Below are positions 1 through 64,000 of a stretch of 64,000 nucleotides of DNA, piece after piece. A program made the translations under genes and the position numbers. Origin of the DNA: Candidatus Daviesbacteria bacterium (GTDB lineage: Bacteria > Patescibacteriota > Microgenomatia > Daviesbacterales > UBA10151). Location: the NCBI GenBank assembly GCA_028715175.1, contig JAQUSJ010000002.1, positions 92,117-156,116 on the forward strand, read 5' to 3'. How positions within the stretch are numbered: the stretch's first letter is position 1; each line of letters begins with the position of its first letter. The notes under the pieces are model-generated. The model saw nothing but the letters and a program-made list of their open reading frames with translations, made no database searches and was not told where the DNA came from.

Positions 1-1
1 T

Positions 2-223
<222 letters not shown>

Positions 224-252
224 ATTTCTTTATTCTATCGTATTATCTACCT

Positions 253-939
253 ATGCCAAATCTGCCTTTTGATCTTACAAATTTAGCGCTGATCGTTACT
301 CTAATTATTATCCTCTTACTATATCTTCGTGAATACAACAAGCGAAAGAGACTGGAATCCGAGGGAGATAAATTCCTGCAAAGCATTAAAGAAAAAGGCT
401 GGGAGAACTTACATCAATCTATCAAAAAATCACAGGAGATCCTGGGAGAAGCGGAATTGGAAGGAATTAAGGTTGTTGCAGGCAGTGAGGTCGAGTTGTC
501 CAAACTGGAGAATGAGTACTCAAAGAGGCTTTCTCAAAGTTTAGAAACATCCCAGCGCAATATCGATAAGGCGCAAGAGAAACTTATGCAGTTTATGACA
601 GACTTGCAAAAGTCAAGCGCACAGTTTGAAGAAGCAAGTAAACTCTCCGGCCAAGAACGTATCAATCAACTTTTTGACAGGGTTGAAAACAGATTATCTG
701 ATTTTCTGGTGCAAACAGCCCAAAAAACTTCCTCCTCTATTGAACTGGAACTTAAAAGCTCCAGACAGTTAATTGATACCTACAAAAACGAACAATTAAA
801 ATTGATTGATGAAAACATTATTGCCATGATGGAACAAACTTTAAGTTTGGTTTTGGGGAAAAAATTATCTTTAAGCGACCAGCTTGATCTTATTTATGAA
901 GCGCTGGAAAAAGCAAAGGTGGAAAAATTTATTGTTTAA
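253..939 (+). CDS. atpF: ATP synthase subunit b-like (single N-terminal TM helix plus long coiled coil)
   Basis: N-terminal hydrophobic segment LALIVTLIIILLLYL, remainder charged and helical; lies between the c-like and delta genes. Confidence 0.5.
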   Translation: MPNLPFDLTNLALIVTLIIILLLYLREYNKRKRLESEGDKFLQSIKEKGWENLHQSIKKSQEILGEAELEGIKVVAGSEVELSKLENEYSKRLSQSLETSQRNIDKAQEKLMQFMTDLQKSSAQFEEASKLSGQERINQLFDRVENRLSDFLVQTAQKTSSSIELELKSSRQLIDTYKNEQLKLIDENIIAMMEQTLSLVLGKKLSLSDQLDLIYEALEKAKVEKFIV

Positions 940-941
940 AT

Positions 942-1056
942 AGCTATCAGCTATCAGTCTTCAGTCGTCAGACAATTGCAATTTAAGTCTGAAAGCTGAC
1001 AGCTGAGAGCGAAACCGCGCCAAAGGCGGGCGAAGCGGTACTGACCGACTATTACT
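942..1056. repeat. Family-A heptad palindromic element, atpF|atpH junction
   Basis: tagctatcagctatcagtcttcagtcgtcagac-loop-gtctgaaagctgacagctgagagc, then gaagcggtactgaccgactattact directly before the ATG. Confidence 0.8.
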
Positions 1057-1545
1057 ATGGATCAAGAAATACTAAACATTATCCTAAAAGACACTTATTC
1101 CCTATCCCAGCTAAAGCACAGGCTGAGGATCTTAAAGTCTAACCTGCTAAAAACTTTTTTCGGAGGCGAGAACAATCAAACTTTAAGTTCCACTGCCCGG
1201 GATCTAAACTGGCTACAGTCACTGCCAGATAGCTTTTACCGAAAATTTAACAAGGATAATGTCTATCAGATTCTTACCGGCCTGGAAAAAGGAATTTCCG
1301 GGTTACCTGCTCTCACGATGTATCTTACATTTGAACCGGACGATGCAACTTTAAATCAAATCGGCTCTGTTGCAAGAAAAACATTTAATTCCCCCTTCTT
1401 AATTTTAGACATTAAACTTAATCCCAATTTAATTGCCGGAGCAGCCTTAGTTTGGAAAGGGGTATACAGAGATTATTCGCTTAGAGCAAAGGTCGAAAGC
1501 AGAAAACTTGAAATTATTGATGGATTTAAGAAGTTCCTTAGATGA
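1057..1545 (+). CDS. atpH: ATP synthase subunit delta (OSCP)-like
   Basis: 162 aa, immediately upstream of alpha with a 9-nt gap. Call rests on size and position; similarity is weak. Confidence 0.45.
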   Translation: MDQEILNIILKDTYSLSQLKHRLRILKSNLLKTFFGGENNQTLSSTARDLNWLQSLPDSFYRKFNKDNVYQILTGLEKGISGLPALTMYLTFEPDDATLNQIGSVARKTFNSPFLILDIKLNPNLIAGAALVWKGVYRDYSLRAKVESRKLEIIDGFKKFLR

Positions 1546-1554
1546 TTTTGAATT

Positions 1555-3009
1555 ATGAATAATCAACAAAATGAGGTTGGATATGTTGTATCTTCAAGGA
1601 ATTTTCTGGTTCAACTCGATGGATTGCCTTCGATCAAAATCAATGATATGGTGCAATCCGAAACTAATCTCCGGGGATGGGTTAACTCTGTTTCCGAAAC
1701 CCAAGTTGAGGTGTTAATGGTTGACGAAGGAACAATTAAACCCAGGCAGCAATTTAAACGTCTCCGTTCCCGCCTGGGAGTAATGGCAGGAGATTATTTA
1801 ATGGGGCGGGCAATAAACCCCTTGGGGGTACCGATTGATGGCAAAGGCTTGCTTTCTAAAACTCAAGTCAGTCCTATTATGGAGCTTGATGCTGAAGCTC
1901 CCGGAATCGAGTCCCGTGAATTCATCAAGACACAATTTCTAACAGGCATTACTTTAATTGATACCTTAATCCCTCTTGGCCGGGGACAGCGGGAACTTGT
2001 CTTAGGCGATGCCCATTCCGGCAAAACAGGATTTTTAACCGATATTATCATTAACCAGAAAAATACAGGCACCATTTGCATTTTGGCCCTGGTAGGAAAA
2101 CCGGCAGTGACGGTCAGAGATTTGATTGATACGCTGCGGCTCAATAAAGCTCTTGATTACACTGTTATAATCGCTACCTCCTCTTCTGAACCTGCGCCGC
2201 TGATTTTTTTGACCCCAAAAACTGCCTTTACGGTTGCGGAATACTTTCAAAAAAAGGGCAAAAACGTTCTCCTGGTCCTGGATGACTTGGGTTCTCATGC
2301 CAAGATTTACCGAGAGATTGCGCTCCTTGGGAACAAATCACCCGGGAGGGAATCTTATCCTGGAGACATCTTTTATCAGCATGCCCATCTTTTAGAACGA
2401 GCCGGTAATTTTACTCCAAAATATGGCGGAGGTTCTATAACCGCTCTCCCTGTGATAGAGCTGAACTTAACCGACTTCACGACCTTAATTCCTACAAACC
2501 TTATGTCAATGACAGACGGACATCTTCTTTTTAAGGCGGGTTTACGATCGCAAGGACAAATTCCGGCTGTGGACATTTCATTATCTGTTTCAAGAGTAGG
2601 CAGACAAACGCAAGACCATGTCAGCAACCTGCTTTCTACAAGAGTCAGACAGGTGCTATCTGCCGCAGCAGATTTGGAAACAATTTCAAGATTCAGCAGT
2701 GAACTACCGCTCGCAACACAGTTAATCCTCCGGCGGCGGGAGTTAATTATGGAAATCTTGAAGCAAGAACCGCTAACCGCAGTACCAAAACAAATCCAGT
2801 TAATACTCCTGGCGCTTCCTTTCACAACCTTTTTACAGGATAAAAACAGAGGATTTATCGAGAAATACAAACAAACTATCATTGAAGCTTTTTCAAAAAA
2901 TCCTGCTCTGCTGCCAATTACCAAAACCGTTGCTGCTCTTAAAACAGACGAGGAACTAATTAAACTGCTGGAAGGAGCAGGACCAATTCTGGCAAAACTT
3001 TGCCAGTAG
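1555..3009 (+). CDS. atpA: ATP synthase subunit alpha
   Basis: GRAINPLGVPIDGKG and P-loop GDAHSGKT (alpha-type, noncatalytic), with PVIELNLTDF-like segments; 484 aa. Confidence 0.85.
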   Translation: MNNQQNEVGYVVSSRNFLVQLDGLPSIKINDMVQSETNLRGWVNSVSETQVEVLMVDEGTIKPRQQFKRLRSRLGVMAGDYLMGRAINPLGVPIDGKGLLSKTQVSPIMELDAEAPGIESREFIKTQFLTGITLIDTLIPLGRGQRELVLGDAHSGKTGFLTDIIINQKNTGTICILALVGKPAVTVRDLIDTLRLNKALDYTVIIATSSSEPAPLIFLTPKTAFTVAEYFQKKGKNVLLVLDDLGSHAKIYREIALLGNKSPGRESYPGDIFYQHAHLLERAGNFTPKYGGGSITALPVIELNLTDFTTLIPTNLMSMTDGHLLFKAGLRSQGQIPAVDISLSVSRVGRQTQDHVSNLLSTRVRQVLSAAADLETISRFSSELPLATQLILRRRELIMEILKQEPLTAVPKQIQLILLALPFTTFLQDKNRGFIEKYKQTIIEAFSKNPALLPITKTVAALKTDEELIKLLEGAGPILAKLCQ

Positions 3010-3096
3010 CTATCAGTCATCAGTCTTCAGTCGTCAGATAAAAATAAAAAAGTCTGACAGCTGAAAGCTGATAGCGAAGCGGTACTGACGACTATT
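3007..3096. repeat. Family-A element, atpA|atpG junction; its TAG is the atpA stop codon
   Basis: tagctatcagtcatcagtcttcagtcgtcagat...gtctgacagctgaaagctgatagcgaagcggtactgacgactatt ATG. Confidence 0.8.
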
Positions 3097-3960
3097 ATGG
3101 CTATCAAACAAATTGACGAAAGTATAGAAGAAGGAGAATCCTTAAAAGCGATTGCCCAGGCCTATTCTGAAATTTCCAACCTTAAAATCAAAAGGATCAG
3201 GACTCAAGTAGAAAGAAATCGGGTATTTTTTGATGAAATCCTGCAAGTTTACGCTATAGTCCGGGCTTTTGCCCTCTATAAAAAAGTGGCCGTAGTTAAG
3301 CCTAAAAAAAGACTCTGTATACTGCTTACTTCAAATTATAGATTCTACGGCGCTATCAATTCTTCCTTAACCAACTATTTCACCGGCTCAACCAGAGAGC
3401 TTCAGGATGTAGATAAACTAATCATAGGCAAAGGCGGCATTAACTATTTCAGGAGTAGCAAACTGCTGCCGTCTTACCGGGAAATGCTTTTAAAAGACGA
3501 TATGCCAACAGGAGAAGAACTCACCAGTTTGGCTAATTTAAGCACCAATTACAACCAGGTGCTGGTATTTCATGCCAAAATGAAAAGTCTGCTCATCCAG
3601 GTGGCCACCTTCACCGATGTTACAGCCACATCTCTTTATACCAGGGAATTTTATATCAAAGCTTTTGATACCAGGAAAAAAGAAAATATGATGCGCTTTA
3701 TTTTTGAGCCGGAATTACCTAAGATATTGAATTTTTTTGAAACCCAGATCATCACCCTGCTTCTTGAACAAACCTTTCTGGAATCAGAGCTGTCAAGAAC
3801 TGCCTCGCGTTTTATTGCCATGGATTCTGCTGAAACCGAGGCTAATAAATTTATTAAAGAATACCAGAAAATGAAAGCGCTGGCTAAACGAAACCTGGAT
3901 AATAATGCAATTTTGGAAAACTTTGCCGCTATGACGGCTATAAGAAAGGAGGGTTACAAA

Positions 3961-3963
<3 letters not shown>
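3097..3963 (+). CDS. atpG: ATP synthase subunit gamma
   Basis: 288 aa; N-terminal and C-terminal helices similar to gamma (MDSAETEANKFI ~ MDNASKNASEMI); lies between alpha and beta. Confidence 0.6.
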
Positions 3964-5471
<1,508 letters not shown>

Positions 5472-5474
<3 letters not shown>

Positions 5475-5550
5475 CTTTCAGTCATCAGCCTTCAGCTTTC
5501 AGACTTTTCTGAATTGTCTGAAGACTGAGAGCTGATAGCTGACGACTACT
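5472..5550. repeat. Family-A element, atpD|atpC junction; its TAG is the atpD stop. About 95% identical to the 3961 copy
   Basis: tagctttcagtcatcagccttcagctttcagac-ttttctgaatt-gtctgaagactgagagctgatagctgacgactact ATG. Confidence 0.8.
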
Positions 5551-5820
5551 ATGCAAACCTTACATGTCCGGATCGTCTCTCCTCAACAACTAATCCTCAA
5601 TACTGAGGCTATCTCAGTCAGTTCTAAAAATACACAGGGCAACTTTGATATCCTGGCCCAGCATGCAAATTTTATTACCTTGGTTGAAAATTCCCCTATT
5701 GTGATCCGGCAAGCCGAGCAGAAACCTCTTGTTTTTAAATTTCCTCTGGCCATTATTATCACCAGGGAAAATAAAGTTGATATCTACACATACATTCAAC
5801 CCCGGGCAGACAAGCGGTAA
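5551..5820 (+). CDS. atpC: ATP synthase subunit epsilon (N-terminal beta-sandwich domain only)
   Basis: GNFDILAQHANFITL ~ GELGILPGHAPLLTAL; 89 aa; no C-terminal helical hairpin. Confidence 0.6.
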   Translation: MQTLHVRIVSPQQLILNTEAISVSSKNTQGNFDILAQHANFITLVENSPIVIRQAEQKPLVFKFPLAIIITRENKVDIYTYIQPRADKR

Positions 5821-5907
5821 ACCTGATCTATTGTGATATTCTTCATGATCTAGTTTGTTATCCTCGCCTTTTTTTTCTTAATATAGTAATTACTATAATA
5901 ATAACCC

Positions 5908-5990
5908 TTGACAAATCTATGTAAATCTATGTACGATGAATTAAGAATCTATGCAGCATAAGCAGATTTGCATAGATTTCAGGTTTAGAC
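5908..5990 (+). promoter_or_regulatory. Candidate promoter (TTGACA-17-TACGAT) with three direct AATCTATG repeats and a 10-bp inverted repeat AATCTATGCA...TGCATAGATT, upstream of the giant gene
   Basis: Read directly: ttgaca at 5908-5913. aatctatg occurs at ~5914, 5923 and 5945; its reverse complement lies at ~5970-5981. Confidence 0.4.
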
Positions 5991-6009
5991 GGAACCGTCA
6001 GGTATCAAA

Positions 6010-9000
6010 ATGAGCGATCCGTCTACAACTAAACCTTTATTAAAAATTGGCCAAGCGGCCAAACTCCTGGGCGTTTCCATTGACACTCTTCGCAGATGGG
6101 AAAAGGCAGGCAAAATTACTGCAATCAGAACTCCGGGTGGAACCAGACTTTATCATCTCTCCCAACTTAAAAAGGTAAATCCAGCTTCGGTGGAAGATTT
6201 TCAGGCCAAAAGTTTTACTACGGAAGAATTGCTAAAGAAAACAGAAATCCAGACTGTAGATGATAGACAATGGAAGATAGGAGTAGAAGATAGAAATTGG
6301 ACGATAGATGATCAATCTTCTACCATCCACCTTCAAAAATCAACCTTCAATCCTCTATCTTCTATCGTCAATAAACTCCTCGTTGGCTCTGTTTTCTTAT
6401 CCATAATCACTCTCCTTATTACTTCCTGGATTACGGCTTCGTACCTCACCAATCCAAACCAAACCCAACAATTTTTCAAAAATAACATAGCCTCAGGTTT
6501 ATTTTCACCATTTCATAAGCTTGCAGAAGTAGCAGTAGCAGAAATCTCACCAGCCCAGGCTAAAATACTGGGTTTCATTCCGCCTGATGAACCACCGCCT
6601 TTAATAATTAGCCAACAACCAAATAAATCCTCTGCGGTGCTGGCTGTGACCAGCCTTCTTCCGTTTTTAGAGGTAAATGCTGATACTCAAATCAATGGTT
6701 CACTTTTTGTGCGCGACTCAGTCAACGGACTCAACATGGAAGCTACTTCCTCTGCGTCAAGCATGGCTCTAACTTCAGGAGATACCACATTGACTGTAAC
6801 AAAAGATGCCTTACTAGATCAAGATGTATCAACTACTGCTGCTCCAACCTTTAACACTCTCAATCTCTCAGCCACCAAAGACCAACTGGTTTTCCAGTCC
6901 GGCGGGCCTACAGGCACTCTAACCTGGACTCCCACTGCTACAAGAACTATTACCCTACCTGATGTCACCACCACCCTGGTTGGAAAAGACACCACAGATA
7001 CTTTAACCAACAAATCCCTTTCCGGCAGTTCCAACACTTTGACCAATATACCCAATTCTGCCCTGACTAATAGCAAAGTTACAGTCACAGCCGGAACTAA
7101 CTTAACAGGCGGCGGAGATATCAGCTTAGGCTCCTCGGCAACTATAGCATTAAAAGATTCGCCGTCTATCACAGGCACTTTAACAGTGGGCGGAACAACT
7201 ACGTTGAGCGGGGCAACCACACTTTCATCAACGCTGGCAGTTACCGGCGCTGCCACGTTTTCATCTACCATCACAGCCGGAGGAGTTGTCAAACTGACAG
7301 ATGGCACAGCAGCTGCACCAGCTTTAACTTTTACCAGTGATACCGACACAGGACTATACCGGATTGGAACAAACAAAATAGGACTGATTACCGCAGGAAC
7401 TGCTACTTCCGGTATTACCATTGATGAAAATGGCAATGTGGGAATAGGCACTATTTCCCCTACATCTCAATTACAAACCACTGGTAATGTAGGTATTGGC
7501 GGATCAGCCAGCATTACCTCTCTTCTTTCTGCCAATGGATCAGCAGCAGTAACCGGATCATTTTGTTTGAATGGAGATTGTAAAAGCTCATGGACAGGAA
7601 TAGGCGGATACACTGCCTCAAACGGTATCACCCTATCCTCTACTGACTTCCAGTTAGGCGGAAATTTAACCCGGGCTACAGGAATTGATATAGCGGGACA
7701 AAACTTTGGCTTTTTGGGAGGAAATGTTGGCATTGGGACGACTAATCCAAACTATCAACTAGAGACTACCGGTAATGTTGGGATAGGGGGATCATTAACA
7801 GTTACTTCTACCGGAGTATTTGGGTCTATCCAGGATAATGGATCATTAGTAGTCTCCGGTACTTCCTACCTACAGGGGATCTTGGGATCAACCCTGACCA
7901 CTACCGGAAACATTGGTATAGGCGGATCAGCTTCCATTGCCTCCAACTTAAATGCCGGATCATTAACTGTCACCGGACTGTCTTCCCTGGCTAATGTTAA
8001 TACTTCAGCTATTAACGCTTCCTCCTTAACCACTACCGGAAATATTACCTCCCAAGGAACATTCCTGGCTGCTAATGGTACTGCCTCTGCTCCCGGCTAT
8101 TCTTTTACTAATCTAACCAATGCAGGTTTATGGACAAATGGAGACGGATTGCTTTTAACCACCGGAGGAACTAATACTTCAGGGATTACTGTAACTGGAG
8201 CAGGCAATGTGGGGATTGGGACAACCATACCGGGAGCCACACTAGAGGTTGCTGGCTCTCAAACCATCGGATCAGCATCTTCCATCTCTAGTATTTTAAG
8301 ACTCTTTGGAAGCATTGGTTATGGTGAGTTTCGTATAGGAAGTTCTGACATTTATAACTGGCGAATGATGAGGGAAAATGCAACTACTGGCAGATTAGAC
8401 TTCATTCCTAGCACAGGCTCTCTAGGATCAATCCCAACATTAACCCTTCTAACTGATGGCAATGTCGGGATTGGGACAACTTCGCCTAATTATAAACTGG
8501 ATGTGGTTGGACAAATCAATAGTTCTACCGGGCTCTGTATTGATGGAGATTGTAAAACCTCATGGTCAGGATCTGCAGGATATACTGCCTCAAATGGTAT
8601 CACACTTACAGGCGTAGATTTCCAGTTAGGAGGAAGCTTAACCAGGGCTACAGGAATAGATATAGCTTCCCAAAACTTTGGCTTTTTAGGTGGCAATGTG
8701 GGGATTGGTAAATCTAATCCTTCCTACGCTTTAGATGTTTTAGGTACAGGCTACTTCTCCGGATTCCTGGGGGTTGGATCATCCATGAATGTAGCAGGCA
8801 ATGTAGGGATAGGCGGAACAGCTGCCATTACTTCACTTACCCAAGCCAATGGCGGTTTAACTGTTACAGGCGCTTCCATCCTGCAGGCTTTAACTGCCAC
8901 CGACATTAATGCCGCCACCTTAACCGCCACCGGAAATATTACCTCTCAAGGAACATTCCTGGCTGCCAATGGTACTGCCTCTGCTCCCGGCTATTCTTTT

Positions 9001-12000
9001 ACTAATCTAACCAATGCAGGTTTATGGACAAATGGAGACGGATTGCTTTTAACCACCGGAGGAACTAATACTTCAGGGATTACTGTAACCGGAGCCGGTA
9101 ATATTGGGATAGGAACCACTTCGCCTGCGTATAAACTGGATGTGGTTGGACAAATTAATAGCAGTACAGGTCTCTGTATTAACGGAGATTGTAAAAGTTC
9201 ATGGACAGGATCTGCAGGGTACACCGCCTCAAACGGTATCACACTATCCTCCGTAGACTTCCAGTTAGGCGGTAAGTTAACCAGGGCTACGGGAATTGAT
9301 ATTGCTTCCCAAAACTTTGGCTTTTTGGGTGGCAATGTGGGGATTGGGACAACAAGTCCTCAGACAGCTTTATCACTAAGTTCCGGACAATCTGCAACTG
9401 GCATCTCTCTTTACAACACTGCTGATGAAACAACAAACTATGAGCGGTTAAGAGCGTATTGGAGTAGTAACTATGCTTGGATAGATACTACCAAGGGAGG
9501 TAGCGGAACTAGTCGAGGGTTGATTATTAGCGGGGCAGGTGGACTTTTTCTAAAATCATCAACAAGTGTCTATTTTGATGCTGGCACTTCCTTTATTGTA
9601 GCATCGACTGGAATAACACCTTCTGCTACCATCACCCGGGCTACTGGTTATGCCAGATTTGGTGATGCCACAGCTCCTACCGTATCCTTAGAAGCTGCTA
9701 ATGGTTTCATTGTAGCCGCTGGCAACGTCGGAATTGGAACAACGGGGCCAGGGGCGCCGTTAGCAATAAATGGTGTGGGTAAAGCTAGCACCGATGACCT
9801 GCTTCTGGTTGGTCAAGGGGGAAGTGGACAAATCAGAGTCAGACACATTGAGGGAAAGCAGTCTGACAGCGACAACTATGGAGACTTATACCTCAATTAT
9901 AACTCAACGGGAAATGTCCTCTTAGTACGTGGCGGTGGTAATGTTGGGATTGGGACAATTTCTCCTACTGGTAAATTAATAGTTTCAGGAGGCAATGTTG
10001 GCATTGGAGTATCTACACCTCTCACTGCTTTAGCAGTTAACGGAGGAGGAACTATTGGCTGGGGTTTAACAGGAGTAGCAGGACCAACTAATGGATTGGC
10101 TGTATCTGGAAATGTAGGGATAGGAACTTCCAGTCCCAGCACTTTTAACCTGGAGGTAGCTGGAAATATTGGGCCGGAAGCAGACAGCACCAGAGATATT
10201 GGCTCTCCCAGCCGCTACTATGCCAACATTTATGCCAAAAATTTGATCACCGGCACTTCCGGTAATGTTGGATATTGGACCAGAACAGGTACTACTCTCT
10301 CTCCGGTTACAGCCGGTGACAACGTTTCTTTAACCGGCTCATATTCCTCTACCCCGGCCACAGACACACCAGCCATAACTTTAACCGGCACCAATGTTGC
10401 AACTTCTAACCTGGCCTACTTTAATGCCAAAAATACTTCCGGCACGATTTTTAATATCGCTTACGGAGCAGCAACAACTCTAACAGGAGATTTAGTCGGC
10501 ACCAGTATTGATTTAAATGACGGCAAAGTTACTGACAGCACTCACTCAATCACGGGATTTTATACTAAACTGCCAACAATCACAGCTGATAATGCCACCG
10601 GTATTGTTTCCTTAAAAGGATTATCTGTATTCTTTGGCACCGGCTCCGGTATTAATGAAACAGGGGCCGGGGCGCTCACTTACACTGCAGCTGATTTGTC
10701 AATGCCGGCTTTAACCCAAACTGCCGGAACTTTAACTGCCAACGGAGTTCTAATCACAACGCCTTTATCTATTACTACCGGCGGAACAGCCAACGGAGTC
10801 AATATTTCTCCAACAGGCGTGGGGGCGGGAACTTTAAATGCAATTAATATCGGCACAATCTCTCCCCTGGGGGGCACAGAAAATGCCATAGCAGTTGGGA
10901 CAGGCTGGGATAATGTCTTAAAAGTTGGTTCAACCACAGTCATTAACGGATCAGGTGTTACCCAGGTGGCAGGAGGAGGAACCGGCATTGCCACCTATAA
11001 TGTAGGTGACTTGCTTTATGCTTCAGGCGCCACCACTTTCACCAATATAGGCATTGGCACATCAGGACAGGTCTTAACAACAACAGCCGGAGTACCGATC
11101 TGGGGCAATGTTAACGGCTCCTCTTGTACCAACTGTCTGGTTAATAACCCGACTTCCACTCAGAATATCTCTCCCACAGGACAAACTACTACCGGTTTAT
11201 CTGTCAGGCAAACCTCAACCGGCTCCCCCACCCAGGACATCTTTAATGTCACCTCTTCAGACGGGGTTACCAAATACTTCTATGTAGACAGCAGCGGCAA
11301 TGTCTCAACAGGCGGAGTTGCTTCTCAAACCCTCACTTTAACCCCTACCTCTGATACTACCGCTTTAACCCTGGTGGGAACAAATGTAGCAACTTCTAAG
11401 CTGGCCTACTTTAATGCCAAAAATTTACAGGGCACTATCTTTGATATCTCTTATGGAGCTTCTGCTACTTTAAGGGCCAATCAAACATTAACAGGCCAAA
11501 ACATTGACCTTTCCACCAATGTTTCGGTCGGCGCCGGCAGTACAAATCCCATCTCGGTAACTGGCTTTGCCTTAACCATGCCGGCTCCCACCAACACCAA
11601 TACCTCCGGCACCAATGCCTTAAAGGGGCTGGTTATCACAGCCGGATCCGGCATTAACCAAAACGGCGCAGGCGGCACAACCACTTTTTCCGGAGTTGAT
11701 GTGACTATTCCCCCTCTTACTCAAACCGCCGGCACTTTAACCGGTAACGGAGTTTTAATAACCACTCCTTCCTCCATTACCACCGGAGGCACAGCCAATG
11801 GCTTAAATATCTCACCCACCGGAGTAGGCGCAGGAACGCTGAATGGCATAAACATTGGCAATATCACTGCCGGATCAGGAACTGAAACAGCTATCAATGT
11901 GGGAACAGGCTGGGATTATGGCCTTTATTCTCAAACTACCAATCCTTCCTATTTTGCCGGTAATGTTGGGATTGGAACAACAACACCGGGAGCCACACTA

Positions 12001-15000
12001 GAGGTTGCTGGCTCTCAAACCATCGGATCAGCAGCTTCCACCTCTAGTATTTTAAGACTCTTTGGAAGCGTTGGTTATGGTGAGCTTCGTATAGGAAATT
12101 CTGACACTTATAACTGGCGAATGATGAGGGAAAATCAAACTACTGGCAGATTAGACTTTATTCCCAGCACAGGCTCTCTAGGATCAACCCCAACATTAAC
12201 TCTTCTAACTGGTGGTAATATCGGCATTGGCTTTACTTCTCCTAATGCCCTGCTTCATATTGGAGGGGCTGATCAAACTACTTCTGCTTATGGTATTAAG
12301 ATGGGATCTGATATTACACTTTACAGATCAGCTACAAATACACTCAAAACAGATAATAATTTTGTGGTTGGAGGATCATTAACTACAGCCGGACTGACTA
12401 ATACCAGCCAATTCCTGGCAGCTAATGGAACTGCAGCTCTTCCCTCTTACTCTTTTACTAATCTAACTAATGCCGGATTATGGACTAATGGAAACGGACT
12501 ACTGTTAACTACAAACGGATCCAATACCTCAGGTATAACTGTAACAGGAGCAGGACTGGTTGGCATTGGGACAACTGCTCCTGTCTATGCTCTTGATATT
12601 GTTGGTAACTCTAGCTTATGGCAATCAGTTTATGGCACTGATGATGGTTTGGTAGGTTACTGGGATTTTTCAGAAGGAACAGGCACCAAAGCTTATGACA
12701 AAAGTCCTTATGGAAATGACGGCACAATTACTGCCGGCGCTGGTGGCTGGACAACCGGCAAATACGGAAATGCCTATGATTTTGATGGTGCCTCTGACGG
12801 TTCAGGCACTTATATTGATGTAGGAAATAAAATTACGGCAAGTAATTTGTCCAGCCTAACCATTGAAGCATGGTTAAAAAGGGATGCTATATCTCCTGCA
12901 GCAGAAGATCATATAATTTCCAACTGGACTGGTACTTATCATTTTGGCACTACTTCCAACAAGTTTTCAATCTATCTATATAACACTACTCCCACCCAAG
13001 GTAGTGTAACAGGAACAACTACTGTTACCAATGGTGTTTGGTATCATGTTGTTACCACCTACGATGGTTCAAAAATCAGAATCTATGTTAACGGCGTAGA
13101 AGAAAATTCAACAGATTTCTCTGGTAGTCTGCGTTCAAGCTCAACTACCACAAAAATTGGCGCCGGCGGAAGTTATCCAGGAGCTTGGGCAAGTTATCTG
13201 TTCAATGGCAAAATTGACGAACCAAGGATTTACACTCGGGCCCTATCAGCTGATGAAGTCAAAGCTCACTATTTAAGAGGAAGTAGTAATACGGCTGTAA
13301 CCATGAATACCTCTACCACAGCAGGAACTGTTTATGGCTTAAGAGGAGTAGTCACAGATACAGGAATAGTTACTACTGGCACAGATACCGCTTATGGTTC
13401 AAGAATTGATGTCACCCGAACAGGAGCAACCGGAGGAACCCTCAATACTTATGGACAATATCTTAACTTAACAACTGACAATGCCGGAGGCGGTACTCAT
13501 AATGCTTATGGTTTGTATGTTGCTTTAGATGGCAATGCAGACAATAATTATGCAGCGGTATTTACCGGAGGCAATGTCGGTATTGGGACAACTTCACCTG
13601 GGGCAAAATTAGCAGTGATTGGCAATGTTGGTATTGGCACTTCTGCTGCCGGAGCAGCGCTGCAGGTTAATGGCGGAGGTTTGTTTGGTTGGGGCACTAC
13701 TTCCATAGCAGGACCTTCTAATGGTTTAGCTGTATTTGGAAATGTTGGTATAGGTACTACCTCCCCTACTAATCCTTTAACAGTTATAGGCAATGCCAAT
13801 ATCGCCGGCACTTTAACTACAGCCGGACTTACCAATACCGGCCAATTCCTGGCTGCTAATGGTACTGCAGCTCTTCCCTCTTATTCTTTCTCAAATCTAA
13901 CTAATGCAGGTTTATGGACTAATGGGAATGGATTACTCTTGACTACAGGAGGAACCAATACTTCAGGAATTACTGTTACAGGAGCCGGAAATGTTGGAAT
14001 CGGGACAACCAGCCCAATAGGACAGCTTGCTCTGGGAACATACCAGGGAGGCACGGGAAGCAGTATTGTGGCCGCTTATGGTAAGCAGTTGACTTTAACA
14101 GGCGCTTTTAATGCTGGTTATAACACCGGCTCTCAAATTAAATTAATGATTAATGACTACAGCAATGATGGAGGAGATGATATCTATCCTATCTATGCCG
14201 AAGATGAGAATAACGGAGTTGATTTTTACATCAGAAATCAGGCAGGCACCAGAACAGCTTATTTCGGTGGCAACGTCGGAATTGGGGCAACTACGCCTGA
14301 GGCAAAACTTCATGTAGTCGGAACGTTAAGAACAGATAGCACTATTACAGCATATGTTAACGGTATTGATAATGCACCTATAACAATGGACTATTATAAC
14401 GGCAGGTACAGGATTGAATCGTATAAGTTAGCCACATCAGGACAGATAATGAGTATTAATGAAACTCTCCACGCTGTAATGTGGGGCAATGTGGGGATTG
14501 GAACACAGTCTCCTGCCAGCAAGCTTCATCTGCTTGGTTCAGGAGCTACTACTGCTCCCACCTTCATGACTCAAAACTCTACCTCTACCAACTTTGGCCT
14601 GGCAGTTTTGGATAATGGCAATGTAGGTATTGGGACGACGAGTCCGACATCTACCTTTGAAGTGGCGGCTTCCAAAACCATTAACTTTAACTCCAGTCCG
14701 GTTAGCAATCTAGTTTTAGGCAGTAATATGAGTGCCGGTAATTATAACATCACAAGTGTTAACCAATTAACAATAAACTCAACTAACGGAATAAACCGAG
14801 ATGTAGATAATAGCTATTTAAATTTGATGGGTGGGACTAACTGGTCTAGCGGCGGCGGCGCAGCAGTGTTGATTGCCGGAAAAGACCTTGCGGGTCAAAC
14901 AGGAAATGTTCGTGTTTATACTCCTAATGCGGCTGGAAGTAGCGGGCTTGAACGCCTAAATATTGGTGGACTCGCTACTACTGCTAATTTCATCATTTCA

Positions 15001-18000
15001 AATAGTAACGTTGGCATCGGGACACAGTCTCCTGTAGGAAAACTTCATCTGCTTGGTTCAGGGACTACTACTGCTCCCACCTTCATGACTCAAAACTCTA
15101 CGTCCACCAACTTTGGCCTGGCAGTTTTGGATAATGGCAATGTAGGTATTGGGACAACTAACCCAACAGAAAAATTATCAATACGAAGCTCTGCTGTTAG
15201 TACAAATGCATTTTCTTCAGTAGCTAATTCTGATGCATCTACATTTGTCTCTTTATATGGAGGGACTAATACTAATGAAGCTGCTATTATTTGGTCAAAT
15301 ACTTCCGGAAAAGCATTGCGTTTTGGAGTAGGAAATGATCCTTCTGCTTCAGGTGCATGGTCAGAAAAAATGCGGATTACAACCGCAGGCAATCTCGGTA
15401 TTGGCTTTACCTCTCCAGATAGACTACTTCAGATAGGGTCTGATATAAATATCACTGGTACTGCTGCTTCTATCTTAGGGGCTAATGGAACACAGTTTAG
15501 TATTACCGGCTCTACAGCCAATACCCTCCATAAAAAATTAACTCTGGGAATAGATACCACTGATAATTATGGTGTTATCCAGGCTGGAAATACAGACGGA
15601 ACAACATATAATTTAGCCCTAAATCCAGCCGGAGGCAATGTCGGGATAGGGACAACAGCGCTCAATTCTAAACTTCAAGTTGCATCTAGTTATAGCGGCA
15701 GCTATGGGGACAGTACAATTTATGGCTCATATTTTAACATGAACCTTAGTAGTGTTACCAATGCTACCAAAAATGGTTTATACAGCTTAGTAAACGGAAC
15801 TGTCGGCTATAATGGATACACCAATGCTATTTTAGGAGAAGTAAGCACAACAGGAACACAGAATAATGGAGTAATTGGCGTTTACGGATACTCTCACGCA
15901 ACCAGCAGTGAAGGTAATTATGGGCTTAAAGGTTATGCTAATAGTGGAGGATATACAAATGCCGGTATCTGGGCAGCAGTAGATGGAACAGGAGCCTCCT
16001 CAGGTGGTTATAATCCCAGTGCTCGTAACGGAAACTACGCTTTTTACGGCACAGCAACCACTACCGGAGCCGGTGCCACCAATGTAGGACTTTATGTCTC
16101 AGCCTCAGGAGCAGGTACGAATTACGCCGCCATTTTTGATCAAGGCAATGTCGGCATCGGGACGACAGCACCAGGATATAAATTATCGATCGCTGGCGAT
16201 GTAATTGTGGGCCAAACAACAGCAGGGACTTTGAGAATAAGTGAATCTGGTGATCCAACCAATAGAGATAGAGACTATGTATTTAATGGTTCCGCCAACT
16301 TACTAACTTTAAAACGTTCAGATGATGCGGGAGCTGGTTTCAATATTACAAATACAGGATCTATTGGCATCGGGACAGTGGGGCCAGCAATAAACCTAGC
16401 TATTGGTGATACCGATACCGGGTTAAAGTGGGTCTCTGACGGAATCATCACCATGTACGGCAACAATCAGGAACTTGCTCGGTTCGATGGGGATGGGACT
16501 CAAGGTGTGGAGCTTTGGATTAGCCAAGGAGCAAATACAGAACGCCTTTGTCATGCTGCCGGAGATGTAACAGCTCAAAGAGCCCTGATAGACGATTGTA
16601 GTGGTACCCCCGGAGATTATGCCGAAGAGTATGGTACCACAGATGTAAGCATCGAATCAGGGGATATTGTCATGGTCGACAAAACAAGATCAGCTCAGGA
16701 AATTGAAAAAGATGGGCTTAAAGGGTCAAAGGCCTGGATAGTCAAATCAAATAAATCATACCAGGATAGTATTATAGGCGTCATTTCTACTAACCCTAAT
16801 GAGGTAATTGGAAAGAATTTTGAGCCAGAAGAAAATCCCAGACCAGTATCTTTAAACGGTAGAGTTCCGGTTAAAGTTAGTACTGAAAACGGGCCTGTTG
16901 AGGTTGGAGATTATCTGACTTCATCTTCTGTTCCAGGAGTAAGTATGAAAGCGACTAAACCTGGTCCAGTTGTAGGTAAAGCATTGGAAGGCTATAACAA
17001 TCCTGATCCCACAGTAGTTGGCAAAATCTTAGTATTTATCAATATCTCATGGGTAGATCCCAACTATTCCCTGACAGCAGCAGCTACTTTGTCTTTGGAT
17101 GTAAACGGCAATCTCAATCTGACTTCACCATCGCTGACCTCTCCCTCTCTGACTCTTACTCCTACAGGCAACGTTGGCATTGGCACCTCCAGTCCGTCTG
17201 CAGCTTTGGATGTAGTGGGAAATGCTACCATCAGTGGCAGAATCTCCTCGGGGGTGGGCTTTGACTCCCCCGAGGTGAATACTCCGCTTTTGGACTTAGG
17301 CCCGGCCAGCATTGCTTCCTCCTCATCCGGCCTGGCTATCCAATTTGCAACTGACAACATGGGAGGTATACCAACTACATTCCAAATCAAGAACTCTTTA
17401 GGGCAAAACTTATTCCAGATTGACGCTTCAGGATCAGCAAAATTGGCCGGGACCATTACCACAGAAGCCGGAGCCTTTGATGTAGCAGAAGATTACAATG
17501 TAGCTGATGATTCAATTGAAGCAGGAGATGTAGTTAGTATAGACGATGGAAAATCGAGTATGGAAGATGGAATTTCGAAGATAGAAAATGGAAGTTTGAA
17601 TGAAGTAAGTCCATCTTCTACCATCAATCCTCAAAATACTACCCTCAATCCTCCATCATCTACCGTCGAAAAATCCTCAAAACCTTATGACAATAAGGTA
17701 GTCGGTATTATCTCCACCAAACCGGCAATAACTTTACAAAACAAACCAGGTTTGAATTCAGACAAACCTGGTTTGAGCACAAAACCGGTAGCTCTGGCCG
17801 GCAGAGTACCTGTGAAAGTTTCAACAGAAAACGGAATAATTGAAAAAGGAGATTATTTAACTTCCTCTTCAATTCCCGGGGTAGCAATGAAAGCTACCAG
17901 ACCTGGTCAAGTTATAGGAAAAGCATTAGAAGCTTTCAGCTGTCAGTCTTCAGCTATCAGCCGGACAGAAAATAGTCTGACAGCTGACAGCGAAGCGGTA

Positions 18001-19203
18001 CTGACGACTGAAAGCTGTCAAGGCAAAATCTTAATGTTTATTAATGTTGCTTTTGCCGACCCCGGCAACTTCTTTGCCTCTCTATCCTGGGATGAGCAAG
18101 GTAATCTGATAATTCCCAAGATCAAAACAAACTCATTAATGCTGGATCCGTCCGTTGCCTCTGCTTCCAGCCAATTAACTATTAACAATGAACAATTAAC
18201 TATTAACTCCGATCCCAACTTTATCTCCCCTGGTCCAAATCTGGCATCAAATACCAATAACTATATAGATTTATCAGGAGAGATAGCTTCTTTGGAGGAT
18301 AGAATCAAGAATCTAGAGTCTAGAGTCAAGGAACAGAATCAAGAAATCACTAGACTCTCGACTCTGGCAACTAGCAACTCCTCATCAGGTAATGTTGGAA
18401 TAGGAACAACTGAGCTTTCAGTCGTCAGCCCTCAGTCGTCAGACTCAGCTCAAATTGCTTCATCCTCTTCCAGTCTGACAGCTGATAGCCGACAGCTGAC
18501 ATCTGATTTGCACCTCACTCCTCCTGATATCCTGCTAACCACCGGTTCTGCCGTATTTACCAACTTGACTGTTAAATCAGAAGCCACTATGTCCGGACAA
18601 CTTAGCATCTATGACCTGTCAGTCTCAAATACTCTTAAGTCTTTGGGCAAAACTACTCTGGCCGACACCTTAATTGCCGGAGATCTGATGATAGACGGAA
18701 CAATGTCTATATCCGGAAACTCGATTAACTCCTCGGGGGTGGGCCTTGACTCCCCCGAGGTGAGTAACGGCACTCTATATCTGCAAAATTCTACCCTGGC
18801 CCAGGGCCTGGACATCTTCAATGGCAAAGTAACCATAGATCCCGCAGGAAATATAACAACTCAAGGCAAAGTTATTGCTTCTGAGGTTAAAACCAACAAG
18901 CTGACTATTTCCAATACACCAATAGCTACCTCCTCTGCGAACACACCAGGGGCGGGCTTTGACTCCCCTGGTGTGAACGGAGCCTCAATCGGCACAACAA
19001 CCTTACCTGCAGGAGCGACCGCTGTCACTATCCAGACTGCCCAAATAAGCGAGAGCGCTAAAGTCTTTATCACTCCAATAAGCCCGACAGACAAAGTTCT
19101 GTCTGTTACAGATATTAAACCGGGTACAAGCTTTGATGTTTCGATGCTTACCCCATCCCAGACAGATATTAAGTTTAACTGGTGGATAGTAGAAAGCAAA
19201 TAG
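6010..19203 (+). CDS. Giant (4397 aa) membrane-anchored surface protein: N-terminal MerR-type HTH, one TM helix, G-N-V-G-I-G-T repeat modules, LamG/ConA-like lectin domain, duplicated C-terminal modules
   Basis: Uninterrupted 13.2 kb ORF. IGQAAKLLGVSIDTLRRWEKAGKI...GGTRLY is MerR-like. TM helix LLVGSVFLSIITLLITSWITA. LamG-like GLVGYWDFSEGTGTKAYDKSPYGNDGTI...GKIDEPRIYTRALSADEV. More than 40 copies of NVGIGT. Confidence 0.8.
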   Translation: MSDPSTTKPLLKIGQAAKLLGVSIDTLRRWEKAGKITAIRTPGGTRLYHLSQLKKVNPASVEDFQAKSFTTEELLKKTEIQTVDDRQWKIGVEDRNWTIDDQSSTIHLQKSTFNPLSSIVNKLLVGSVFLSIITLLITSWITASYLTNPNQTQQFFKNNIASGLFSPFHKLAEVAVAEISPAQAKILGFIPPDEPPPLIISQQPNKSSAVLAVTSLLPFLEVNADTQINGSLFVRDSVNGLNMEATSSASSMALTSGDTTLTVTKDALLDQDVSTTAAPTFNTLNLSATKDQLVFQSGGPTGTLTWTPTATRTITLPDVTTTLVGKDTTDTLTNKSLSGSSNTLTNIPNSALTNSKVTVTAGTNLTGGGDISLGSSATIALKDSPSITGTLTVGGTTTLSGATTLSSTLAVTGAATFSSTITAGGVVKLTDGTAAAPALTFTSDTDTGLYRIGTNKIGLITAGTATSGITIDENGNVGIGTISPTSQLQTTGNVGIGGSASITSLLSANGSAAVTGSFCLNGDCKSSWTGIGGYTASNGITLSSTDFQLGGNLTRATGIDIAGQNFGFLGGNVGIGTTNPNYQLETTGNVGIGGSLTVTSTGVFGSIQDNGSLVVSGTSYLQGILGSTLTTTGNIGIGGSASIASNLNAGSLTVTGLSSLANVNTSAINASSLTTTGNITSQGTFLAANGTASAPGYSFTNLTNAGLWTNGDGLLLTTGGTNTSGITVTGAGNVGIGTTIPGATLEVAGSQTIGSASSISSILRLFGSIGYGEFRIGSSDIYNWRMMRENATTGRLDFIPSTGSLGSIPTLTLLTDGNVGIGTTSPNYKLDVVGQINSSTGLCIDGDCKTSWSGSAGYTASNGITLTGVDFQLGGSLTRATGIDIASQNFGFLGGNVGIGKSNPSYALDVLGTGYFSGFLGVGSSMNVAGNVGIGGTAAITSLTQANGGLTVTGASILQALTATDINAATLTATGNITSQGTFLAANGTASAPGYSFTNLTNAGLWTNGDGLLLTTGGTNTSGITVTGAGNIGIGTTSPAYKLDVVGQINSSTGLCINGDCKSSWTGSAGYTASNGITLSSVDFQLGGKLTRATGIDIASQNFGFLGGNVGIGTTSPQTALSLSSGQSATGISLYNTADETTNYERLRAYWSSNYAWIDTTKGGSGTSRGLIISGAGGLFLKSSTSVYFDAGTSFIVASTGITPSATITRATGYARFGDATAPTVSLEAANGFIVAAGNVGIGTTGPGAPLAINGVGKASTDDLLLVGQGGSGQIRVRHIEGKQSDSDNYGDLYLNYNSTGNVLLVRGGGNVGIGTISPTGKLIVSGGNVGIGVSTPLTALAVNGGGTIGWGLTGVAGPTNGLAVSGNVGIGTSSPSTFNLEVAGNIGPEADSTRDIGSPSRYYANIYAKNLITGTSGNVGYWTRTGTTLSPVTAGDNVSLTGSYSSTPATDTPAITLTGTNVATSNLAYFNAKNTSGTIFNIAYGAATTLTGDLVGTSIDLNDGKVTDSTHSITGFYTKLPTITADNATGIVSLKGLSVFFGTGSGINETGAGALTYTAADLSMPALTQTAGTLTANGVLITTPLSITTGGTANGVNISPTGVGAGTLNAINIGTISPLGGTENAIAVGTGWDNVLKVGSTTVINGSGVTQVAGGGTGIATYNVGDLLYASGATTFTNIGIGTSGQVLTTTAGVPIWGNVNGSSCTNCLVNNPTSTQNISPTGQTTTGLSVRQTSTGSPTQDIFNVTSSDGVTKYFYVDSSGNVSTGGVASQTLTLTPTSDTTALTLVGTNVATSKLAYFNAKNLQGTIFDISYGASATLRANQTLTGQNIDLSTNVSVGAGSTNPISVTGFALTMPAPTNTNTSGTNALKGLVITAGSGINQNGAGGTTTFSGVDVTIPPLTQTAGTLTGNGVLITTPSSITTGGTANGLNISPTGVGAGTLNGINIGNITAGSGTETAINVGTGWDYGLYSQTTNPSYFAGNVGIGTTTPGATLEVAGSQTIGSAASTSSILRLFGSVGYGELRIGNSDTYNWRMMRENQTTGRLDFIPSTGSLGSTPTLTLLTGGNIGIGFTSPNALLHIGGADQTTSAYGIKMGSDITLYRSATNTLKTDNNFVVGGSLTTAGLTNTSQFLAANGTAALPSYSFTNLTNAGLWTNGNGLLLTTNGSNTSGITVTGAGLVGIGTTAPVYALDIVGNSSLWQSVYGTDDGLVGYWDFSEGTGTKAYDKSPYGNDGTITAGAGGWTTGKYGNAYDFDGASDGSGTYIDVGNKITASNLSSLTIEAWLKRDAISPAAEDHIISNWTGTYHFGTTSNKFSIYLYNTTPTQGSVTGTTTVTNGVWYHVVTTYDGSKIRIYVNGVEENSTDFSGSLRSSSTTTKIGAGGSYPGAWASYLFNGKIDEPRIYTRALSADEVKAHYLRGSSNTAVTMNTSTTAGTVYGLRGVVTDTGIVTTGTDTAYGSRIDVTRTGATGGTLNTYGQYLNLTTDNAGGGTHNAYGLYVALDGNADNNYAAVFTGGNVGIGTTSPGAKLAVIGNVGIGTSAAGAALQVNGGGLFGWGTTSIAGPSNGLAVFGNVGIGTTSPTNPLTVIGNANIAGTLTTAGLTNTGQFLAANGTAALPSYSFSNLTNAGLWTNGNGLLLTTGGTNTSGITVTGAGNVGIGTTSPIGQLALGTYQGGTGSSIVAAYGKQLTLTGAFNAGYNTGSQIKLMINDYSNDGGDDIYPIYAEDENNGVDFYIRNQAGTRTAYFGGNVGIGATTPEAKLHVVGTLRTDSTITAYVNGIDNAPITMDYYNGRYRIESYKLATSGQIMSINETLHAVMWGNVGIGTQSPASKLHLLGSGATTAPTFMTQNSTSTNFGLAVLDNGNVGIGTTSPTSTFEVAASKTINFNSSPVSNLVLGSNMSAGNYNITSVNQLTINSTNGINRDVDNSYLNLMGGTNWSSGGGAAVLIAGKDLAGQTGNVRVYTPNAAGSSGLERLNIGGLATTANFIISNSNVGIGTQSPVGKLHLLGSGTTTAPTFMTQNSTSTNFGLAVLDNGNVGIGTTNPTEKLSIRSSAVSTNAFSSVANSDASTFVSLYGGTNTNEAAIIWSNTSGKALRFGVGNDPSASGAWSEKMRITTAGNLGIGFTSPDRLLQIGSDINITGTAASILGANGTQFSITGSTANTLHKKLTLGIDTTDNYGVIQAGNTDGTTYNLALNPAGGNVGIGTTALNSKLQVASSYSGSYGDSTIYGSYFNMNLSSVTNATKNGLYSLVNGTVGYNGYTNAILGEVSTTGTQNNGVIGVYGYSHATSSEGNYGLKGYANSGGYTNAGIWAAVDGTGASSGGYNPSARNGNYAFYGTATTTGAGATNVGLYVSASGAGTNYAAIFDQGNVGIGTTAPGYKLSIAGDVIVGQTTAGTLRISESGDPTNRDRDYVFNGSANLLTLKRSDDAGAGFNITNTGSIGIGTVGPAINLAIGDTDTGLKWVSDGIITMYGNNQELARFDGDGTQGVELWISQGANTERLCHAAGDVTAQRALIDDCSGTPGDYAEEYGTTDVSIESGDIVMVDKTRSAQEIEKDGLKGSKAWIVKSNKSYQDSIIGVISTNPNEVIGKNFEPEENPRPVSLNGRVPVKVSTENGPVEVGDYLTSSSVPGVSMKATKPGPVVGKALEGYNNPDPTVVGKILVFINISWVDPNYSLTAAATLSLDVNGNLNLTSPSLTSPSLTLTPTGNVGIGTSSPSAALDVVGNATISGRISSGVGFDSPEVNTPLLDLGPASIASSSSGLAIQFATDNMGGIPTTFQIKNSLGQNLFQIDASGSAKLAGTITTEAGAFDVAEDYNVADDSIEAGDVVSIDDGKSSMEDGISKIENGSLNEVSPSSTINPQNTTLNPPSSTVEKSSKPYDNKVVGIISTKPAITLQNKPGLNSDKPGLSTKPVALAGRVPVKVSTENGIIEKGDYLTSSSIPGVAMKATRPGQVIGKALEAFSCQSSAISRTENSLTADSEAVLTTESCQGKILMFINVAFADPGNFFASLSWDEQGNLIIPKIKTNSLMLDPSVASASSQLTINNEQLTINSDPNFISPGPNLASNTNNYIDLSGEIASLEDRIKNLESRVKEQNQEITRLSTLATSNSSSGNVGIGTTELSVVSPQSSDSAQIASSSSSLTADSRQLTSDLHLTPPDILLTTGSAVFTNLTVKSEATMSGQLSIYDLSVSNTLKSLGKTTLADTLIAGDLMIDGTMSISGNSINSSGVGLDSPEVSNGTLYLQNSTLAQGLDIFNGKVTIDPAGNITTQGKVIASEVKTNKLTISNTPIATSSANTPGAGFDSPGVNGASIGTTTLPAGATAVTIQTAQISESAKVFITPISPTDKVLSVTDIKPGTSFDVSMLTPSQTDIKFNWWIVESK
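17246..17277. repeat. Family-D perfect hairpin (CCTCGGGGGTGGGCTTTGACTCCCCCGAGGTG), in frame in the giant gene (SGVGFDSPEV)
   Basis: 9-10-bp GC-rich stem read directly. Confidence 0.75.
17931..18017. repeat. Family-A element inserted in frame inside the giant gene (encodes AFSCQSSAISRTENSLTADSEAVLTTESCQ)
   Basis: The paralogous module at 16980-17040 has GYNNPDPTVV at the equivalent position. Confidence 0.75.
18414..18506. repeat. Family-A element inserted in frame inside the giant gene (encodes ELSVVSPQSSDSAQIASSSSSLTADSRQLTSD)
   Basis: gagctttcagtcgtcagccctcagtcgtcagac...agtctgacagctgatagccgacagctgac. Confidence 0.7.
18731..18762. repeat. Family-D hairpin in frame in the giant gene (SGVGLDSPEV)
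   Basis: cctcgggggtgggccttgactcccccgaggtg. Confidence 0.75.
18947..18974. repeat. Family-D hairpin variant in frame in the giant gene (PGAGFDSPGV)
   Basis: ccaggggcgggctttgactcccctggtg. Confidence 0.6.
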
Positions 19204-19210
19204 GACCTAT

Positions 19211-19789
19211 ATGACAGATACGACCTATCCGACAGATCAAAAGAAAACGCACGGCGGTTACCGTAACCTCCGATCTTTCCAAACTGCCACCCTTATATAT
19301 GACCTGACTGTCGAATTTTGCGATCGTTATATGACCTATCCGACTAATAAGTCTTATAGGACCTATGATCAAATGGTGCAAGCGGCAAGGAGCGGCAGAC
19401 AAAACATTGCTGAAGGTTCCCAAGCCTCCGCCGTCTCTAAAAAATCAGAAATCAAACTGGTAGGAGTAGCCAGAGCTTCACTGGAAGAGCTACTTATAGA
19501 CTACGAGGATTTTTTAAGACAACGGTCTTTGCCTCTTTGGAGCAAAGGTTGCCCCCAGGCTCAAACTATTAGGAATCTGACGTATAAGACGGATAAGACT
19601 TATACGACCTATCAGACCTATCTTAAAAATCCTGAATCTGCAGCTAATTGCTTAATCTGCCTGATTCATCAAGCTAATTATCTTTTAGACAAACAACTTC
19701 AGGCTTTAGAAAAAGCCTTTATTACCCAAGGCGGTTATTCTGAAAATCTCTTTAAAGCCCGCCTGAAAAAGAGGGAATCAGACCGATGA
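19211..19789 (+). CDS. Four-helix-bundle protein (23S rRNA IVS-protein family) with repeat-derived N-terminus
   Basis: NIAEGSQAS...VARASLEELLIDYEDFL matches the NIAEG...IARGSL.EL motif of four-helix-bundle proteins. The N-terminal TYPT/TYKTDKTYTTYQTY peptides are encoded by gacctat/taagtc repeats. Confidence 0.5.
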   Translation: MTDTTYPTDQKKTHGGYRNLRSFQTATLIYDLTVEFCDRYMTYPTNKSYRTYDQMVQAARSGRQNIAEGSQASAVSKKSEIKLVGVARASLEELLIDYEDFLRQRSLPLWSKGCPQAQTIRNLTYKTDKTYTTYQTYLKNPESAANCLICLIHQANYLLDKQLQALEKAFITQGGYSENLFKARLKKRESDR

Positions 19790-19872
19790 GACCTATAGGA
19801 CTAATAAGACTTAGTTTGATATATTTAACACCAGTTGCAAAGCTCGGTTAAATTTGACTAAACTGATATATT

Positions 19873-22230
19873 ATGGAAGAATTACAAGGTTTACGCAAAA
19901 CAGTAAACAATTATTTAGGCTTAATTTTTAAAATTGGTTTATGTCTGGTAATACTCTCTTCTTTCTTCTTCTTCACCAACCTGACAACCGAAATGTTTGA
20001 CAGCGCAAAATTTGTAGTACTAATAATTTTTACCGGATTGCTCCTGGTGCTTTTGACCTTAAAATTTACAATTGCCGACAAAGTTACATTTGTTAGAACT
20101 CCACTGGATATCCCCCTGATATTGCTTCTTGTAGTCGGCATTGTTTCTACCTTTCTCTCGTCGGCCCCTTATGTTGCTCTACTCGGCAATCAGCTTAAAA
20201 TTCACGGAAGCTTAGTTTCTCTGGCTGTATACATTTTGTTTTATTTTATCCTGGTTAATAATTTAAAAAATATAAAGAATATCCGGTGGATTTTTACCTT
20301 AACGATAGTCGCCTCACAGGTACTCGCAGTTGCAAGTCTTCTAACATATAGCGGGGTTAAAATACTACCCGGTCCATGGGTACACGGAATTAACTTCACC
20401 CCGACAGGCTCTAACTTTTCCACAACTGCTATTCTGGCGCTTCTAATACCTTTTATTGTGATACAGATCCTAACCTCTTCTAAGCCAATATTACTTATTC
20501 TTAACTCCTTATTCTTGCTTTTATCCGGACTGGCAATTGCCTTAACAGGCACATGGGCAACATGGATTGGAGCTTTGGTTGCTCTTTTACTAACTGTTGC
20601 AGCAATCGCTCCGATCAGACAAATAAGTCGGATTAGACCTATTAGTCTGATAGGACTAATCGGACCTATAAGTCTAATAGGACTAATTACAGCTCTTTCT
20701 TTTATCCCACCTTTAAGCGGGGTTAAAAATCCCATCTATACCCAGGCGCAAAACTTTCCCAGGGAAATACAGTTATCCTTTGTAGATTCCTGGAAAATAT
20801 CTGTTTCTGCTTTTCGGGATTCACCTTTTTGGGGCACCGGACCGGCTTCTTTTAGCTTTGATTTCACAAATTATAAACCGGTTGAATTTAATACTTCCAA
20901 ATTCTGGAATCTAAGATTTGACTTACCGTTTAATGAATACTTACAAGTCTTAGCCAGCTTGGGAGGTATTGGTTTGGTAGCGCTACTATCCTTAACAGCA
21001 TTATTTATTTCTTCGGCATATCAGACCTATATGACTTATCGGTCCGATAGGTCTTATTCGGAAAGCGAAAAAGTCACCCTCGCAATCTCCGGTCTGATTT
21101 TCTTTATTATATTAGCCCTGCATTCGGCAACCTTAAGCGTGTGGGTAATTGGTCTTTTGGTCTTAGCCTCTTTCATGGTGATTAACCAGGAAAACAATCC
21201 CGGTTTGTTTTCTTTCAAACCGGGATTGAATGAGCAGAATAATTTTAAAAACATGTTTTTGAAAATTGCCGGAAACATCAGTAATCCGGAATCTTTAAAA
21301 GAAACCATCAGGATAGATGCGCTACCCGGGATCTTGTTGACAATTGCCCTGGCTTTGGTATTATTTGCAGGTTTCTTTGGAGGAAAATTTGTACTGGCAG
21401 ATTACTACCACAGATTAGCGCTAAATGCAGTCGCGGAAAACCAGGGTATTGTTGCTTATAACAACTTAATAGCGGCAGAAAAACTTAATCCATATAATGA
21501 CGTGTACCGGACAGATCTAGCGCAGACCAATTTTGCCCTGGCAAATGCCATAGCAACGGCCAAAGCTCCAACCGAAGCTTCACCATCAGGTTCGCTAACA
21601 GACCAGGACAAACAAAATATCCAGATTCTGCTCCAGCAGTCAATATCTGAAGCAAGAACTGCCGTCACCTTAAGTCCGAAATCAGCAATAAATTGGGAGA
21701 TACTGGCGATGCTCTACAGACAAATTTCCGGCGTTGCCCAAAATGCGCTGGTTTTCTCTCTTGACGCCTACGGCAGAGCAATCTTTCAGGATCCTCTAAA
21801 CCCCAATTTAAGAGTTAGTGTTGGCGGTGTCTATTATGCGGTTAAAAATTATGACATGGCAATCAGGTTCTTTACAGATTCCATAAATTTAAAGCCTGAT
21901 TTTACCAACGGATACTACAATTTATCTGTTGCTCTCCGGGATAAGGGAGATTTAACTAATGCACAGGCTCTGGCGGAAAAATTACTGACATTAATAGACA
22001 AATCTTCGCCTGATTATAAAACAGTAAGCGATTATCTTGACGATTTGAAAAGTCGGGTAGCATCCGGCAGCACTAAAGAGTCGGAAATTCAACCTCCTGC
22101 TTCGAAAGAAACCGGCGCGCTTCAGCAAAAAGAGTTGCCAAAAGTAGTTGATGTGGGTAATCCCCCAAATAATATTGCCACCCCGTCTGCCGTCAAAAAA
22201 CCCAACCCTACCCCAACACCAAAACCATAA
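19873..22230 (+). CDS. Polytopic membrane protein, O-antigen ligase (Wzy_C)-like with C-terminal TPR repeats
   Basis: About 10 hydrophobic helices followed by TPR-like repeats (AIRFFTDSINLKPDFTNGYYNLSVALRDKGDLTNA). Contains the repeat-encoded IRQISRIRPISLIGLIGPISLIGLI. Confidence 0.55.
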   Translation: MEELQGLRKTVNNYLGLIFKIGLCLVILSSFFFFTNLTTEMFDSAKFVVLIIFTGLLLVLLTLKFTIADKVTFVRTPLDIPLILLLVVGIVSTFLSSAPYVALLGNQLKIHGSLVSLAVYILFYFILVNNLKNIKNIRWIFTLTIVASQVLAVASLLTYSGVKILPGPWVHGINFTPTGSNFSTTAILALLIPFIVIQILTSSKPILLILNSLFLLLSGLAIALTGTWATWIGALVALLLTVAAIAPIRQISRIRPISLIGLIGPISLIGLITALSFIPPLSGVKNPIYTQAQNFPREIQLSFVDSWKISVSAFRDSPFWGTGPASFSFDFTNYKPVEFNTSKFWNLRFDLPFNEYLQVLASLGGIGLVALLSLTALFISSAYQTYMTYRSDRSYSESEKVTLAISGLIFFIILALHSATLSVWVIGLLVLASFMVINQENNPGLFSFKPGLNEQNNFKNMFLKIAGNISNPESLKETIRIDALPGILLTIALALVLFAGFFGGKFVLADYYHRLALNAVAENQGIVAYNNLIAAEKLNPYNDVYRTDLAQTNFALANAIATAKAPTEASPSGSLTDQDKQNIQILLQQSISEARTAVTLSPKSAINWEILAMLYRQISGVAQNALVFSLDAYGRAIFQDPLNPNLRVSVGGVYYAVKNYDMAIRFFTDSINLKPDFTNGYYNLSVALRDKGDLTNAQALAEKLLTLIDKSSPDYKTVSDYLDDLKSRVASGSTKESEIQPPASKETGALQQKELPKVVDVGNPPNNIATPSAVKKPNPTPTPKP

Positions 22231-22237
22231 AAAGGAG

Positions 22238-22310
22238 TGGACTCACCGAGAATCGAACTCGAAACTGTACAATGCGAATGTACCGGTATACCATTTACCT
22301 ATGAGCCCAT
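22238..22310 (-). tRNA. tRNA-Ala (CGC)
   Basis: Cloverleaf folded by eye. Acceptor GGGCTCA/TGAGTCC with G3:U70; anticodon loop TTCGCAT; T-loop GTTCGATTC. Confidence 0.6.
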
Positions 22311-22354
22311 TAATCCCTTGCTACATGCTACCAGCTGCTTACTAACAACTCTTG

Positions 22355-22427
22355 TGGACCGTACCGGGCTCGAACCGGTCACCTTCTGACTGCCAGCCAG
22401 ACGCTCTACCAAATGAGCTAACGGCCC
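22355..22427 (-). tRNA. tRNA-Ala (GGC)
   Basis: Acceptor GGGCCGT/ACGGTCC with G3:U70; anticodon loop CTGGCAG; T-arm ACCGGTTCGAGCCCGGT. Confidence 0.65.
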
Positions 22428-22526
22428 TTCTTTATAATTATACCAGGATTTACGCATTTTGTGCGTAGATTCTTATAAAACTCGTGCGTAATTGCGTAAG
22501 TCCTGTTATTAGTCTAATTTGACCTA

Positions 22527-23645
22527 TTATTTTAAAATAGCCAGCGGATTCAAAGCCACCCCTCTATAGCGGATTTCCAAATGTAAATGAGTGCCTGTTG
22601 ACCTACCTGTTGAACCCATTTGTCCAATTAGCTGCCCCCTGGAAACAGTCTGTCCGGCGGAAACATAAACATTGGAAAGATGAGCGTATAAAGAAGTATA
22701 ACCATTACCATGATCAATCACCACTCTGTTGCCATAACCTGTGCTGTCCGGCCAGCCGGCCACAATAATCGTACCGCCGTCTGAAGCCGCAATGCCCGGA
22801 ACGCTTCTGTTAGCCACATCAATTCCCGGATGATACCATGAGTAGTATTGGCTTAACATACCTCCTGCAGGCCAGATAAAAACACCTCCTCCGGGCGCTG
22901 TAAAGGCCGGTGACTCCGGCCCCTGCGCCAGATACTGTGGTTGAGGTTTTGGTTTAGGCGGCAATTTTGTCTCAGGCGGCGACCCGTCAGGAATAATTAA
23001 CACTTGTCCTGCTTTTAAGCTAAAATCATCCGGAACATCATTAAACGGAAAATCCACTATGGCTTGTTGTTCCGCGGAATTTTTTTTGGCAACAGATTCC
23101 AAGGTATCGCCTGCTTTTACAATATAAGATACACCGGTTACAGGCAAAATCTTCAAAATTTGACCCGGCTTTATGATATCTCCTGTTAAATTATTCTCCC
23201 ATTTAATAGTCTCGCTCGAGATATTGAATTTAACAGCAATCGAAGAGAGAGTGTCCCCGTTCTCCACTTTGTATTCGATGGTTTCAGAACGCGGTTTCTC
23301 GCTAACATTGGTATGCAGGTCTGCTGATCCACTGACAACCGGGCCATTTGGAAAAGGTTCAAAAGCTTCAGTGAATCTTGGATCCGGCCCGCCTATGCCC
23401 GGAAAAGTGGAAGAAATCAAACTCTGTCCTCCGAATACGCCTGATGTTAAGATCCCGATTGAAACAAGACCAACCATAGATCCATGCCAAAATTTTTTCT
23501 GGTGCGCTCCGCGCTCATACATTAGAGCATCTTTCACAATGTTTTTAGCTCCTTCAAAATTATGCGCAAAATACTTTATTTTACGTTTGGAGTACCAGAT
23601 TAGGGCACGAAAGAGGGCCTGGAGATCGTCTGCTAAAGAATTCAC
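22527..23645 (-). CDS. M23 family peptidase with two LysM domains
   Basis: LysM-like YKVENGDTLSSIAVKF and YIVKAGDTLESVAKKN. C-terminal M23 motifs HPGIDVA...GYGNRVVIDHGNGYTSLYAHL...GSTGRSTGTHLHLEIR. Confidence 0.8.
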   Translation of the reverse strand: MNSLADDLQALFRALIWYSKRKIKYFAHNFEGAKNIVKDALMYERGAHQKKFWHGSMVGLVSIGILTSGVFGGQSLISSTFPGIGGPDPRFTEAFEPFPNGPVVSGSADLHTNVSEKPRSETIEYKVENGDTLSSIAVKFNISSETIKWENNLTGDIIKPGQILKILPVTGVSYIVKAGDTLESVAKKNSAEQQAIVDFPFNDVPDDFSLKAGQVLIIPDGSPPETKLPPKPKPQPQYLAQGPESPAFTAPGGGVFIWPAGGMLSQYYSWYHPGIDVANRSVPGIAASDGGTIIVAGWPDSTGYGNRVVIDHGNGYTSLYAHLSNVYVSAGQTVSRGQLIGQMGSTGRSTGTHLHLEIRYRGVALNPLAILK

Positions 23646-23683
23646 CCAACTATTTTAACAGAGGGAGTCAATCATAAGCAAAA

Positions 23684-23763
23684 TAGCTATCAGTCATCAG
23701 TCTTCAGCTGTCAGACTAAAAAAATACAGGTCTGACGACTGAAAGCTGATAGCTGACGACTAC
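23684..23763. repeat. Family-A element at the M23-peptidase|rho junction; supplies the rho stop codon
   Basis: tagctatcagtcatcagtcttcagctgtcagac...gtctgacgactgaaagctgatagctgacgactactTAA. Confidence 0.8.
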
Positions 23764-25148
23764 TTAACATCTTTCAATGTCTTTAAGAATTCATCATTAG
23801 ATTCAGCCTTGGCTAACCTTTCCAGGAAAATCTCTGTTTTTTCATTCTCATTCAATATCCCGATCATCCTTCTCATGATGATCATTTGCTTGTAAGTATC
23901 TTCCGGAAAAAGCAGCTGCTCCTGTCTGGTACCTGAAGCTTCAATATCTATTGCCGGGAAAATTCTTCTTTCGGCAAGTTTTCGATCCAGATGCAACTCC
24001 ATATTGCCTGTACCCTTAAATTCCTCATAAATTAAATCATCCATCCTGGAGCCTGTATCAACCAGGGCTGTACCAATTATTGTTAACGACCCGCCTTCCT
24101 CACAGTTCCTTGCAGCCCCGAAAAAGTGTTTCGGAGGGTAAAGAGCCACCGGATCAAATCCGCCCGATAAGGTCCTTCCGGAGGGCGGTACAGACAAGTT
24201 ATATGCCCGCCCGAGGCGGGTAATCGAGTCTAACAGGATAACAACGTCCTTACCGCTTTCAACAAGCCTTTTGGCCCGCTCCAGGGCTATTTCGGCAGCT
24301 GTGGTTTGAGCCTCAGCCGGTTCATCAAAATTGCTGGCTATAACATCACCTTTGATAGACCGGGACAGATCTGTCACTTCTTCCGGTCTCTCACCTACCA
24401 AAACCGCCATAAGTATTACGTCGGGATGATTTTTGGCAACACCGGTAGCAATATCTTTTAAGATAGTGGTTTTACCTGCTTTTGGCGGTGAAACAATTAA
24501 ACCCCTCTGACCAAATCCGATCGGCGCCACCAAATCTATCACCCGCTGACTAAAAGGGGTTTTGCCTGTTTCAAGTTTTAAGTGTTTGTTAGGATAAATC
24601 GCTGTCAAATCCTCAAATTTCGGCCGCTTGACCGGTCTGCCCTCGGAAGATATTAATTTATCCGCATTTTCTCCATTTACTTTATTGACCTGCAGCAGTC
24701 CAAAATATCTTTCAGTTTCTTTGGGGGGCCTGGCTGCTCCTTCGACAAAATCGCCCGAACGTAACCAAAACCTTCTGATCTGGCTGGCGGAAATATATAC
24801 ATCTGCATCTGAGGGTATATATTTAGGTCTAAGAAACCCATGACCTTCTGACATAATATCCAGGACACCGGAAACTTCTTCTGTGGGTACATCACGGTCT
24901 GAGTAACGGTTACCATTAGAATAGCCGTTACGGACGTTAGATGATGGAGAATAGAGGGTAGATCTTTGAGGATAGAAATTAGAAGGTGGATTACTTTCAT
25001 TCGATCCTCCATTTTCCATCTTCGAAGTACTATCTTCTACCATCGATTTTCCATCGTCTGTCTGCTGTGGCTCTCCCACCAACTCCTCAGCCGATACTGT
25101 TTCGTCTGACGACTGATGTGGTTTAAATGATTTTGTTACACGAGGCAT
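23760..25148 (-). CDS. rho: Transcription termination factor Rho (with N-terminal extension)
   Basis: RNA-binding region [15 protein letters not shown]; Walker [19 protein letters not shown]; [33 protein letters not shown]. Confidence 0.85.
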
Positions 25149-25288
25149 AGGTTTGGAAAGTTTTTAGTTTTTAATTTTCAGTGAATGATCATTGATCATT
25201 GTAACATTGGAAACTCATTGTAAATTGAAAATTGATAATTGAAAATTGAGGCTTACATTTATAGTAAACCATACTACCCCAAGCTCTG

Positions 25289-26875
25289 TCAAGACCCGGC
25301 CCTGAATTGTCTGTCTTCCCAAATAAATTGCGGGTCATTTTCCAAATCTTTCTTGATCTTTCTAAACCCTCTCATCCTAAATCCTGCCGGAATAAAAGCC
25401 AAAGCTGACCAGGCAATTGCCGGCAAACCTGTTTTTGGCAAAGTGGTAACTGAAACTCCCGCCACTTGCGGCTGTACCACTACTGGCTGTGCAGCAGTAG
25501 CAACGCCCACATTACCAAAGGTAATAGTATTAGTATTGTTGCTGGAACTTGAGCTTGAACTTGTACTCGAACTTGTATTGTTATTGTAGTTGATTGTATT
25601 TCCGCCTTGAGGTATGCAGGCAGCGCTTTGTCTGGTACAAACATTTCCGCAATTATCCACTCCGGTATTTATTTGCCCACAGACTGAAGGCATCTGGACG
25701 CTGCAACTGCCGTCAGGAGTACAACCAGGCTGGCAAGCTTCACCTGTTTTAGTACAAGCATTGCCGCAGTTATCTACACCGGTAGTAGTTTGATCACAAT
25801 TTGGTGTCGGAGCTGAACATGATCCATCAGGAACACATGCGGCAGCAGCTTGAACTGTAAAACTGGCACTATCTTGACAAGCAGCACCTGACTGACCAGG
25901 AGTAGTTACAAGTAATGTATAAGTTCCAGTTGTGGAAGGTGTAATAAATTGACCATTGCCCACGTTGCCTACGCCGCTCACGCTCAAATTGACATTATCG
26001 GCCAATAACCCTGTTCCGTCGTGAAATCCTCCTACCCTGATTTGATCACCAAGATTAATGGTTTTGGAGCTGTCCCAAGGGTCAGATAAGTTCCTTTGTA
26101 CTCTAGCCTGAGTTGAATCATAGTTACATTGGGGAGCAGGAGATGCTGGTGGACAGGCTGCTCTATTGTAAGCTGCAACCATGGAATTTGTATCCCAGGG
26201 ACCGGGATAACCTGCTATTTCAAGTTCGCGTCTTAGCTGATCCAGTGTTTTTTCACCTTTACAGGTGGTAACATTCTGCGGGGGTGTTGGTGTAGGGGCC
26301 GGAGTAGGAGCTGGTGTAGGAGCTGGTCCAGCACAATTTGTGTTAAGATTAAAAGTTCTTCCACCTAAAATCCCATGACCTGCTCTTCCAATATCAACTT
26401 GAACTCTACCACAATTGTAAGAAGGAACAGATAAGTAAGTTGAAATTTCTGAACCTGGAGCTGGAATATTAATTGTTATATTGCTAGGACTCCGCGCTGA
26501 ATCATCTGCCAGATCACCGGGCGTTAAGTCCGGAGCACAAGCATTCCCACCTGAAGTTTTACAATGGTAAACACCAAATTGAACATTTAAAGAACCCGCA
26601 GGAAGACTTCCGTTATTACCTATATTTACTTTTAAAGGTGAGGTATATGAACTATTGTCGTCAAATGAAACTCCCAAGCCCTGGTCATCTGTAGCACTAG
26701 CTTGCTTGATTGACCAAAGGTTAGGTTGGAAGATATTGCACAAAAGGAATAAAAGAATAGCTCCAATACTAAAAATTGGGAACAGATATTTTTTAAATAA
26801 GGGCAAAAACCAATTCATATTACGCATTATATCAACTATAGGACGCGTTGTCAAGACTGCATCTTTGTTTGACAA
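25289..26875 (-). CDS. Secreted Cys-rich repeat protein with PAPTPAPTPAPTPTPP linker and C-terminal LPKTG sortase-type sorting signal
   Basis: N-terminal signal/anchor; duplicated CTPDGSCS...TGVDNCGN(A/V)CT modules; LPKTG followed by hydrophobic stretch and RMRGFRKIKK. Confidence 0.6.
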   Translation of the reverse strand: MSNKDAVLTTRPIVDIMRNMNWFLPLFKKYLFPIFSIGAILLFLLCNIFQPNLWSIKQASATDDQGLGVSFDDNSSYTSPLKVNIGNNGSLPAGSLNVQFGVYHCKTSGGNACAPDLTPGDLADDSARSPSNITINIPAPGSEISTYLSVPSYNCGRVQVDIGRAGHGILGGRTFNLNTNCAGPAPTPAPTPAPTPTPPQNVTTCKGEKTLDQLRRELEIAGYPGPWDTNSMVAAYNRAACPPASPAPQCNYDSTQARVQRNLSDPWDSSKTINLGDQIRVGGFHDGTGLLADNVNLSVSGVGNVGNGQFITPSTTGTYTLLVTTPGQSGAACQDSASFTVQAAAACVPDGSCSAPTPNCDQTTTGVDNCGNACTKTGEACQPGCTPDGSCSVQMPSVCGQINTGVDNCGNVCTRQSAACIPQGGNTINYNNNTSSSTSSSSSSSNNTNTITFGNVGVATAAQPVVVQPQVAGVSVTTLPKTGLPAIAWSALAFIPAGFRMRGFRKIKKDLENDPQFIWEDRQFRAGS

Positions 26876-27520
26876 TTACCTGAAATATGTCTCGTTTGCA
26901 AATTTGACTTGTTCGATAAACAACCGTTTTATCTCACATATACTTCCCTGCTCGTAAAATAAAATCAGGGCTTTTTCTAGCGGGTTTTTGAGTTTGTTTA
27001 TAATGGTGATCGTTTTTTCAAAAACTTCCCTTATTGGTTAATAAAATTCAGAATATACTTCTGCCGCGGAATCAAAATCGTCTCATCCGTATACTATAAT
27101 AGTATCATTACTAGTATCGTTTTGAACGAATTGTCAAGAAACCAGGTTGGAAGCAAAAATGCGGGACTATAGCCTGCCCTAATTGATAGCTACTATTGGA
27201 GACTAATCTCCCGCTTCGCGGGACTATAGCCTGCCCTTAGAACTTGCAACCTAACGATCACAATCGGGAGCTTGTCCCTGCCCTAGACAAACCCCCGATT
27301 CTAATCATTAAACGAGCAAGTTCGCGGCGTGTTGATCAACCCCCAATATTTACTACCAAAATGTTAATGTTCCAAACCCCTCTTTTTGAGGTAATATATT
27401 GTCCAATTTTTCTAAATCCAAGCTATTTTGGGGTATTGACAACCCCCTAAAAATTGCTCTATTGTTGATTTAGAAAACAATTTCTATCTGCTCTTGAAAT
27501 TGTTTTCGAAATTAATAAAG

Positions 27521-27571
27521 GAGCATTGCTATTCGAGTCCGTCTGCGGTAGTAATGCTCTTTTTTTACCTT
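27521..27571 (+). terminator. Intrinsic-terminator-like hairpin (GAGCATTGC...GTAATGCTC then T7)
   Basis: Stem read directly, followed by ttttttt. Loop contains GTCCGTCTGCGG, shared with the next hairpin. Confidence 0.4.
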
Positions 27572-27817
27572 TTGGACTTTTTGGTACATACCTCTATCTT
27601 TTAGATTAAAGCTATCTGCCAAAAAGTCCATCACAATCTTTTATCTCGCAAAAGCAAAAAGCAGCGAAGTTAGGAGCAAGAAAAAATGTTGTTTGTTTTG
27701 TGTCACTTCGCTCCATGAGTTAATTACCGGTAGACACAAAATAAACACAAACGAGCAAGTCTCTACCGTGCGAGTGATTTTTTCTGCCCTAACGAGCTGA
27801 TTTATTTTTTAAAGTAC

Positions 27818-27866
27818 AAAAAAGGAAAGTGCGTCCGTCTGCTTCGCACTTTCCTTTTTTCTAACC
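27818..27866. terminator. Bidirectional intrinsic-terminator-like hairpin (GGAAAGTGCG...CGCACTTTCC, flanked by A6 and T6)
   Basis: 10-bp stem, loop TCCGTCTGCTT, A-run upstream and T-run downstream; lies downstream of the minus-strand yacL-like gene. Confidence 0.5.
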
Positions 27867-28200
27867 TCTAACCATTAGAATTAACTTCTGGTCAGCTGTC
27901 CGTAATATCTTCTTTACCTGTTCCGTTACCATAATATCTACACCGCTTGTTCTTGCTCTAATCCTTTTTTCCCTTCTTAAACCGGTCATGAACCTACTTA
28001 CGAACATAATATATCTACATTATCAGGAAAAAAACTATTTGTCAAGTTTTTTAAGTCCCATAAGTTTTTTTACTCTACTTTTTCCTAGACCTGTAGTTAT
28101 TATTGGGGGCTATGATGGGTGTTTTATCCTGTTATGACAAGCTAAAATAAGGGTATCCTTTTAGATATTAACAGAAAACTAAGTAATGTGGAAAAGTAGA

Positions 28201-28272
28201 TGTCAGTCTTCAGCTATCAGCTGTCAGACTAAGAATTCTTGTCTGACGACTGACGACTGACGACTGACTACT
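28201..28272. repeat. Family-A element downstream of yacL-like gene; supplies its TAG stop
   Basis: tgtcagtcttcagctatcagctgtcagac-taagaattctt-gtctgacgactgacgactgacgactgactactg. Confidence 0.8.
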
Positions 28273-29149
28273 GCCCTATTTCCTTTGCAAATATCATCCT
28301 GCCTGCAGGGGTTTGAATGTTTTTAGTAACTTCAATCTTAATTGTTTGACCGATTTTGTCGGCAGATCCTGAAACAACCACCATAGTGCCGTCTTCAAGA
28401 TACCCTACGCCCTGTCTGCTGTCTTTACCCAGATGTACGATTTTTATTTCAAAATTCTCCCCGGGCAAACTGACTGTTTTAACTGCATTTGCCAAATCAT
28501 TCACATTCAATACGGTAATGTTCCAAACCGAAGCAAGCTTATTAAGATTAAAATCTGTGGTGATAATCCGGCCATTTAGGGCTTTTGCCAGCTTCAATAA
28601 TTTATCATCAACAAATTTGCCGTTTTGTTCCTTATCCCAAATCTGAAGTTGTACATTTTTAGTCTTCTTCAGCTCTTCTACAACCTCAAAACCGCGCCTC
28701 CCTCTTGTCCTTTTCAGACTATCCGATGAGTCTGCTACTTGCTGAAGCTCTGTTAAAACAAAATTTGGCACAAGTATTAATCCGCTCGCAAACCCTGTTT
28801 TTGCTATATCCAGAATTCTGCCATCAATGATAGCAGAAGTATCTAAAATTAAGGGTCTGGCGGACAGAGGAACAACTGGAGTAGTGGCAGGACGTTTGCT
28901 GATTTGCCTTGATACTTCAAATGACAACCTGTGAACCACAAAATTGAATGTGGTCATTGTTATCTTCACCACAGATTTGGCAATCGATGGAAAAACTACA
29001 TAACCCAAACCGCCTGCCGCCAGCGTGAGCAGCACCCTTATAATAAAGGAGTTTTCCCCAAAAAAAGGCGGGATAAGCTGCGAATAAATACTAGCTATGG
29101 TCGCAAAAATGAACGCCAATATCAGGCGGATAACAAATTGTACACGCAC
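28268..29149 (-). CDS. YacL-like membrane protein with PIN and TRAM domains
   Basis: N-terminal TM helices; PIN-like ILDTSAIIDGRI...TTDFNLNKLA; C-terminal TRAM-like VVVSGSADKIGQTIKIEVTKNIQTPAGRMIFAK. Adjacent to radA, as in Firmicutes. Confidence 0.6.
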   Translation of the reverse strand: MRVQFVIRLILAFIFATIASIYSQLIPPFFGENSFIIRVLLTLAAGGLGYVVFPSIAKSVVKITMTTFNFVVHRLSFEVSRQISKRPATTPVVPLSARPLILDTSAIIDGRILDIAKTGFASGLILVPNFVLTELQQVADSSDSLKRTRGRRGFEVVEELKKTKNVQLQIWDKEQNGKFVDDKLLKLAKALNGRIITTDFNLNKLASVWNITVLNVNDLANAVKTVSLPGENFEIKIVHLGKDSRQGVGYLEDGTMVVVSGSADKIGQTIKIEVTKNIQTPAGRMIFAKEIGQ

Positions 29150-29195
29150 AAGATAAGTCCTTCTGCTAAGAGGAACTTAAAACTAACAATGAACT

Positions 29196-29335
29196 CTTAG
29201 CAACTGTATTTTGCCATATAGAATCTCAAAACTCAAATGTCAAAACTCAAAACTATAACTCAAATCTAAAATGTTCTAAAGTTTTGAGATTTAAGATATA
29301 GATTTGCGATTTGAGATCTAAGATTTGAGATTATA
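29196..29335. repeat. Long imperfect inverted repeat: (AAACTCAAA)n arm versus (TTTGAGAT)n arm
   Basis: caaaactcaaatgtcaaaactcaaaactataactcaaatc...gttttgagatttaagatatagatttgcgatttgagatctaagatttgagatt; lies between the LytR_C and yacL-like genes. Confidence 0.5.
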
Positions 29336-29924
29336 TTGAGTCTTTCCCGATGATTATTCTGGCAGAAGCTGTCCCCTCTTTTAATTCACCGGCAACTGAT
29401 GCGATCTTGATAATGTCTTTTAAATCTGCAACAACCAGTTCAACTTGACTCTCCAGCTCTTTTTTTACCAAAATTTGCGAAAGAGGGTAACTGTCTTTAT
29501 CGGCATTTCCGGTTTTAACAACAAGATAACCCAGAATTTGCACTTGATCGGCTATTTTCCTGGCTGCGCCGGTCACACCTGAACCGTTTAAGATTTCCAA
29601 ACTCCAATCCGATCTATTAAGAACCGGTTGGCTCGTCGGAGCTGGCGTAGGCGCAGGAGTGGAGATTGTAGTAACCGGAGACGGTTGGGTAATACTGCGG
29701 ACCGCGAAATATCCTCCAAAAAGCAACGCCGCCAAAACAACAATAATTATAAGTAATTTTTTACCTGACTTTTTCTCTTGAGATTTTTGTTCATACATCG
29801 ACTGTAAATCTTCCTTCGGGCGACTTATAAAACTTCTTTTTATAGGTTCTGATTCTGTCTTTTCAGACTCCTTAATTTCTTCAGCCTGATTTTCTGTTTC
29901 TATCACTGACTGCTCCTCATCCAT
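29331..29924 (-). CDS. Membrane-anchored LytR_C (cell-envelope-related attenuator C-terminal) domain protein
   Basis: TM helix LLIIIVVLAALLFGGYFAV; C-terminal WSLEILNGSGVTGAARKIADQVQILGY similar to LytR_C. Confidence 0.45.
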   Translation of the reverse strand: MDEEQSVIETENQAEEIKESEKTESEPIKRSFISRPKEDLQSMYEQKSQEKKSGKKLLIIIVVLAALLFGGYFAVRSITQPSPVTTISTPAPTPAPTSQPVLNRSDWSLEILNGSGVTGAARKIADQVQILGYLVVKTGNADKDSYPLSQILVKKELESQVELVVADLKDIIKIASVAGELKEGTASARIIIGKDSI

Positions 29925-29945
29925 ATAATTTAAGATTATATCCGA

Positions 29946-31358
29946 TTATAAATTATCTACAAGGGCCAATTTCATAGCTTCCGAGAGATTTCTGGCATTT
30001 TGGGAGGATATAACATTGGAATAACCCAGTTTTTGCGCTTCTTTAATCCTTTTATCAATTTGGCGGACTGCCCTAAGTTCCCCCAACAAACCAACCTCCC
30101 CGATTAAAACCGTTTTCTCTCTAATTGGAATATCTTTAAACGAAGAAACGATTGCCGTACAGACACCTAAGTCAGCGGCCGGCTCGGAAATTTTCAACCC
30201 CCCGACTACATTAACATATATATCAACATCAAACAGAGTTAAACCAAGTCTTTTTTGTAACACGGCCACCAAAAGCTGTAACCTGTTGTTATCTATACCA
30301 TTTCCCACTCTTCTGGGAATAGGCAGACCGCTTTTTGTAACAAGGGCTTGGATTTCCAAAAGCAGAGGCCGAAAACCGCTCTGTATTGCCACAACTGCCG
30401 AACCGGGCGCATTTTGTTTGGTATTTAAGAATACTTTAGAAGGATTTGTAACCTCAATCATGCCTCCCTCAACCATCTCAAAAACCCCGACTTCATCAGT
30501 CGGCCCAAACCTGTTTTTGGTAGCCCGCAGTATCCTGAACATACTGGCCGGATCGCCTTCCAGGGATAAAACCACATCTACAACATGTTCCAGAGTTTTT
30601 GGTCCGGCAATATTACCCTCTTTAGTCACATGGCCGACAAGGAAAATAGGAACATGAATGTCTTTTGCAAGTCTCTGGAGCCGATGGGTACACTCACGAA
30701 CCTGACCAACCGAACCTGCGATAGATTCCAGATCGGAAGTTTGAAGAGTTTGAATCGAATCCACTATCACAAGGCTGGGCCTTGCGAGGCTAATAGCCTC
30801 AATAATATTGTCCACATCTATCTCGTTTAGAACAGCTAAGCTGGCATTGGATTTTATCCTGTCAACTCTAATCTTAATCTGTTTGGCTGATTCTTCTCCG
30901 GCAATATAAAGAACACGAGAGTCATCAGCTTTCAGTATTGCTTCGCTGTCAGCTATCAGACTTTTTTTGTCTTTGTCTGACGACTGACGGCTGACTACTG
31001 ACGACTGATTGATGTTCAGCGCCAGTTGAGTCAAGAGCGTACTTTTGCCTATCCCGGGATCACCCGATACTAAAACCAACGATCCGTTAACAATCCCCCC
31101 GCCAAGACAACGATCAAACTCCTCCAGCTTTGTACTCACTCTTTTATAATCTGTCTTCTGGATCTTTGATAGATCTATTATTTCTACTTGTTTTCCGCTC
31201 TGCCTTACTGATCGCTGACGGCTGACAGCTGATAGCTCTTCTATTTGCTCTACAAATGAATTCCAGGAGTCGCACTGGGGACATTTACCTAAATATTGAG
31301 GCGCTTTGTAACCGCACTGCTGGCAGATATAACAGGACCTGTTGGTCTTACTGGTCAT
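29946..31358 (-). CDS. radA: DNA repair protein RadA/Sms (with two in-frame repeat-element insertions)
   Basis: N-terminal C4 zinc ribbon CQQCGYKAPQYLGKCPQCDSW; Walker A GDPGIGKSTLLTQ; KNRFG motif; Lon-like C-terminal domain. Confidence 0.85.
   Translation of the reverse strand: MTSKTNRSCYICQQCGYKAPQYLGKCPQCDSWNSFVEQIEELSAVSRQRSVRQSGKQVEIIDLSKIQKTDYKRVSTKLEEFDRCLGGGIVNGSLVLVSGDPGIGKSTLLTQLALNINQSSVVSRQSSDKDKKSLIADSEAILKADDSRVLYIAGEESAKQIKIRVDRIKSNASLAVLNEIDVDNIIEAISLARPSLVIVDSIQTLQTSDLESIAGSVGQVRECTHRLQRLAKDIHVPIFLVGHVTKEGNIAGPKTLEHVVDVVLSLEGDPASMFRILRATKNRFGPTDEVGVFEMVEGGMIEVTNPSKVFLNTKQNAPGSAVVAIQSGFRPLLLEIQALVTKSGLPIPRRVGNGIDNNRLQLLVAVLQKRLGLTLFDVDIYVNVVGGLKISEPAADLGVCTAIVSSFKDIPIREKTVLIGEVGLLGELRAVRQIDKRIKEAQKLGYSNVISSQNARNLSEAMKLALVDNL
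30921..31010. repeat. Family-A element inserted in frame inside radA (encodes SVVSRQSSDKDKKSLIADSEAILKADDSRV, 90 nt)
   Basis: gtcatcagctttcagtattgcttcgctgtcagctatcagac...gtctgacgactgacggctgactactgacgactga. Confidence 0.75.
31210..31240. repeat. Family-A half-element (right-arm heptads) in frame in radA (encodes SAVSRQRSVRQ)
   Basis: gatcgctgacggctgacagctgatagctc. Confidence 0.6.
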
Positions 31359-31365
31359 ATAAGTC

Positions 31366-32469
31366 TCATTTATAAATAAGTCCTGCTGTTGAAGTCACAA
31401 ATGGAGCTAAATTAATCCTTCTTCTCCCTATATCTACGCTATCAACCAAAAAATTCATACTTGCCCCTACCTCATATTTGTTATCAGCTTCCATTTTCGA
31501 AACCGGCAGGAAACCTTCTATATTGTCAAGTTTAACTGTTACACCGGCTTCCGAAACTGCTGTAACTTCTCCTTTAACGATCTCATCAGTCGGATAATCT
31601 TCGGCTAATTTTGCAAAAGGATCTTCTGTCAAATGTTTAATAGACAAATTCAACCTTCCCAGCTCCTCATCCAAACCCAAAACCAATATCTCAAGTTCCT
31701 GACCTGCTGAGAATTGTTTAGTTAAATCATCTACTTTTTCCCAGGAAACATCTGAAATAAATACCAATCCCTCTACCCCCGAAACATCAACAACCAATCC
31801 AAAAGGAAGCACTGCCACAATTTTACCTTTGACTTTTTGCTTAAGGCTAAAGTTTCTTAACTTTTTCAAAGCTTCCTCTGAAACTTGTCCGCGCTGCGAA
31901 AAAATTAATTTGTTGTTGTCCTGATTAACCTCTATAACGGTTACTGTCAAATCTTGCCCGATTAAATTATCCATGCTCGCCTCGCTGTCGCTCCGGCGAA
32001 GCGGGCCTGCGCCTGATTTGGAAAGTAGTTCAAACCCAACTTGCGAGTTTGGCAAAAACCCACGGACTCCCGTTACCTCCACTATCAAACCGCCTTTGTT
32101 AATCTCGGTCACTTTCCCCTGCAGCTTACTTTTTTGATTTTGAGCCTGTATAAATTTAGACCAGTTTATTCCATGACCTCTAAAAGATGAAGTTGCGATT
32201 TTACTTTGCGGAGACGAGGATAAAACCACCTGACCATTTTCATTTTCCGGCATGTAAACATAAGCTTTCAGCTTATCACCTATTTTTAGGTTTAATTTAA
32301 CTGAATCGGGAATATCGCGGCTGGCTATCACTCCTTCTGATTTAGAATCCAAATCCAAAGTGATTTCTTTACCGGTAATCGCTAAAACAGTACCTTCTAT
32401 TTCCTGTCCGCGGTGTAAAACTTTCAATTTTTGCACTTGAGAAGCCAAAAGCTCCTCCATAGTCACCAT
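31366..32469 (-). CDS. S1 RNA-binding domain protein (reduced ribosomal protein S1-like, about 4 S1 repeats)
   Basis: Repeated S1-like segments (GKVTEINKGGLIVEVTGVRGFLPNSQ; GKIVAVLPFGLVVDVSGVEGLVFISDVSW; GEVTAVSEAGVTVKL). Confidence 0.6.
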   Translation of the reverse strand: MVTMEELLASQVQKLKVLHRGQEIEGTVLAITGKEITLDLDSKSEGVIASRDIPDSVKLNLKIGDKLKAYVYMPENENGQVVLSSSPQSKIATSSFRGHGINWSKFIQAQNQKSKLQGKVTEINKGGLIVEVTGVRGFLPNSQVGFELLSKSGAGPLRRSDSEASMDNLIGQDLTVTVIEVNQDNNKLIFSQRGQVSEEALKKLRNFSLKQKVKGKIVAVLPFGLVVDVSGVEGLVFISDVSWEKVDDLTKQFSAGQELEILVLGLDEELGRLNLSIKHLTEDPFAKLAEDYPTDEIVKGEVTAVSEAGVTVKLDNIEGFLPVSKMEADNKYEVGASMNFLVDSVDIGRRRINLAPFVTSTAGLIYK

Positions 32470-32525
32470 CCATGGTCACCTTACTTTCTTTAAAGATGAA
32501 AATATTATACTATAATCACTGCTAT

Positions 32526-33083
32526 TTACCAACAGCCGGAGATCGGCGAGGAATAAAGACCCCATGACCAAATACCTGTACCATCCACTTTCGAGCAATC
32601 CGAACCTCCGTCTCTGGCCGGGCTAATCAGATTTTTCTGGCTTTGATAATCATTAGAACTAAATTCTGCTATACTATGATCTAGTATTGTATAGTCAGCA
32701 CCATTGGATCTATAAATGTAACAGCTTGCACTAGTGTCTTTATTCATTGAAGGATCCTGGGGGAAACCAGGCATATAGTTGGGAACAAAGCTGGGATAAC
32801 CTACGGGATTAGGAACAACTTGATCAGCAGCATAACCACCCCAACTGCTGCATTCTGACCTCCATCCGGTATCTGTACCCAAAGTCACTACCGGATAAGT
32901 TTTATTAACCGAATAATAAACCTCTAGAGCAGTTTGAATGGCTTTTAAATCCTGGGTTCTTTTGGCTGCCCTGGCGCTTTTTTGGACACCGCTATATATA
33001 ACTAGACCAACTGTGGATAAAATAGCAATAATTGAAATAACAATCAAAAGTTCAACCAAAGTAAACCCGCGGGCAGATTTCAT
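32526..33083 (-). CDS. Type IV pilin / pseudopilin (prepilin N-terminal methylation motif)
   Basis: MKSARGFTLVELLIVISIIAILSTVGLVIY: class III signal, G|FTLVE. Confidence 0.7.
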   Translation of the reverse strand: MKSARGFTLVELLIVISIIAILSTVGLVIYSGVQKSARAAKRTQDLKAIQTALEVYYSVNKTYPVVTLGTDTGWRSECSSWGGYAADQVVPNPVGYPSFVPNYMPGFPQDPSMNKDTSASCYIYRSNGADYTILDHSIAEFSSNDYQSQKNLISPARDGGSDCSKVDGTGIWSWGLYSSPISGCW

Positions 33084-33140
33084 AAGCTATATATTAAGTA
33101 TTACTTATTCAGAAAGCTAAAGTCAAAACAATAATAAAAA

Positions 33141-33260
33141 TCCCGGCAGTGAGGTATTTTCACATAACCTTGCGGATATATTATCGTCCCCGCTGAAGTG
33201 TTTGACGACTGAGTTCGGGATGGGATCAGGTCGGACCACTTCGCTCAAATCACCGAGGGT
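33141..33260 (-). rRNA. rrf: 5S rRNA
   Basis: Reverse complement contains CCGAACTCAG...GGTCCGACCTGATCCCATCCCGAACTCAGTCG, aligning to bacterial 5S; about 120 nt. Confidence 0.6.
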
Positions 33261-33314
33261 TACATTATATGACAGATGGAACCAACAGGTCAAATAGGAG
33301 ATTTGCCGGTAGTG

Positions 33315-33806
33315 TTATCTGCCTCCTTCATAATCATACCTGTACATAGTCCTGCCTGCTTCATTTACCGTACCAACATATTTTATCGTTTGATTTTGAT
33401 CATCTCTATTTTCTAAGCGAAATTCTATATTATAAGTATTATTGGCAAGCCTGAGATAGCAAAAATCAGGTCCGCCTGGAGATGAGGGTTCCAGTGGATC
33501 ATGAGGAAGATCTTTTATATGCACAGGCACTAAACCGGTAATATAGCTTGAGGTCCAACTGCTGCAACAGACCCAATTCGGGTCGTTTGGATACTTCCCA
33601 TTTATACTATTGTACGCTTCTAAAGCAATGTTCAAATCACGAAGACTAGACAAACGGTAAGTATCCCTGCTTTTGCTTTGGATGCCACCATAAACAATCA
33701 AACCAATTGTAGACAAAATAGCAATGATGGAGATAACTACCAGCAGTTCAACCATGGTAAAACCATGTTTACACCGGGTATAATCCAGATGAGCAGATTT
33801 ATTCAT
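33315..33806 (-). CDS. Type IV pilin (prepilin N-terminal methylation motif), located between 23S and 5S
   Basis: GFTMVELLVVISIIAILSTIGLIVY. Confidence 0.7.
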   Translation of the reverse strand: MNKSAHLDYTRCKHGFTMVELLVVISIIAILSTIGLIVYGGIQSKSRDTYRLSSLRDLNIALEAYNSINGKYPNDPNWVCCSSWTSSYITGLVPVHIKDLPHDPLEPSSPGGPDFCYLRLANNTYNIEFRLENRDDQNQTIKYVGTVNEAGRTMYRYDYEGGR

Positions 33807-34420
33807 GCCCTGAATATATCATTTACACCCTGAAATGTGAATACGGTCCGGCTTTGCCGGAGAAGGCTCAACTGCCCAACTTCGCTCAAAGAGCTATGTC
33901 GGGCAAAGCAAAAAAATCTCAACGTCGACCATTAGTATTGGTAGGCTAAATACCTTACAGCACTTACACCGCCAACCTATCTTCCGAGGTTAGTCGGAAC
34001 GACTATGCGTTAGCATAATCAACCTGGTAGTCTACCAGGGGTCTAAAAAGATACCTCATCTTGGGGTCTGCTTCGTGTTTAGATGCTTTCAGCACTTATC
34101 AGTTAGAAACGTAGCTACCCTGCGCTGCCACTGTAGTGACAACAGGCACACTAGAGGTTTCCTCATTTCGGTCCTCTCGTACTAGAAATAACTCCCCTCA
34201 AGTATCAAAACGCCCATACTGGATAGAGTCCGACATTATTGTAATCCGCCAACTGGCGGAGCTTGCTAGTTTCTTTTTCCTGCAAGCTCTCCGATTCGCA
34301 TCGGAGGTCCGACCATATCTTGCACGTTCATGTAAACTGAACGTACTCTAGCGTATGGCCTGTGAGGATTCTAGATTTCAGAAAACTCTGAATAACTCAG
34401 TTTGCCTGAGTATCAGATAA

Positions 34421-34789
34421 TCAGAAAATTCCTCCAGATTGCCAGTGAGTATGTAAAGAATTTATCCTTTTTGACAATACCTTATATCTTCCAGCTAAAT
34501 TTTTAGCTTCTAAAAATAGTTTAGGTTGTACTATTGCAATCATTCTTAGATGAGTTATCACCTCATCACTAGAACCTATCGCAATTTTTAGGAATCTTTT
34601 AAATTCTTTATCTGAAACCCGTTTAGCAAATCCTTCAGATATATTTGAAGCTATTGATTTACCTGATCGTTTAACTTGTAAAACCAAATCATATTCTGAT
34701 TTTGGCAATTTCTTGGTTAAATTATATAAGTCAGGTAATAGCTTCAGGGACTCTATGTAAACCTCCAAATCAGAAACATCTTTGATCAT
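34421..34789 (-). CDS. Four-helix-bundle protein (23S rRNA intervening-sequence protein family), encoded inside a 23S insertion near E. coli position ~2593
   Basis: LP..EYDLVLQVKRSGKSIASNISEGFAKRVSDKEFKRFLKIAIGSSDEVITHL matches the S23-ribosomal / four-helix-bundle consensus. Confidence 0.65.
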   Translation of the reverse strand: MIKDVSDLEVYIESLKLLPDLYNLTKKLPKSEYDLVLQVKRSGKSIASNISEGFAKRVSDKEFKRFLKIAIGSSDEVITHLRMIAIVQPKLFLEAKNLAGRYKVLSKRINSLHTHWQSGGIF

Positions 34790-35220
34790 TATTTTATCTT
34801 AACAGATCTTCTGACATTCTGAATTTCTGATCTACTGAGTCTTTCTGAGTAATTCCGAAGTCTAGTCTTTCCTGCTGATTATCTTGCTCCTTTATCCTAG
34901 GATGGATAACCATTTTCACTAGTATATAAATACTACACTAGTAGATTATCATTTACAAGACGTTCCAGCATATAGCTAGATTTTGTATCTCCATATTAGA
35001 TTTTTGACAAAAAGATTTTTCAAAATTCTCGAAGGTTAAAACGTCGATGGAGAAAGACAGTTCTTCTCTAAAAGCTGTCTTACGACGCTCTGAACCCAGC
35101 TCGCGTACCGCTTTAACTGGCGAACAGCCAGACCCTTCCCACCTACTTCAGCAGGAGGATGCGATGAGCCGACATCGAGGTGCCGAACCTTGCCGTCCTT
35201 GTGGACTGTAGGGCAAGACT

Positions 35221-35251
<31 letters not shown>

Positions 35252-35568
35252 ATAAGCCCTGACGCTCCCACGAGCCATCAGGGGATCATTAAGACCTACT
35301 TTCGTATTAGCTCGACATGTACGTCTCGCTATTAAGCACACTCTATACCTTTACGCTTGATGCGCGATTTCCTTACGCGCTAAGTGTACCTTAGTACCCC
35401 TCCGTTACTTTTTTGGAGGGAACCGCCCCAGTTAAACTGCCCGCCAGACCTTGTCCCAAACCCTGTTTTTATAAGGGTTAAGGTGAGACCTAAATTCAAA
35501 AAAGAGAGGTGTTTCATTGTTGCCGAAGCTCCCTCCTACGCTACACAATTTTAAATTTAAATCAGGGT

Positions 35569-35604
<36 letters not shown>

Positions 35605-35758
35605 AAGTATGGGAAGGCCGCATCTTCACAGCCATTGCAATTTCGCCGGGTCTATCCTCAAGACAGTCGCTAAGTCGTTCAACCTTTCGTGCGGGTCTGA
35701 ACTCACCAGACAAGGAACTTCGCTCAATTATGTTGCTGTGACAATCTAATCGTCACAT

Positions 35759-36289
35759 CTACACATCGCTGTGTAGTTCGGACTCTATCTTCTCTGGACC
35801 TTCCAGAGTTCGACGTATTAGTCTCTGAGGATTCTTAAGATCTCTAAAACTTTGTAAACCGTCTGCTGTTAAGTGTAGATTACTTAATTTCATCTCCACT
35901 GCTTTACAAAAAGTTTCAAAATCATTTTTCTTATAAGTTAGTAGTTTGTTTGCTTTAAAAAAAGGAATAATCTTTTCGCTTAAATCTTTCGTAGAACGAA
36001 CGCAATAGCGGTAGATATTTTCTTTATGGTTATCATAGCGTCTATTTACATAGATTGCTCCGCATCCAAAAAAGTCTTTGATGATTTGTAAACTATCTAA
36101 ACTTTTCTGGCCTTGTGTAACCACAAATTCAGGCATTACCTGAAATCCGCTTTTGGTTGTTCTATTTTTAAAGATAGAAACTGAAAAGCATCCTTCTCCA
36201 TCCACAAAACCAACTATCCAACTTGAGATCCTAAGTCTTTCCTGCTGATTGTCTGCACCGGATACATTTTTAGTTGAAATTTTAGGCAT
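35759..36289 (-). CDS. LAGLIDADG homing endonuclease, encoded in a 23S rRNA intron (site ~1931)
   Basis: WIVGFVDGEGCFSV LAGLIDADG-type motif; 176 aa; flanked by 23S exon sequence on both sides. Confidence 0.75.
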   Translation of the reverse strand: MPKISTKNVSGADNQQERLRISSWIVGFVDGEGCFSVSIFKNRTTKSGFQVMPEFVVTQGQKSLDSLQIIKDFFGCGAIYVNRRYDNHKENIYRYCVRSTKDLSEKIIPFFKANKLLTYKKNDFETFCKAVEMKLSNLHLTADGLQSFRDLKNPQRLIRRTLEGPEKIESELHSDV

Positions 36290-37206
36290 TAATCCAGTAT
36301 TACCCGAATCTTACCCAAATGTCAACTAGTACCGGATACGCCAGATTTTCCAGCATATAGTCAAATTCTAAAAACACACCACCATCTGAGGCTTTGAAAT
36401 TCCAAAACCATAGAACAGTTATAGTTACTGCTGCCGTTCACCAGATCTTAGGCCCCAGGCTCATTCCGCCTTACGGCGGAAGTCACTTGAGACAGTAAAT
36501 TACTGGCACTGGGCAGGTGTCAGCCCCTATACATCATCTTTCGATTTAGCAGGGACCTGTGTTTTTGTTAAACAGTCGCTTAGCGTCTTTTGTTGTAATC
36601 AGGCTTACGCCTGACAGGACATCTCCCAAAGGTTACGTCCAGCTTTCGTTGCCGAGTTCCTTAAGGATAGTTCTCCCGATCGCCTTTGTATACTCAACTC
36701 GCCCACCTGTGTCGGTTTACGGTACGGTTAAAATTATTCTCTTACACGAGTATTTTCCTGGAAACAGAAAAATATCTTGTTACCTCATCGTAACTCGATT
36801 TTGTAGTCCGACAGATTACTCCATCGGACTAAGTCGAAATCTCGACTTGGAAGCGGATTTACCAACCTCCACTACCTTGTTACTTAATCCCGAACATGTC
36901 GGGAAAGATTTTTCCCACTTCGTCAACCCTTGAAAGCTCCTTCGACCCCGATAAATCGGGACTCAGGACTTGTCAGAATAACTCTAATACAGGAATTTTA
37001 ACCTGTAATCCATCGGCTAATCCGCTTGTTGCGGGCTCACCTTAGGACCGATTAACCCCCGACCGATTAACGTTGTCGGGGAAACCTTGGGCATTCGGCG
37101 ATAACGTTTCTCACGTTAATACGCTACTCATACCGGCATTCTCACTTCTATACAGTCCACCTCGCCTTACGGCGGGGATTCACTCCATATAGAACGCTCC
37201 TCTACC

Positions 37207-37312
37207 GCACTCACGCTCCGCGTGAGAGTTATTAGTTATGAGTTCATAGTTCATAGAAAATTACTACGAACTACCAACTACGAACTACCAACTCTCGTGC
37301 GAAGCACGAGTA
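37207..37312 (-). repeat. 23S IVS cassette 1: CACGCTCCGCGTGAGAG ... CTCTCGTGCGAAGCACGAG flanks around a TTCATAG/CGAACTAC repeat hairpin
   Basis: The same 17-19-nt flanks as IVS cassette 2; inserted in 23S. Confidence 0.6.
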
Positions 37313-37924
37313 CCCAAAGCTTCGGTAGCAAGTTTAGCCCCGATTAATTGTCGGCGCCTTCACCCGTAGTAGACCAGTGAGCTGTTACGCTATCTTTAAA
37401 AGGTGGCTGCTTCTAAGCCAACTTCCTGGCTGTCTAAGGATAAAGACTACCTTTAACACTTAACTTGCATTTAGGGACCTTAGCTGTTGGTCTGGGTTGT
37501 TTCCCTTGAGACCGCTCCGCTTAGCCGGATCGGACTGACTCTGAAGTTAACATTGCAGTATTCGGAGTTTGATTGGTCCCGATGACTTGCGTCACCGAGG
37601 ACCATCCAGTGCTCTACCCCTGCAATTAAAACTTTCAGGCTATACCTAGATATATTTCGAGGAGAACCAGCTATCTCCGAGTTCGTTAGGCATATCACCT
37701 CTAACCACATCTCATCCCAAGTTATTGATACAACAACGGGTTCGGGCCTCCTCCGGCATTTCTGCCGGGTTCACCCTGGACATGGATAGCTCACTCGGTT
37801 TCGGGTCTATCGCATCCTTAATAAAATCGGGCTATTAACCCTCGCTTTCACTACGCTTTCGCCACAGAATGGCTTAAGCAAAAAGGATACGGTAACTCAC
37901 CGGTTCATTCTTCAATAGGCACGC

Positions 37925-38042
37925 GATCCTCACGCTCCGCGTGAGAGTCTCCAGCTATCAGCTATCAGCTATCAGACAAGCGCAAAATGCGTTTTGTTTT
38001 GTCTGACGACTGACAGCTGACGACTGAAAGCTCTCGTGCGAA
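37925..38042 (-). repeat. 23S IVS cassette 2: same CACGCTCCGCGTGAGAG ... CTCTCGTGCGAAGCACGAG flanks, carrying a full family-A heptad palindromic element
   Basis: ccagctatcagctatcagctatcagac...gtctgacgactgacagctgacgactgaaagct lies between the flanks. Confidence 0.65.
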
Positions 38043-38106
38043 GCACGAGTTTCACTGCTTGTCAACATACGGTTTCAGGTACTATTTCACTGAGCGTTTC
38101 GCTCTT

Positions 38107-38146
<40 letters not shown>

Positions 38147-38812
38147 CGAAAGTATATTTAGCCTTAGCAAGTGGTCTTGCTGGATTCACACAGGATTACA
38201 CGTGTCCTGTGTTACTCAGGGATCGGATTGTGGTAGCTTAAATTTCGATTACGGGACTATCACCCTCTGTGGTGTCGCTTTCCAGCGACTTCTTCTATCC
38301 TCGCTACATCACGTATATCCGCCCTACAACCTCCGGCTTGCGCCGGATTTAGGCTGTTCCCTTTTCGCTCGCCGCTACTTGGGGAATAAACTATTGTTCT
38401 CTTTTCCTAGCCTTACTTAGATGTTTCAGTTCGGGCTGTACCCTCCGTTAACCTATGAATTCAGTTAACAGTTCCGGCAAAGCCGGATGGTTTTCCTATT
38501 CGGAAATCTTCGGATCAAAGCTTTTTGGCAGCTCCCCGAAGCTTATCGCAGCCTAATACGTCCTTCATCGGTACTTTCGACCAAGGCATCCACCGTATGC
38601 ATTATTGTTGAGTATTTTTTGGCTTGTAATCCCGCTTTTAGCGGGATAAATTGGCCTTCTTAATTTATCCGTATTCACATTTCAAAGTGCAAAAGTAGTG
38701 CTGAGCATGTTCGTGCGTTGCACTCACTTGAGTTCATAGAATCCTCTACCAACTACAAGTGAGCAAAGCTCACGAACTAATAACTCATAACTACGAAGCG
38801 AAGCTTCGTAAG

Positions 38813-38885
38813 TGGACCGTGGCGGGCTCGAACCGCCTACCTCTTCATTGCAAATGAAGTGTTCTACCAGCTGAACTAACGGCCC
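38813..38885 (-). tRNA. tRNA-Ala (TGC)
   Basis: Acceptor GGGCCGT/ACGGTCC with G3:U70; anticodon loop TTTGCAA; T-arm GGCGGTTCGAGCCCGCC. Directly upstream of 23S. Confidence 0.7.
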
Positions 38886-39120
38886 AATTTAGTTCATGGT
38901 ACGGCTCTCGCCTTCGGTTCACAGTTCACAGAAAAATCATATTACTATGAACTAATAACTATGAACTAATAACTTGTTAAAAAGAGGTATACAACGCTGG
39001 AAATCCGCCAGCCGGCGGATCCAGCTGGGAGGAATTATGTATTTAGTGCGTTGCTTCTCATTATGTGTGAATTAATCACCATCTGGAAGTTTATCAAAAA
39101 CGGGACTGCAATGTCAACAC

Positions 39121-40143
39121 TTACGCTTTGCCCACATTAATTACCTGTTCAATCAATCTATTTGAATACCCCCATTCATTATCATACCAGGCAAAAACTT
39201 TCACAAAATCCCCATCCACTACCTGGGTTAATCCCAAATCAACTATGGCTGACTCGCTCCTTCCCACAATATCGGCAGAAACTATTGGCTCATCAGTTAC
39301 AGCCATAATATTTTTTAGTTCTCCCTGACTTGCTTGCCTTAAAGCTTCATTAACTTCCTCCACCGTAACTTTTTTCTTGAGGAGAAAGGTAATATCGGAA
39401 ATTGACCCGACAATAATCGGCACCCTCATAGACATTCCGTCAAATAATCCTTTTAAAGCAGGGATTACCTCGGTTGTGGCAACTGCCGCACCTGTTGAGG
39501 TGGGAATCATATTCACTGCAGCAGCCCTGGCTCTTCTTAAATCTTTATGGGGCCCGTCCTGTAAAGACTGATCCTGGGTATAAGCATGGATTGTAGTCAT
39601 ATAGGCTTTTGCTATACCAAATTTATTATTGATTACATCAACAACAGGAGCAATGCAATTTGTGGTACAGGAGGCATTATTAACCAGTGTTTCTCCTTTA
39701 TAATCCTGGGCATTCACCCCGATCAAAAGTGTTTTTACTCCTTCGCCTTTGGCCGGAGCAGACAAAACCACTTTTTTGGCACCAGCCAAAAGATGCTGCT
39801 TCATACCCTCGGCATCAGTAAATTTGCCTGTTGACTCAATCACCACATCTACGTTTAGATCTTTCCATGGTAACCTGGCTGGTTCTTTTTCTTGATATAC
39901 TGTGTAGGGATTTTGATCTACTATGATATGTCCTGAGCCTGTCGAAGAATCATCTGATGAAACTTCGTGATCCCATACCCCATAAGCGCTGTCATATTTT
40001 AAAAGATGAGCTAAAGTGGCCGGAGAAGTTAAATCATTTATACCAACAATTTCAATTTCGTCGCTATGTTTTTCTATAGCAACCTTAAAAGCGCTTCTTC
40101 CTATTCTTCCAAAACCATTAACGGCAACACGTAGCATAATCAA
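39121..40143 (-). CDS. gap: Glyceraldehyde-3-phosphate dehydrogenase
   Basis: NGFGRIGR N-terminus; active site SCTTNC; WYDNEWGYS C-terminus. Confidence 0.9.
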   Translation of the reverse strand: MIMLRVAVNGFGRIGRSAFKVAIEKHSDEIEIVGINDLTSPATLAHLLKYDSAYGVWDHEVSSDDSSTGSGHIIVDQNPYTVYQEKEPARLPWKDLNVDVVIESTGKFTDAEGMKQHLLAGAKKVVLSAPAKGEGVKTLLIGVNAQDYKGETLVNNASCTTNCIAPVVDVINNKFGIAKAYMTTIHAYTQDQSLQDGPHKDLRRARAAAVNMIPTSTGAAVATTEVIPALKGLFDGMSMRVPIIVGSISDITFLLKKKVTVEEVNEALRQASQGELKNIMAVTDEPIVSADIVGRSESAIVDLGLTQVVDGDFVKVFAWYDNEWGYSNRLIEQVINVGKA

Positions 40144-40146
40144 ATA

Positions 40147-41229
40147 TTACGACAAAGCTTCTATTGTTGGCAAGGTCCCATCTGTTAAAAATTTTAACAT
40201 CGCCCCTCCGCCGGTTGAAATGAATCTGCTCGGCTTATCAGCCTTCGCATCTTCGCGCTCGCTATCGCTCGCACTAAAAGCTTTTTCTTCTACTTCAGAA
40301 AGTAATCCGTACTCTCTTAAGGCAGAAATAGTATCCCCACCTCCAATAATAACTTGTGCGCCTGAATCTAAAACCATTCGGGCTATCTTTTTAGTAGCAT
40401 CATTTTTGGGATCCTCAAACTTACCCAAGGGCCCGTTCCAGACTATCATCCGGCTTTGCCGGATAAGCCCGGCCCAGGCTGAAGTGGTTTGCGGAGCAAT
40501 ATCAAATCCATCCTCATTTAACATCCCAACCAGCACATTTTTGGGCAAACTTAAATTCTCTGTTCTTATCTCACTAATCAGCTTGCCACCCACCAAAACA
40601 GCGTCTGCTTTTTCTGCCAGAACTTTGATGACAGACAGTTTATCCGCAACTTTGGCTCCTCCCATGATTGCCACAAAAGGTTTTTTGGATCCGCCAGTTG
40701 GCGGATTCCTGACACCAGCTAAAACCCTAACTTCTTCTGCAAACCTTAAACCAGCATAGTGAGGTAAAAGTGTAGGTAAAATAGTGGTGGAAACAGCAGG
40801 TCTGTAAGAAGCAAATGCTTCATTAACAAACACATCACCCATATTTGCCAGTTCTTTAGCAAAACTTAAATCCCCGGCTTCCTCTCTGGGATCGAATCTT
40901 AAATTTTCCAGTAATTTTAGCTTCCCACTCGTCAAGTGGGAACGTAAACCTTGATCCTCAAACCACTGTTTGATAGGAGCTACTGATAGCTCCTCAACCG
41001 CTTTGCCTTCTGGTCTGCCAATATGCCCCATGACAATTGTCTCTTGAGCATTTTCCAAACACATTTTTAATGTTGGCAAGCCTGCTCTTAACCTAAAATC
41101 TTCAAGCACCACAAGATTCTGGTCTGATGACTGATGACTGATGACTGATGACTTTCCTATCGGGACATCTATATCTAAACGAAGTAAGACTTTTTTGCCG
41201 GAAACGAACTGAGGACTAATGATTTGCAT
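40147..41229 (-). CDS. pgk: Phosphoglycerate kinase (with short in-frame repeat-derived insertion VISHQSSDQ)
   Basis: RLDIDVP...; GGAKVADKL; ISTGGGAMLKFL. Confidence 0.9.
   Translation of the reverse strand: MQIISPQFVSGKKVLLRLDIDVPIGKSSVISHQSSDQNLVVLEDFRLRAGLPTLKMCLENAQETIVMGHIGRPEGKAVEELSVAPIKQWFEDQGLRSHLTSGKLKLLENLRFDPREEAGDLSFAKELANMGDVFVNEAFASYRPAVSTTILPTLLPHYAGLRFAEEVRVLAGVRNPPTGGSKKPFVAIMGGAKVADKLSVIKVLAEKADAVLVGGKLISEIRTENLSLPKNVLVGMLNEDGFDIAPQTTSAWAGLIRQSRMIVWNGPLGKFEDPKNDATKKIARMVLDSGAQVIIGGGDTISALREYGLLSEVEEKAFSASDSEREDAKADKPSRFISTGGGAMLKFLTDGTLPTIEALS
41121..41162. repeat. Family-A half-element (GACTGAT heptads x4) in frame in pgk
   Basis: gtctgatgactgatgactgatgactgatgac, encoding VISHQSSDQ. 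Confidence 0.6.
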
Positions 41230-41269
41230 AAAGTTATCTTATCATAATAAACCACATCAACTTCTTAAT

Positions 41270-41698
41270 TTATTCATCAAAAAAATTCTGGCCTGTTTTT
41301 AGGGCTTGCAGATAAGAACGAGTTGTTTCAAAAAGAGGCTTTGGTAAATTATCAAATTCATACCATTGCCATCCTTCTATTTTTGCAGGTTCTAAAACTT
41401 TAGGGATACCTGATTTCCACTCCGCTGTCAGACCAATATCAACGTAGTGTTTACCTTTGTACCTTTTGAGATTATAAAGACGCAAGAATTTGACATTTTT
41501 AATCTTAATCCCTGCTTCCTCCAGACATTCTCTTTTGGCGCATTCAATTATTGATTCCCCAAATTCCAAATGTCCACCCGGAAAGGCATATTCTCCTGCT
41601 CCGTGCGAACCTGTTCTTTTACCGAGCAAGACTTTACCGTTTTTAAAAACTAACACTCCAATTCCAACTTTTACTTGAGAATTATTTTTAAAAACCAT
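41270..41698 (-). CDS. Nudix hydrolase
   Basis: Nudix box GGHLEFGESIIECAKRECLEEAGI. Confidence 0.75.
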   Translation of the reverse strand: MVFKNNSQVKVGIGVLVFKNGKVLLGKRTGSHGAGEYAFPGGHLEFGESIIECAKRECLEEAGIKIKNVKFLRLYNLKRYKGKHYVDIGLTAEWKSGIPKVLEPAKIEGWQWYEFDNLPKPLFETTRSYLQALKTGQNFFDE

Positions 41699-41705
41699 TT
41701 TGTAG

Positions 41706-41777
41706 TGGGCGGTAATGGTGTCGAACCATTGACCTCTTACTTATCAGATAAGCGCTCTACCGCTGAGCTAACCGCCC
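41706..41777 (-). tRNA. tRNA-Ile (GAT)
   Basis: GGGCGGTTAGCTCAGCGGTAGAGCGCTTATCTGATAAGTAAG...GGTTCGACACCATTACCGCCC; anticodon loop CTGATAA. Confidence 0.7.
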
Positions 41778-41801
41778 AAACTCAAATATTTTATCAGATC
41801 G

Positions 41802-41875
41802 GAGGCCACGATCGGACTTGCACCGATGAATCGCGGTTTTGCAGACCGCTCCCTTAGCTACTTGGGTACGTGGCC
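41802..41875 (-). tRNA. tRNA-Cys (GCA)
   Basis: GGCCACGTACCCAAGT...GCGGTCTGCAAAACCGC...GGTGCAAGTCCGATCGTGGCC; anticodon GCA. Confidence 0.55.
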
Positions 41876-42485
41876 AAGCATACTGTATTTTAGCATAGAA
41901 GAGATTATAGAGAAAAGATTAATTTTTAGAAAACGAGGTAAGCTTGGTTAAAGGCGAGAGACGTTCTTCAGGTCCTGGAATCTCATATGGACAACGCTCT
42001 GCTGATCTCTCAACTGGAGGCGTCTTTCCCTGCCACCAACCTATTATCCCATCTATTAGCCGATGTAGGAAATTTTGCTTTAATGGAATCCGACCTAATA
42101 GAAACGATCTGGGTGACCTATTTACCAAAAGTTTTGCAGAGTGTTCTACAGAATTTAAGCCATAAAACGGCCTCTTCTGCTGCTCTACTCCCAAATCAGG
42201 AAGACTGGTGATATCTGTTCTCTCCATAGGTACACAAAAGTCTAGAGATTTAGACAGAGACCAAGACTCTGGTGATGTACTCATACTTTAAAATAATAAT
42301 TAATACCAAAAGAGTGGTGGGGATAGTGATCATCCCGATTGACTATCAGGATAGCGCGCTATCACGCTTTTCGCCTACCATTCAATAGGCATTTGTCCGG
42401 TCGTGAGACCGAGACTGGATCAAATCCGCGCTTTACCCTGCACCGAATGGTGCGCGGGAATCATCAGATTTGAACAAAACTCCAG

Positions 42486-44800
<2,315 letters not shown>

Positions 44801-45030
44801 AAAAAAAATTGACAAAATCAATTTTTTAGTTCGTAGTACGTCCGCTTTCGGCGGACTTTAGTTCATAGTTAGTAGAATTTCTACGAACTACGAACTCATA
44901 ACTCCGAACTAATTAACCCACCACTCTTTTAGGTATTAAAAATCCGGCTATCGCCGGACTAATTTTACCGAAGAGTAGTATAAAAAAATCTTCGGTTGTT
45001 AATGTGCATTTTTGAGTAGTATTATTTAGT

Positions 45031-45108
45031 AGCTGTCAGTCTTCAGCTATCAGCTTTCAGACTTTCTTGCGATTGTCTGACGACTGACGACTTAGTACTG
45101 ACGACTAT
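45031..45108. repeat. Family-A element between the 45190 gene end and the 16S 5' leader
   Basis: tagctgtcagtcttcagctatcagctttcagac-tttcttgcgatt-gtctgacgactgacgacttagtactgacgactattc. Confidence 0.8.
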
Positions 45109-45189
45109 TCTCTAACTTTCTCCTTTTTACCCACAAAAAAACTAACTCTTTGTGAGTATTTGTATTTTAACTCCACTCCTTTGCTTCTG

Positions 45190-46386
45190 TCAACCCTGGA
45201 AAACTTTAGCCAAGGCAGGATAATCTTGCAAACTGGTTTCCTCTTTTATTCCATCCCGACCACCCTCTCCATCTTCTGTCCACCCTAGAGGTGGAGTTGT
45301 ATTGGCACCCCAGGGTTCTGTCGGTGTAATATTTCTTTTTTTCGCTACTCTTCTATGTACTTCTACATAAGCTTGTGCAGGCTTAACAACATGATATTTA
45401 AAAACCCGCGCCACATCTTCATTTCTCACAGGATTGCCATTTCCCCCCACTTTAACAGGTTTTTTCTCCGCCACAACCCTATCAAACCTACTCACCGCCT
45501 GCTCCTCTGACTCCAACTCGCCGATGTCTGCTATTTCTTCTACTGTTTCCTGATAAGAACCATCCAGCCCTGTTTTTTTAACCACCTGACTTCTGTTATC
45601 TTCATGTTCGGCAGGCAAAAACCTGGCCACCATACCTCCTGTAACTACGCTGACCAAACTACCTACGATCGTAAATGCCAGCTTAATCGCTCGCCTGATT
45701 TCAAACCTTCTTACTTGTGAAACTTCCTTATCTTCCAAATAAAGTCTTTTTTCTACAAACTCCTCTTCTCCTAAAGTCTCCTTTGGCTTTTCAACTTTTA
45801 CTTTTTCCTTAACCAGTTTTTCTACTTCTTGCTCTTTTAAAGCAGGGTTTGTAGCTGGAAGAACAACTTGGGCTGGCTGATTGACAATTTTAGTTTCAGT
45901 TAATGGCTGCAACTTTGACCGGGCTTCTATAGCAGGTTCTACAGCCGATCGCGCCAAAAAAGCAACCATAAATTGGATCCCAACATTCGTCGGGATGACG
46001 GAGGGGAAAATGACCGATTTTTGAGCCTGGGCAAGAATAGTATCTGCTTCTGCAATTACAGATGAAACTGATAAAGGCTCACTAAATCTAATCTCTTTAA
46101 CTGGATTCAACTTTCCTATTTGTAATGGCATAGTGTTTTCTAAATCTGCAAGAGCAACCGGACTTTCATTAACAATTCTTGTTAGTGGCCCTTCAAGCTT
46201 CGGTCCGATGCTATTTAATAACCCTCCAATTGGAGCTGCTTCAAAAGTTGGCGCTAGAAAGCTTGGTCCACTAACTGAAGCAGCTCCTACTGAAGGCATC
46301 TCACCGAAGATTCGTCCCAGAGATGCACCTCTACCTACCGCAGAAGCTACAGTTCCCATTGCTGATCCAATCGCTTCAATACCCAT
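45190..46386 (-). CDS. Hypothetical protein, Gly/Ala-rich N-terminus, one predicted TM helix, Lys/Glu-rich middle
   Basis: 398-aa ORF; N-terminal GxxxG/A-rich IGSAMGTVASAVGRGASLGRIFG; no recognised domain. Confidence 0.45.
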   Translation of the reverse strand: MGIEAIGSAMGTVASAVGRGASLGRIFGEMPSVGAASVSGPSFLAPTFEAAPIGGLLNSIGPKLEGPLTRIVNESPVALADLENTMPLQIGKLNPVKEIRFSEPLSVSSVIAEADTILAQAQKSVIFPSVIPTNVGIQFMVAFLARSAVEPAIEARSKLQPLTETKIVNQPAQVVLPATNPALKEQEVEKLVKEKVKVEKPKETLGEEEFVEKRLYLEDKEVSQVRRFEIRRAIKLAFTIVGSLVSVVTGGMVARFLPAEHEDNRSQVVKKTGLDGSYQETVEEIADIGELESEEQAVSRFDRVVAEKKPVKVGGNGNPVRNEDVARVFKYHVVKPAQAYVEVHRRVAKKRNITPTEPWGANTTPPLGWTEDGEGGRDGIKEETSLQDYPALAKVFQG

Positions 46387-46471
46387 ATATGATTTTCTAT
46401 TGCTTCATTGTTTAATTGCTAAATTGCTTTAAAACAATGTAACAATGACAACAATATAACAATTTTGTCCC

Positions 46472-46500
46472 TTGACTGCTTGATATAAAACTGTTATAAT
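46472..46500 (+). promoter_or_regulatory. Sigma70-type promoter TTGACT-17-TATAAT for the 46511 gene, in a divergent intergenic region
   Basis: ttgact at 46472-46477; 17-nt spacer; tataat at 46495-46500; ATG 11 nt downstream. Confidence 0.5.
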
Positions 46501-46510
46501 CCTGACGAAA

Positions 46511-47650
46511 ATGGCTATAAAACAGCGGTACAATTTTAAAGAAGCAGAACTGGGGCCAAACTTTGCCCAGGATAAATTAAAAGAATTTAAGTCTCTGATT
46601 GATGCTGGCCTTTCTTTTGTGGTCCTGTCTATGCCCGGAGTCGGTGTTTCTTATTTTTTAAAATACCTGGCGGCAATGCAAAACTTTGCCCATTTTATCC
46701 ATGTGGATTTATATAACCTGCCAACCCTTTCGCAACATGAGTTTTACAAATTACTGCTTTCAGAATTGGGCGGTAAACCCGGTTCAAAAACTGATGACCA
46801 GTTATTGCTGGAAGTAAAAAAAGCTATTGCCGCTCTCGCCCAAAAGAAGGAAAGAGTTGTGATTATTTTTAGCAGATTTGATCAACTTAAAAGTCAATTC
46901 GACTGGAATTTCCTGTCTAATATCCAGTCTTTATCAACTGTAGTACCTGATAAAGTCGTCTTAATCTTTACTTCTGTCAAGCCTATGCCTGAGATAATCC
47001 CTGCTGAAGCGCTTGCCGGAGGGAACTTAAATTTTTACTCAGAAATTCTATATTTCAAACCATATTCCAAAGATGATCTAAAAAAACTATTGGAAATTGA
47101 GCCTCCCAGACCTGGTCTGGGAAAACCAACTCTGGAAAAACTGCTGGAATTATCAGGCGGTCATAACCAGCTTTTGCATATCCTGTTAAGTTCTCAAAAG
47201 AAACAGTTTTTGCTGGATCAATTTGTAAAAATGCAAATGAAGGAATTTATGGACTACCTGAATTACCATCAAAAAAAGACCCTGCAAAAGATTACCCAAG
47301 GCAAGACCGTAACTGATATAGATGAATACCTGCTGGGCGTAGGCATGATAAACAAACTTCAATTTTTTACTCCTCTGCTCTCGGAATATATCAAAACAAA
47401 TCTGCCGGTTAAACTACCTGTGAAGGAGGCAAAACTTTTCAAATTACTGTGGCAAAACATGGGCAAAACTGTGACAAAAGATGAAATTTTCAGAGAAGTT
47501 TGGAGTCCGTCTGACGCCGGATCTGAAGAAACAACTGATTGGGCTTTGGATGCCTTAATTTACAGACTCAGAAACCATCCGTTTATGAAGACTCATGGCT
47601 ACATTATCGAAAGCCACAAAAAAGTAGGATACACTTTAATCCAAAGTTAA
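46511..47650 (+). CDS. Regulator: degenerate P-loop NTPase-like N-domain plus C-terminal OmpR/PhoB-type winged-helix DNA-binding domain
   Basis: SMPGVGVSYFLKYL P-loop-like (no Lys). C-terminal KLFKLLWQNMGKTVTKDEIFREVW...ALDALIYRLR...GYTL matches trans_reg_C. Confidence 0.55.
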   Translation: MAIKQRYNFKEAELGPNFAQDKLKEFKSLIDAGLSFVVLSMPGVGVSYFLKYLAAMQNFAHFIHVDLYNLPTLSQHEFYKLLLSELGGKPGSKTDDQLLLEVKKAIAALAQKKERVVIIFSRFDQLKSQFDWNFLSNIQSLSTVVPDKVVLIFTSVKPMPEIIPAEALAGGNLNFYSEILYFKPYSKDDLKKLLEIEPPRPGLGKPTLEKLLELSGGHNQLLHILLSSQKKQFLLDQFVKMQMKEFMDYLNYHQKKTLQKITQGKTVTDIDEYLLGVGMINKLQFFTPLLSEYIKTNLPVKLPVKEAKLFKLLWQNMGKTVTKDEIFREVWSPSDAGSEETTDWALDALIYRLRNHPFMKTHGYIIESHKKVGYTLIQS

Positions 47651-47677
47651 ATGCAATCATGTCAAAAGGTGAAATAA

Positions 47678-48010
47678 TTAACTTAATGGAGATCTATTTT
47701 TAATACCTTCTACTTCCCGAGTAAGTCTATCTTCAATAATTTTATGTAAATTAGGAATTTTTGAGGCGAAATCTTGAATTTTATTTGCCATCTCCACGCT
47801 TCCCGGCTCCAAATGTTCTATCTGGCTAAACTGCTCCTTATCCAAAGCCCCTATAACTATCTCGGCAATAACTTTATACAGGTGATCACGGATGCTGTCT
47901 GTCATCTGCTGTTTTCTATCAGGAGATAGACTCACAAAAACCGGCGAGTTAATACAATCTGATACCAAACCTTCGATATATTCATTAATCTGTTGATCTG
48001 CTTGGTCCAT
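47678..48010 (-). CDS. Hypothetical small acidic protein
   Basis: 110-aa ORF in tight tandem with the 48024 gene; no recognised motif. Confidence 0.35.
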   Translation of the reverse strand: MDQADQQINEYIEGLVSDCINSPVFVSLSPDRKQQMTDSIRDHLYKVIAEIVIGALDKEQFSQIEHLEPGSVEMANKIQDFASKIPNLHKIIEDRLTREVEGIKNRSPLS

Positions 48011-48023
48011 AAATTATTTGAGT

Positions 48024-49847
48024 TTATTTTTTAACCATAGCCAAAATGGCATTTTTAATTGTATCATCTATCTTGATTGGAAACCCTACTGGGAGCGCGC
48101 GATGGTCAATAGACCCTTTTATACCCCAGGAAGGCACACTAATACCGTTTTGCTGACAGATGATTTTATCAAGCTCCATAATCTCTTTAGGCGAAGGAGC
48201 TTTGCCTAAAACATCTTTTAATATCTTAGTTGAAACTTCCCATGGGTTTGATCCAGCCTCAAGAGGAATGAAACCTCCCAATGAATTTAATACCTCGGTA
48301 GCATGCGCCTCAACTGCGGCTGCCGAAGCATCGGTCAATTGGTCAATGTGACCTTCAAAAACTTTAGCCAAAGCATTAATTTGTTCAGATGAAAATTGAT
48401 GACCTCCAATTTCTACCACCTTCCCTTTTGCAGCTGCTTCCCGTAGAGCTTGTACTATTGAATGTTGACTATCAACCGGAACCTCTAGTCCAACTGCCTG
48501 ATCGGCATGTAATGCTTCATTAAGTGCTCCTTTAGCACTTTCAAATAATTGGTCGTGAGACTCTTTCAAAACTTGCCCATATTGGTCATGACCACTGGAA
48601 ACTGCCTCAGCTAGGCTATCTGAATGTTGTGCTGCAGCATCGGCAAAAACATTGTTAGCTTGTGCTTCTGCCGCCTGTTGTACAGCATATCTTACCTGTT
48701 CAAATTGTTCAGCTGACAGTTGACTTGGATCCATTCCATGGGCCAATATAGCTTCTAGCGTAACATTATCAATATCCCCAAGATGTTCCCCCACAGCAGC
48801 CTCAGTCTCTTTCCTTAAACCATCTACTACCTCTTCCGGAGATAAATTGACATCATGAATTTTCGAAGCCGCATCAGCCAAAATATCTGGAGGATTAGAG
48901 GTAACCCCTTCGACTGCACCACCAGGTAACGGAGATGTCCATTCGTCGATTTTTCCAATTAAATCTCCAGTTGTCTGGTTAATCGCCTGGCCTGCCCTAC
49001 CCAAAGCATTTCCCGCTCCTGCCGCACCAGGAATATTATTTCTGGCTGTCTCTTTTGCTTCCCCTAAAATATTTCCGCCTGTTTCGCCTGCTGCTCCAAG
49101 TACACCACCTATTTTCTTACCAGCTTCACCAGCCACGCTTCCGATTGTCTCTCCAGCCCTACCGGCTGTATTTCCCACTGTTTCACCAATATTTCCAGCT
49201 ACTTCGCCTGCCCCATGACCGACTTCTCCGGCCATGTCGCCAACTCCCCGGCCGATATTTCCCGGCAACTCCTTTAACCAATCTAATTGACCTGACTCCC
49301 ACATTTCGCTTACAACCTCGGCAAAAGCTCCACCTAAGGCTCCGAAAGCTGCTCCTTTTGCACCAGCTATACCAATCGCTTTCATATCGCTCGGCTTTAA
49401 ACTTCCCACCATACGTCTCTTTTGTCGAGCTAATTCCCGTGCCTCTTCGCTGCTTCCCTCACCAGTTTCCAAATCCCGAATCCGTTGTTTAATCCCTGCA
49501 TTATGCTCAGCTACCTCCTTCCAGCTTCTCCGTGCTTGTTTAAAATATTCTCTTCCAGCTCCCACTATAAGCCCGGCTGTCCCTCCTACCGCAATCCTTC
49601 CTACCACTCCTGTAGCAGCACCTACCCACAGATGTGTCAATAGTTCCCTTGCTACTGTCTTAGCGCCAATGCTTGCTGCCATTCCTGCTCCGAATTCGGC
49701 CGCATACCCTGCATGACTTCCCACAAAGCTTAGGGCTGATCTCCCAAAAACCTGAAGTTTCTGCAGTCGTGCTCCTAATTTATCAACACTGCTTGAAAGC
49801 TCTCCTTCATGAGGTAAGCCTTCTCTAGCCGATCCCCTATCTTCCAT
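48024..49847 (-). CDS. Hypothetical Gly-rich protein with glycine-zipper N-region and tandem ~7-residue G-E-x-x-G-N/x repeats
   Basis: AGYAAEFGAGMAASIGA...VGAATGVVGRIAVGGTAGLIVGAG; GEVGHGAGEVAGNIGETVGNTAGRAGETIGSVAGEAGKKIGGVLGAAGETGGNILGEA. Confidence 0.5.
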   Translation of the reverse strand: MEDRGSAREGLPHEGELSSSVDKLGARLQKLQVFGRSALSFVGSHAGYAAEFGAGMAASIGAKTVARELLTHLWVGAATGVVGRIAVGGTAGLIVGAGREYFKQARRSWKEVAEHNAGIKQRIRDLETGEGSSEEARELARQKRRMVGSLKPSDMKAIGIAGAKGAAFGALGGAFAEVVSEMWESGQLDWLKELPGNIGRGVGDMAGEVGHGAGEVAGNIGETVGNTAGRAGETIGSVAGEAGKKIGGVLGAAGETGGNILGEAKETARNNIPGAAGAGNALGRAGQAINQTTGDLIGKIDEWTSPLPGGAVEGVTSNPPDILADAASKIHDVNLSPEEVVDGLRKETEAAVGEHLGDIDNVTLEAILAHGMDPSQLSAEQFEQVRYAVQQAAEAQANNVFADAAAQHSDSLAEAVSSGHDQYGQVLKESHDQLFESAKGALNEALHADQAVGLEVPVDSQHSIVQALREAAAKGKVVEIGGHQFSSEQINALAKVFEGHIDQLTDASAAAVEAHATEVLNSLGGFIPLEAGSNPWEVSTKILKDVLGKAPSPKEIMELDKIICQQNGISVPSWGIKGSIDHRALPVGFPIKIDDTIKNAILAMVKK

Positions 49848-49905
49848 AATTATATTTCCTCTTTATTCTCAGAATAGCAAATTAGAAAAATTCTGTAAAT
49901 AGATG

Positions 49906-50445
49906 TCATTTATAAAGATGTCTTTCCACTACTTTATAAACCACTATTCCCAAACTAACCATTACATTTAGAGAAATATTTACTCCAAACATAGGGATTT
50001 CAACTATGGCATCTACTACTTCCAGCACCTCTTTTGACACTCCATAAGTCTCATTTCCCACTACCAGACAAATTGGTAGTTTATAATTAAATTCATCATA
50101 TTGAACACTTTTTGTACTCTGTTCTATGGCTACAATTTGTATATCGTTTATCGTTAATCGTATATCGTTTATTGCTTCAGTAGCCGACTCTTTATAGCTC
50201 CACTCCACCCATTCTGTGGTATTAATAGAAGCCTTTTTAATCCGGTGATTGGGCGGGGTTTCTGTTCCTCCACAAAGATAGATTTTTTTTGCAGCTACCG
50301 CATCTGCTAATCTAAAGATAGAACCAATATTATAAGTATCTAAAACATTATCTAAGATAATATAAATATCATTTTTCTTAATCTGACGACTGATAGCTGA
50401 CGACTGACTACTCTTCCTCAGCTGGGCTGCATTAAGTTTTACCAT
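49906..50445 (-). CDS. SpoU/TrmH-family RNA 2'-O-methyltransferase (start placed at internal Met to avoid overlap; ORF track gives 49906..50541)
   Basis: LVVGNETYGVSKEVLEVVDAIVEIPMFGVNISLNV matches SpoU motifs; the N-terminus includes the repeat-derived KSSQSSAISRQ. Confidence 0.65.
   Translation of the reverse strand: MVKLNAAQLRKSSQSSAISRQIKKNDIYIILDNVLDTYNIGSIFRLADAVAAKKIYLCGGTETPPNHRIKKASINTTEWVEWSYKESATEAINDIRLTINDIQIVAIEQSTKSVQYDEFNYKLPICLVVGNETYGVSKEVLEVVDAIVEIPMFGVNISLNVMVSLGIVVYKVVERHLYK
50381..50412. repeat. Family-A half-element in the 5' region of the SpoU methyltransferase ORF
   Basis: atctgacgactgatagctgacgactgactact, which gives SSQSSAISRQ on the minus strand. Confidence 0.55.
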
Positions 50446-50473
50446 AGCCTTTATTTTAACACTAACCTTAAAT

Positions 50474-51394
50474 TTAGAGATTTTTTGCCAGAGTAATTTT
50501 GGAGAAAAGATCTGAGATGGAGCACCAAAGATTATTGGCAAAAGCTAAAAGAGGTTTATTTTGAGGAGTGGAATTTTGAGCGTGAGAACCAATCCAAGTC
50601 CATTCCCAATAGATATTGGTGGTCTTTGTACCCGGATTGTCACCACTCCAATTGTCGCAATTATAAGGAAGGCCGCTAACAGCCATATTGGCCCGAATAG
50701 GATAACTCTGCGTCGAAGAGAAATTGTGGGTCCAATAAGCTACATCTGTACCCTCCTCGTTATATCTTGCGCATGGCTCATAATCACCGGCAAGATTATA
50801 ACGCAACCGTTCATCAGGTGGGGTGGTATCTGGACAATGGCAACAGTTCGGATGGCCTTTTAAACAGGCGCTAGGCGCGCTGTCATCTTTTGTCTCAGTG
50901 CCGCCCGGACGGTTGCTAACATTTTCAAGGCGCCACCAACCACTACCATTTAAATATGCCACTCCCATCACCATACGTCCATTTCTTCCTGTTGAACACG
51001 TCTGTAAATCACCACCACCAATCCCACTACCAGCATTAGATCCAGCTCTGGCTGAAAAAATAGCAATACCATGACTGTCTGTGTTCACAGTCCAAGTAGG
51101 ACCAGTTGAATATTTACCGCAATCAAAATTACAACAACCTCCACCTTGATCCCAAAGAGCTACGTCACGGCTACAATCATAACAGGCACAATCAGGACAC
51201 GCATCTGTATCGCAATTGCAGTATTCTCCAGTCCTTAAAATAACCATTTTACCCACCACTGGACTACCATCCTCATACTTTAACCTGACAATATGGGAAG
51301 CAGAAGCAAAGGTAGGTTTGCTATTTAGAGCAAAAACCGGAAAAATAACCAGCAGGGAAAGAAAAATAAAAAAGATTTTAATTTGAAACCTCAT
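50474..51394 (-). CDS. Secreted Cys-rich protein (signal peptide)
   Basis: N-terminal MRFQIKIFFIFLSLLVIFPVFA; 30 Cys including CNCDTDACPDCACYDCSRD. Confidence 0.5.
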   Translation of the reverse strand: MRFQIKIFFIFLSLLVIFPVFALNSKPTFASASHIVRLKYEDGSPVVGKMVILRTGEYCNCDTDACPDCACYDCSRDVALWDQGGGCCNFDCGKYSTGPTWTVNTDSHGIAIFSARAGSNAGSGIGGGDLQTCSTGRNGRMVMGVAYLNGSGWWRLENVSNRPGGTETKDDSAPSACLKGHPNCCHCPDTTPPDERLRYNLAGDYEPCARYNEEGTDVAYWTHNFSSTQSYPIRANMAVSGLPYNCDNWSGDNPGTKTTNIYWEWTWIGSHAQNSTPQNKPLLAFANNLWCSISDLFSKITLAKNL

Positions 51395-51488
51395 CTAAAA
51401 CCAGTTTAGATGAAATATAATCCATTTGTCAAAATTGAAGCAGTTATACCTTGACAGTGATCCCGAGAATGATTAGAATCAATTTATT

Positions 51489-51719
51489 ATGCAAACAATT
51501 ACTATACCGGCAAAAACATACGAGAAAATACTCTCTAAATTGGAGCGTTTAAACCAAGAAGTAGAAAGTATAAAACTACGATTATCTGAAAATGAGCCTG
51601 CTTATGGTTCTAATGAGTGGTGGGCATGGTCAGATAAAAAAGCTAAAGAAGATATTAAGGCAGGCAGAGTAATGAGATTTGATTCTACTGAGGAGGCCAT
51701 TAAATGGCTCAACTCATAA
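51489..51719 (+). CDS. Small hypothetical protein (possibly antitoxin-like)
   Basis: 76 aa, helical; EWWAWSDKKAKEDIKAGRVMRFDSTEEAIKWL; no partner toxin seen. Confidence 0.35.
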   Translation: MQTITIPAKTYEKILSKLERLNQEVESIKLRLSENEPAYGSNEWWAWSDKKAKEDIKAGRVMRFDSTEEAIKWLNS

Positions 51720-51771
51720 ATCTTGTCTTTACCACTAAATTTAAAAAGCAATATCAAAAATACCCCAAAGT

Positions 51772-52578
51772 TTGCACACAAAGTTTGACAACATCCTGCC
51801 TATCCTCTACCATAAACTTATGGATAGCCCTAATCCTTCTCCGGCTCCGGTGCCAACTCCGGAAGTAACTCCACAAGTATACATTCAGCCTCCCTCCCCT
51901 TTAAGAAAGATCATAAAAATATCTTTAATCTCGGGAGGAATAATAATCTTGATTTTGGCTATTATTTTAATTCTAAATTACTTTAATATTTTATCCTTAT
52001 CCTCTCTTTTCCCCAAATATTTCTCCTTTTTACCACATCAACCACTCCAAATAAGTCCATCAAAAGAAAAACTTAGTAGTAGAGCTAAAGAAACATTAAT
52101 GAAATCTTTACCAAAAATTTTAATCCCTTTTCTCCTACCCCCATCTTCCTTTGATCTTACTCAAGATACAGGCACCACCAAAAGCTTCTCTGCTAAATGG
52201 AATACTCCTCAACAACCAATAACAGCTACTTTTACCCTTGCCAAAACAGGATCTAATTTATCCTCTCTTAATATTTCCTTCTGGCTCTCATCAACCTCAA
52301 CTCCTTCGGCTAAACTTGCTCAAACTACCACTACTTCTTTTTTCTCCCTCACACCTAAAGGAGATTGGAATTGTAAAGAAATTTATGGCGCAATTTATTG
52401 TGAAAGTTTTTGGGAAGAAAAGGATGGAACTAAACAAGGAATTGGTATCCATGGCATTCTAACTTCTCAGATCAGCGAGGCAGGAATGGTTATTTCTTTC
52501 TGCGAGCGTCGTAAAGACAATTCCTTTTATTCTTGGCAAAGCTGTACTAGTGAGTTTGCCAAAACCGGAGTAAGGTAA
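51772..52578 (+). CDS. Hypothetical membrane-anchored protein with Pro-rich N-region
   Basis: SPNPSPAPVPTPEVTP followed by TM helix ISLISGGIIILILAIILIL. Confidence 0.4.
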   Translation: MHTKFDNILPILYHKLMDSPNPSPAPVPTPEVTPQVYIQPPSPLRKIIKISLISGGIIILILAIILILNYFNILSLSSLFPKYFSFLPHQPLQISPSKEKLSSRAKETLMKSLPKILIPFLLPPSSFDLTQDTGTTKSFSAKWNTPQQPITATFTLAKTGSNLSSLNISFWLSSTSTPSAKLAQTTTTSFFSLTPKGDWNCKEIYGAIYCESFWEEKDGTKQGIGIHGILTSQISEAGMVISFCERRKDNSFYSWQSCTSEFAKTGVR

Positions 52579-52633
52579 AAATTTGACAAGCCTATAGATT
52601 TATAGGATAATTTAATATGAAGGGTAACTAATT

Positions 52634-53500
52634 ATGCCAGAAGAATTAATTTCACATTCAGCAGCGGTTGTTGCTCCAAAACCAAGGGAAGCTACTCAGA
52701 GCGCAGATGCACAGGCGCTTCCTGAACGGATGAAAAGAGAAGTTCCAAGAAGGAGTTTCTTAAAGTGGTTGGGGGCAGCAGTAGCTGCTGTTACTATAGG
52801 AGGTATAGCTGCAGAGATTCAAGGGGGTCTTGTAAGTGCTGGTCTTAGATATGCACGAGACAAAATTGTTCCTCGAAATCCCGAATCTTTTACTTATGAT
52901 AGTGCTGGAGGCTATATTGGAAAAAGCAATACCCTCCGTGTTCCTTTAGCAACCATTCAAGAAAAAGCAAAATCAGCAGATCCTCTTACTCTCCTTTTCC
53001 CTCTTAAGCCGCCTGAAGGTTTTGATAATATTCATTACGACTATCGAGAATTCACCCTAAATGTTGATCCCCAAGACGTCAGGAAAAGAACTCTGACTGA
53101 AAACAAAAATTATATGTTGTTTACCAATGTCCCCAAAAGAGCAGTTATCTTGGCTCCAACTGATGGTATTGTTTATGATTATTCCAACAATATTCAGCCT
53201 GGATCAACTGATGGTCTTGGCATAAGTTTTACTCAAGGAAATATTAAATATTCTATGGGTATTTCAGCATCGGGAAGATTTGCATTTGAAACGATTGGCA
53301 ATTTCCCAGGTCCCAGAGAGTATGTAAATCAAAGTAAAACAAGAAATATCAAAAAGGGGGAACCCTTATTAATCTTAAAGGAGGATAATCAAGTGTTACA
53401 ATTTACACTCTTTAAAAGTCCCGGAGAAATACCTGTGCCTATCAAATTCTTAACTGATACCTCTGGAGGTAACACAAAACTGCTTGTTTTAGGCGATTAA
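52634..53500 (+). CDS. Hypothetical exported protein with twin-arginine (Tat)-like signal peptide
   Basis: RRSFLKWLGAAVAAVTIGGIAA fits the S/T-R-R-x-F-L-K consensus plus a hydrophobic h-region. Confidence 0.5.
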   Translation: MPEELISHSAAVVAPKPREATQSADAQALPERMKREVPRRSFLKWLGAAVAAVTIGGIAAEIQGGLVSAGLRYARDKIVPRNPESFTYDSAGGYIGKSNTLRVPLATIQEKAKSADPLTLLFPLKPPEGFDNIHYDYREFTLNVDPQDVRKRTLTENKNYMLFTNVPKRAVILAPTDGIVYDYSNNIQPGSTDGLGISFTQGNIKYSMGISASGRFAFETIGNFPGPREYVNQSKTRNIKKGEPLLILKEDNQVLQFTLFKSPGEIPVPIKFLTDTSGGNTKLLVLGD

Positions 53501-53519
53501 ATAATGTTACGCTTATATT

Positions 53520-64000: not shown

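Follow-up and report, generated by a model that had tools for sequence, protein, structure and literature searches.

A BldC-like DNA-binding domain at the N-terminus of a 4,397-residue fibre-like membrane protein of Daviesbacteria and its candidate sites in the promoter of the same gene

The window, i.e. the whole 64-kb stretch of Candidatus Daviesbacteria DNA that was analysed, encodes a giant protein which would join a BldC-like autoregulator, tethered to the membrane, to a giant and probably trimeric fibre. We hold this reading with moderate confidence, and the binding of DNA is what we infer from comparison. The protein starts with a winged helix-turn-helix (HTH) of the MerR type (aa 10-60), followed by a flexible linker, one transmembrane (TM) helix (aa 123-145) and an ectodomain of ~ 4,250 aa which consists of tail-fibre-like repeats, a LamG domain and a pair of C-terminal modules. 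Autoregulation, which an earlier note on this DNA had proposed as one of two possibilities, gains support from sequence comparison, because the array of candidate sites in the promoter is conserved, because it co-varies with the HTH, and because the same pairing of HTH and motif is met in unrelated contexts.

Results

Locus and membrane topology

The open reading frame is uninterrupted, with no stop and no frame break along its 4,397 aa (Table 1). A gene of the same HTH-TM-fibre type is present in more than 50 independent Daviesbacteria/Microgenomates assemblies (~ 55 loci) that come from many studies, and the junction of HTH, linker, TM helix and ectodomain base is identical in kind in more than 50 assemblies. 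Hence, the frameshift or assembly error that the earlier note had named as a possible refutation did not materialise, the frame being intact at the HTH junction, and its question whether other giant proteins of CPR bacteria share the N-terminal HTH is answered in the affirmative for these Daviesbacteria/Microgenomates. Complete homologues are 2,000-4,057 aa long, the longest full-length ones measuring 3,711-4,057 aa. Most of the homologues found in databases are partial, because contigs break within the repeats.

The giant gene is preceded by atpD-atpC in 44 of the 55 loci. That the locus descends from a prophage or phage was considered and rejected because of this core-genome setting next to the atp operon and because a search of IMG/VR gave no HTH-TM-fibre relatives.

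Table 1. Positions in the window of the giant gene, its promoter elements and the parts of the encoded protein
Feature	Positions	Strand	Basis or remark
Two direct repeats TGATCTAtTGTGATAT / TGATCTAGTTTGTTAT between atpC stop and promoter	5824..5864	+	repeat family D1
-35 hexamer TTGACA	5908..5913	+	sequence
Candidate operators S1 and S2, a tandem pair of AAATCTATGT spaced 10 bp, then a shared A	5913..5933	+	
-10-like hexamer TACGAT, 18 nt after -35	5932..5937	+	
Candidate operator S3, GAATCTATGCA, near predicted transcription start	5945..5955	+	left arm of inverted repeat
Candidate operator S4, AAATCTATGCA, 13 nt from S3	5969..5979	-	right arm of inverted repeat
TAGACGGA, copy of a conserved 5'-UTR element	5986..5993	+	consensus GCAGACGGA
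Giant gene	6010..19203	+	4,397 aa
Cytoplasmic winged HTH (aa 10-60), BldC / IS607-TnpA / MerR type	6037..6189	+	Pfam, PDB, AlphaFold, Foldseek
Linker (aa 61-116)	6190..6357	+	short helix with conserved TEELL, then disordered part
Single TM helix (aa 123-145), predicted N-in signal-anchor	6376..6444	+	hydropathy, AlphaFold
Conserved ectodomain base (FLEVNADTQINGSL ... TNIPNSALTNSKVTVTAGTNLTGGGD)	6664..7164	+	phrog_692
Fibre region, 30 GNVGIG-type repeats and Cys-pair motifs	7432..18420	+	motif matching, PHROG
LamG / ConA-like lectin domain (aa 2263-2418)	12796..13263	+	Pfam Laminin_G_3, E 7e-28
C-terminal module 1 (aa 3535-3684)	16612..17061	+	alignment A2
C-terminal module 2 (aa 3823-4018), second copy with longer insert	17476..18063	+	alignment A2
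Coiled-coil-like stretch (aa 4088-4120)	18271..18369	+	weak matches to DivIC and other coiled coils
K1-lyase_C-like terminal domain (aa 4325-4378)	18982..19143	+	PF24146 of Pfam, 27.7 bits (cut-off 27)

A single TM helix behind the HTH had been read from the sequence at the outset, and the analysis agrees with it: aa 123-145 form the sole strongly hydrophobic segment (Kyte-Doolittle 2.27), and AlphaFold places a helix at aa 117-147 that spans it. Among the HTH ORFs of CPR bacteria whose length permits a judgement, all but three display exactly one TM segment, 75-245 aa from the N-terminus, the three exceptions having a second segment above the TM threshold. Furthermore, lysine plus arginine are more numerous on the N-side flank of the TM segment than on the C-side in 30 loci and less numerous in 7. 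From hydropathy, this charge bias, the absence of a signal peptide and homology we infer a type II (N-in) membrane protein with a cytoplasmic HTH. The disordered stretch of the linker varies among homologues in both sequence and length.

The N-terminal HTH domain

The MerR-type HTH announced for the N-terminus was recovered by Pfam MerR (PF00376), which scores 57.6 bits over aa 12-48 (cut-off 28.2). The domain is matched by HTH_17 and MerR_1 as well, the alignment of the latter being restricted to profile positions 2-44 of 69. In a sequence search of the PDB the top match is BldC (6AMK/6AMA, E 5e-7), and with the AlphaFold model of the HTH (pLDDT 86-90) BldC also tops the Foldseek list (TM 0.79-0.86, rmsd 1.6-1.9 Å), with SoxR, BmrR, MtaN and CueR matched across the HTH. 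HTH_BldC is the best HTH model in NCBIfam, yet its 33.7 bits fall short of the cut-off of 77, and the NCBIfam IS607 model reaches 24.6 bits where 110 are required. The domains nearest to it are BldC and the one with which transposases of the IS607 family bind DNA.

BldC has neither the dimerisation nor the effector domain of MerR and binds 9-bp direct repeats head to tail; its Arg30 reads a YpG step and its wing reads the AT-rich portion (PMC5859096). In the alignment, Arg29, Trp30 and Arg46 of the giant protein correspond to BldC Arg30, Trp31 and Arg47 and are invariant across the family. No long MerR coiled coil is predicted by AlphaFold, which gives a 14-residue helix (aa 71-84) after the HTH, then disorder, then the TM helix. 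With BldC as the best PDB match, the HTH would by analogy be of a type that binds repeated sites unaided. A tandem double HTH is observed in some homologues.

The fibre ectodomain and its C-terminal modules

More than 4200 aa of extracytoplasmic repeats with Cys pairs had been described in the note, and these were found, with repeat counts based on motif matching and alignment A2: the motif GN[VIL]G[IV][GA] occurs 30 times in the giant protein and three Cys pairs lie at 519/524, 843/848 and 1056/1061. Two PHROG tail-fibre families match the protein (phrog_9942, E 2e-17, and phrog_18345), and a self-BLAST for large internal duplications returned no rows. Part of the ectodomain base is common to many ~ 600-aa proteins, some of which carry Pfam PF18454. 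The LamG domain also stands, although its coordinates had to be adjusted from ~ 12640-13260; NCBIfam TafC matches the same region weakly. With E values up to 5, Pfam found nothing in seven ectodomain segments besides LamG and the borderline K1-lyase_C.

The tail carries, as predicted, two copies of a C-terminal module, which are ~ 50% identical to each other, and in place of a clear coiled coil a coiled-coil-like stretch. Module 1 shows the motifs DYAEEY, GRVPVKVSTENG, GDYLTSSSVPGVSMKAT and ILVFIN in this order, and its AlphaFold core has a pLDDT above 95. Foldseek with this module retrieved phage cement/decoration proteins and the C-terminal fragment of phi29 gp12 (3GQH/3SUC), the likeness in fold to the latter amounting to TM 0.38-0.53, and a PDB sequence search with the C-terminal module gave no match. 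Pfam Peptidase_G2 occurs in 5 of 35 homologues of module 1 and one orthologue (P0171) carries a Peptidase_S74 chaperone domain; in the giant protein itself neither S74 nor G2 was matched by Pfam with E up to 5. Thus, of the suggested likeness to tail-fibre / Peptidase_S74 proteins, the tail-fibre half is upheld by PHROG; the giant protein gave no S74 match, and its modules look more like the Peptidase_G2/phage cement fold. By analogy, the fibre is probably trimeric and the modules may be trimerisation or auto-chaperone-like elements.

Promoter, candidate operators and 5'-UTR

The -35/-10-like promoter and the three direct repeats overlapping it were correctly noticed: TTGACA and TACGAT are accompanied by three direct copies of AATCTATG (5914, 5924 and 5946), and a further copy is inverted (5971-5978). 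S1 and S2 occupy the whole -35/-10 spacer, and the TATG of S2 directly adjoins the -10. When 48 related promoters were aligned without gaps on the -35 TTGACA as anchor, the 18-nt spacing was constant. The inverted repeat AATCTATGCA/TGCATAGATT is present as well, with its arms 13 nt apart and not 14 as first stated. Its reading as a palindromic operator holds as far as the inverted repeat goes, but the sites are mainly direct repeats such as would serve a wHTH of the BldC/IS607 type and do not make a classical MerR palindrome.

In the entire window AATCTATG has 6 copies only. For the 11-mer AAATCTATGYA with at most one mismatch, 4 of the 7 matches in the window fall within 67 bp at the promoter, and the remaining 3 agree with the chance expectation of 3.9. 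A motif related to the TGATCTAtTGTGATAT / TGATCTAGTTTGTTAT repeats lies upstream of the promoter in 13 loci, the window included.

The RNA from 5940 to 6015 is predicted to fold with -18.7 kcal/mol (z = -3.35), S3 and S4 forming an 11-bp stem. Of 53 loci, 36 have AGACGG ahead of the start codon, in most cases between -14 and -23, against an expectation of 0.013 per locus. As a Shine-Dalgarno sequence, GCAGACGGA was rejected as a poor match because the 16S 3' end is the canonical CCTCC. Rfam gave no match over 5800-6010 and therefore no known leader RNA or riboswitch there.

Conservation of the sites and co-variation with the HTH

The promoter core TTGACAAATCTATGyAAATCTATGTAcgaTGG, together with the downstream copy and the inverted AATCTATGCA, is kept across orthologues with a protein identity of just 30-85%. 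Across 48 loci the spacer positions carry 1-1.9 bits of information versus 0.1-0.5 bits upstream of the -35, and conservation of the operator array extends well past the -35 and -10 hexamers. Moreover, within ~ 770 kb of fetched loci the motif clusters are found almost exclusively at HTH-giant genes.

Where the variable residue of S-x-D-T in the HTH is not lysine, 51 of 54 loci have at least one upstream ATCTATG-type site and 45 of 54 have at least two, compared with none of the 4 loci with lysine (Fisher p = 8e-5). The HTH variants with differing repeats carry either S-K-D-T with a PSGYR wing or H-K-D-T; the repeats are [CA]TTATGCA in L043, L199/L208 and L200 and ATATATGCA in L026, the promoter layout being unchanged at each. 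The common 3' part TATGCA accompanies the invariant Arg29, and the changed 5' part accompanies the changed wing (GGTR to SGYR). Two differing HTH/site pairs occur within one MAG (L039 and L043). In this comparison, which covers 3-4 variant lineages only and uses variant motifs defined post hoc, the sites co-vary with the HTH encoded in cis.

A prospective search for more S-K-D-T proteins returned L208, an extra member of a lineage already seen that is supportive and non-independent, L207, a small HTH-TM protein that has S-K-D-T but another wing, lacks both motifs and is neutral to the comparison, and L209, an unrelated high-GC stand-alone HTH. A metagenome scan with AATCTATGNNAATCTATG, whose 16 specified bases are too few for such a collection, gave 100 pattern occurrences in the returned loci, nearly all of them chance matches or 10-bp tandem repeats, with L115 as the sole true promoter.

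The same HTH type and motif in other contexts

Cyanobacterial IS607-family elements encode a TnpA made of a MerR-type HTH and a resolvase, followed by TnpB, and their HTHs are 59-72% identical to that of the giant protein (segment identity). Their left end contains AATCTATGnnAATCTATGCA and an inverted copy, AATCTATG being present there as two direct copies 10 bp apart and one inverted copy, adjoining the start codon. IS607 TnpA is described to bind short repeated subterminal motifs cooperatively, and the left end is a place where it does so (PMC6188088). The genes of small HTH-TM proteins in Woesebacteria display one AATCTATGCA in the promoter spacer.

Small HTH-TM relatives in related CPR lineages have nearly the same HTH and almost no ectodomain. 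Some paralogues show extra in-frame sites AAAATCTATGCA (translated KIYA) shortly before the TM-coding segment.

Discussion

Proposed mechanism and alternatives

In the mechanism that we favour, the BldC-like wHTH would be kept cytoplasmic on a flexible linker of ~ 60 aa and anchored by the single TM helix, the other ~ 4,250 aa being exported as a phage-tail-fibre-like surface fibre with a LamG lectin domain. The cytoplasmic HTH would recognise the AAATCTATGyA sites of its own promoter, and therefore the count of membrane-inserted molecules would feed back on the transcription of a very costly gene. Repression is more likely than activation as the sign of this regulation, because the sites cover the core promoter. 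MerR-type proteins are able to activate when bound inside the spacer, which at 18 nt is slightly long here. For the sensing of surface or host contact by the giant protein, which the earlier note had also raised, no supporting evidence was found.

Unlikely, in our estimate, is that the sites are operators for another protein, be it a soluble regulator or, from the same clade, a small one of the HTH-TM type, and that the HTH of the giant protein does otherwise, such as holding chromosomal DNA or just its own locus at the membrane in a RacA-like manner or helping the transertion of the 13-kb mRNA, with no influence on the rate of transcription. Small HTH plus TM proteins with a near-identical HTH do exist in related CPR lineages, and a soluble or small membrane-tethered paralogue of the same specificity could occupy the sites. 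Furthermore, RacA is a MerR-like wHTH protein that anchors DNA and does not regulate, and transertion by membrane-bound regulators is documented (PMC9977878). However, site motif and cis-encoded HTH vary together, two different pairs within one MAG included, and no HTH paralogue lies inside the window. The sites are moreover placed exactly on the core promoter, so that their occupancy would hardly be separable from an effect on transcription.

A signal from the fibre (contact, damage) might also trigger regulated proteolysis within or next to the membrane, which would free the HTH as a soluble regulator of its own and other genes. The long, disordered linker that separates the HTH from the TM helix permits cleavage, and proteolytic activation is reported for other membrane-bound regulators, e.g. 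CadC (PMC11484849). Nevertheless we regard such a release, already suggested in the note, as quite improbable: supporting evidence for it was not found, neither a protease gene nor a cleavage motif nor any conserved linker sequence except TEELL was detected, and no additional site clusters hint at a regulon in the window or its flanks. The small HTH-TM relatives, with almost no ectodomain, would have little to sense with.

There is only a slim chance that the inverted repeat acts chiefly in the RNA, where a stem-loop of the 5'-UTR would stabilise the very long transcript or gate its translation, and that the spacer repeats are promoter-strength elements and not sites for a protein. The fold with its S3/S4 stem and the TATG of S2 next to the -10 would fit this idea. 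S1 and S2, on the other hand, lie upstream of the predicted start and therefore cannot be in the RNA, both arms retain the motif rather than co-varying freely, and HTH variants switch all sites jointly to another motif. The motif of the giant gene is also present at IS607 ends, where there is no such promoter. Lastly, an artefactual fusion of a regulator gene and a fibre gene by frameshift or chimeric assembly, in favour of which nothing was found, is ruled out, at a negligible residual probability, by the continuous frame, by the junction seen in so many assemblies and by the complete homologues.

Autoregulation by the tethered HTH can be carried further into a joint reading, in which a domesticated IS607-type end and the DNA-binding domain of TnpA make up a self-recognising control module that counts fibres and acts in cis; taken together, this is tentative and rather doubtful. 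The operator array and the HTH at the 5' end of the gene would then be a former transposon end and a transposase DNA-binding domain. If the fibre is trimeric, three tethered HTHs per fibre would meet the three direct sites S1-S3, and the promoter would count assembled, membrane-inserted fibres. Since the HTH is translated first, it could act in cis on the gene that encodes it while the other 4,300 residues are still being made, which takes minutes, and at the in-frame AAAATCTATGCA sites of some paralogues the protein could grip or pause its own gene at membrane insertion.

Significance

CPR bacteria have tiny cells and few conventional regulators, and the membrane-bound transcription factors known are small sensors. 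We found no description in the literature of autoregulation by a giant structural protein. If our main reading is true, a surface fibre that exceeds 4,000 residues and has a DNA-binding domain specific for its own promoter would be a new way to couple supply to synthesis for a costly envelope protein. The giant-protein family probably matters for the cell surface, since it is fixed at a core-genome position across Daviesbacteria, and perhaps for the host attachment of these uncultivated episymbionts. The system further offers a compact natural case of co-evolving HTH/operator pairs, and a transposase DNA-binding module may have been reused here in gene regulation.

Comparison with known systems

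With MerR, CueR, SoxR and BmrR the giant protein shares a Pfam MerR HTH above the cut-off and sites inside the -35/-10 spacer. Unlike these classical regulators, it has neither an antiparallel coiled-coil dimerisation helix nor an effector domain, its spacer is 18 nt long as opposed to 19-20, and direct repeats take the place of the palindrome.

Phage tail fibres and tailspikes with intramolecular chaperone domains at the C-terminus (phi29 gp12 / Peptidase_G2; endosialidase-type Peptidase_S74) are approached in the PHROG families matched and in the fold of the modules, which comes near to the C-terminal fragment of phi29 gp12 and trimeric cement proteins. The giant gene, in contrast, is located in the core chromosome, and its product is anchored by an N-terminal TM helix and has two tandem modules followed by ~ 380 aa more.

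ToxR, TcpP, CadC, VtrA and ChiS/TfoS likewise combine a cytoplasmic DNA-binding domain, one TM helix and an extracytoplasmic domain. Such regulators use OmpR/PhoB-type (or AraC-type) domains and small periplasmic sensors and have other genes as targets, whereas the giant protein has an HTH of the MerR/BldC type, a 4,250-aa fibre as its exterior and its own promoter as the sole target seen. ToxR-like transmembrane regulators are described to act while membrane-bound (PMC11856585, PMC7888679).

IS607 TnpA likewise starts with a MerR-like HTH, and the cyanobacterial elements have AATCTATG in direct and inverted copies, but the NCBIfam IS607 model stays far below its cut-off on the giant protein. 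The giant protein differs by having no serine-recombinase domain (no Resolvase match) and no tnpB; its gene is fixed after the atp operon (44/55 loci), and its sites are embedded in a sigma-70-type promoter.

BldC is a free protein of 68 aa with a regulon, whereas here the related domain begins a membrane protein of 4,397 aa; His46 in the wing of BldC is a threonine in the giant protein, whose score stays below the NCBIfam BldC cut-off. BldC is nonetheless the best match in sequence and fold. Both are wHTHs without the MerR coiled coil and effector domain, and BldC targets 9-10-bp direct repeats as the promoter of the giant gene has conserved direct repeats at a 10-bp spacing.

Genomic context and family of the giant gene

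The gene for the giant protein is located directly 3' of the F1Fo ATP-synthase genes in the window (Table). The core observation of the earlier note, an HTH joined through a TM helix to a giant ectodomain with operator-like sequence in the gene's own promoter, was confirmed by ORF, Pfam, hydropathy and site-copy analysis.

Table. Coordinates of the features (window positions unless a locus or aa is named)
Feature	Position	Strand	Detail
ATP-synthase alpha/beta-family subunit genes	1555-3009 and 4041-5474
ATP-synthase gamma gene	3097-3963
ATP-synthase epsilon gene	5551-5820
Giant gene	6010-19203	+	single unbroken ORF, 4,397 codons
Promoter-like site	upstream of giant gene		TTGACA-18 nt-TACGAT
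MerR HTH	aa 12-48		Pfam, 57.6 bits, cut-off 28.2
TM helix	aa 123-145		hydropathy scan; sole strongly hydrophobic segment in whole protein
Cys pairs	aa 519/524, 843/848, 1056/1061
Laminin_G_3 domain	aa 2263-2418		Pfam, E 7e-28
C-terminal modules	aa 3535-3684 and 3823-4018		mutually related
CTGACGACTAyT(A)ATG elements	1030-1056, 3070-3096, 4015-4040, 5525-5550, 59570-59596
In-frame [ACG]AAATCTATGCA copies	L023 6612-6647; L024 6339-6374; L047 6465-6488; L032 6273-6314; L049 6561; also L025, L027
Left-end motif, cyanobacterial IS607-family elements	L056 1912-1952; L057 5942-5993; L061-L063 about 5942-5993

A protein search with aa 1-383 retrieved about 30 proteins sharing the N-terminus: first the HTH, next a variable linker bearing a TEELL motif, then the TM helix and a conserved ectodomain base. 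In alignment these homologues are 34-86% identical; where named, they come under Candidatus Daviesbacteria, Microgenomates or Patescibacteria, and family fragments bear the label "MerR family DNA-binding transcriptional regulator, partial". Most database homologues are partial because contigs break within the repeats. A scan with one genome per species gave 78 related loci. In L001-L055 the length over which the HTH ORF stays open lies between hundreds and more than 2,400 codons, and in many cases it passes the end of the fetched stretch. Every sufficiently long HTH ORF encodes a single TM helix at a distance of 75-245 residues from the N-terminus, with a second above-threshold segment in three loci. 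An exhaustive representative search yielded 61 clusters at E <= 1e-30, and full-length relatives of 4,057, 4,025 and 3,711 aa start with the HTH. Given the continuous ORF, the same N-terminus in the family and these full-length homologues, an assembly or frameshift artefact behind the HTH-giant fusion is excluded. Furthermore, atpD-atpC precede the giant gene in 44 of 55 loci, with a gap mostly of 80-500 nt (maximum ~1.4 kb). It belongs to the core genome of the lineage, and no HTH-TM-fibre relative was found among the IMG/VR viral contigs searched, which rules out a prophage origin.

Several records (L006, L010-L013, L015, L018, L020 and others) are titled "uncultured Gammaproteobacteria bacterium" despite the same gene and atp synteny; these titles on Daviesbacteria-like contigs are probably wrong. 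Downstream of the giant gene, 19211-19789 and 19873-22230 encode, respectively, a four-helix-bundle protein (23S_rRNA_IVP family with a 4helix_suffix domain) and an O-antigen-ligase-like (Wzy_C) membrane protein of 785 aa that contains TPR repeats. Neither was seen in the related-locus sequence, which covers at most ~6 kb past the N-terminal match, mostly occupied by the giant gene itself. Many window genes, the atp genes above all, are preceded by CTGACGACTAyT(A)ATG in low-complexity GCTGATAGCTGA-type spacers, with no Shine-Dalgarno match. The window also carries an rRNA operon (42499-44798 and 35022-38616, both on the minus strand), whose 16S gene fits the model only as three pieces, with ~1.2 kb between them including an ORF at 43040-43636, and whose 23S gene is ~670 nt longer than the model; the extra sequence looks like rRNA insertions of the kind typical for CPR bacteria.

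The HTH belongs to the BldC/IS607-TnpA branch

The MerR-type HTH proposed at the N-terminus was borne out by Pfam, HTH_17 and MerR_1 matching the same stretch. AlphaFold models aa 10-60 as a strand-helix-helix-strand-strand-helix wHTH (pLDDT 86-90). Beyond it the model has a short helix at aa 71-84, disorder over aa 84-116 and the TM helix at aa 117-147. Both the best PDB sequence match (6AMK/6AMA, E 5e-7) and the best fold match (TM 0.79-0.86, rmsd 1.6-1.9 A, 38-39% identity) are BldC, and HTH_BldC ranks first among the NCBIfam HTH models, with "excisionase" second and "IS607 family transposase" third; none of these models reaches its cut-off. BldC is a MerR-like wHTH lacking a coiled coil or effector domain, which binds 9-bp direct repeats as head-to-tail multimers, its Arg30 contacting a 5'-YpG step and its wing lying in the AT-rich minor groove (PMC5859096). 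In our phmmer alignment BldC residue n corresponds to giant-protein residue n-1, and Arg29, Trp30 and Arg46 of the giant protein are invariant across the family. The HTH matches MerR, and a dimerisation helix, an effector domain and a palindrome in a 19-20-bp spacer are all absent. The domain is assigned to the BldC/IS607-TnpA branch of MerR-like wHTHs, and by their defining features the whole protein is outside the MerR, BldC, IS607-transposase and ToxR families.

Two HTH domains in direct tandem (first ~110 codons) precede the linker and TM helix in L012, L023, L024 and L047.

Membrane anchor and ectodomain

The N-terminal flank of the TM helix is the more positive one in 30 loci and the less positive in 7, in line with the predicted N-in topology. 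Thr, Gly, Ser and Asn are abundant in the remaining sequence, which contains 30 GNVGIG-type motifs. The LamG domain reported previously is present, at corrected coordinates of 12796-13263. As a correction to the Peptidase_S74 resemblance suggested earlier, the giant protein itself has no S74 match. Several ectodomain segments match PHROG tail-fibre families (phrog_9942, E 2e-17; phrog_18345). The C-terminal modules share the consensus D-x-A-E-x-Y ... GVVST.P ... PVAL.GRVPVKVSTENG.I..GDYLTSSS.PGVAMKATKPG.VIG.ALE ... VF.N, and the module, modelled with core pLDDT >95, is similar to phage cement/decoration proteins and to a C-terminal piece of phi29 gp12 (3GQH, 3SUC). Such cement proteins form trimers, whereas the gp12 piece acts as an auto-chaperone and is removed by cleavage. 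Pfam Peptidase_G2 is matched by 5 of 35 homologues of the module; in the orthologue P0171 the chaperone domain is of the Peptidase_S74 type instead. At the very end of the giant protein itself are a coiled-coil-like stretch and a borderline K1-lyase_C match. Taken together, the PHROG, module-fold, G2 and S74 evidence is best read as a tail-fibre-like surface fibre with a lectin domain, which would be trimeric and may be processed.

Some orthologues (P0184 aa 1913-2143; C-terminal parts of P0004 and P0015) have, inside the exported fibre region, either Hint-like sequence or a domain for intein splicing (Pfam Intein_splicing, E 1.5e-14).

Conserved repeats in the promoter

In a 65-bp stretch upstream of the giant gene, AATCTATG occurs in three direct copies and one inverted copy, compared with only two copies, the chance expectation, elsewhere in the 64-kb window. 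The inverted repeat noticed earlier is present, with a gap of 13 nt between its arms rather than the 14 first given. When the 220 nt upstream of each homologue were compared, cTTGACAAATCTATGyAAATCTATGTAcgaTGGATtaAG aligned gap-free in 48 loci, where the -35/-10 spacer carries 1-1.9 bits per position versus 0.1-0.5 bits upstream of the -35. Spacer sequence is ordinarily free to vary. In addition to S1 and S2, the direct copies in the spacer, S3 near the predicted start (GAATCTATGCA) and the inverted S4 (TGCATAGATTT) are kept in most close orthologues, and across ~770 kb of fetched DNA the motif clusters almost exclusively before giant-type genes.

Other elements were observed in this region. 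A conserved GCAGACGGA element (5986-5993) is shared, at the equivalent position, by 36 of 53 related loci, mostly 14-23 nt before the start codon and ~50-fold over background; it has no complementarity to the canonical 16S 3' end (42486-42499). Direct repeats TGATCTA.TTGT.AT lie between atpC and the promoter (5824-5864), a related motif occurring in 13 loci including the window. Several paralogues contain 1-3 in-frame [ACG]AAATCTATGCA copies (K/Q/E-I-Y-A) just before the TM-coding segment, which the window gene lacks. All 13 in-frame copies (8 loci) use the codons ATC-TAT-GCA, though ATC makes up only 27% of Ile codons; hence the operator motif seems to be under DNA-level selection within these genes.

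HTH and sites vary together

Among 54 loci with a recognition helix that begins S-[I/V/Q]-D-T or similar, one or more ATCTATG-type sites lie upstream in 51 and two or more in 45, against none in the four loci with Lys at that position (Fisher p = 8e-5, the variant classes being few and partly related to each other). The four Lys loci retain the promoter layout with a different repeat: AAC[CA]TTATGCA in L043, L199/L208 and L200, with S-K-D-T and a wing changed from GGTR to SGYR, and ATATATGCA half-sites in L026, with H-K-D-T and the wing DQKGDR. The constant 3' half TATGCA, which holds the YpG, accompanies the invariant Arg29, and an altered 5' half accompanies an altered wing, a pairing that would be expected from the BldC structure. 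Moreover, L039 and L043, two contigs of one MAG, have different HTH/site pairs.

The nearest non-CPR HTHs (59-72% segment identity) belong to cyanobacterial IS607-family elements encoding TnpA (MerR HTH and resolvase), then TnpB. In five of these the left end carries AATCTATGctAATCTATGCA and, after ~21 nt, tATGCATAGATT, giving two direct copies of the AATCTATG motif at 10-bp spacing and an inverted copy that overlaps the tnpA start codon. Subterminal motifs of exactly this type are bound by the N-terminal domain of IS607 TnpA (PMC6188088). Small proteins (205-263 aa) that combine the same HTH with a C-terminal TM helix and almost no outside part were also observed (L064, L066, L067, L073, L076 and L078 in Woesebacteria; L074 in an Aenigmatarchaeota MAG). 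The Woesebacteria proteins have the same recognition helix and, for several of these small proteins, the promoter spacer holds one AATCTATGCA; membrane tethering of BldC-like HTHs seems to be more widespread in CPR bacteria. Tandem HTHs, for their part, would suit adjacent direct repeats.

Given the co-variation, the IS607 context, the small relatives and the tandem HTHs, the giant-protein HTH likely binds AAATCTATGyA, and the giant gene would therefore likely be autoregulated, as judged from sequence.

Proposed mechanism

The model with the best support is an autoregulator tethered to the membrane. Because the sites span the spacer, the -10 flank and the start region of a promoter whose -35 is perfect, their occupancy would be expected to hinder RNA polymerase. 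Synthesis of the protein, at a cost of 4,397 residues, would then be under negative feedback. The opposite sign, activation in the manner of MerR, is conceivable in view of the 18-nt spacer and the DNA bending by BldC. As to release of the HTH from the membrane by proteolysis, nothing speaks for or against it except that the DNA examined holds no regulon-like sites. The alternative in which the sites are bound by another protein, with the HTH serving only to tether DNA, is weakened by the HTH/site co-variation. An RNA hairpin could account for the inverted repeat (z = -3.35) but leaves S1/S2 and the concerted motif switches unexplained. Nothing was found in support of contact sensing, also suggested earlier.

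Comparison with known systems

Full-text literature searches returned no description of the Daviesbacteria HTH-TM-fibre family, nor of any giant membrane-anchored fibre that carries a MerR-type HTH. A transposon-end origin of the control module is plausible. In function the giant protein would be similar to the transmembrane transcription regulators ToxR, TcpP and CadC, and in its ectodomain to phage tail fibres. It would be a membrane-bound, self-regulating transcription factor, which is a known kind of protein, but with the giant fibre as an unusual partner domain.

Follow-up and report, generated by a model that had tools for sequence, protein, structure and literature searches.

A dispersed heptad-built palindrome of Candidatus Daviesbacteria and its in-frame copies in protein-coding genes

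Results

A family of hairpins built from 7-nt units

The window, i.e., the whole 64-kb stretch of DNA analyzed here, derives from a metagenome-assembled genome (MAG) of Candidatus Daviesbacteria (CPR/Patescibacteria), and the homologs of its proteins belong to Daviesbacteria. It carries atpA, atpG, and atpD, a giant gene (6010-19203) encoding a 4397-aa protein, rho, a PIN/TRAM gene, radA, the 23S and 16S rRNA genes, and the genes for PGK, a TrmH/SpoU methyltransferase, UppS, HMGR, and HMG-CoA synthase. Dispersed between and within these genes is a palindromic repeat, here called family A. It is a 65- to 99-nt hairpin with the layout (TCAGNNN)x3-5, an A/T-rich loop, (NNNCTGA)x3-5, and the terminus [A/G]TAG...CTA, with arms of 21 to 35 nt, i.e., 3 to 5 heptads. 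TAG/CTA is found at both ends, the two pairing with each other, and U·G and C×A recur regularly along the stems, once each per heptad.

With looser criteria, 13 full and 3 half copies were counted in the window. A strict pattern, TCAGN3TCAGN3TCAGAC-N5-25-GTCTGAN3CTGAN3CTGA, matched 7 times, as opposed to 0 times in 100 dinucleotide shuffles. Full copies fold with a dG of -23 to -52 kcal/mol and z of -4 to -8. Eight to nine of the 13 full copies are intergenic, one lies across the HMGR stop codon, and one sits in helix 25 of the 23S rRNA, while the copies inside open reading frames comprise three full and three half copies. Full copies are thus depleted from coding sequence (3/13, with 78% of the window being coding; P = 3e-5). 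Dozens of further copies were present on related Daviesbacteria contigs.

The arms also follow a TC:AG / CT:GA rule, satisfied by 126 of 168 units, with only 14 units being complementary. As proof of ongoing structural selection, this rule was weakened upon closer analysis: a single archetype accounts for 16/51 once orientation is collapsed, coordinated switches (6 copies) do not exceed uncoordinated ones (about 9), and complementarity is not restored by register shifts. The rule was probably inherited from a master copy. A wide host range was likewise rejected, as matches in Acidimicrobiia, Gemmatimonadales, Acidobacteriota, and other taxa represent a different, high-GC (TCAGACN)n hairpin family. 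The low-GC bins labeled "Gammaproteobacteria binchicken" are mislabeled Daviesbacteria relatives, their atpA, atpD, rho, GAPDH, and M23 proteins being 70-79% identical to those of the window; several of these genes share one contig in the bins, as they do in the window.

Intergenic copies supply stop codons

Most intergenic copies touch a stop codon or lie no more than 3 nt from one; the exception is the minus-strand copy at 45026..45111, located between ORF 45190-46386 and the 16S rRNA gene, which adjoins no stop codon. The first TAG of the element is the stop codon of six genes, and a TAA stop adjoins the element in two further genes. Among the atp genes, the plus-strand copy at 3007..3096, which contains the GCGAAGC module, fills the space between atpA and atpG: atpA terminates at the first TAG of the element, and the ATG of atpG starts 2 nt past the last CTA. 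The same site is empty in locus L052, where the sequence is TAG CCT ATG. Two further plus-strand copies, at 3961..4040 and 5472..5551, provide the stop codons of atpG and atpD, respectively, with atpD starting 3 nt downstream of the former. Another, at 937..1016, lies directly 3' of the TAA stop of ORF 253-939. On the minus strand, the copy at 23680..23762 provides the rho stop codon and that at 28193..28270 the stop of the PIN/TRAM gene (28268-29149); the PIN/TRAM site holds a half copy in L104 and is empty in L057. The copy at 56493..56573, to which no strand was assigned, lies between convergent genes. On its left it supplies ORF 53520-56495 with the TAA stop, and the CTA on its right forms the TAG stop of the minus-strand uppS.

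Two intergenic copies were compared with orthologous copies. The ortholog in L054 of the copy after atpD (5472..5551) is ~93% identical, loop included, and the arms of the ortholog in L057 of the rho/M23 copy (23680..23762) are ~95% identical. Arm identity of ~93-95% contrasts with ~75-80% for the adjacent coding DNA, and the changes fall in the unpaired 7th position and the loop. Conservation of these copies exceeds that of the coding DNA beside them, suggesting that some intergenic copies are functional or homogenized and not purely selfish.

One conceivable, though on balance unlikely, reading is that the hairpin is a domesticated RNA device of streamlined CPR genomes, organizing termination-reinitiation coupling or mRNA processing. 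Such a device would apply to operons without Shine-Dalgarno spacers. Copies in proteins and rRNA would represent spill-over from an element actively kept up, and propagated next to NTAG, by the cell itself. Several observations fit this picture: the element gives stops in all three frames on both strands in addition to the actual TAG of the upstream gene, the start codon of the next gene is placed at the stem base, the non-Watson-Crick positions of the stem follow a fixed scheme (U·G and C×A, once each per heptad), and purifying selection is apparent at orthologous intercistronic sites (the atp operon and rho/M23).

A copy in the 23S rRNA

A minus-strand family-A copy with flanking GC mini-hairpins (37928..38050; dG -52.2, z -8.3) occupies the helix 25 loop of the 23S rRNA, a classical intervening sequence (IVS) site. 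According to Rfam LSU alignments, the 23S inserts of the window fall in the hairpin loops of helices 25 and 45, and insertions at both helices are polymorphic among close relatives. Short ORF-less insertions at helices 25 and 45 were reported previously in CPR 23S rRNA (PMC11270868). The inserts found here resemble them as extended hairpins located exactly in these two loops; they differ in that the helix 25 insert is a copy of a family repeated in intergenic DNA and in proteins, a link that we did not find described in that report.

In-frame copies in RadA and their polymorphism

The original prediction held that family-A copies are inserted in frame within coding genes, and this was borne out for RadA, PGK, TrmH, HMGR, and the giant protein. 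To compare genomes for presence or absence of individual copies, we used a sister genome (GCA_028712705.1, locus L001) with 87% nucleotide identity to the window and the same gene order. Three copies are missing from L001 (90 nt in RadA, 36 nt in PGK, and that in the 23S rRNA) and are thus polymorphic. The proposal that insert lengths are multiples of 3 was confirmed against this genome for the RadA (90 nt) and PGK (36 nt) inserts, and alignment with orthologs, the check suggested originally, revealed that both segments are absent from L001 and PDB structures.

RadA is encoded on the minus strand (29946-31358). A full family-A copy at 30916..31014 (-), encoding NINQSSVVSRQSSDKDKKSLIADSEAILKADDSR, lies just after the Walker-A helix; as predicted, it amounts to a net gain of 90 nt relative to L001, and it corresponds to a 28-aa gap in the alignment with PDB 5LKM. 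SLIADSEAILK is a predicted RadA peptide spanning the insert. The half copy expected near 31210 was located at 31208..31237 (-), where the TCAG-sense arm only encodes ELSAVSRQRSVRQ in the linker after the zinc ribbon; it is shared by the window and the sister genome and hence not polymorphic between them. Structure modeling, also proposed at the outset, placed both inserts in putatively disordered regions: in the AlphaFold2 model of RadA, pLDDT drops below 50 at aa 40-61 and 120-146, and values this low are found only in the two element-encoded segments, the N terminus, and two short loops. The segment 120-146 is bordered by a confident helix (H105-122) and a confident strand (E149-152).

Examination of the insert site in 120 RadA orthologs revealed 69 empty sites, 8 short remnants, and 43 inserts of 12-49 aa, the latter comprising at least 10 unrelated types, of which three non-family-A inserts fold as hairpins. 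As judged from these sequences, the site is a hot spot, and a similar picture was obtained for the giant-protein loop and the TrmH cassette. P0008 RadA, 73% identical overall to that of the window, has nearly the same insert, while relatives at 78-89% identity have none. The history of the site is therefore ambiguous and calls for losses that were precise or for recurrent gain at a single codon. The junction is not clean: in the filled allele, other sequence stands in place of 9 nt of the empty one.

Since the source is a MAG and repeats are a classical cause of misassembly, in-frame copies could in principle be chimeric joins, a caveat already raised in the original prediction. We consider this extremely improbable. 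Reading frames are open through every copy, the same RadA architecture recurs in assemblies of other samples (L193, L194, and L195-L197), with related insert-bearing alleles in the independent assemblies L193 (SRR22387863) and L194 (GCA_964432475.1), and the insert-bearing RadA and TrmH proteins are both encoded on one 164,722-bp contig.

In-frame copies in PGK, TrmH, HMGR, and the giant protein

The PGK gene (40147-41229, minus strand) contains an in-frame 36-nt segment (41112..41147, -; SSVISHQSSDQN) that is missing from L001 and from PGKs in the PDB, appearing as a 12-aa gap in alignment with 3UWD/1PHP; SSVISHQSSDQNLVVLEDFR is the predicted insert peptide. The heptad x4 tract noted earlier, (TCAGTCA)x4, lies within this segment and runs to 4.3 perfect units. 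In the TrmH/SpoU methyltransferase, whose annotated start at 50445 is conserved ("M[VI]KLNA.QLR"), a half copy (50383..50412, -) encodes SSQSSAISRQ. This peptide, assigned to the element in the original prediction, does fill a hypervariable N-terminal cassette of 10-14 aa, in which the sister genome has GIGDRVQGIV. The cassette is nearly constant in length while its heptad family switches between close relatives.

The perfect PGK tandem, which could grow by slippage without any insertion, the constant length of the TrmH cassette across family switches, and the heptad-type peptides in the N-terminal linker of many RadA orthologs are in line with an alternative in which the S/Q-rich segments are protein-level low-complexity linkers that arose in place by slippage, heptad expansion, or gene conversion, likeness to the palindrome being secondary. 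This alternative seems quite unlikely to us, since the full RadA and giant-gene copies have both arms, the loop, and the GCGAAGC module ordered as in non-coding copies, the RadA gain is exactly one whole element, and the two arms encode unrelated peptides, which makes palindromy a property of the DNA or RNA and not of the protein.

Heptad tracts might alternatively act as contingency (phase-variation) switches. As 7 is not divisible by 3, gain or loss of one unit would turn a gene off; the 4.3 perfect units in PGK and the presence of a giant surface protein among the hosts are compatible with this. However, the units of most tracts deviate from one another at 1-3 positions, an imperfection that suppresses slippage, and on/off switching makes little sense for housekeeping hosts such as PGK, RadA, TrmH, LeuRS, and ArgRS. 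Frameshifted alleles were not seen among 120 RadA or 120 TrmH orthologs. We regard such switching as very unlikely.

At the 3' end of HMGR, a full plus-strand copy (59517..59596) encodes the last 8 residues, AISLQLSD, and contributes the stop codon from its loop, as the original prediction had it; the copy ends 3 nt upstream of the HMG-CoA synthase start codon. Homology to 6HR7 stops at ...KAHKKLGR, and the window protein, reading LGRKK+AISLQLSD*, has a tail beyond the 6HR7 C terminus. Tails of HMGR orthologs are short, consisting of LGR or a variant plus 0-10 aa, mostly 0-6 (n=41, from 80 metagenome loci, of which 39 gave no tail in the motif search).

The giant gene has two full copies. The first (17931..18014, +) is in frame, giving …AFSC-QSSAISRTENSLTADSEAVLTTE-SCQG…, and is composed of a left arm with TCAGx4 and a right arm with CTGAx2, AGCGAAGCGGTA, and CTGAx2 (dG -42.2, z -6.4); only frame +1 is open. 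The claim that this copy is in frame and replaces sequence of the paralogous module held, with module 1 having ALEGYNNPDPTVVGKIL where the copy site reads ALEAFSCQSSAISRTENSLTADSEAVLTTESCQGKIL; a length of 28-30 aa did not. Orthologs have 8-10 aa or unrelated inserts in this loop, and the cysteines of "SC...SCQG" look native because orthologs that lack family A have them too, leaving about 23 aa as the inserted part. The second copy (18413..18506, +; ELSVVSPQSSDSAQIASSSSSLTADSRQLTSD), which has a long loop, is also in frame, as a putative insertion in a hypervariable linker before "LTPPDILL". Its third CTGA unit is changed to CCGA, it folds with a dG of -31.7, and one frame is open.

Folding of coding copies and RNA-level selection

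The three full coding copies are strongly folded (dG -42.2, -31.7, and -35.6). Together with the ~93-95% arm identity of orthologous intergenic copies and the exact spanning of stop and start codons by family-A elements, this is what one may expect if the hairpin were a functional RNA module co-opted in mRNAs for pausing, stabilization, or processing and kept by selection on RNA structure, as the original prediction had entertained for mRNAs of essential genes. The results as a whole speak against this idea, which we judge improbable. Three of the six coding copies are half copies (PGK, SpoU, and the N-terminal linker of RadA) that lack the hairpin and showed no fold (dG -4 to -9, z ~0). Coding copies are missing from the 87%-identical sister genome and thus dispensable in relatives, unrelated families are interchangeable at the same RadA codon in orthologs, and the conservation was observed for intergenic copies only.

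Stop-codon arithmetic determines which copies can be coding

Because 7 equals 1 modulo 3, three consecutive CTGA heptads put TGA in every frame. In 10 non-coding copies, 1 of 60 frames was open, and all 56 standard full copies examined in related genomes were closed in all frames. Only variant or half copies can therefore be coding. The TCAG-sense arm is open and encodes an S/Q/A/V-rich peptide. Each coding copy has exactly one open frame, which is the frame in use, and the inserts are accordingly predicted from sequence to be translated. The CTGA arm is neutralized in three ways. In RadA and the first giant-gene copy, it is broken after two units by GCGAAGC-NN-TA, with the remaining units re-phased; point changes are seen in the second giant-gene copy (CCGA) and in L194 (CAGA); and the half copies (PGK, SpoU, RadA linker) have no such arm at all. 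Coding instances in LeuRS, ArgRS, and CarB of relatives all keep the TCAG-sense arm and have lost the CTGA arm.

We considered whether the AGCGAAGC-NN-TACTGA motif of the RadA and giant-gene copies was a stop repair acquired after insertion. This was rejected, as the same AGCGAAGCGATACTGA module is present in non-coding copies (L027, L030, L032, L052, L054, and the window copy at 3007-3096); the motif is instead a variant that existed beforehand and re-phases the heptads by chance. The copies also differ at their ends, eight non-coding copies having [A/G]TAG plus TCGTCAG or CTNTCAG where coding copies carry CAG.

Search for insertion machinery

No transposase genes were found within the window. 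No target-site duplication was detected at three empty/filled pairs, and the RadA, atpA/atpG, and PGK sites show none. No IS element was seen, and family A did not qualify as a MITE, as judged by terminal inverted repeats, duplication, and a related autonomous IS. The sole RAYT-like gene found (L021:5217-5885; Pfam Y1_Tnp, 31.9 bits) is on a contig that also carries a family-A copy; its score with NCBIfam REP_Tyr_transpos was 49 bits, below the cutoff of 80, and it is flanked by CCCACACCTGGTGTGGG hairpins that are distinct from family A. We infer that family A is mobile. The insertion machinery may be a RAYT-like Y1 transposase acting next to NTAG.

Discussion

Our results make it likely that family A is a dispersed palindrome akin to REP/REPIN sequences and Rickettsia palindromic elements (RPEs), of which rare frame-compatible copies survive in permissive loops. 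The family would spread at the DNA level in Daviesbacteria and neighboring Microgenomates-type CPR lineages. Surviving copies are found mostly right at gene ends, where the terminal [A/G]TAG serves as the stop and the hairpin may span the stop-to-start gap, with others located in the helix 25 loops of 23S rRNA and rarely within coding genes. A standard copy is a nonsense cassette in either orientation, and to survive within a gene, a copy would need a permissive loop, linker, or terminus, a length that is a multiple of 3 nt, and a neutralized CTGA arm. The survivors would be translated as disordered surface loops with a rapid evolutionary turnover, and their peptides are presumably neutral. 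The notion of a mobile hairpin whose frame-preserving insertions are sieved by purifying selection, put forward in the original prediction, is supported by the polymorphism of copies, their depletion from coding sequence, the unrelated palindromes in the same loops, and the stop-free variants. The period-7/TGA logic, the copies in rRNA, and the part played by element ends as stop codons go beyond that prediction.

RPEs are known to fuse in frame into Rickettsia genes (PMC10969869; Ogata et al. 2000, 2002, summarized there and in PMC3184786). Like RPEs, family A consists of dispersed palindromic repeats with many in-frame fusions in unrelated housekeeping genes at fold-compatible sites, its copies differ among related genomes, and no dedicated transposase is known in either case. 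Family A elements are shorter (65-99 nt versus about 105-150 nt), reside in a CPR host instead of an alpha-proteobacterium, and are built from 7-nt TCAG/CTGA units, with the standard copy closed in all frames; moreover, non-coding copies ending on stop codons predominate, and some copies occupy 23S rRNA IVS sites. Likened by its features, family A of Candidatus Daviesbacteria may at most be regarded as an RPE analogue.

For GTAG REPs, both the provision of TAG stops and copies within replication and repair genes have been described (PMC3733652). Family A shares with GTAG REP/REPIN sequences (PMC3733652, PMC3337134) a hairpin structure, in which the [G/A]TAG end may correspond to the GTAG tag, a location mostly downstream of ORFs and between co-directional or convergent genes, termini that supply TAG, occasional copies within ORFs, notably of replication and repair genes, an organization of two arms plus spacer, and G·T pairs in the stems, which suggest RNA function. 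It departs from them in having stems of 4-5 heptads instead of 5-13 bp, so that the unit size of 20-40 bp does not apply, in the regular U·G and C×A per heptad, and in TAG/CTA at both, mutually pairing, ends. In addition, no RAYT gene flanked by family A was found in the sequences covered, the RAYT-like gene of L021 having another hairpin.

Cyanobacterial STRR heptanucleotide repeats and small dispersed repeats are likewise made up of 7-nt units in tandem, often as hairpins located 3' of genes, with numerous copies in each genome. The likeness is by description only; unit sequence and phylum differ, and with no HIP1 sites in the window and homologs from Daviesbacteria, a cyanobacterial origin was rejected. 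A literature search, which was not exhaustive, returned no CPR-specific account of such elements.

Genomes of CPR/Patescibacteria are small and thought to be streamlined, yet this hairpin is tolerated in stop codons, rRNA helices, and housekeeping enzymes. Its inserts inflate or distort CPR protein alignments, phylogenies, domain calls, and structure predictions, and the variable S/Q-rich loops could pass for lineage-specific functional motifs. At the same time, they mark permissive sites in RadA, PGK, TrmH, and tRNA synthetases, and the recurrence of unrelated families at one RadA codon provides a natural experiment in which insertion rate can be weighed against tolerance. The period-7/TGA arithmetic offers a simple, testable rule on which copies can become coding, and the copies that bridge stop and start codons raise the testable idea of translational coupling across the tiny intergenic spacers of these bacteria.

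Architecture of family A and its place in the genome

The dispersed repeat family A consists of hairpins of 65 to 99 nt. Its left arm comprises three to five TCAG(TC/CT)N units followed by the centre TCAGAC; a loop of 7 to 29 nt, A/T-rich in most copies, leads to GTCTGA and then N(AG/GA)CTGA units on the right side, and the outer ends read [A/G]TAG...CTA[C/T]. A strict form of this pattern matched the window seven times, compared to no match in 100 dinucleotide-preserving shuffles, and looser criteria recovered 13 full copies and 3 half copies, the latter being the TCAG-sense arm alone. Upon RNA folding, the full copies gave dG values of -23 to -52 kcal/mol (z = -4 to -8 against shuffles). The stems are imperfect: each heptad forms four Watson-Crick pairs, one U·G and one C×A, with position seven mostly mismatched. 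In 64 copies drawn from the window and from related genomes, 126 of 168 units place left TC opposite right AG or left CT opposite right GA, and only 14 units are fully complementary. Because one archetype prevails among the copies once orientation is collapsed, we attribute this pairing pattern to the master sequence of the family and do not take it to prove selection on individual copies.

The window (G+C of 42%, no HIP1 sites) is approximately 78% coding, 10% stable RNA, and 12% intergenic. Its genes, including those for F-ATPase, the mevalonate pathway, type IV pilins, and an rRNA operon with LAGLIDADG ORFs in 16S and 23S, fit a CPR/Patescibacteria bacterium. RadA and TrmH of the window match proteins on a 164,722-bp contig from a Candidatus Daviesbacteria MAG at 100% identity.

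Family A supplies stop codons and bridges genes

Coding DNA is strongly depleted of full copies, holding 3 of 13 where 78% would be expected (P = 3e-5). ORFs contain three full and three half copies, and one further copy runs across the stop of the HMG-CoA reductase (HMGR) gene. Eight full copies are intergenic and adjoin a stop codon or lie within 3 nt of one, while a ninth (45026-45111) is not so placed. The first unit of the element is itself the TAG stop of atpA, atpG, atpD, rho, the PIN/TRAM gene, and uppS; in two more genes a TAA stop adjoins an element, and one copy has both ends used by a convergent gene pair. At the other end, atpG, atpD, and the HMG-CoA synthase gene start 2 to 3 nt past the terminal CTA. 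Elements thus bridge stop to start in atpA-atpG (3007-3096), atpG-atpD (3961-4040), and HMGR-HMG-CoA synthase (59517-59596), the upstream stop coming from the element's TAG for atpA and atpG and from its loop for HMGR. With so short a distance, stop and start share the base of one stem, and there is no space for a Shine-Dalgarno sequence.

Frame arithmetic constrains copies within genes

Since 7 equals 1 modulo 3, a CTGA every 7 nt brings TGA into each of the three frames in turn, so that an arm with at least three intact CTGA units is closed in every frame and, the element being palindromic, in both orientations. Accordingly, the 10 non-coding full copies have a single open frame among 60. 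In every one of the three coding full copies exactly one frame is open, the one used. In RadA and in copy 1 of the giant protein (4,397 residues), the sense CTGA arm reads two units, AGCGAAGC-NN-TA (7 + 3 nt), and two further units, the 3 extra nt re-phasing the later CTGA units. The in-frame unit is CCGA in giant copy 2 and CAGA in a RadA allele from another genome (L194), and all three half copies are TCAG-sense on the gene strand. The 55 related low-GC loci examined contain 56 standard full copies, none with an open frame; wherever the element is coding there (LeuRS, ArgRS, CarB, and others), the TCAG arm is retained and the CTGA arm is broken or missing. These patterns argue that family-A inserts are translated and that translation filters the surviving copies, because bypass or splicing-out would predict none of these frame constraints. 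The GCGAAGC module was considered as a post-insertion repair and ruled out, as several genomes have it in non-coding copies and the window has it in the atpA-atpG copy.

RadA carries an insertion hot spot

The original prediction held that family-A elements had entered several protein genes in frame, and all of these claims hold with small corrections only. For RadA, the insert corresponds to 28 additional residues right behind the Walker-A helix relative to Streptococcus pneumoniae RadA (5LKM), and it is absent from the syntenic sister locus L001 (GCA_028712705.1; 87% nucleotide identity across approximately 11.5 kb), where LALNLPNVLY stands in place of LALNINQSSVVSRQSSDKDKKSLIADSEAILKADDSRVLY, a net gain of 90 nt in the window. 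The half copy in the linker behind the zinc ribbon is common to both genomes. AlphaFold2, run with 68 orthologs, predicted disorder in the two element-encoded segments: pLDDT stays under 50 for residues 40-61 and 120-146, and the bordering helix (105-122) and strand (149-152) were modelled with confidence.

When the site behind LALN was surveyed in the 120 closest orthologs, 69 had a short ancestral form of 4 to 6 residues, 8 had 7 to 11 remnant-like residues (e.g., INQSSSSV), and 43 had 12 to 49 residues of at least 10 unrelated types, nine of these long inserts being family-A-like. The DNA of three non-family-A types folds into hairpins (dG of -47.5, -36.6, and -20.5), and insert junctions agree to within one codon. 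The insert of P0008, an ortholog 73% identical in protein, has arm layout, loop, and module in common with that of the window but differs in unit types, whereas closer relatives (78 to 89% identical) lack this insert. This distribution points to either precise losses or repeated gains.

Other protein genes carry family-A segments

In PGK, a 36-nt segment with a perfect (TCAGTCA)x4 is missing from L001 and matches a 12-residue gap relative to solved PGK structures, bearing out the proposed insertion. In the SpoU/TrmH methyltransferase, the conserved start M[VI]KLNA.QLR precedes a hypervariable cassette of 10 to 14 residues; the predicted N-terminal SSQSSAISRQ fills it in the window, compared to GIGDRVQGIV, a translated heptad repeat of another family, in L001. 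The last eight residues and stop of HMGR had been assigned to an element, and we found the same: homology to 6HR7 stops at ...KAHKKLGR, the final residue of that chain, while the window protein continues with AISLQLSD and stops inside the element loop. In the 41 ortholog tails recovered by motif search of 80 metagenome loci (none was found in the other 39), LGR or a variant is followed by 0 to 10 residues, mostly 0 to 6.

Copy 1 of the giant gene (17931-18014) occupies the loop between GKALE.F and GKI[LM].F[VI]N, which has 8 to 10 residues in the paralogous module and many orthologs and unrelated peptides of repeat origin in other orthologs. It is thus an in-frame insert relative to the paralogous module, as predicted, but somewhat shorter than proposed, since the flanking Cys residues look native. 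Copy 2 (18413-18506) lies in a variable linker, with a different heptad palindrome at the same place in the ortholog P0135.

Additional repeat families lie in frame

A second palindromic family, made up of heptads of the GATGGAA type, lies in frame in the giant gene (17536-17664) and in the rho N-terminus (24933-25059); these 127-nt copies are 80% complementary to one another, and in other genomes a related peptide (DDRRLKIEDSNLKIED...) fills the hot spot of RadA. Members of a GC-rich palindrome family (CACCTCGGAGGTGGGCTYTGACTCCYCCGAGGTG; 17244-17281, 18729-18766, 18942-18979, 57623-57681, 58088-58125, and 58556-58591) lie in frame within the giant protein, a polyprenyl synthase, and HMGR, translated as HLRG... 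or TSEV; in HMGR this family accounts for seven additional residues relative to 6HR7. Further in-frame segments missing from L001 lie in PGK (40222-40275, 54 nt), S1 (31977-32006, 30 nt), and GAPDH (39935-39949, 15 nt). Two of these three share a AGCGAYAGCGAG (SDSE) motif that resembles the GCGAAGC module. Separately, repeats of 9-nt period (ATNNGACNT-like) span 19191-21056, within a 23S_rRNA_IVP-like ORF (19211-19789), giving a TYPTDKTYTTYQTY-type peptide, and, by opposite-strand reading, within a large membrane/TPR ORF (19873-22230), giving ISRIRPISLIGLIGPISLIGLI.

23S rRNA inserts are kin to dispersed repeats

On the minus strand, a family-A copy (37928-38050) with UUCG-type mini-hairpins on its flanks fills the 23S rRNA helix 25 loop, the classical IVS site, and the helix 45 loop is occupied by a hairpin from a different heptad family (37211-37309; AGTTCAT/ACTACGA units). 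L001 lacks both inserts, and another locus (L106) also has the helix 25 insert. Inserts at the classical IVS sites are therefore copies of, or near kin to, the genome's dispersed repeats. The LAGLIDADG-type ORFs lie at 35759-36289 (23S gene) and 43040-43636 (16S gene), and the 16S gene matches its Rfam model only piecewise (42499-44798), as expected of intron-carrying CPR rRNA genes.

Conservation and spread of intergenic copies

The evidence for and against a purely selfish nature of the intergenic copies is mixed. Related loci reveal empty sites at atpA-atpG (TAG CCT ATG in L052) and at PIN/TRAM (L057), the latter holding a half copy in L104. Copies behind atpD (5472-5551; L054:5780-5860) and between rho and M23 (23680-23762; L057:3440-3515) are kept despite proteins only ~77 to 78% identical. 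Judged by eye from alignments, their arms are ~93 to 95% identical, compared to ~75 to 80% for adjoining coding DNA, with differences at the unpaired seventh position and in the loop. This contrast suggests that the RNA hairpin is under purifying selection or that copies are homogenized with one another.

No transposase was found within the window, and no target-site duplication was visible at the empty and filled sites compared. Family A resembles GTAG REPs in its supply of TAG stops and its copies in repair genes (PMC3733652), and its constant outer NTAG may correspond to their GTAG; GTAG REPs are cleaved at GTAG by RAYT tyrosine transposases (Di Nocera et al., PMC3733652). One related contig (L021, CAZDEH010000004.1), which has family A at 1706-1754, also encodes a Y1_Tnp-like protein (5217-5885) scoring 31.9 bits against PF01797 (Pfam Y1_Tnp) and 49 bits, under the model cutoff of 80, against NCBIfam REP_Tyr_transpos. 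The hairpins on both sides of this gene are of the CCCACACCTGGTGTGGG type, not family A. We regard RAYT-type mobilization of family A as a lead, not a result.

Distribution and relation to known elements

Scanning one genome per species, we found true family A in many Daviesbacteria MAGs, one Gottesmanbacteria MAG, one "Patescibacteria group" MAG, and low-G+C bins labelled "uncultured Gammaproteobacteria". In these binchicken bins (TPA; L024, L042, L054, and L057), AtpA, AtpD, Rho, GAPDH, and M23 proteins are 70 to 79% identical to those of the window, and several of the genes share a single contig, as they do in the window. By identity and gene co-location, the bins appear to be mislabelled relatives of the window genome, and their Gammaproteobacteria label looks wrong. 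The pattern also matched a distinct high-G+C (TCAGACN)n...(NGTCTGA)n hairpin family (scan loci L003-L112) in Acidimicrobiia, Gemmatimonadales, Acidobacteriota, Chloroflexota, Thioalkalivibrio, and others, whose seventh position is often A×C or G·U in the few copies inspected by eye (L031, L036, and L038). Heptad hairpins as a class are widespread, whereas family A is not; hairpins of this class that bring TGA into every frame may be a common design among bacteria.

Palindromic elements lying in frame are what characterizes the RPEs of Rickettsia (PMC10969869, PMC3184786), REPs that provide TAG stops and lie in ORFs are on record (PMC3733652), and so are short ORF-less insertions at CPR 23S IVS sites (PMC11270868). 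A non-exhaustive literature search found no description of family A, nor of CPR proteins containing palindromes in frame. What is new is the host group, the heptad architecture with its frame arithmetic, the documented hot spots, and the occupation by one family of three niches, i.e., stop codons and intercistronic gaps, rRNA loops, and protein loops.

Follow-up and report, generated by a model that had tools for sequence, protein, structure and literature searches.

The window, a stretch of 64 kb from Candidatus Daviesbacteria, has as its only ORFs between 6010 and 25148 a giant ORF of 4397 aa, gene 1, gene 2, a LysM/M23 gene and Rho. Gene 1 (19211-19789, + strand) encodes 192 aa and is identified by profile searches as a four-helix-bundle protein with a suffix domain: it passes the cut-offs of TIGR04258 (71.8 bits, cut-off 40) and TIGR02436 (36.6, cut-off 24) and falls slightly below that of PF05635 (33.1, cut-off 33.8). 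The AF2 model (pLDDT 81) is an up-down bundle with long helices at 21-40, 49-72, 77-104 and 141-172, and its top Foldseek matches in the PDB, 2gsc (probability 1.00) and 2rld, both belong to PF05635. The giant ORF lies on one side; on the other lies gene 2 (19873-22230, + strand), which encodes an O-antigen-ligase-like (Wzy_C) membrane protein with C-terminal TPR repeats. One small gene (TIGR04258, PF05635 clan) makes up the cassette together with repeat arrays at both of its ends and within the segments that code for loops. This link to a four-helix-bundle cassette, which an earlier note on the sequence missed, is the key to the repeat feature. PF05635/TIGR04258 proteins are abundant: a search gave over 8000 clusters at the 90% identity level, from CPR bacteria and 10 or more other phyla. 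Their conservation is unusual (53-66% identity between phyla), and to our knowledge the DGR cofactor Avd is their sole characterised relative. The cassette itself is not a DGR: neither a reverse transcriptase nor a TR/VR pair is found near gene 1, and a reverse transcriptase is not a recurrent neighbour in 80 homologous loci.

The short motifs GACCTAT, ATAGGAC and TAAGTCT are facets of a single degenerate, dyad-symmetric 9-bp unit, AT-NN-G-W-C-NN (A1 T2 N N G5 W6 C7 N N), which is repeated head-to-tail in short arrays whose palindromes overlap as ...GWC..AT..GWC.... Against an expectation of about 1.5, the interval 19190-22540 contains 27 heptamers of the form GWCYTAT/ATARGWC; GACCTAT has 13 copies in the window, 11 of them in this interval. 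The clusters listed in the earlier note all exist, with two corrections: repeats are present at 19200-19330 but belong to two arrays rather than one interval, and the cluster flanking the tRNAs holds only two perfect units and an off-register one. That note also spoke of a repeat spreading inside ORFs; the family is not one of heptamers dispersed through the genome but a tandem nonamer confined to about 3.3 kb around gene 1. Runs of at least three units are absent from the + strand of the 64 kb outside the six arrays described below, the minus strand gives a single weak match near 31369, and shuffled sequence (n = 20) gives no arrays.

The six arrays, of 4-9 units each and with no strand assigned, extend across 19200-21055. 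Array A (19200-19235) comprises four nonamers (ATAGGACCT ATATGACAG ATACGACCT ATCCGACAG) and contains both the TAG stop of the giant ORF (19201-19203) and the ATG of gene 1 (19211). Array B (19329-19364, four units) codes for loop 1 (YMTYPTNKSYRTY), which connects the first two helices of the gene 1 protein, and array C (19575-19619, five units) for loop 2 (LTYKTDKTYTTYQTY), which precedes the last long helix; the latter is the array position best conserved across the family. Array D (19777-19812, four units) covers the last codons of gene 1, its TGA stop (19787-19789) and the 3′ flank. Gene 2 hosts array E (20605-20685, nine units, IAPIRQISRIRPISLIGLIGPISLIGL) and array F (21020-21055, four units, YQTYMTYRSDRSY, in a hydrophilic loop). 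A single unit, ATTTGACTA, lies in the 5′ leader of gene 2 (19853-19861). Finally, a decayed remnant (22497-22530) consists of ATTAGTCTA and ATTTGACCT plus the off-register GTAAGTCCT, with tRNA-Ala genes on one side and the LysM/M23 gene on the other. In relatives, a three-unit array (L088 2838-2864) occupies the position matching the single leader unit, and in L088 an intact four-unit array (5273-5308) lies at the intergenic spot homologous to the remnant.

Nine bases make three codons, so that coding arrays are readable in any stop-free frame. The reading frame is (NAT)(NNG)(WCN) in the gene 1 arrays and in array F, giving [Y/D/N/H]-x-[T/S], and (ATN)(NGW)(CNN) in array E, giving I-x-x. The translations quoted in the earlier note are correct, as is its view that one repeat family is carried in frame by two adjacent genes; the family is also present in non-coding DNA. 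Because of the unit length, changes in copy number preserve the reading frame, which excludes a contingency locus (phase variation). A collagen-like Gly-X-Y repeat was likewise rejected, there being no Gly at each third residue. Arrays persist only in tails, loops and linkers, where the protein can accommodate them, and they are hotspots of length and sequence change between relatives, in line with the length polymorphism anticipated earlier. In 16 of 84 family members a zinc ribbon (PF01396, topoisomerase-type C4) is fused via an array-coded linker.

The association with gene 1 extends well beyond the window. In a census of 80 loci homologous to gene 1 (more than 10 phyla, GC 31-70%), the 9-bp unit occupies the loops, tails and immediate flanks of the gene 1 homologues. 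The number of arrays per 10 kb is 16.6 within the gene, 17.9 up to 150 bp away, 0.05 beyond 2 kb (a difference of about 350-fold) and 0 in shuffled sequence, with arrays of 3-13 units. The repeat-coded peptides of gene 1 are features conserved family-wide across phyla. The gene 1 arrays are thus ancestral and not recent insertions, contrary to the proposal that a repeat had spread into this ORF. In-frame arrays in neighbouring ORFs also occur in other phyla (L047, L057). Many alleles of the family lack arrays (L216, L222, L223, the second copy in L087, Prevotella), which shows that arrays are not essential to gene 1. No description of these nonamer arrays was found in the literature searched, and they appear to have been undescribed so far.

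Regular [Y/D/N/H]-x-[T/S] tripeptides are kept in 120 of 120 close homologues, and the units could in principle be mere codon usage in low-complexity peptides rich in Tyr, Thr, Ser and Asp. This is hardly credible. The same unit is found in non-coding DNA, both in the window (19790-19812, 22497-22530) and in the flanks of homologous loci (29 upstream and 21 downstream of 80), and array E uses a different frame. Among 197 units of non-coding flank arrays, A1, T2, G5, W6 and C7 are each conserved at a level of 95% or more. The N positions follow genomic GC: the unit reads ATCGGWCCG in GC-rich genomes and ATAGGWCCT in AT-rich ones. Some GC-rich lineages show that T2 can drift towards C. Synonymous sites behave in the same way: with columns defined from the alignment and p-values that ignore phylogenetic relatedness, Y/D/N/H codons of GC-rich loci end in T in 66% of cases at motif columns and 31% in the rest of the gene (p = 1e-16), and K/E/Q codons of AT-rich loci end in G in 71% and 41%, respectively (p = 5e-4). 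Third positions follow the motif against genomic bias and, together with the non-coding arrays and the strand-symmetric composition of the unit, this refutes a codon-bias artefact, the possibility that the earlier note had itself raised.

Nucleotide-level maintenance could also be that of a selfish or neutral minisatellite: long-standing low-complexity sequence in the tails and loops of the gene, recognised by no factor, kept up by slippage and gene conversion, hitch-hiking in horizontal transfer and occasionally copied into tolerant DNA nearby. At the variable positions, coding and flanking arrays of one locus are more alike (0.53) than GC-matched pairs across loci (0.40, p = 2e-6), an 'AC' variant being common to coding and flanking arrays of a locus, so that evolution is concerted among the arrays of a cassette. 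Turnover of unit number and sequence is rapid between relatives, array-free alleles are known and arrays outlive the loss of a cassette. Furthermore, 9-bp minisatellites of this loose pattern are common in viral contigs; these are unrelated, and the viral matches L143 and L182 were rejected as relatives because they are GPIGPI ORFs. On the other hand, five positions have remained fixed across phyla whose proteins are 53-66% identical and whose GC ranges from 31 to 70%, while the four N positions shifted with GC and genomic bias was resisted at synonymous sites. Molecular drive homogenises arrays; it does not keep an ancestral core in independent lineages. A minisatellite is a possible but doubtful explanation.

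The arrays of gene 2 have a different history from those of gene 1. Array E takes up a short inter-TM loop and replaces the initial half of a conserved TM helix. The arrays do not add the extra TM-like segment suspected earlier, and loop lengths are similar in orthologues with and without arrays. The region around array F (20971-21234) is hypervariable relative to the closest relative. Arrays occupy two hypervariable loops of gene 2 in a lineage-specific manner, mostly where an array-bearing cassette adjoins. Syntenic loci without gene 1 (L081, L083, L085) have no arrays in 14 kb, while those with an array-bearing copy (L087-L089, L091) carry them in gene 2 and in intergenic DNA. In the Daviesbacteria lineage, extra arrays have settled a few kb downstream of the cassette, in the gene 2 loops, its leader and intergenic DNA. 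The correspondence has exceptions: L265 has gene 2 arrays and no cassette within 5 kb, and L238 and L269 have array-bearing cassettes without spill-over. These arrays differ from Rickettsia palindromic elements (RPEs), which are also palindromic DNA tolerated in frame at loops and surface segments and also yield lineage-specific peptides. RPEs are single elements of 100-150 bp dispersed over the genome, unlike arrays of 36-81 bp built from 9-bp units and tied to one gene; with gene 1 arrays that are ancestral and a gene 2 loop of unchanged length, RPE-like identity was rejected.

The closest relative, L091, carries a swapped cassette allele. Its flanks are 90-97% identical to the window and the cassette only about 50%, and the left breakpoint coincides with array A. 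The cassette fits exactly between the upstream stop codon and a promoter-like box of gene 2, and relatives show an empty site. Arrays could accordingly be termini for cassette insertion, excision or swap, in an attC-like or homing-like manner, with solo arrays as footprints or secondary targets. Published reports place PF05635 genes as inserts within cas operons and within insertion sequences of CPR rRNA (PMC3936711, PMC10910872, 10.1101/2024.02.27.582315), and 9-12 of the 80 census loci lie in type I-C cas operons. Nevertheless, Pfam and NCBIfam searches of the cassette return four-helix-bundle families only, and no recombinase, transposase or nuclease is found there or as a recurrent neighbour in homologous loci. 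Arrays are present in the gene's loops too, no target-site duplication was seen, and the sole replacement pair examined has a diffuse right breakpoint (19673-19870). The phage collection contains no member of the family, and there is a single plasmid record. Taken together, a role as recombination ends is unlikely.

A third possibility concerns the transcript. Self-complementary arrays flanking the ORF might pair in the RNA and be cut by RNase III, releasing or regulating a small mRNA, as in 23S rRNA intervening sequences (IVS). The unit is quasi-palindromic, the predicted fold of 19170-19840 pairs arrays with one another (z = -3.7) and the namesake elements of the IVS protein family are bracketed by stems. 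The relationship is close in other respects: the protein belongs to the same PF05635/TIGR02436 superfamily as the IVS proteins and Avd, with the 'S23p' four-helix bundle (2gsc and 2rld being the best structural matches), and both elements are small stand-alone ORFs within self-complementary sequence, inserted in unrelated host loci. In contrast to IVS elements, the cassette lies outside any 23S rRNA gene (two tRNAs are the only Rfam matches in 18800-22800), its flanks are tandem 9-bp arrays rather than one long inverted repeat, and its arrays extend into ORF loops and neighbouring genes, which RNA stems would leave unexplained. Alongside the predicted fold, complementarity shows no excess over plain similarity. 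Positions 4 and 8 of one unit could form a Watson-Crick pair in 29% of units, where 34% is expected, some arrays (L060, L038) have the same W in every unit and thus a mismatch each 9 nt, upstream/downstream complementarity (0.79) does not exceed direct similarity (0.82), W composition upstream and downstream is uncorrelated (rho = 0.04) and there is no Rfam family match. RNA stems are quite improbable. The composition of the unit is nonetheless strand-symmetric, position 3 mirroring the complement of position 9 and position 4 that of position 8. Symmetry without 4/8 complementarity fits a symmetric site on double-stranded DNA better than a hairpin.

We therefore favour, at a probability of roughly 0.35, the interpretation that a two-fold-symmetric binder recognises the arrays as cis-acting boxes in double-stranded DNA, with the cassette's own protein as the leading candidate. 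Several features point to such boxes: arrays are local to the gene in the window, against shuffles and across phyla; the core is fixed while N positions drift with GC and synonymous sites are constrained; the unit is strand-symmetric, arrays evolve in concert and the cassette was exchanged in L091; and spill-over arrays track cassettes. Selection at the nucleotide level would hold the five fixed positions. The extremely conserved protein of the cassette would be the most economical choice of binder and may bind cooperatively along the arrays, as on tandem operator boxes. Slippage and gene conversion between arrays could keep them alike, seed new ones nearby and turn them into breakpoints for the exchange of whole cassette alleles. 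The zinc-ribbon fusions are a hint of DNA binding. Against recognition boxes, four-helix bundles are not among the classical sequence-specific DNA binders, and it is not obvious why an autoregulator should need sites in its own coding loops. The array-free alleles, the arrays without a cassette in L265, the lack of spill-over in L238 and L269, the T2 to C drift and p-values that ignore relatedness also weigh against them.

The closest parallels to recognition boxes are tandem boxes such as the 8-bp met-boxes of MetJ, the 7-bp heptads of omega protein and the iterons of ParR/parC. These are short, dyad-symmetric head-to-tail units in 2 to more than 10 copies with few fixed core positions, and the cassette arrays, located like them at the 5′ end of the presumed binder's gene, show the same head-to-tail arrangement, fixed core and strand symmetry. 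The known binders are ribbon-helix-helix dimers, the cassette protein is a putative binder, and unlike the known boxes the arrays also occur within coding sequence and 3′ of the gene. REP/RAYT systems (REPINs) share with the cassette a single-copy gene with its own flanking short palindromic repeats and signs of joint travel and evolution. However, RAYT is a HUH/Y1 transposase and gene 1 encodes a helical bundle without known catalytic motif; REPs are hairpins of 20-40 nt found in hundreds genome-wide, while the arrays are tandem 9-mers within a few kb of the gene. REP/RAYT identity was rejected on the domain searches and on the rarity of arrays beyond 2 kb. It is conceivable, though rather improbable, that the suffix protein and the nonamer arrays form a new kind of self-propagating element, in which the protein recognises the boxes and promotes their copying nearby and the exchange or homing of cassettes. 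Copying might then be direct or via repair or recombination, and include in-frame sites of neighbouring genes.

PF05635/TIGR04258 proteins are encountered again and again as unexplained inserts, both in rRNA genes and in CRISPR-cas operons. With a conserved, selected DNA motif travelling alongside the gene, there is a testable handle on what the family binds and how its cassettes move. The arrays are also a clean example of nucleotide-level selection writing peptide segments, including those of a neighbouring, essential-looking membrane protein, and they call for caution in annotation: peptides such as 'TYKTDKTY', 'SDRSDRSD' and 'IGPIGLI' are repeat-encoded. If the cassette were indeed a self-propagating element, this would provide a function for the 30-year-old 'IVS protein' family.

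The heptamers GACCTAT, ATAGGAC and TAAGTCT, treated as a repeat family in the earlier note, are overlapping views of a single degenerate 9-bp unit, A-T-N-N-G-W-C-N-N (W = A/T), arranged head to tail. Positions 19190-22540 contain 27 GWCYTAT/ATARGWC heptamers against ~1.5 expected, as well as 11 of the 13 GACCTAT copies of the window, and the clustering of short repeats reported there is thus confirmed, in the form of six arrays of this unit. The heptamer spacings are all multiples of 9, which rules out separate families. Because the tandem unit reads ...GWC NN AT NN GWC..., with each palindrome overlapping the next, GACCTAT and ATAGGTC (apparently "both orientations") occur on one strand. The arrays comprise 4-9 units each (A, 19200-19235; B, 19329-19364; C, 19575-19619; D, 19777-19812; E, 20605-20685; F, 21020-21055), and the interval 22497-22530 retains what is left of a further, decayed one. 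On the plus strand of the 64 kb no other stretch has three or more consecutive units, nor does shuffled sequence, so the family is local rather than dispersed; the minus strand gave one weak match near 31369.

Arrays A to D belong to gene 1 (19211-19789, plus strand, 192 aa), with which they form a cassette. The product is a four-helix-bundle protein with a "suffix" domain: TIGR04258 (71.8 bits) and TIGR02436 (36.6) score over their cut-offs and PF05635 (33.1) marginally under its cut-off of 33.8. The AF2 model is a helical bundle (pLDDT 81), closest in the PDB to 2gsc and 2rld, both of PF05635; searches of PDB sequences, Rfam, PADLOC and PHROGs returned nothing informative. Arrays B and C encode two inter-helix loops, while A and D contain the start and stop codons of gene 1 and the stop codon of the preceding giant ORF (4397 aa). 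A position directly 3′ of the stop codon of such a giant surface-type protein, with a LamG/Peptidase_S74-like C-terminus, is typical of the cassette in CPR loci (window 6010-19203, and loci L006, L026, L037, L044, L054, L083, L087). Downstream lie gene 2 (19873-22230, plus strand, 785 aa), with a lone 9-bp unit in its leader, two tRNA-Ala genes (minus strand), a LysM/M23 peptidase gene and rho. A distinct in-frame repeat family is represented by a ~128-bp element, 81% identical between its copies at ~17541-17668 (plus strand, giant ORF, read as SKIENGSLNEVSPSS) and ~24930-25058 (minus strand, N-terminal region of rho).

The cassette is conserved, with nucleotide-level constraint on five positions of the unit and strand-symmetric composition. 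Among 80 loci homologous to gene 1 (GC 31-70%), 60 carry arrays within the gene, mostly at the loop-2 position, 29 within 300 bp upstream and 21 within 300 bp downstream. Array density is 16.6 per 10 kb inside the gene and 17.9 within 150 bp of it, falling to 1.2 at 150-300 bp, 0-0.3 at 0.3-2 kb and ~0.05 beyond 2 kb; shuffled loci give 0. In the non-coding flank arrays (197 units), the core positions A1, T2, G5, W6 and C7 are individually kept in 95% or more of units, and the N positions track genomic composition (ATCGGWCCG in GC-rich genomes, ATAGGWCCT or ATAAGWCTT in AT-rich ones). Codon bias, the explanation that the earlier note had itself set against its claim, was assessed at synonymous sites of alignment-defined loop-2 columns; these replaced a first test on NAT codons, dropped as circular because arrays are defined by AT. 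In GC-rich loci, 66% of Y/D/N/H codons end in T in these columns vs 31% in the rest of the gene (p = 1e-16, inflated by relatedness), and in AT-rich loci 71% of K/E/Q codons end in G vs 41% (p = 5e-4, likewise inflated); the effect has the same direction in each GC stratum. The 9-bp motif overrides codon preference in loop 2. Since arrays also exist in non-coding DNA and array E reads in a different frame, codon bias is refuted as the explanation.

The reverse search, in which a 5-unit pattern was used to find arrays first, here in viral contigs, gave at least 120 matches, none accompanied by the gene 1 family; the majority are collagen-like GPI ORFs or perfect 9-bp minisatellites. A pattern this loose lacks specificity, and the test is therefore uninformative. 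Three IMG/VR contigs of GC 57-71% (L209, L118, L145) carry genuine-looking degenerate arrays that are read in frame within ORFs (TDRTDRTD, IGPIGRIGPI); the fetched stretch has no four-helix-bundle gene in any of them, so arrays can exist away from the gene.

The gene 1 family is large and unusually conserved. It comprises more than 8000 clusters when grouped at 90% identity, and 292 at 50% with E <= 1e-30; members are 65-86% identical within CPR, and gene 1 is 53-66% identical to copies in Proteobacteria, Acidobacteriota, Nitrospirota, Planctomycetota, Verrucomicrobiota, Armatimonadota and others. The repeat-coded peptides occupy the same positions family-wide (MTYKTDKTY..., YMTYxTNKSYRTY, AYKTDKTYETYxSY and the C-terminal KTN/RSN tails), and at least three consecutive [Y/D/N/H]-x-[T/S] tripeptides occur in 120/120 close homologs and in 71/150 distant cluster representatives vs 0/150 shuffled sequences. 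The earlier note's reading of repeats spreading in frame through two ORFs is partly supported: they are real and in frame in both genes, but those of gene 1, conserved as peptides across the family, are ancestral and no recent invasion. The phage collection searched held no match to the family, and plasmids yielded a single distant copy without canonical arrays, in Prevotella (P. nigrescens NZ_CP082843.1, suffix-domain gene 37% identical). At 3672-3709 of this locus (L291), just 3′ of the stop codon of that gene, a 9-bp periodicity around a CTAG core is seen, possibly a cognate repeat specific to the lineage.

Arrays within a cassette undergo concerted evolution, with local spill-over into adjoining DNA. 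At variable positions, coding and flanking arrays of the same locus have a similarity of 0.53 vs 0.40 for GC-matched other loci (Wilcoxon p = 2e-6), and the "AC" variant (ACNNGTCNG), where present in a locus, occurs in both kinds of array, which argues for sequence exchange among them. A purely selfish minisatellite would account for such array turnover but leaves the fixity of the core across phyla unexplained. Comparison with the closest relative found (L091) reveals one swap of the cassette, the left junction of which falls at an array. The flanks and the gene 2 of L091 show 90-97% nucleotide identity, its four-helix-bundle allele (177 aa) only ~50%: identity drops exactly at array A (19191) and returns over the suffix/array D region (19673-19870). 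Where the site is empty (relatives L083 and L225), only an AT-rich spacer separates the giant-ORF stop codon from a box ahead of gene 2, and the cassette occupies precisely that spacer. This box, TTGATATAnTTAAyryyAGTTGC (window 19813-19837), is conserved in all relatives, whether they carry the cassette or not (L083, L088, L089, L225, L265, L081) and may be a promoter or leader element.

Gene 2 encodes an O-antigen-ligase (Wzy_C)/TPR membrane protein, in which array E spans a short inter-TM loop and the first half of a conserved TM helix and array F a hydrophilic loop. Across 120 orthologs the two loops are hypervariable: some orthologs have array-coded peptides (ISxIRPISLIGLIGPI...; YKTYxTYRSDRSxPE) of varying unit number, one (P0149) having three more units in F, and others have either unique sequence or peptides that stem from different repeat families. 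With or without array-coded peptides, the loops are on average about equally long, so that arrays as added insertions lengthening the loops are rejected among close orthologs. Arrays are absent, and the E loop is shorter, in more distant orthologs (35-48% identity), so the gene-2 arrays were gained in a subclade. Immediately 5′ of array E, many orthologs carry a second 9-bp periodic repeat with core AT-TT-AAG-NN (L087 ~6730-6770, peptides DLRNLSNLRDLSNL). Region F differs between the window and L091 by two 15-nt indels and a different palindromic insert; in L091 (~3270-3340, equivalent to window 21040-21060) the array is broken by this insert (CTGGAGGGAGCGTAGCGA...TCGCTTCGCTCCAG), read in frame, and in other orthologs this loop has HLEGEEMRLHLRGEK, TNHELRT or AEAGSQKSED peptides.

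Where an array-bearing copy lies next door (L087, L088, L089, L091 and the window), arrays occur in gene 2, its leader and the downstream intergenic DNA, at distances of up to 3.7 kb in L088; across 14 kb, syntenic loci lacking the four-helix-bundle gene (L081, L083, L085) are array-free. A strict dependence of gene-2 arrays on an adjoining cassette is nevertheless rejected, since in the larger metagenomic set, where array-free family alleles are many, L265 and L232 keep them without a nearby cassette, and since L238 and L269 lack them beside an array-bearing one. The association is a tendency, not a rule. Other phyla, too, show rare "far" arrays in frame within neighbouring ORFs (L047, L057).

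The arrays would be boxes in double-stranded DNA that a symmetric binder recognises, and the best candidate for this binder is the co-inherited four-helix-bundle protein, because no other partner accompanies the arrays consistently; type I-C cas genes alone recur as neighbours (9-12/80 loci). Fusion of the family protein to a topoisomerase-type C4 zinc ribbon (PF01396) in 16/84 members (L036, L038, L039, L042, L043, L047, L048, L049, L055, L058, L064, L068, L073, L074, L075, L079), mostly through an array-coded linker (DRTDRSDPTD...) and often followed by another array, lends some support to a DNA-directed role. RNA stems, suggested by analogy with IVS elements, found no specific support in three tests. 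Unit positions 4 and 8 are Watson-Crick in 29% vs 34% expected, certain arrays repeat an identical W in every unit, and complementarity between upstream and downstream arrays (0.79) is no higher than direct similarity (0.82). The arrays may possibly be recombination ends, which is compatible with protein recognition, although no recombinase was found.

In the type I-C operons (L012, L013, L020, L022, L024, L078 and others), the suffix gene sits between cas7 and cas4-cas1-cas2, in agreement with the published association of PF05635 genes with cas and adaptation modules; PF05635-type proteins are already recorded in rRNA insertions and cas loci (PMC3936711; PMC10910872; 10.1101/2024.02.27.582315). 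A gene with cognate palindromic repeats recalls REP/RAYT systems, and the arrangement is similar to that of RPEs (in-frame palindromic insertions) and tandem operator boxes; the cassette lacks defining features of the first two, and of the third it shows the head-to-tail, dyad-symmetric short units with a conserved core, the cognate binding protein being putative. A full-text literature search by family names, motif and repeat terms, incomplete in coverage and hence absence of evidence only, returned no description of nonamer arrays. The gene family is already known, and the arrays as its conserved signature are apparently undescribed. As such a signature of an enigmatic, widespread gene family, the arrays, whose function is putative, are of more interest than was first proposed.

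Follow-up and report, generated by a model that had tools for sequence, protein, structure and literature searches.

Results

A Daviesbacteria rRNA operon with an interrupted 23S gene

We analysed a 64-kb stretch of DNA (hereafter the window) whose minus strand carries the rRNA operon of a Candidatus Daviesbacteria (CPR) genome. A MAG protein of Candidatus Daviesbacteria matched the GAPDH encoded in the spacer at 100% identity, and the 100+ matches that followed came from Daviesbacteria or Patescibacteria. Exact look-ups of three window proteins gave no match. The 16S introns of the operon and the heptamer repeats had pointed to a giant sulfur bacterium (Beggiatoaceae), an assignment that the GAPDH matches overturned. 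RNase III was not obviously encoded in the window. Besides two short cassettes, the 23S gene (Table 1) holds two further inserts, one of 682 nt at E. coli position 1931 and one of ~840 nt at ~2593, and an Rfam search (E ≤ 1) returned no family for either of these large inserts.

The helix-25 insert falls within the helix, at model positions ~575-590, in the Rfam alignment and after E. coli position ~538 in the mafft alignment, and mafft placed the helix-45 insert at E. coli ~1163-1179. At both sites the cassette has replaced the native terminal hairpin, the base of the helix is kept on both sides, and the flanking 23S sequence is unbroken and colinear with the E. coli 23S. Insertion into two different 23S helices, as originally predicted, was thus borne out by the Rfam and E. 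coli alignments, and both helix tips are known sites of intervening sequences (IVSs), as is helix 9 (PMC4990558). Related 23S loci were found with a short native hairpin at either place.

Table 1 Features of the rRNA operon discussed in the text (window coordinates)
Feature	Position	Strand	Basis or remark
Host 23S rRNA gene, with two cassettes and two further inserts	33930..38616	-	3' end approximate
PF05635 (23S rRNA IVS protein) ORF 34421-34789, with repeat arms	34350..34850	-	Pfam E = 3.6e-21
Helix-45 cassette (probable IVS), 101 nt: clamp around family-B heptad palindrome	37210..37310	-	mafft, fold
Helix-45 cassette, 3' clamp arm	37210..37228	-	Exact repeat
Helix-45 cassette, 5' clamp arm	37292..37310	-	Exact repeat
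Helix-25 cassette (probable IVS), 121 nt: clamp, family-A heptad palindrome, clamp	37929..38049	-	Rfam and mafft alignments, fold
Helix-25 cassette, 3' clamp arm, CUCUCACGCGGAGCGUGAG	37929..37947	-	Exact repeat
Helix-25 cassette, interior	37948..38030	-	Heptad arrays around loop
Helix-25 cassette, 5' clamp arm, CUCGUGCUUCGCACGAGAG	38031..38049	-	Exact repeat
Family-B heptad hairpins on both sides of tRNA-Ala(UGC), spacer before 23S	38735..38990	-	Array scan
Family-B heptad hairpin, 16S leader	44820..44930	-	Array scan
Family-A heptad palindrome, rRNA operon leader	45036..45106	-	Array scan

The two cassettes share a self-complementary clamp

The repeated flanks on which the original prediction rested proved to be exact. 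On the forward strand, CTCACGCTCCGCGTGAGAG occurs at 37210-37228 and 37929-37947, and CTCTCGTGCGAAGCACGAG at 37292-37310 and 38031-38049. The sense had to be corrected, since the rRNA is encoded on the minus strand and the RNA reads 5'-CUCGUGCUUCGCACGAGAG...CUCUCACGCGGAGCGUGAG-3', and the end of the second cassette was moved from 38042 to its true place at 38049. Each 19-mer has two copies in the window and no third even with 3 mismatches, and shuffles expect 0.

The 3' arm is the reverse complement of the 5' arm save for 5 transitions (14/19 at the DNA level), which on the rRNA strand give G.U pairs and a 2x2 AC/AC internal loop. The clamp is therefore a pair of quasi-palindromic arms of 17-19 nt, whose mutual pairing comprises 12 bp, the 2x2 AC/AC loop and 5 bp. 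It had been suggested that each flank is a small hairpin by itself; a 7-bp stem with a 3-nt loop is indeed possible, but the minimum-energy fold pairs the flanks with each other. Each whole cassette folds as one long stem, at -50 to -71 kcal/mol and z = -7.2 to -9.3 (-71 kcal/mol, z = -7.8 for the helix-25 cassette with flanks; -50.4 kcal/mol, z = -9.3 for the helix-45 cassette), with 0 of 200 shuffles equal. In both, as in IVSs, the complementary ends give a long stable stem-loop. The cassettes were also among the most stable 110-nt segments of the 64 kb, the rRNA strand giving -56.0 and -51.0 and the opposite strand -43.0 and -37.7 for the same segments.

Covariation was scored across six distinct clamp types, all from related lineages. 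With the extended pairing 91% of cells were paired, all three 'loop' positions covaried (UUC/GGA, UUC/GAA, GGA/UUC, UCU/AGG, AUG/UGU, AUA/UGU), and the score was reached by 0 of 500 shuffles. With the two-hairpin fold 99% of cells were paired, and three pairs were doubly changed. These patterns support both predicted folds of the clamp, the mutual pairing of its arms and the hairpin of each arm.

Heptad palindromes fill the clamp

The helix-25 interior consists of CUUUCAG/UCGUCAG/CUGUCAG heptads, a loop with ACGCAUUUUGCG and then CUGAUAG x3. It is a typical family-A member, so that the complete family-A palindrome expected in one cassette was found. A search for the loop ACGCATTTTGCGCTTGTCTGA across the window had the cassette itself as its sole match. 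The helix-45 interior is a family-B palindrome, GUUGGUA/GUUCGUA ... UAUGAAC. The window's two cassettes have the clamp alone in common, their interiors being 54% identical. These results show that the CPR cassettes are modular, with a conserved GC-rich clamp and an exchangeable heptad-repeat interior.

Both families extend beyond the cassettes. Family A, (NNNTCAG)n-loop-(CTGANNN)n, forms 24 arrays of three or more copies in the window, compared with 0.03 in shuffles. Family B, period-7 NNNAACT / AGTTNNN arrays, has five with at least 3 copies (shuffles, 0), all five in the rRNA operon: the two arms of the helix-45 cassette, the two sides of tRNA-Ala and the 16S leader. The recurrence of family-B units around tRNA-Ala and in the 16S leader had been noticed before, and the array scan confirmed it at both places. 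Similar arrays stand at the same place by tRNA-Ala in three relatives (L029, L034, L035; L numbers denote loci). The 3' arm of the 16S-leader hairpin contains a small GC hairpin, GUCCGC-CGAAA-GCGGAC, and the family-A palindrome of the operon leader lies downstream of a candidate promoter, TTGACA-N17-TTAAAA, read by eye. Period-7 tandem arrays in the window are thus far beyond chance and mostly intergenic; they are inverted pairs forming hairpins, mostly just past stop codons and inside rRNA.

The original prediction went on to tie this genome-wide hairpin to rRNA processing, a link that is loosely supported. The heptad families are indeed the same, but the intergenic family-A palindromes lack the clamp, and they folded better on the transcribed strand in 5 of 11 cases, with no consistent bias. 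This strand result makes it less likely that every heptad hairpin works at the RNA level.

One cassette occupies several helices in related genomes

In 12 related 23S loci the cassettes were present, absent, or at one of the two sites, the sporadic presence among close relatives that is usual for IVSs. A short native hairpin was found at helix 25 in L014, L021, L029 and L033-L039 and at helix 45 in L019, L033, L035 and L039. The nearest relatives, L033 (95% 23S identity) and L035 (91%), have it at both sites.

Where cassettes were present, their resemblance crossed helices. The window's helix-25 interior was 92% identical to the helix-45 interior of L014/L021, and the L029 cassette at helix 45 matched those of L031 at the nt-275 (domain-I) hairpin and at helix 25 with 95% and 92% identity. 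Whole cassettes were 94% identical between genomes whose 23S backbones are 84-86% identical. Clamp variants also occurred at 23S helix 9 (L031), at 23S ~nt 290 and in a spacer (both L004), and in 16S rRNA at two sites, one of them in the helix 6 region (L004, L017); the L005 copy is 89 nt long. The portability claimed for the cassette was therefore supported: across genomes, one cassette is found at helix 25, at helix 45 and at the domain-I hairpin, and its presence does not track phylogeny. Such comparisons of sequence suggest that IVS cassettes move as a unit.

Several of these loci come from MAGs with clearly wrong bin labels, and their taxonomy is inferred from rRNA identity only. The 19-mer matches L002, L007, L009, L016, L018, L023, L026 and L028 look like chance in the collection scans; by our own estimate, assuming equal base use, 596 Gb should yield ~4 matches to each 19-mer by chance. 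Viral contigs searched with both clamp arms gave no match.

Compared with a MITE, the cassettes have terminal inverted repeats, namely the two imperfect 19-nt arms. The cassette stands in place of the native hairpin and does not split it, and the borders examined showed neither a target-site duplication nor a common target motif. Many dispersed copies, usual for MITEs, were not seen in the 64-kb window, where the clamp is limited to the two 23S cassettes. No candidate mobility enzyme was found. For these reasons we use 'portable' for a pattern, not a mechanism.

PF05635 genes lie beside repeat arrays

The insert at E. coli ~2593 contains the PF05635 ORF, with inverted repeat arms of the NNNNUCAG / CUGA type on either side and period-8 arrays beside it at 34809-34850. 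PF05635 loci with adjoining 7-8-nt repeat arrays numbered 14, in six phyla. Among the 11 loci from plasmid records (7 from cyanobacteria, the others from Azospirillum, Gemmatirosa, Riemerella and Treponema), arrays lay beside the ORF in all and on both sides in 10; of the CPR loci, 3 of 3 had adjoining arrays. In Riemerella and Treponema, the only period-7/8 arrays in 50 kb around the gene are those 10-80 nt from the ORF. In the Azospirillum helix-45 IVS, the ORF stands between GAGGACG x4 and GTCTTCT x4 arrays, and the Coxiella IVS likewise has a repeat array by its PF05635 ORF (PMC4990558). A literature search on PF05635 genes with 7-8-nt inverted arrays found no paper describing the link.

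Discussion

Both inserts probably represent 23S IVSs of the classical kind, portable as units and predicted to be removed from pre-rRNA by RNase III, a reading to which we assign a probability of about 0.6. Near-perfect duplexes that exceed 45 bp are typical RNase III substrates. In the pre-rRNA, the extended stem of this length would be cut by that enzyme, probably within or beside the dyad-symmetric clamp. The cassette would then be discarded, and the 23S pieces would be held together by what is left of the stem and by the structure of the ribosome, leaving a 23S in pieces as in Salmonella, Leptospira and Coxiella. Such an excision of the CPR cassettes is plausible by analogy: IVSs have complementary ends as their borders, RNase III cuts them midway along the stem (PMC4990558), and short non-intron insertions at corresponding CPR sites were already suspected as IVSs in a recent survey (PMC11270868). 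An Rfam search (E ≤ 1) over 33900-38100 gave no match to an intron family, and the cassettes themselves matched no Rfam family, hitting only plant miRNA-precursor models at chance level. Group I and group II introns were rejected, as no catalytic core was matched and 100-120 nt is too small.

The cassette may instead be primarily a miniature hairpin-ended mobile element at the DNA level, like REPINs or IS200/IS605-derived palindromes, whose end hairpins would be read in single-stranded DNA by a trans-acting enzyme; landing in rRNA and removal by RNase III would then make the insertion tolerable without being its purpose. We regard this as possible, with the odds against it. The 7-bp, 3-nt-loop hairpin of each arm has been kept perfect or near-perfect by compensatory changes, and the sporadic distribution is discordant with phylogeny. 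Outside rRNA, the same 17-mers stand as separate hairpins beside heptad palindromes (in Halomonas, Verrucomicrobiota and two metagenome contigs), and inverted doublets of the 3'-arm hairpin were seen as well. Against this, both a target-site duplication and a common target sequence are absent, no transposase or RAYT gene is present among the window ORFs scanned, and within the window the clamp is restricted to the 23S gene. The loops of the arms are, moreover, complementary to each other, which a model of hairpin recognition does not need.

Another reading takes the cassettes as stable expansion segments, kept uncut in the mature 23S as long surface hairpins. Helices 25 and 45 are surface-exposed, variable and tolerant of length change, the native helix base is intact on both sides of each cassette, and nothing in the sequence proves cleavage. 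Yet characterised insertions of such size and shape at these sites are all excised by RNase III (PMC4990558), the enzyme that the near-perfect duplex suits, and CPR rRNA insertions are reported as absent from transcripts, having been removed, in a secondary statement of PMC11270868 that cites Brown et al. 2015. The closest relatives do without cassettes, and the cassettes thus add no conserved ribosomal function. We therefore consider uncut expansion segments unlikely.

It is much less probable still that the likeness of the helix-25 and helix-45 cassettes reflects convergent selection for a processing stem, or gene conversion within a genome, and not movement of a unit. The two L031 copies are 94% identical, as homogenisation predicts, and the interiors use a heptad family common at the same locus. 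Convergence, however, cannot yield 92-95% identity of interior and loop between helices across genomes with ~85% rRNA backbones; gene conversion requires that the second site already hold a first copy; and the window cassettes are alike in the clamp alone. Finally, the sources are metagenome assemblies, several with wrong bin labels, but a chimeric join at a repeat or another artefact of assembly or binning is hardly credible, as identical junctions are seen in assemblies made independently (NCBI MAGs, JGI contigs, ENA, one 1.02-Mb contig) and the flanking rRNA is continuous and colinear with the E. coli 23S.

Beyond the reading of the two inserts as portable IVSs, we tentatively propose, as an idea that may well prove wrong, that rRNA IVSs, PF05635 (Avd-like) genes and inverted 7-8-nt arrays are parts of one widespread, unrecognised class of selfish hairpin elements. 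The full form would consist of a PF05635 ORF with purine-rich arrays upstream and complementary ones downstream; it would ride in host transcripts (rRNA, or operons such as cas and atp) and be released by RNase III. ORF-less heptad palindromes, the two clamped cassettes included, and possibly many intergenic heptamer arrays would be miniature forms derived from it. The small terminal GC hairpins may serve as recognition modules in common, because such hairpins recur beside heptad palindromes in several phyla. If the link between PF05635 and arrays is true, it would give the very common 'four helix bundle' gene family its first genomic context and offer an origin for some unexplained bacterial heptamer repeats.

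Knowledge of IVSs dates from 1990, but where they come from and whether they move are still open questions (PMC4990558). One cassette at several helices of both rRNAs, polymorphic for presence and absence, provides a concrete unit with filled and empty sites for studying how IVSs spread. The dyad-symmetric clamp is a candidate for a direct target of RNase III or of a hairpin-binding enzyme. In practical terms, the cassettes lengthen CPR rRNA genes by 100-350 nt at conserved sites and may mislead gene callers, primer design and assembly.

Comparison with known systems

The cassettes resemble REP and REPIN sequences, which are mobilised by RAYT, in their short GC-rich hairpins, 7-bp stems and inverted doublets forming a longer hairpin. 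The 3'-arm 17-mer occurs as doublets in other metagenome contigs, where L025 and L027 are framed by GTAG...CTAC in a REPIN-like manner. Unlike a REPIN, the CPR cassette has a heptad palindrome between its hairpins and not a short spacer, and in the window its clamp is confined to rRNA. Membership of the REP/RAYT system was rejected, as the clamp borders have no GTAG and the window ORFs scanned include no Y1 transposase or RAYT.

Small mobile repeats in Nostoc were reportedly described by Elhai et al. in 2008. The STRR of cyanobacteria and the TAACTGA repeats of Beggiatoaceae are, like the heptad families, abundant and mostly intergenic period-7 tandem arrays (PMC4679880). TAACTGA arrays are direct repeats upstream of start codons, with one indirect repeat (PMC4679880), whereas the window arrays are inverted pairs that form hairpins, and the family-A and family-B units differ in sequence from both STRR and TAACTGA.

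The nearest systems by organism and site are the short non-intron insertions at 23IS2 and 23IS4 of CPR 23S genes, the same sites in the same organism group, which their authors consider probably IVSs of the RNase III type (Tsurumaki et al. 2024, PMC11270868). The sections of the survey consulted make no mention of a common clamp, heptad arms, one cassette recurring at several helices or a link to genome-wide palindromes. Since the survey set a lower limit of 100 bp, smaller copies, like the 89-nt one of L005, would have escaped it.

Classical IVSs (Salmonella, Proteus/Providencia, Helicobacter, Campylobacter, Yersinia) occupy the same helix 25/45 sites as the CPR cassettes; there too a terminal loop has become an extended stem-loop of ~100 nt with complementary ends, sporadic among close relatives (PMC4990558, PMC2801512). 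The CPR inserts differ in that helix 25 and helix 45 have an identical 19+19-nt clamp, that the whole cassette stands at different helices, 16S included, for which no report was found in the IVS literature searched, and that the stems of the cassettes, whose excision is argued by analogy, are made of 7-nt tandem repeats. The ORF-bearing helix-45 IVSs of Coxiella burnetii and Leptospira (PF05635 / S23p) have a long terminal stem, as do the CPR cassettes, and the Coxiella IVS has tandem GACAGAT heptamers in variable number on its 5' side, RNase III cutting at the first repeat (PMC4990558). Unlike them, the two CPR cassettes are without an ORF, the window's PF05635 ORF residing in a separate insert, at E. 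coli ~2593; like them, the window 23S gene does hold such an ORF, flanked by inverted repeat arms.

Two 23S rRNA cassettes with identical flanks

The original prediction held that two 23S insertions share identical flanks, each a small hairpin, and the window search bore this out. CTCACGCTCCGCGTGAGAG and CTCTCGTGCGAAGCACGAG are exact repeats with two copies each and none expected by chance, and no third copy of either was present in the window at ≤3 mismatches. In the orientation of the rRNA, both inserts run CUCGUGCUUCGCACGAGAG ... CUCUCACGCGGAGCGUGAG. Rfam alignment and mafft alignment against E. coli rrlH placed the inserts in two different helices, as had been proposed, with 121 nt inserted after E. 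coli position 538 in helix 25 and 101 nt at E. coli 1163-1179 in helix 45. Classical intervening sequences (IVSs) occupy helices 9, 25, and 45 (PMC4990558).

As RNA, each insert is a single long stem (-50 to -71 kcal/mol, z = -7.2 to -9.3), a stability that 0 of 200 shuffles matched for either. The two flanks, GC-rich arms referred to here as the clamp, pair over 12 bp including G.U, followed by a 2x2 AC/AC internal loop and GAGAG/CUCUC. Five transitions separate the 3' arm from an exact reverse complement of the 5' arm; only on the rRNA strand do they yield G.U pairs, and the fold of this strand is accordingly 13 kcal/mol more stable than that of the opposite strand. Each arm can also fold by itself into a perfect hairpin (7-bp stem, 3-nt loop).

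Features of the window (coordinates are window positions)
Feature	Position	Strand	Remark
Family-A palindromes, ATP-synthase spacers	947-1006, 3013-3071, 3967-4031, 5478-5542	plus	
4397-aa open reading frame	6010-19203	plus	heptad arrays/palindromes 17936-18506
Second PF05635-like ORF	19211-19789	plus	outside rRNA operon
5S rRNA	33141-33257	minus	Rfam
Pilin-like (N_methyl) ORF	33315-33806	minus	between 23S and 5S
~840-nt 23S insert	34235-35074	minus	E. coli ~2593
PF05635 ORF	34421-34789	minus	in ~840-nt insert
23S rRNA	35022-38616	minus	Rfam
682-nt 23S insert	35725-36406	minus	E. coli 1931
LAGLIDADG_1 ORF	35759-36289		in 682-nt insert
Helix-45 cassette	37210-37310	minus	101 nt
Helix-25 cassette	37929-38049	minus	121 nt
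CTCACGCTCCGCGTGAGAG	starts 37210, 37929		
CTCTCGTGCGAAGCACGAG	starts 37292, 38031		
NUDIX, phosphoglycerate kinase, GAPDH genes	39121-41698	minus	between tRNA-Ile and tRNA-Ala
TCATCAG x4	41124-41153	minus	extreme start of phosphoglycerate kinase ORF
16S rRNA, in pieces	42499-44798	minus	Rfam
~850-nt 16S insert	42837-43776	minus	between E. coli 1081 and 1176
LAGLIDADG_2 ORF	43040-43636		in ~850-nt insert
tRNA-Ala(UGC), tRNA-Ile, tRNA-Cys		minus	same operon; Rfam

Heptad-repeat interiors

One cassette had been predicted to enclose a family-A palindrome and the other to enclose repeat units that recur elsewhere, and both assignments were recovered. The helix-25 interior is a family-A palindrome, (NNNUCAG)n, loop, (CUGANNN)n, and the helix-45 interior a family-B palindrome, GUUNNUA ... 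UANNAAC. Family B forms 5 arrays (0 in shuffles), all within the rRNA operon, in the helix-45 insert, on both sides of tRNA-Ala, and in the 16S leader. Within the window, family A forms 24 arrays of three or more copies versus 0.03 in shuffles. Most lie directly after stop codons, and no spacer around the window's three ATP-synthase genes (assigned by Pfam to the alpha/beta, gamma, and alpha/beta families) lacks a family-A palindrome. If these genes are a single operon, as is presumed, the spacer palindromes could not terminate transcription strongly, and their hairpins may instead act in processing or stabilisation.

Several arrays also lie near the 3' end of the 4397-aa open reading frame, which either encodes a giant surface protein tolerating them or is not a single gene. 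The phosphoglycerate kinase of a relative is 23 aa shorter than the window ORF, so the TCATCAG array is probably just upstream of the true start codon; in that position it would resemble the Beggiatoaceae TAACTGA repeats.

Host operon

The cassettes lie in a bacterial rRNA operon. The GAPDH encoded in its spacer matches a Candidatus Daviesbacteria MAG protein at 100% identity, and the further matches at 70-90% identity all come from Daviesbacteria or Patescibacteria; the host is therefore a CPR bacterium. The operon encloses protein genes, a layout repeated in the relative L033, and tRNA-Cys adjoins tRNA-Ile after 16S. Two further inserts encode LAGLIDADG proteins, of which the 682-nt 23S insert matched no group I intron model even at E ≤ 1.

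Filled and empty sites among relatives

Scanning the genome and metagenome collections once each with the two flank 19-mers gave 31 loci, to which contigs that encode a GAPDH homologue added others. Cassette presence was scored by anchoring on conserved 23S sequence.

Cassette occupancy in the window and compared loci (L handles)
Locus	Helix 25	Helix 45	Other sites
Window	cassette	cassette	none
L005, L010	cassette	not covered	
L019	cassette	native	
L014, L021	native	cassette	
L029 (1.02-Mb contig)	native	cassette	
L031	cassette	not covered	helix 9, domain-I hairpin near nt 275
L033, L035, L039	native	native	
L034, L037	native	not covered	
L004			16S helix 6 region; 23S ~nt 290; spacer after 16S
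L017			16S helix 6 region; second 16S site

Where present, the cassette replaces the native terminal hairpin; neither a target-site duplication at its junctions nor a common target motif at its borders was seen. Interiors at different sites were closely similar: window helix 25 versus L014 helix 45, 92%; L029 helix 45 versus L031 nt 275 and helix 25, 95% and 92%; and the two L031 copies, 94%. Whole cassettes of the window and L014 share 94% aligned identity, their 23S backbones 84-86%, and L033 and L035 (95% and 91% 23S identity) are without the cassette. As judged from these sequence comparisons, the distribution is discordant with phylogeny, and the pattern appears to require a unit that moved between sites and between genomes.

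Two Daviesbacteria genomes also have a 22-mer tip module in common, GTGCTGAGAGCAATCGAAGTAC (L033 12064-12085; L039 14189-14210), which caps helix 25 in one of them and helix 45 in the other. The L005, L019, and L004 loci are clearly CPR rRNA contigs in MAGs labelled Gammaproteobacteria or anammox Planctomycetota. The L004 16S is 80% identical to that of the window and 70% to that of E. coli, which marks its Gammaproteobacteria label as a binning error.

The clamp in and outside rRNA

Across six distinct clamp types, extended arm-to-arm pairing is kept in all (91% of cells paired), and three central arm positions, the would-be hairpin loops, covary between arms with a score attained in 0 of 500 shuffles. 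The two-hairpin fold is kept too (99% of cells paired, three doubly changed pairs). Since both are kept, the clamp is a dyad-symmetric duplex. On one reading it would be the symmetric target of a homodimeric enzyme, for example RNase III; on the other, a pair of end hairpins recognised in single-stranded nucleic acid. Drawn from six related types only, this evidence is suggestive.

Clamp 17-19-mers adjoin heptad-repeat palindromes outside rRNA as well, where the 17-mer folds as a stand-alone hairpin. Five Halomonas species (L003, L006, L008, L011, L015) carry the exact 19-mer beside a palindrome of CTNNAAG units (CTGGAAG x11 in H. elongata), directly upstream of the -35 box (TTGACG, read by eye) of a putative tRNA operon promoter. 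Two Verrucomicrobiota contigs and two further kinds of metagenome contig (L024; L030/L032) also carry a clamp k-mer beside a heptad palindrome. The 3'-arm hairpin CTCACGC-GGA-GCGTGAG forms inverted doublets in four metagenome contigs (L020, L022, L025, L027), framed GTAG...CTAC in L025 and L027, a REPIN-like layout. The remaining 19-mer matches look like chance.

PF05635 genes and repeat arrays

PF05635 is the Avd-like '23S rRNA IVS protein' (PMC10053308). The window 23S carries such an ORF, enclosed by inverted 8-nt UCAG/CUGA-type repeat arms, in the ~840-nt insert, which matched no intron model and holds no homing endonuclease. Homologous ORFs in L033 and L004 are flanked by inverted heptad arrays. 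Arrays of period 7 or 8 adjoin the ORF in all 11 PF05635 loci from plasmid records (cyanobacterial Stanieria, two Nostoc, Geminocystis, Pseudanabaena, Picosynechococcus, and Oscillatoria; an Azospirillum helix-45 IVS, Gemmatirosa, Riemerella, and Treponema); in 10 they lie on both sides, mostly purine-rich upstream and complementary downstream. In Riemerella and Treponema, the only arrays in 50 kb around the gene lie 10-80 nt from the ORF. In the Coxiella IVS, GACAGAT heptamers precede the PF05635 ORF (PMC4990558). Our literature search found no paper describing this association. The flanking of these ORFs by 7-8-nt arrays suggests the hypothesis that ORF-less heptad palindromes, both cassettes included, derive by reduction from a hairpin element that carried an ORF.

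The second PF05635-like ORF scores 33.1 bits against a cut-off of 33.8; GACCTAT / ATAGGTC-type repeats (~9 nt) lie before, inside, and after it, and GACAGAT, the heptamer of the Coxiella IVS, occurs twice at its start. Two of the cyanobacterial genes lie with their arrays within CRISPR-Cas operons, between cas6 and cas4 (L049, Pseudanabaena) and between cas10 and cmr3 (L050, Picosynechococcus).

Class and comparison with known IVSs

Intron identity of the cassettes was rejected, as no intron family matched among Rfam covariance models, and MITE or REPIN identity was rejected on target duplication, GTAG, and copy number within the window. In site, shape, and sporadic distribution, every defining feature open to testing, the inserts match IVSs. 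Because all characterised IVSs at these sites are cut mid-stem by RNase III (PMC4990558), and short insertions at matching CPR sites are already suspected IVSs (PMC11270868), RNase III would be expected to cut the cassette stem, and the 23S rRNA would end up fragmented. The same paper states that CPR rRNA insertions are removed from transcripts. Short IVS-like inserts at these CPR sites are already published (PMC11270868); new, as far as we found, are the shared clamp, the heptad-built interiors, the occurrence of a single cassette in both rRNAs and at several different helices, and its discordance with phylogeny.

Follow-up and report, generated by a model that had tools for sequence, protein, structure and literature searches.

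The 4.6 kb examined here, from Candidatus Daviesbacteria (CPR), comprise two functionally separate units and are not a single module. They lie in a 64,000-nt stretch of DNA, which we call the window. Synteny shows Unit 1 to be a backbone locus conserved in Daviesbacteria, with a core transcription factor upstream of the 16S rRNA gene. Unit 2 is an inserted, uncharacterised cassette of two genes, encoding proteins of 607 and 110 amino acids; its recurrence in other genomes establishes the pairing, and we infer its function. Taken together, this layout and the reading of Unit 2 as an envelope protein with a cytoplasmic partner form our best explanation, whose chance of being right we put at about even. 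Most genes in CPR (Patescibacteria) genomes are unannotated, and how these tiny cells build their envelopes and attach to partners is poorly known. Here four “hypothetical proteins” are now resolved into two defined, testable units. The preliminary description had the coordinates and strands of the four open reading frames right (Table 1), but its statement that none has an evident homolog does not hold: searches give 318 homologues for the regulator, 148 cluster representatives for the 607-aa family and 26 homologues for the 110-aa protein, and syntenic orthologues exist for the 398-aa protein. None of the homologues of the four is characterised.

Table 1. Features of the two units and their borders (window coordinates)
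Feature	Position	Strand	Remarks
Putative 16S rRNA promoter, TTGACA-18-TAAAAT	45164..45193	-	11/12 matches
398-aa fast-evolving backbone protein	45190..46386	-	Divergent from regulator; ends at 16S promoter
8-bp repeat arrays, ATTG(C/T)T x4, then complement AACAAT x4	46399..46463	.	Specific to this genome
Regulator promoter block, CTTGACTGCTTGAT...AAACTGTTATAATCCTGACG	46471..46510	+	-35 at 46472-46477; extended -10 at 46492-46500
Regulator, 379 aa: P-loop-NTPase-like N-domain, helical region, C-terminal OmpR/PhoB-type winged helix	46511..47650	+	
Degenerate P-loop SMPGVGVS, residues 40-47	46628..46651	+	
Trans_reg_C winged helix-turn-helix, residues 299-376	47405..47638	+	Pfam E 1e-10
110-aa acidic partner	47678..48010	-	Starts 13 nt past 607-aa gene
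607-aa protein, uncharacterised Microgenomates family	48024..49847	-	
C-terminal LysM-like domain (predicted), residues 522-607	48027..48284	-	
11-residue Gly-stripe repeats, residues 196-272	49032..49262	-	Gly spaced 3-4-4
Second Gly/Ala-rich hydrophobic segment, residues 156-181	49305..49382	-	Zipper GAAFGALGG
Lys/Arg-rich loop, residues 99-155	49383..49553	-	14 K+R in 57 residues
First Gly/Ala-rich hydrophobic region, residues 38-98	49554..49736	-	Conserved VFGRS motif; zipper GGTAGLIVG
Promoter-like TTTACA-17-TATTCT (49871-49899) and GAGG Shine-Dalgarno (49858-49861)	49858..49899	-	9/12 matches, with TG
SpoU-family RNA methyltransferase	49906..50541	-	Pfam E 9e-32; backbone, far edge of insertion slot

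Unit 1 has the gene order 16S rRNA, a fast-evolving protein of about 390 aa, the divergent regulator and a convergent SpoU methylase. The fast-evolving protein (398 aa in the window) has no match in Pfam, NCBIfam, PHROG or PADLOC; its syntenic orthologues, at 26-37% identity, are found in loci L006, L007, L008 and L018 of relatives, and in L001 the gene has shrunk to a remnant of about 80 aa. It had been described as a Gly-zipper protein, a label we drop: it contains one GxxxGxxxG motif against 0.18 expected, and about 20% of shuffled sequences also have one. Its only hydrophobic stretch (residues 230-258) is not hydrophobic in the orthologues. The TGA stop codon of the gene falls inside the -35 hexamer of the probable 16S rRNA promoter, a motif conserved as TTGACA-18-TA[AG]AAT-ACAAA in the window, L001, L006, L007 and L008. 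The 398-aa gene is part of this regulator/16S backbone, not of the 607-aa/110-aa pair.

The regulator contains both elements first ascribed to it, the SMPGVGVS motif and the C-terminal Trans_reg_C domain (PF00486; 42 bits, cut-off 26.2). The N-terminus gives a weak match to AAA_22 (E 8.9e-5; 23.3 bits, under the cut-off of 27), PF13401 is precomputed for a few homologues, and a sequence search of the PDB with this domain found no match. In the best 120 of the 318 homologues (61-100% identity) the motif is near-invariant as SMPGVG[V/A]S: S in 119, M in 109, P in 119, G in 120, V in 117, G in 120, V or A in 118 and S in 119. The Walker A pattern GxxxxGK[ST] is absent, the lysine position being occupied by V (86), A (32) or T (2) in the same 120 sequences. 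We describe the N-domain as lysine-less, P-loop-like and probably non-hydrolysing. NCBIfam models match only the C-terminal 80 or so residues, with scores far under cut-off, and neither Pfam nor NCBIfam gives a match to a receiver domain (Response_reg). We considered and rejected a two-component response regulator, since the protein has no receiver domain, phospho-acceptor site or ToxR-like transmembrane segment.

The region between the 398-aa gene and the regulator was correctly reported as 124 bp long with a TTGACT-17-TATAAT promoter (46472-46500), to which we add a TG-extended -10. It was also called a clean divergent promoter; this is convincing in the plus direction, toward the regulator, but a comparable minus-strand site is absent from the intergenic region. 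By number alone, promoter-like sites in the whole region are not in excess (14, versus 13.0 in shuffled sequences). We judge the regulator promoter to be real because it is conserved in relatives: a 43-nt block lies 10-11 nt ahead of the regulator ATG in six loci, and it is near-identical in the window, L001, L006, L007, L008 and L018, where the regulator proteins themselves are only 63-81% identical. The block occurs once in the entire window. The ATG lies 10 nt past the -10 element, so the transcript is probably leaderless. Unit 1 centres on a regulator that belongs to the Daviesbacteria core, has a near-invariant P-loop without the lysine and is transcribed from a strongly conserved, probably leaderless promoter next to that of the 16S rRNA gene. 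The 8-bp repeat arrays in the same intergenic region were also considered, as a conserved operator, and rejected because they are reduced to one copy each in L001 and missing from L005-L008.

On its other side the regulator faces the SpoU gene, which probably begins at the ATG at 50445. In L005 and L006 the two genes are directly adjacent, with a 4-nt overlap. The slot between them holds the 607-aa/110-aa pair in the window and, in relatives, nothing or PIN or Fic genes: a PIN/MazE pair in L008, a 90-aa ORF and a PIN gene in L018, a PIN gene among others in L007, and a Fic gene together with a pair of the 607-aa/110-aa type in L001. This junction is a hotspot for accessory-gene insertion. The regulator had been taken to be dedicated to the pair; it is instead a core Daviesbacteria gene with SpoU as its ancestral neighbour, and five loci (L005, L006, L007, L008 and L018) have it without the pair. 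In six contexts (L003, L013, L014, L015, L016 and L017) the pair is present and the recovered DNA contains no homologue of the regulator. Of the proposed four-gene module, the 607-aa and 110-aa genes do belong together, but the regulator and the 398-aa gene are not members. Orthologues of the four genes as a set are scattered without synteny, but those of the pair are not.

The large protein and its small acidic neighbour are a genuine conserved pair, as first supposed, adjacent and co-oriented in eight independent Microgenomates contexts (the window, L001, L003, L013, L014, L015, L016 and L017). The partner, typically about 108 aa, lies immediately downstream of the large gene in 8 of 9 distinct contexts, with a gap of 2-17 nt where the partner has a clear start. 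In Daviesbacteria the distribution is patchy (three lineages only, two different locations); in L013, L015, L016 and L017 the pair sits in one stable chromosomal neighbourhood, beside a class Ib tRNA synthetase. Purifying selection on the partner is strong, with a dN/dS of 0.10-0.11; the 607-aa gene has 0.24, and both are similar to the neighbouring regulator (0.19) and SpoU (0.14). It is indeed acidic (pI 4.84), has no hydrophobic segment and no match in Pfam or PDB, and its gene has no Shine-Dalgarno sequence ahead of it. Upstream of the 607-aa gene, the promoter-like and Shine-Dalgarno stretch is common to L001; we give it little weight because it is not conserved in L003. Among the neighbours of the pair there are hints of an envelope role, from weak matches or a single locus: divergent neighbours in L013, L015 and L016 weakly match LytR_cpsA_psr (LCP), and the genes on either side of the pair in L003 encode VKOR, DsbA and DsbD.

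As had been noticed, the 607-aa protein has more Gly zippers than chance predicts: GxxxGxxxG occurs 8 times against 1.4 in shuffled sequences, and none of 2000 shuffles reached 8. Only two of the eight motifs lie in hydrophobic segments; those at residues 199, 210, 221, 232, 243 and 254 are in polar 11-residue repeats. About ten GE(T/V)xGN heptapeptides had been described here. The pattern GE[TV]xGN occurs only 3 times, and the actual unit has 11 residues, G-x-x-G-x-x-x-G-x-x-A, and is present in six or seven clean copies; the autocorrelation of Gly shows peaks of 0.44 at lag 11 and 0.31 at lag 22. Copy number varies among relatives, the repeats being largely deleted in P0003 and expanded in P0127. 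The idea that the large protein is membrane-associated agrees with its two Gly/Ala hydrophobic segments, which are common to the family. Their Kyte-Doolittle (KD) maxima over 19 residues are 1.52, a marginal value, and 1.30, and the region equivalent to the first reaches 1.6-2.0 in relatives. We found no signal peptide. The loop between the segments has a family median of 24% K+R versus 6% downstream and is the richer part in 56 of 56 members, and the region downstream of it is net acidic. Together the basic loop and the acidic downstream part fit the positive-inside rule, with the loop as a putative cytoplasmic part and the segments as candidate membrane helices.

The C-terminal end of the protein is predicted, in a confidently modelled region, to adopt a beta-alpha-alpha-beta, LysM-like fold; the model of the whole protein is of low quality (pLDDT 45). 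Baseplate LysM-like domains (9gtp_P, 7aeb_M, pyocin PA0627, P2 gpX) are among the best-ranked fold matches. The similarity is at the level of the modelled fold only. The LysM model of Pfam (PF01476) has no match in the window protein at E 0.1 or in 78 family members at E 0.01, and a profile-profile comparison (hhalign) with seven LysM sequences taken as canonical gives a probability of 2.8%. L017 carries a second, insertion-free copy that is closer in look to canonical LysM. Since the LysM-like folds of phage and injection-system baseplates have proteins, not glycans, as ligands, the domain in the 607-aa protein need not bind glycan.

The most likely products of the cassette are a membrane-anchored envelope protein that ends in the modelled LysM-like domain and a small acidic partner. 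We propose that the cassette inserted into the variable slot that separates the regulator from SpoU. In the 607-aa protein, the cytoplasmic parts would be the N-terminus and the Lys/Arg-rich loop, and the Gly/Ala-zipper helices would be embedded in the membrane; the rest, which is acidic, would be extracellular and consist of a Gly-stripe spacer of variable length, a helical domain and the LysM-like domain, which may hold a cell-wall glycan or an envelope partner. Linkers rich in Pro, such as are typical of wall-spanning regions, are found in 71 of 117 family members. The 110-aa gene is probably co-transcribed with the 607-aa gene and possibly translationally coupled to it, and its product may serve the large protein as a chaperone or adaptor in the cytoplasm, perhaps acting through the basic loop. 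Three properties are open to direct tests: whether the domain binds glycan, how the protein is oriented in the membrane and whether the two proteins interact. Should the role prove to be ordinary envelope anchoring, the gain would be chiefly in annotation.

Could the protein stay inside the cell? It might be a cytoplasmic or membrane-peripheral scaffold, its Gly/Ala segments and repeats forming amphipathic helices on the inner membrane face, its LysM-like fold making protein-protein contacts and its partner acting as a co-subunit, e.g., in division or envelope biogenesis. The absence of a signal peptide and the marginal hydrophobicity of the window protein would suit this, as would the 11-residue periodicity with a Gly and small-hydrophobic face, the baseplate domains among the fold matches and the cytoplasmic character of the partner. 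However, the charge asymmetry is family-wide, Pro-rich linkers are frequent and several relatives are clearly hydrophobic (KD up to 2.0), and we regard a scaffold as unlikely. The toxin/immunity interpretation first suggested fares less well. In its developed form the 607-aa protein would be a Gly-zipper toxin that forms pores or damages membranes, targeted to the wall by its LysM-like domain and neutralised in the producer by the 110-aa protein. The zipper enrichment, the tight and conserved linkage of the small partner in eight contexts, the PIN and Fic genes that occupy the slot in relatives, the patchy distribution in Daviesbacteria and the variable N-terminus and repeat number all speak for it. 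We nevertheless find it unsupported and consider it quite unlikely: searches of Pfam, NCBIfam, PHROGs and PADLOC match no toxin, antitoxin, immunity or defence family; a partner that protects against a pore former would normally have a membrane segment, and this one has none; it evolves slowly and is conserved at least as much as the 607-aa protein; and the stable neighbourhood in L013, L015, L016 and L017 is as expected of vertical inheritance. A remnant of a phage or contractile-injection tail (a tape-measure-like protein with hydrophobic Gly-rich segments and a gpX-type LysM-like end, plus a small chaperone) is very unlikely: a distant relative in L014 (989 aa) weakly matches a PHROG tape-measure family (E 0.002) and 4 of 78 family members have coiled-coil-type Pfam matches (Phage_scaffold), but the window protein has no PHROG match and none in a viral structure library, the pair has no other phage genes beside it in any of nine contexts, and both genes are under purifying selection.

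The envelope reading can be extended to a bolder one, quite improbable as a whole. The pair might be a Microgenomates-specific surface device, in which an anchor without a signal peptide would hold the protein in the membrane, a stalk of 11-residue Gly-stripe repeats would differ in length from strain to strain, and a divergent LysM-like domain at the far end would grip cell-wall glycan. This glycan might belong to the wall of the cell itself or to that of a host cell on which these ultra-small bacteria settle, and insertion, independent of Sec, would require the dedicated cytoplasmic partner. In Unit 1, the regulator and the gene of about 390 aa that ends inside the 16S promoter might form a lineage-specific control point of rRNA transcription.

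The envelope protein we favour bears comparison with several known systems. Set beside peptidoglycan- and chitin-binding LysM proteins and those of injection-system baseplates (PDB 9gtp_P, 4uz2_A, 5jce_B, 7aeb_M, 2ltf_A), its modelled domain has an insertion of about 10 residues (VPxWGIxGxxD) ahead of the final strand and one helix more at its C-terminus, and the carrier protein differs in being signal-peptide-less, with Gly-zipper segments, 11-residue repeats and a partner of about 108 aa. In type III secretion, translocators that insert into membranes are accompanied by small acidic cytoplasmic chaperones. The pair may be analogous, its large protein having hydrophobic helices as well as helical or coiled stretches and its partner being small, acidic and soluble, and one member of the 607-aa family weakly matches SseC (E 0.007); in contrast to those systems, no secretion-system genes lie near the pair, and the partner has no detectable similarity to chaperone families.

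For Unit 1, a search of the PDB with the family profile of the regulator finds the DNA-binding domains of CovR, WalR, ArlR and ToxR, and the likeness to OmpR/PhoB regulators and ToxR lies in the C-terminal domain; the first three differ from the regulator in the receiver domain and phospho-acceptor site that it does not have, and ToxR in its transmembrane segment. Regulators of the SARP and SARP-LAL type combine an OmpR-type winged helix with an NB-ARC or AAA ATPase (PMC12224297), and the regulator resembles them in carrying a Trans_reg_C winged helix and a P-loop-NTPase-type domain on one polypeptide. However, Pfam finds no BTAD domain in it, neither the regulator nor any of the best 120 of its 318 homologues has the Walker A lysine, and the order is reversed, with the NTPase-like domain first and the winged helix last. 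Unlike a regulator of a biosynthetic cluster, it is a small core gene beside the 16S rRNA gene.

The flagged region lies directly upstream of the 16S rRNA gene, which is itself interrupted by a LAGLIDADG intron ORF. The four ORFs of the preliminary description are present as described, and its observation is confirmed in part. The four-gene module that it proposed is refuted, since synteny divides the region into a regulator backbone and a separate pair encoding the 607-aa protein and its 110-aa partner. In five other Daviesbacteria/Microgenomates loci we find the same order: the 16S gene, a gene for a protein of approximately 390 aa, the divergent regulator and the convergent RNA methyltransferase gene SpoU.

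The 398-aa protein is part of this regulator/16S backbone. Its orthologues in the same position are 26-37% identical, and in L001 (comparison loci from relatives carry L numbers) the counterpart has shrunk to approximately 80 aa. Of the two proteins originally described as Gly-zipper proteins, only the 607-aa one keeps that character; the 398-aa protein has one such motif, which is within chance, and its sole hydrophobic stretch is not kept in orthologues. Searches of Pfam, NCBIfam, PHROGs and PADLOC yield no credible match for the 398-, 110- and 607-aa proteins. The probable 16S promoter is shared by the window, L001, L006, L007 and L008. In the loci read, the ~390-aa gene has its stop codon within the -35 hexamer or directly against it (GGT-TGA-CAG in the window); therefore, this gene always runs exactly up to the rRNA promoter. 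An extra ORF of approximately 111 aa separates the ~390-aa gene from the regulator in L007 (1853-2191, minus strand) and L008 (2438-2773, minus strand) and is lacking in the window; the L007 copy has a weak HicA-toxin-like match (E 1.5e-4, below cut-off). At the other end, because SpoU orthologues have 175-194 aa and their alignment begins at about residue 33, ATG 50445 is the likely SpoU start, and from there the gene does not overlap the 306-aa ORF at 50474-51394.

The regulator/SpoU junction (window 47651-49905) is a hotspot of accessory-gene insertion. L005 and L006 have no gene in this slot, and their regulator and SpoU share a 4-nt overlap. It holds a PIN/MazE pair in L008, a 90-aa ORF with PIN in L018, and several genes in L007, including PIN and kinase-like genes. 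In L001, from an 86%-identical relative, the slot contains Fic, the 607/110 pair and approximately 3 kb more, beside a duplicated 3' fragment of SpoU. Since the contents differ among loci, the pair is cargo of a slot with variable content, and the regulator is not, as had been supposed, dedicated to the pair.

Features of the window
Feature	Position	Strand	Remarks
Pilin-like ORF	33315-33806		between 23S_rRNA_IVP ORF and 5S gene
23S_rRNA_IVP ORF	34421-34789		beyond 23S gene
LAGLIDADG_1 ORF	35759-36289		in 23S gene
LAGLIDADG_2 ORF	43040-43636		in 16S gene
tRNA-Cys, tRNA-Ile, then NUDIX, PGK, GAPDH genes, then tRNA-Ala			after 16S gene
Probable 16S promoter, TTGACA-18-TA[A/G]AAT-ACAAA	45164-45193	-	~365 nt upstream of 16S gene; conserved in five loci
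398-aa ORF	45190-46386	-	
Back-to-back 8-bp repeat arrays	46399-46463		ATTG(C/T)T x4 then AACAAT x4; mutual reverse complements
Regulator ORF	46511-47650	+	
110-aa partner ORF	47678-48010	-	
607-aa ORF	48024-49847	-	
SpoU ORF as listed	49906-50541	-	TTG start, 211 aa; 5' end likely over-extended
Isoprenoid/mevalonate cluster	56571-63098		undecaprenyl-diphosphate synthase, polyprenyl synthetase, HMG-CoA reductase, HMG-CoA synthase-like, thiolase, GHMP kinase

How widespread is the pair? A word-indexed search with the 607-aa protein finds only three close homologues, and pattern scans find only two loci from GTDB genomes and two from JGI metagenomes; an exhaustive profile search finds 148 cluster representatives. 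The common denominator of the family is its C-terminal ~85 residues (522-607 in the window protein), a domain that 117 of 149 proteins have, almost invariably at the extreme C-terminus and at times in duplicate. The partner has 26 homologues. A family member is followed directly by a partner of approximately 108 aa in the window and in L001, L003, L013, L014 (the same as L012), L015 (the same as L011), L016 and L017, with a gap of 2-17 nt where the partner start is clear; the partner is absent only in L010, which has a truncated large gene. L013, L015, L016 and L017 share one conserved neighbourhood of the pair, with genes for a 523-aa protein and a class Ib tRNA synthetase next to it; divergent neighbours in three of these loci have weak LytR_cpsA_psr-like (LCP) matches. 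In L003, VKOR/DsbA and Redoxin/DsbD genes lie on either side of the pair. We conclude that the pair represents a genuine family, uncharacterised and lineage-restricted, assembled from parts of known kinds.

The 607-aa protein has two Gly/Ala-rich hydrophobic segments (residues 38-98 and 156-181) of marginal hydrophobicity; the equivalent segments are more hydrophobic in relatives. The loop between them is rich in Lys/Arg (family median 24%, versus 6% downstream) and is the richer part in all 56 of 56 members, while the part downstream is net acidic across the family. Residues 196-272 form six or seven 11-residue repeats with a Gly spacing of 3-4-4, a region mostly missing in one relative (P0003) and longer in another (P0127). 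Pro-rich linkers occur in 71 of 117 family members. We call the C-terminal domain LysM-like in fold, and not a recognised family member, because LysM sequence profiles do not match it. Alignment with hhalign to canonical LysM sequences gives nothing significant, a search of the viral structure library gives no match for this domain, and PDB profile searches with it and with the partner return chance-level matches only. A full-length model from a three-sequence alignment has a pLDDT of 45.3, and its Foldseek matches to the PDB (all E > 1) are meaningless. The family member at L017 2-1351 (plus strand) carries two LysM-like copies, the first of which has no VPxWGI insertion and by eye is nearer to canonical LysM (…NGIVDARKIPAGTVLNY); this suggests that the insertion is derived, not ancestral. 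The acidic partner (pI 4.84) is soluble, and its gene begins 13 nt beyond the large one with no Shine-Dalgarno sequence. We dropped a resemblance of the partner to the Patescibacteria family DUF5663, which is not among the Pfam families listed when all 26 homologues are scanned with E values up to 1.

The positive-inside rule would place the basic loop in the cytoplasm and the acidic C-terminal two-thirds outside the cell. The 607-aa protein is thus most likely an envelope protein anchored in the membrane. Its distal LysM-like domain may bind wall glycan or an envelope partner, and its 11-residue repeats may form a spacer whose length varies; the 110-aa partner probably serves in the cytoplasm as a chaperone or adaptor. 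The toxin/immunity reading of the preliminary description would fit the insertion slot and the Gly zippers. However, no toxin or defence domain is found in Pfam, NCBIfam, PHROGs or PADLOC, the partner has no membrane segment, the gene context is stable in four loci, and both genes are under purifying selection (dN/dS 0.24 for the 607-aa protein and 0.10 for the partner; regulator 0.19, SpoU 0.14), all of which argues against such a pair. Two genes upstream of the 989-aa family member of L014, and divergent from it, is a gene (1-2228, minus strand) whose 786-aa product has FHA and Yop-YscD_cpl domains, a possible hint that this lineage has an envelope or secretion complex.

Elsewhere in the window, the rRNA genes (33141-44798) are unlinked and interrupted, and the 5S gene lies between two ORFs (185 and 163 aa; 32526-33806, minus strand) that have prepilin methylation motifs at their N-termini. 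A cumulative GC-skew minimum near 59 kb was rejected as a replication origin, because it coincides with a change of gene strand and mevalonate-pathway genes, with no dnaA, are found there.

The intergenic region upstream of the regulator is indeed 124 bp long and contains TTGACT-17-TATAAT (46472-46500), its -10 extended by TG. A match to the consensus is no evidence by itself, since the 6-kb region has 14 promoter-like sites and shuffles have 13.0. The evidence is the conservation among relatives of a 43-nt block, CTTGAC[T/A]GCTTGAT...AAACTG[T/A]TA[T/C]AATCCTGA[C/T]G, at a fixed spacing 10-11 nt 5' of the regulator ATG; it is near-identical across six loci where the regulator proteins are only 63-81% identical and the flanking DNA has diverged. 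Because only 10 nt separate the -10 element and the ATG, a leaderless mRNA is probable. The "clean divergent promoter" holds toward the regulator only, as none comparable faces the 398-aa gene. The 8-bp repeat arrays occur in this genome only, with a single copy of each repeat in L001, and look like a local expansion; we rejected them as the regulator's operator because relatives lack them.

The regulator itself has the Trans_reg_C winged helix ascribed to it (residues 299-376, E 1e-10). The N-domain has a weak AAA_22-like match (E 8.9e-5, below cut-off). Among the 120 best of 318 homologues, the P-loop-like SMPGVG[V/A]S is near-invariant and the Walker A lysine is present in none; these 120 are 61-100% identical, marking the regulator as a strongly constrained core gene. 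Neither a receiver nor a BTAD domain is found in it, which excludes it from both the response regulators and the SARPs. Literature searches returned nothing on the 607/110 family and, for the regulator architecture, nothing beyond SARPs. Of the described combinations of its domain types, the nearest is that of SARP-type proteins, but their domain order is opposite to that of the regulator (PMC12224297).
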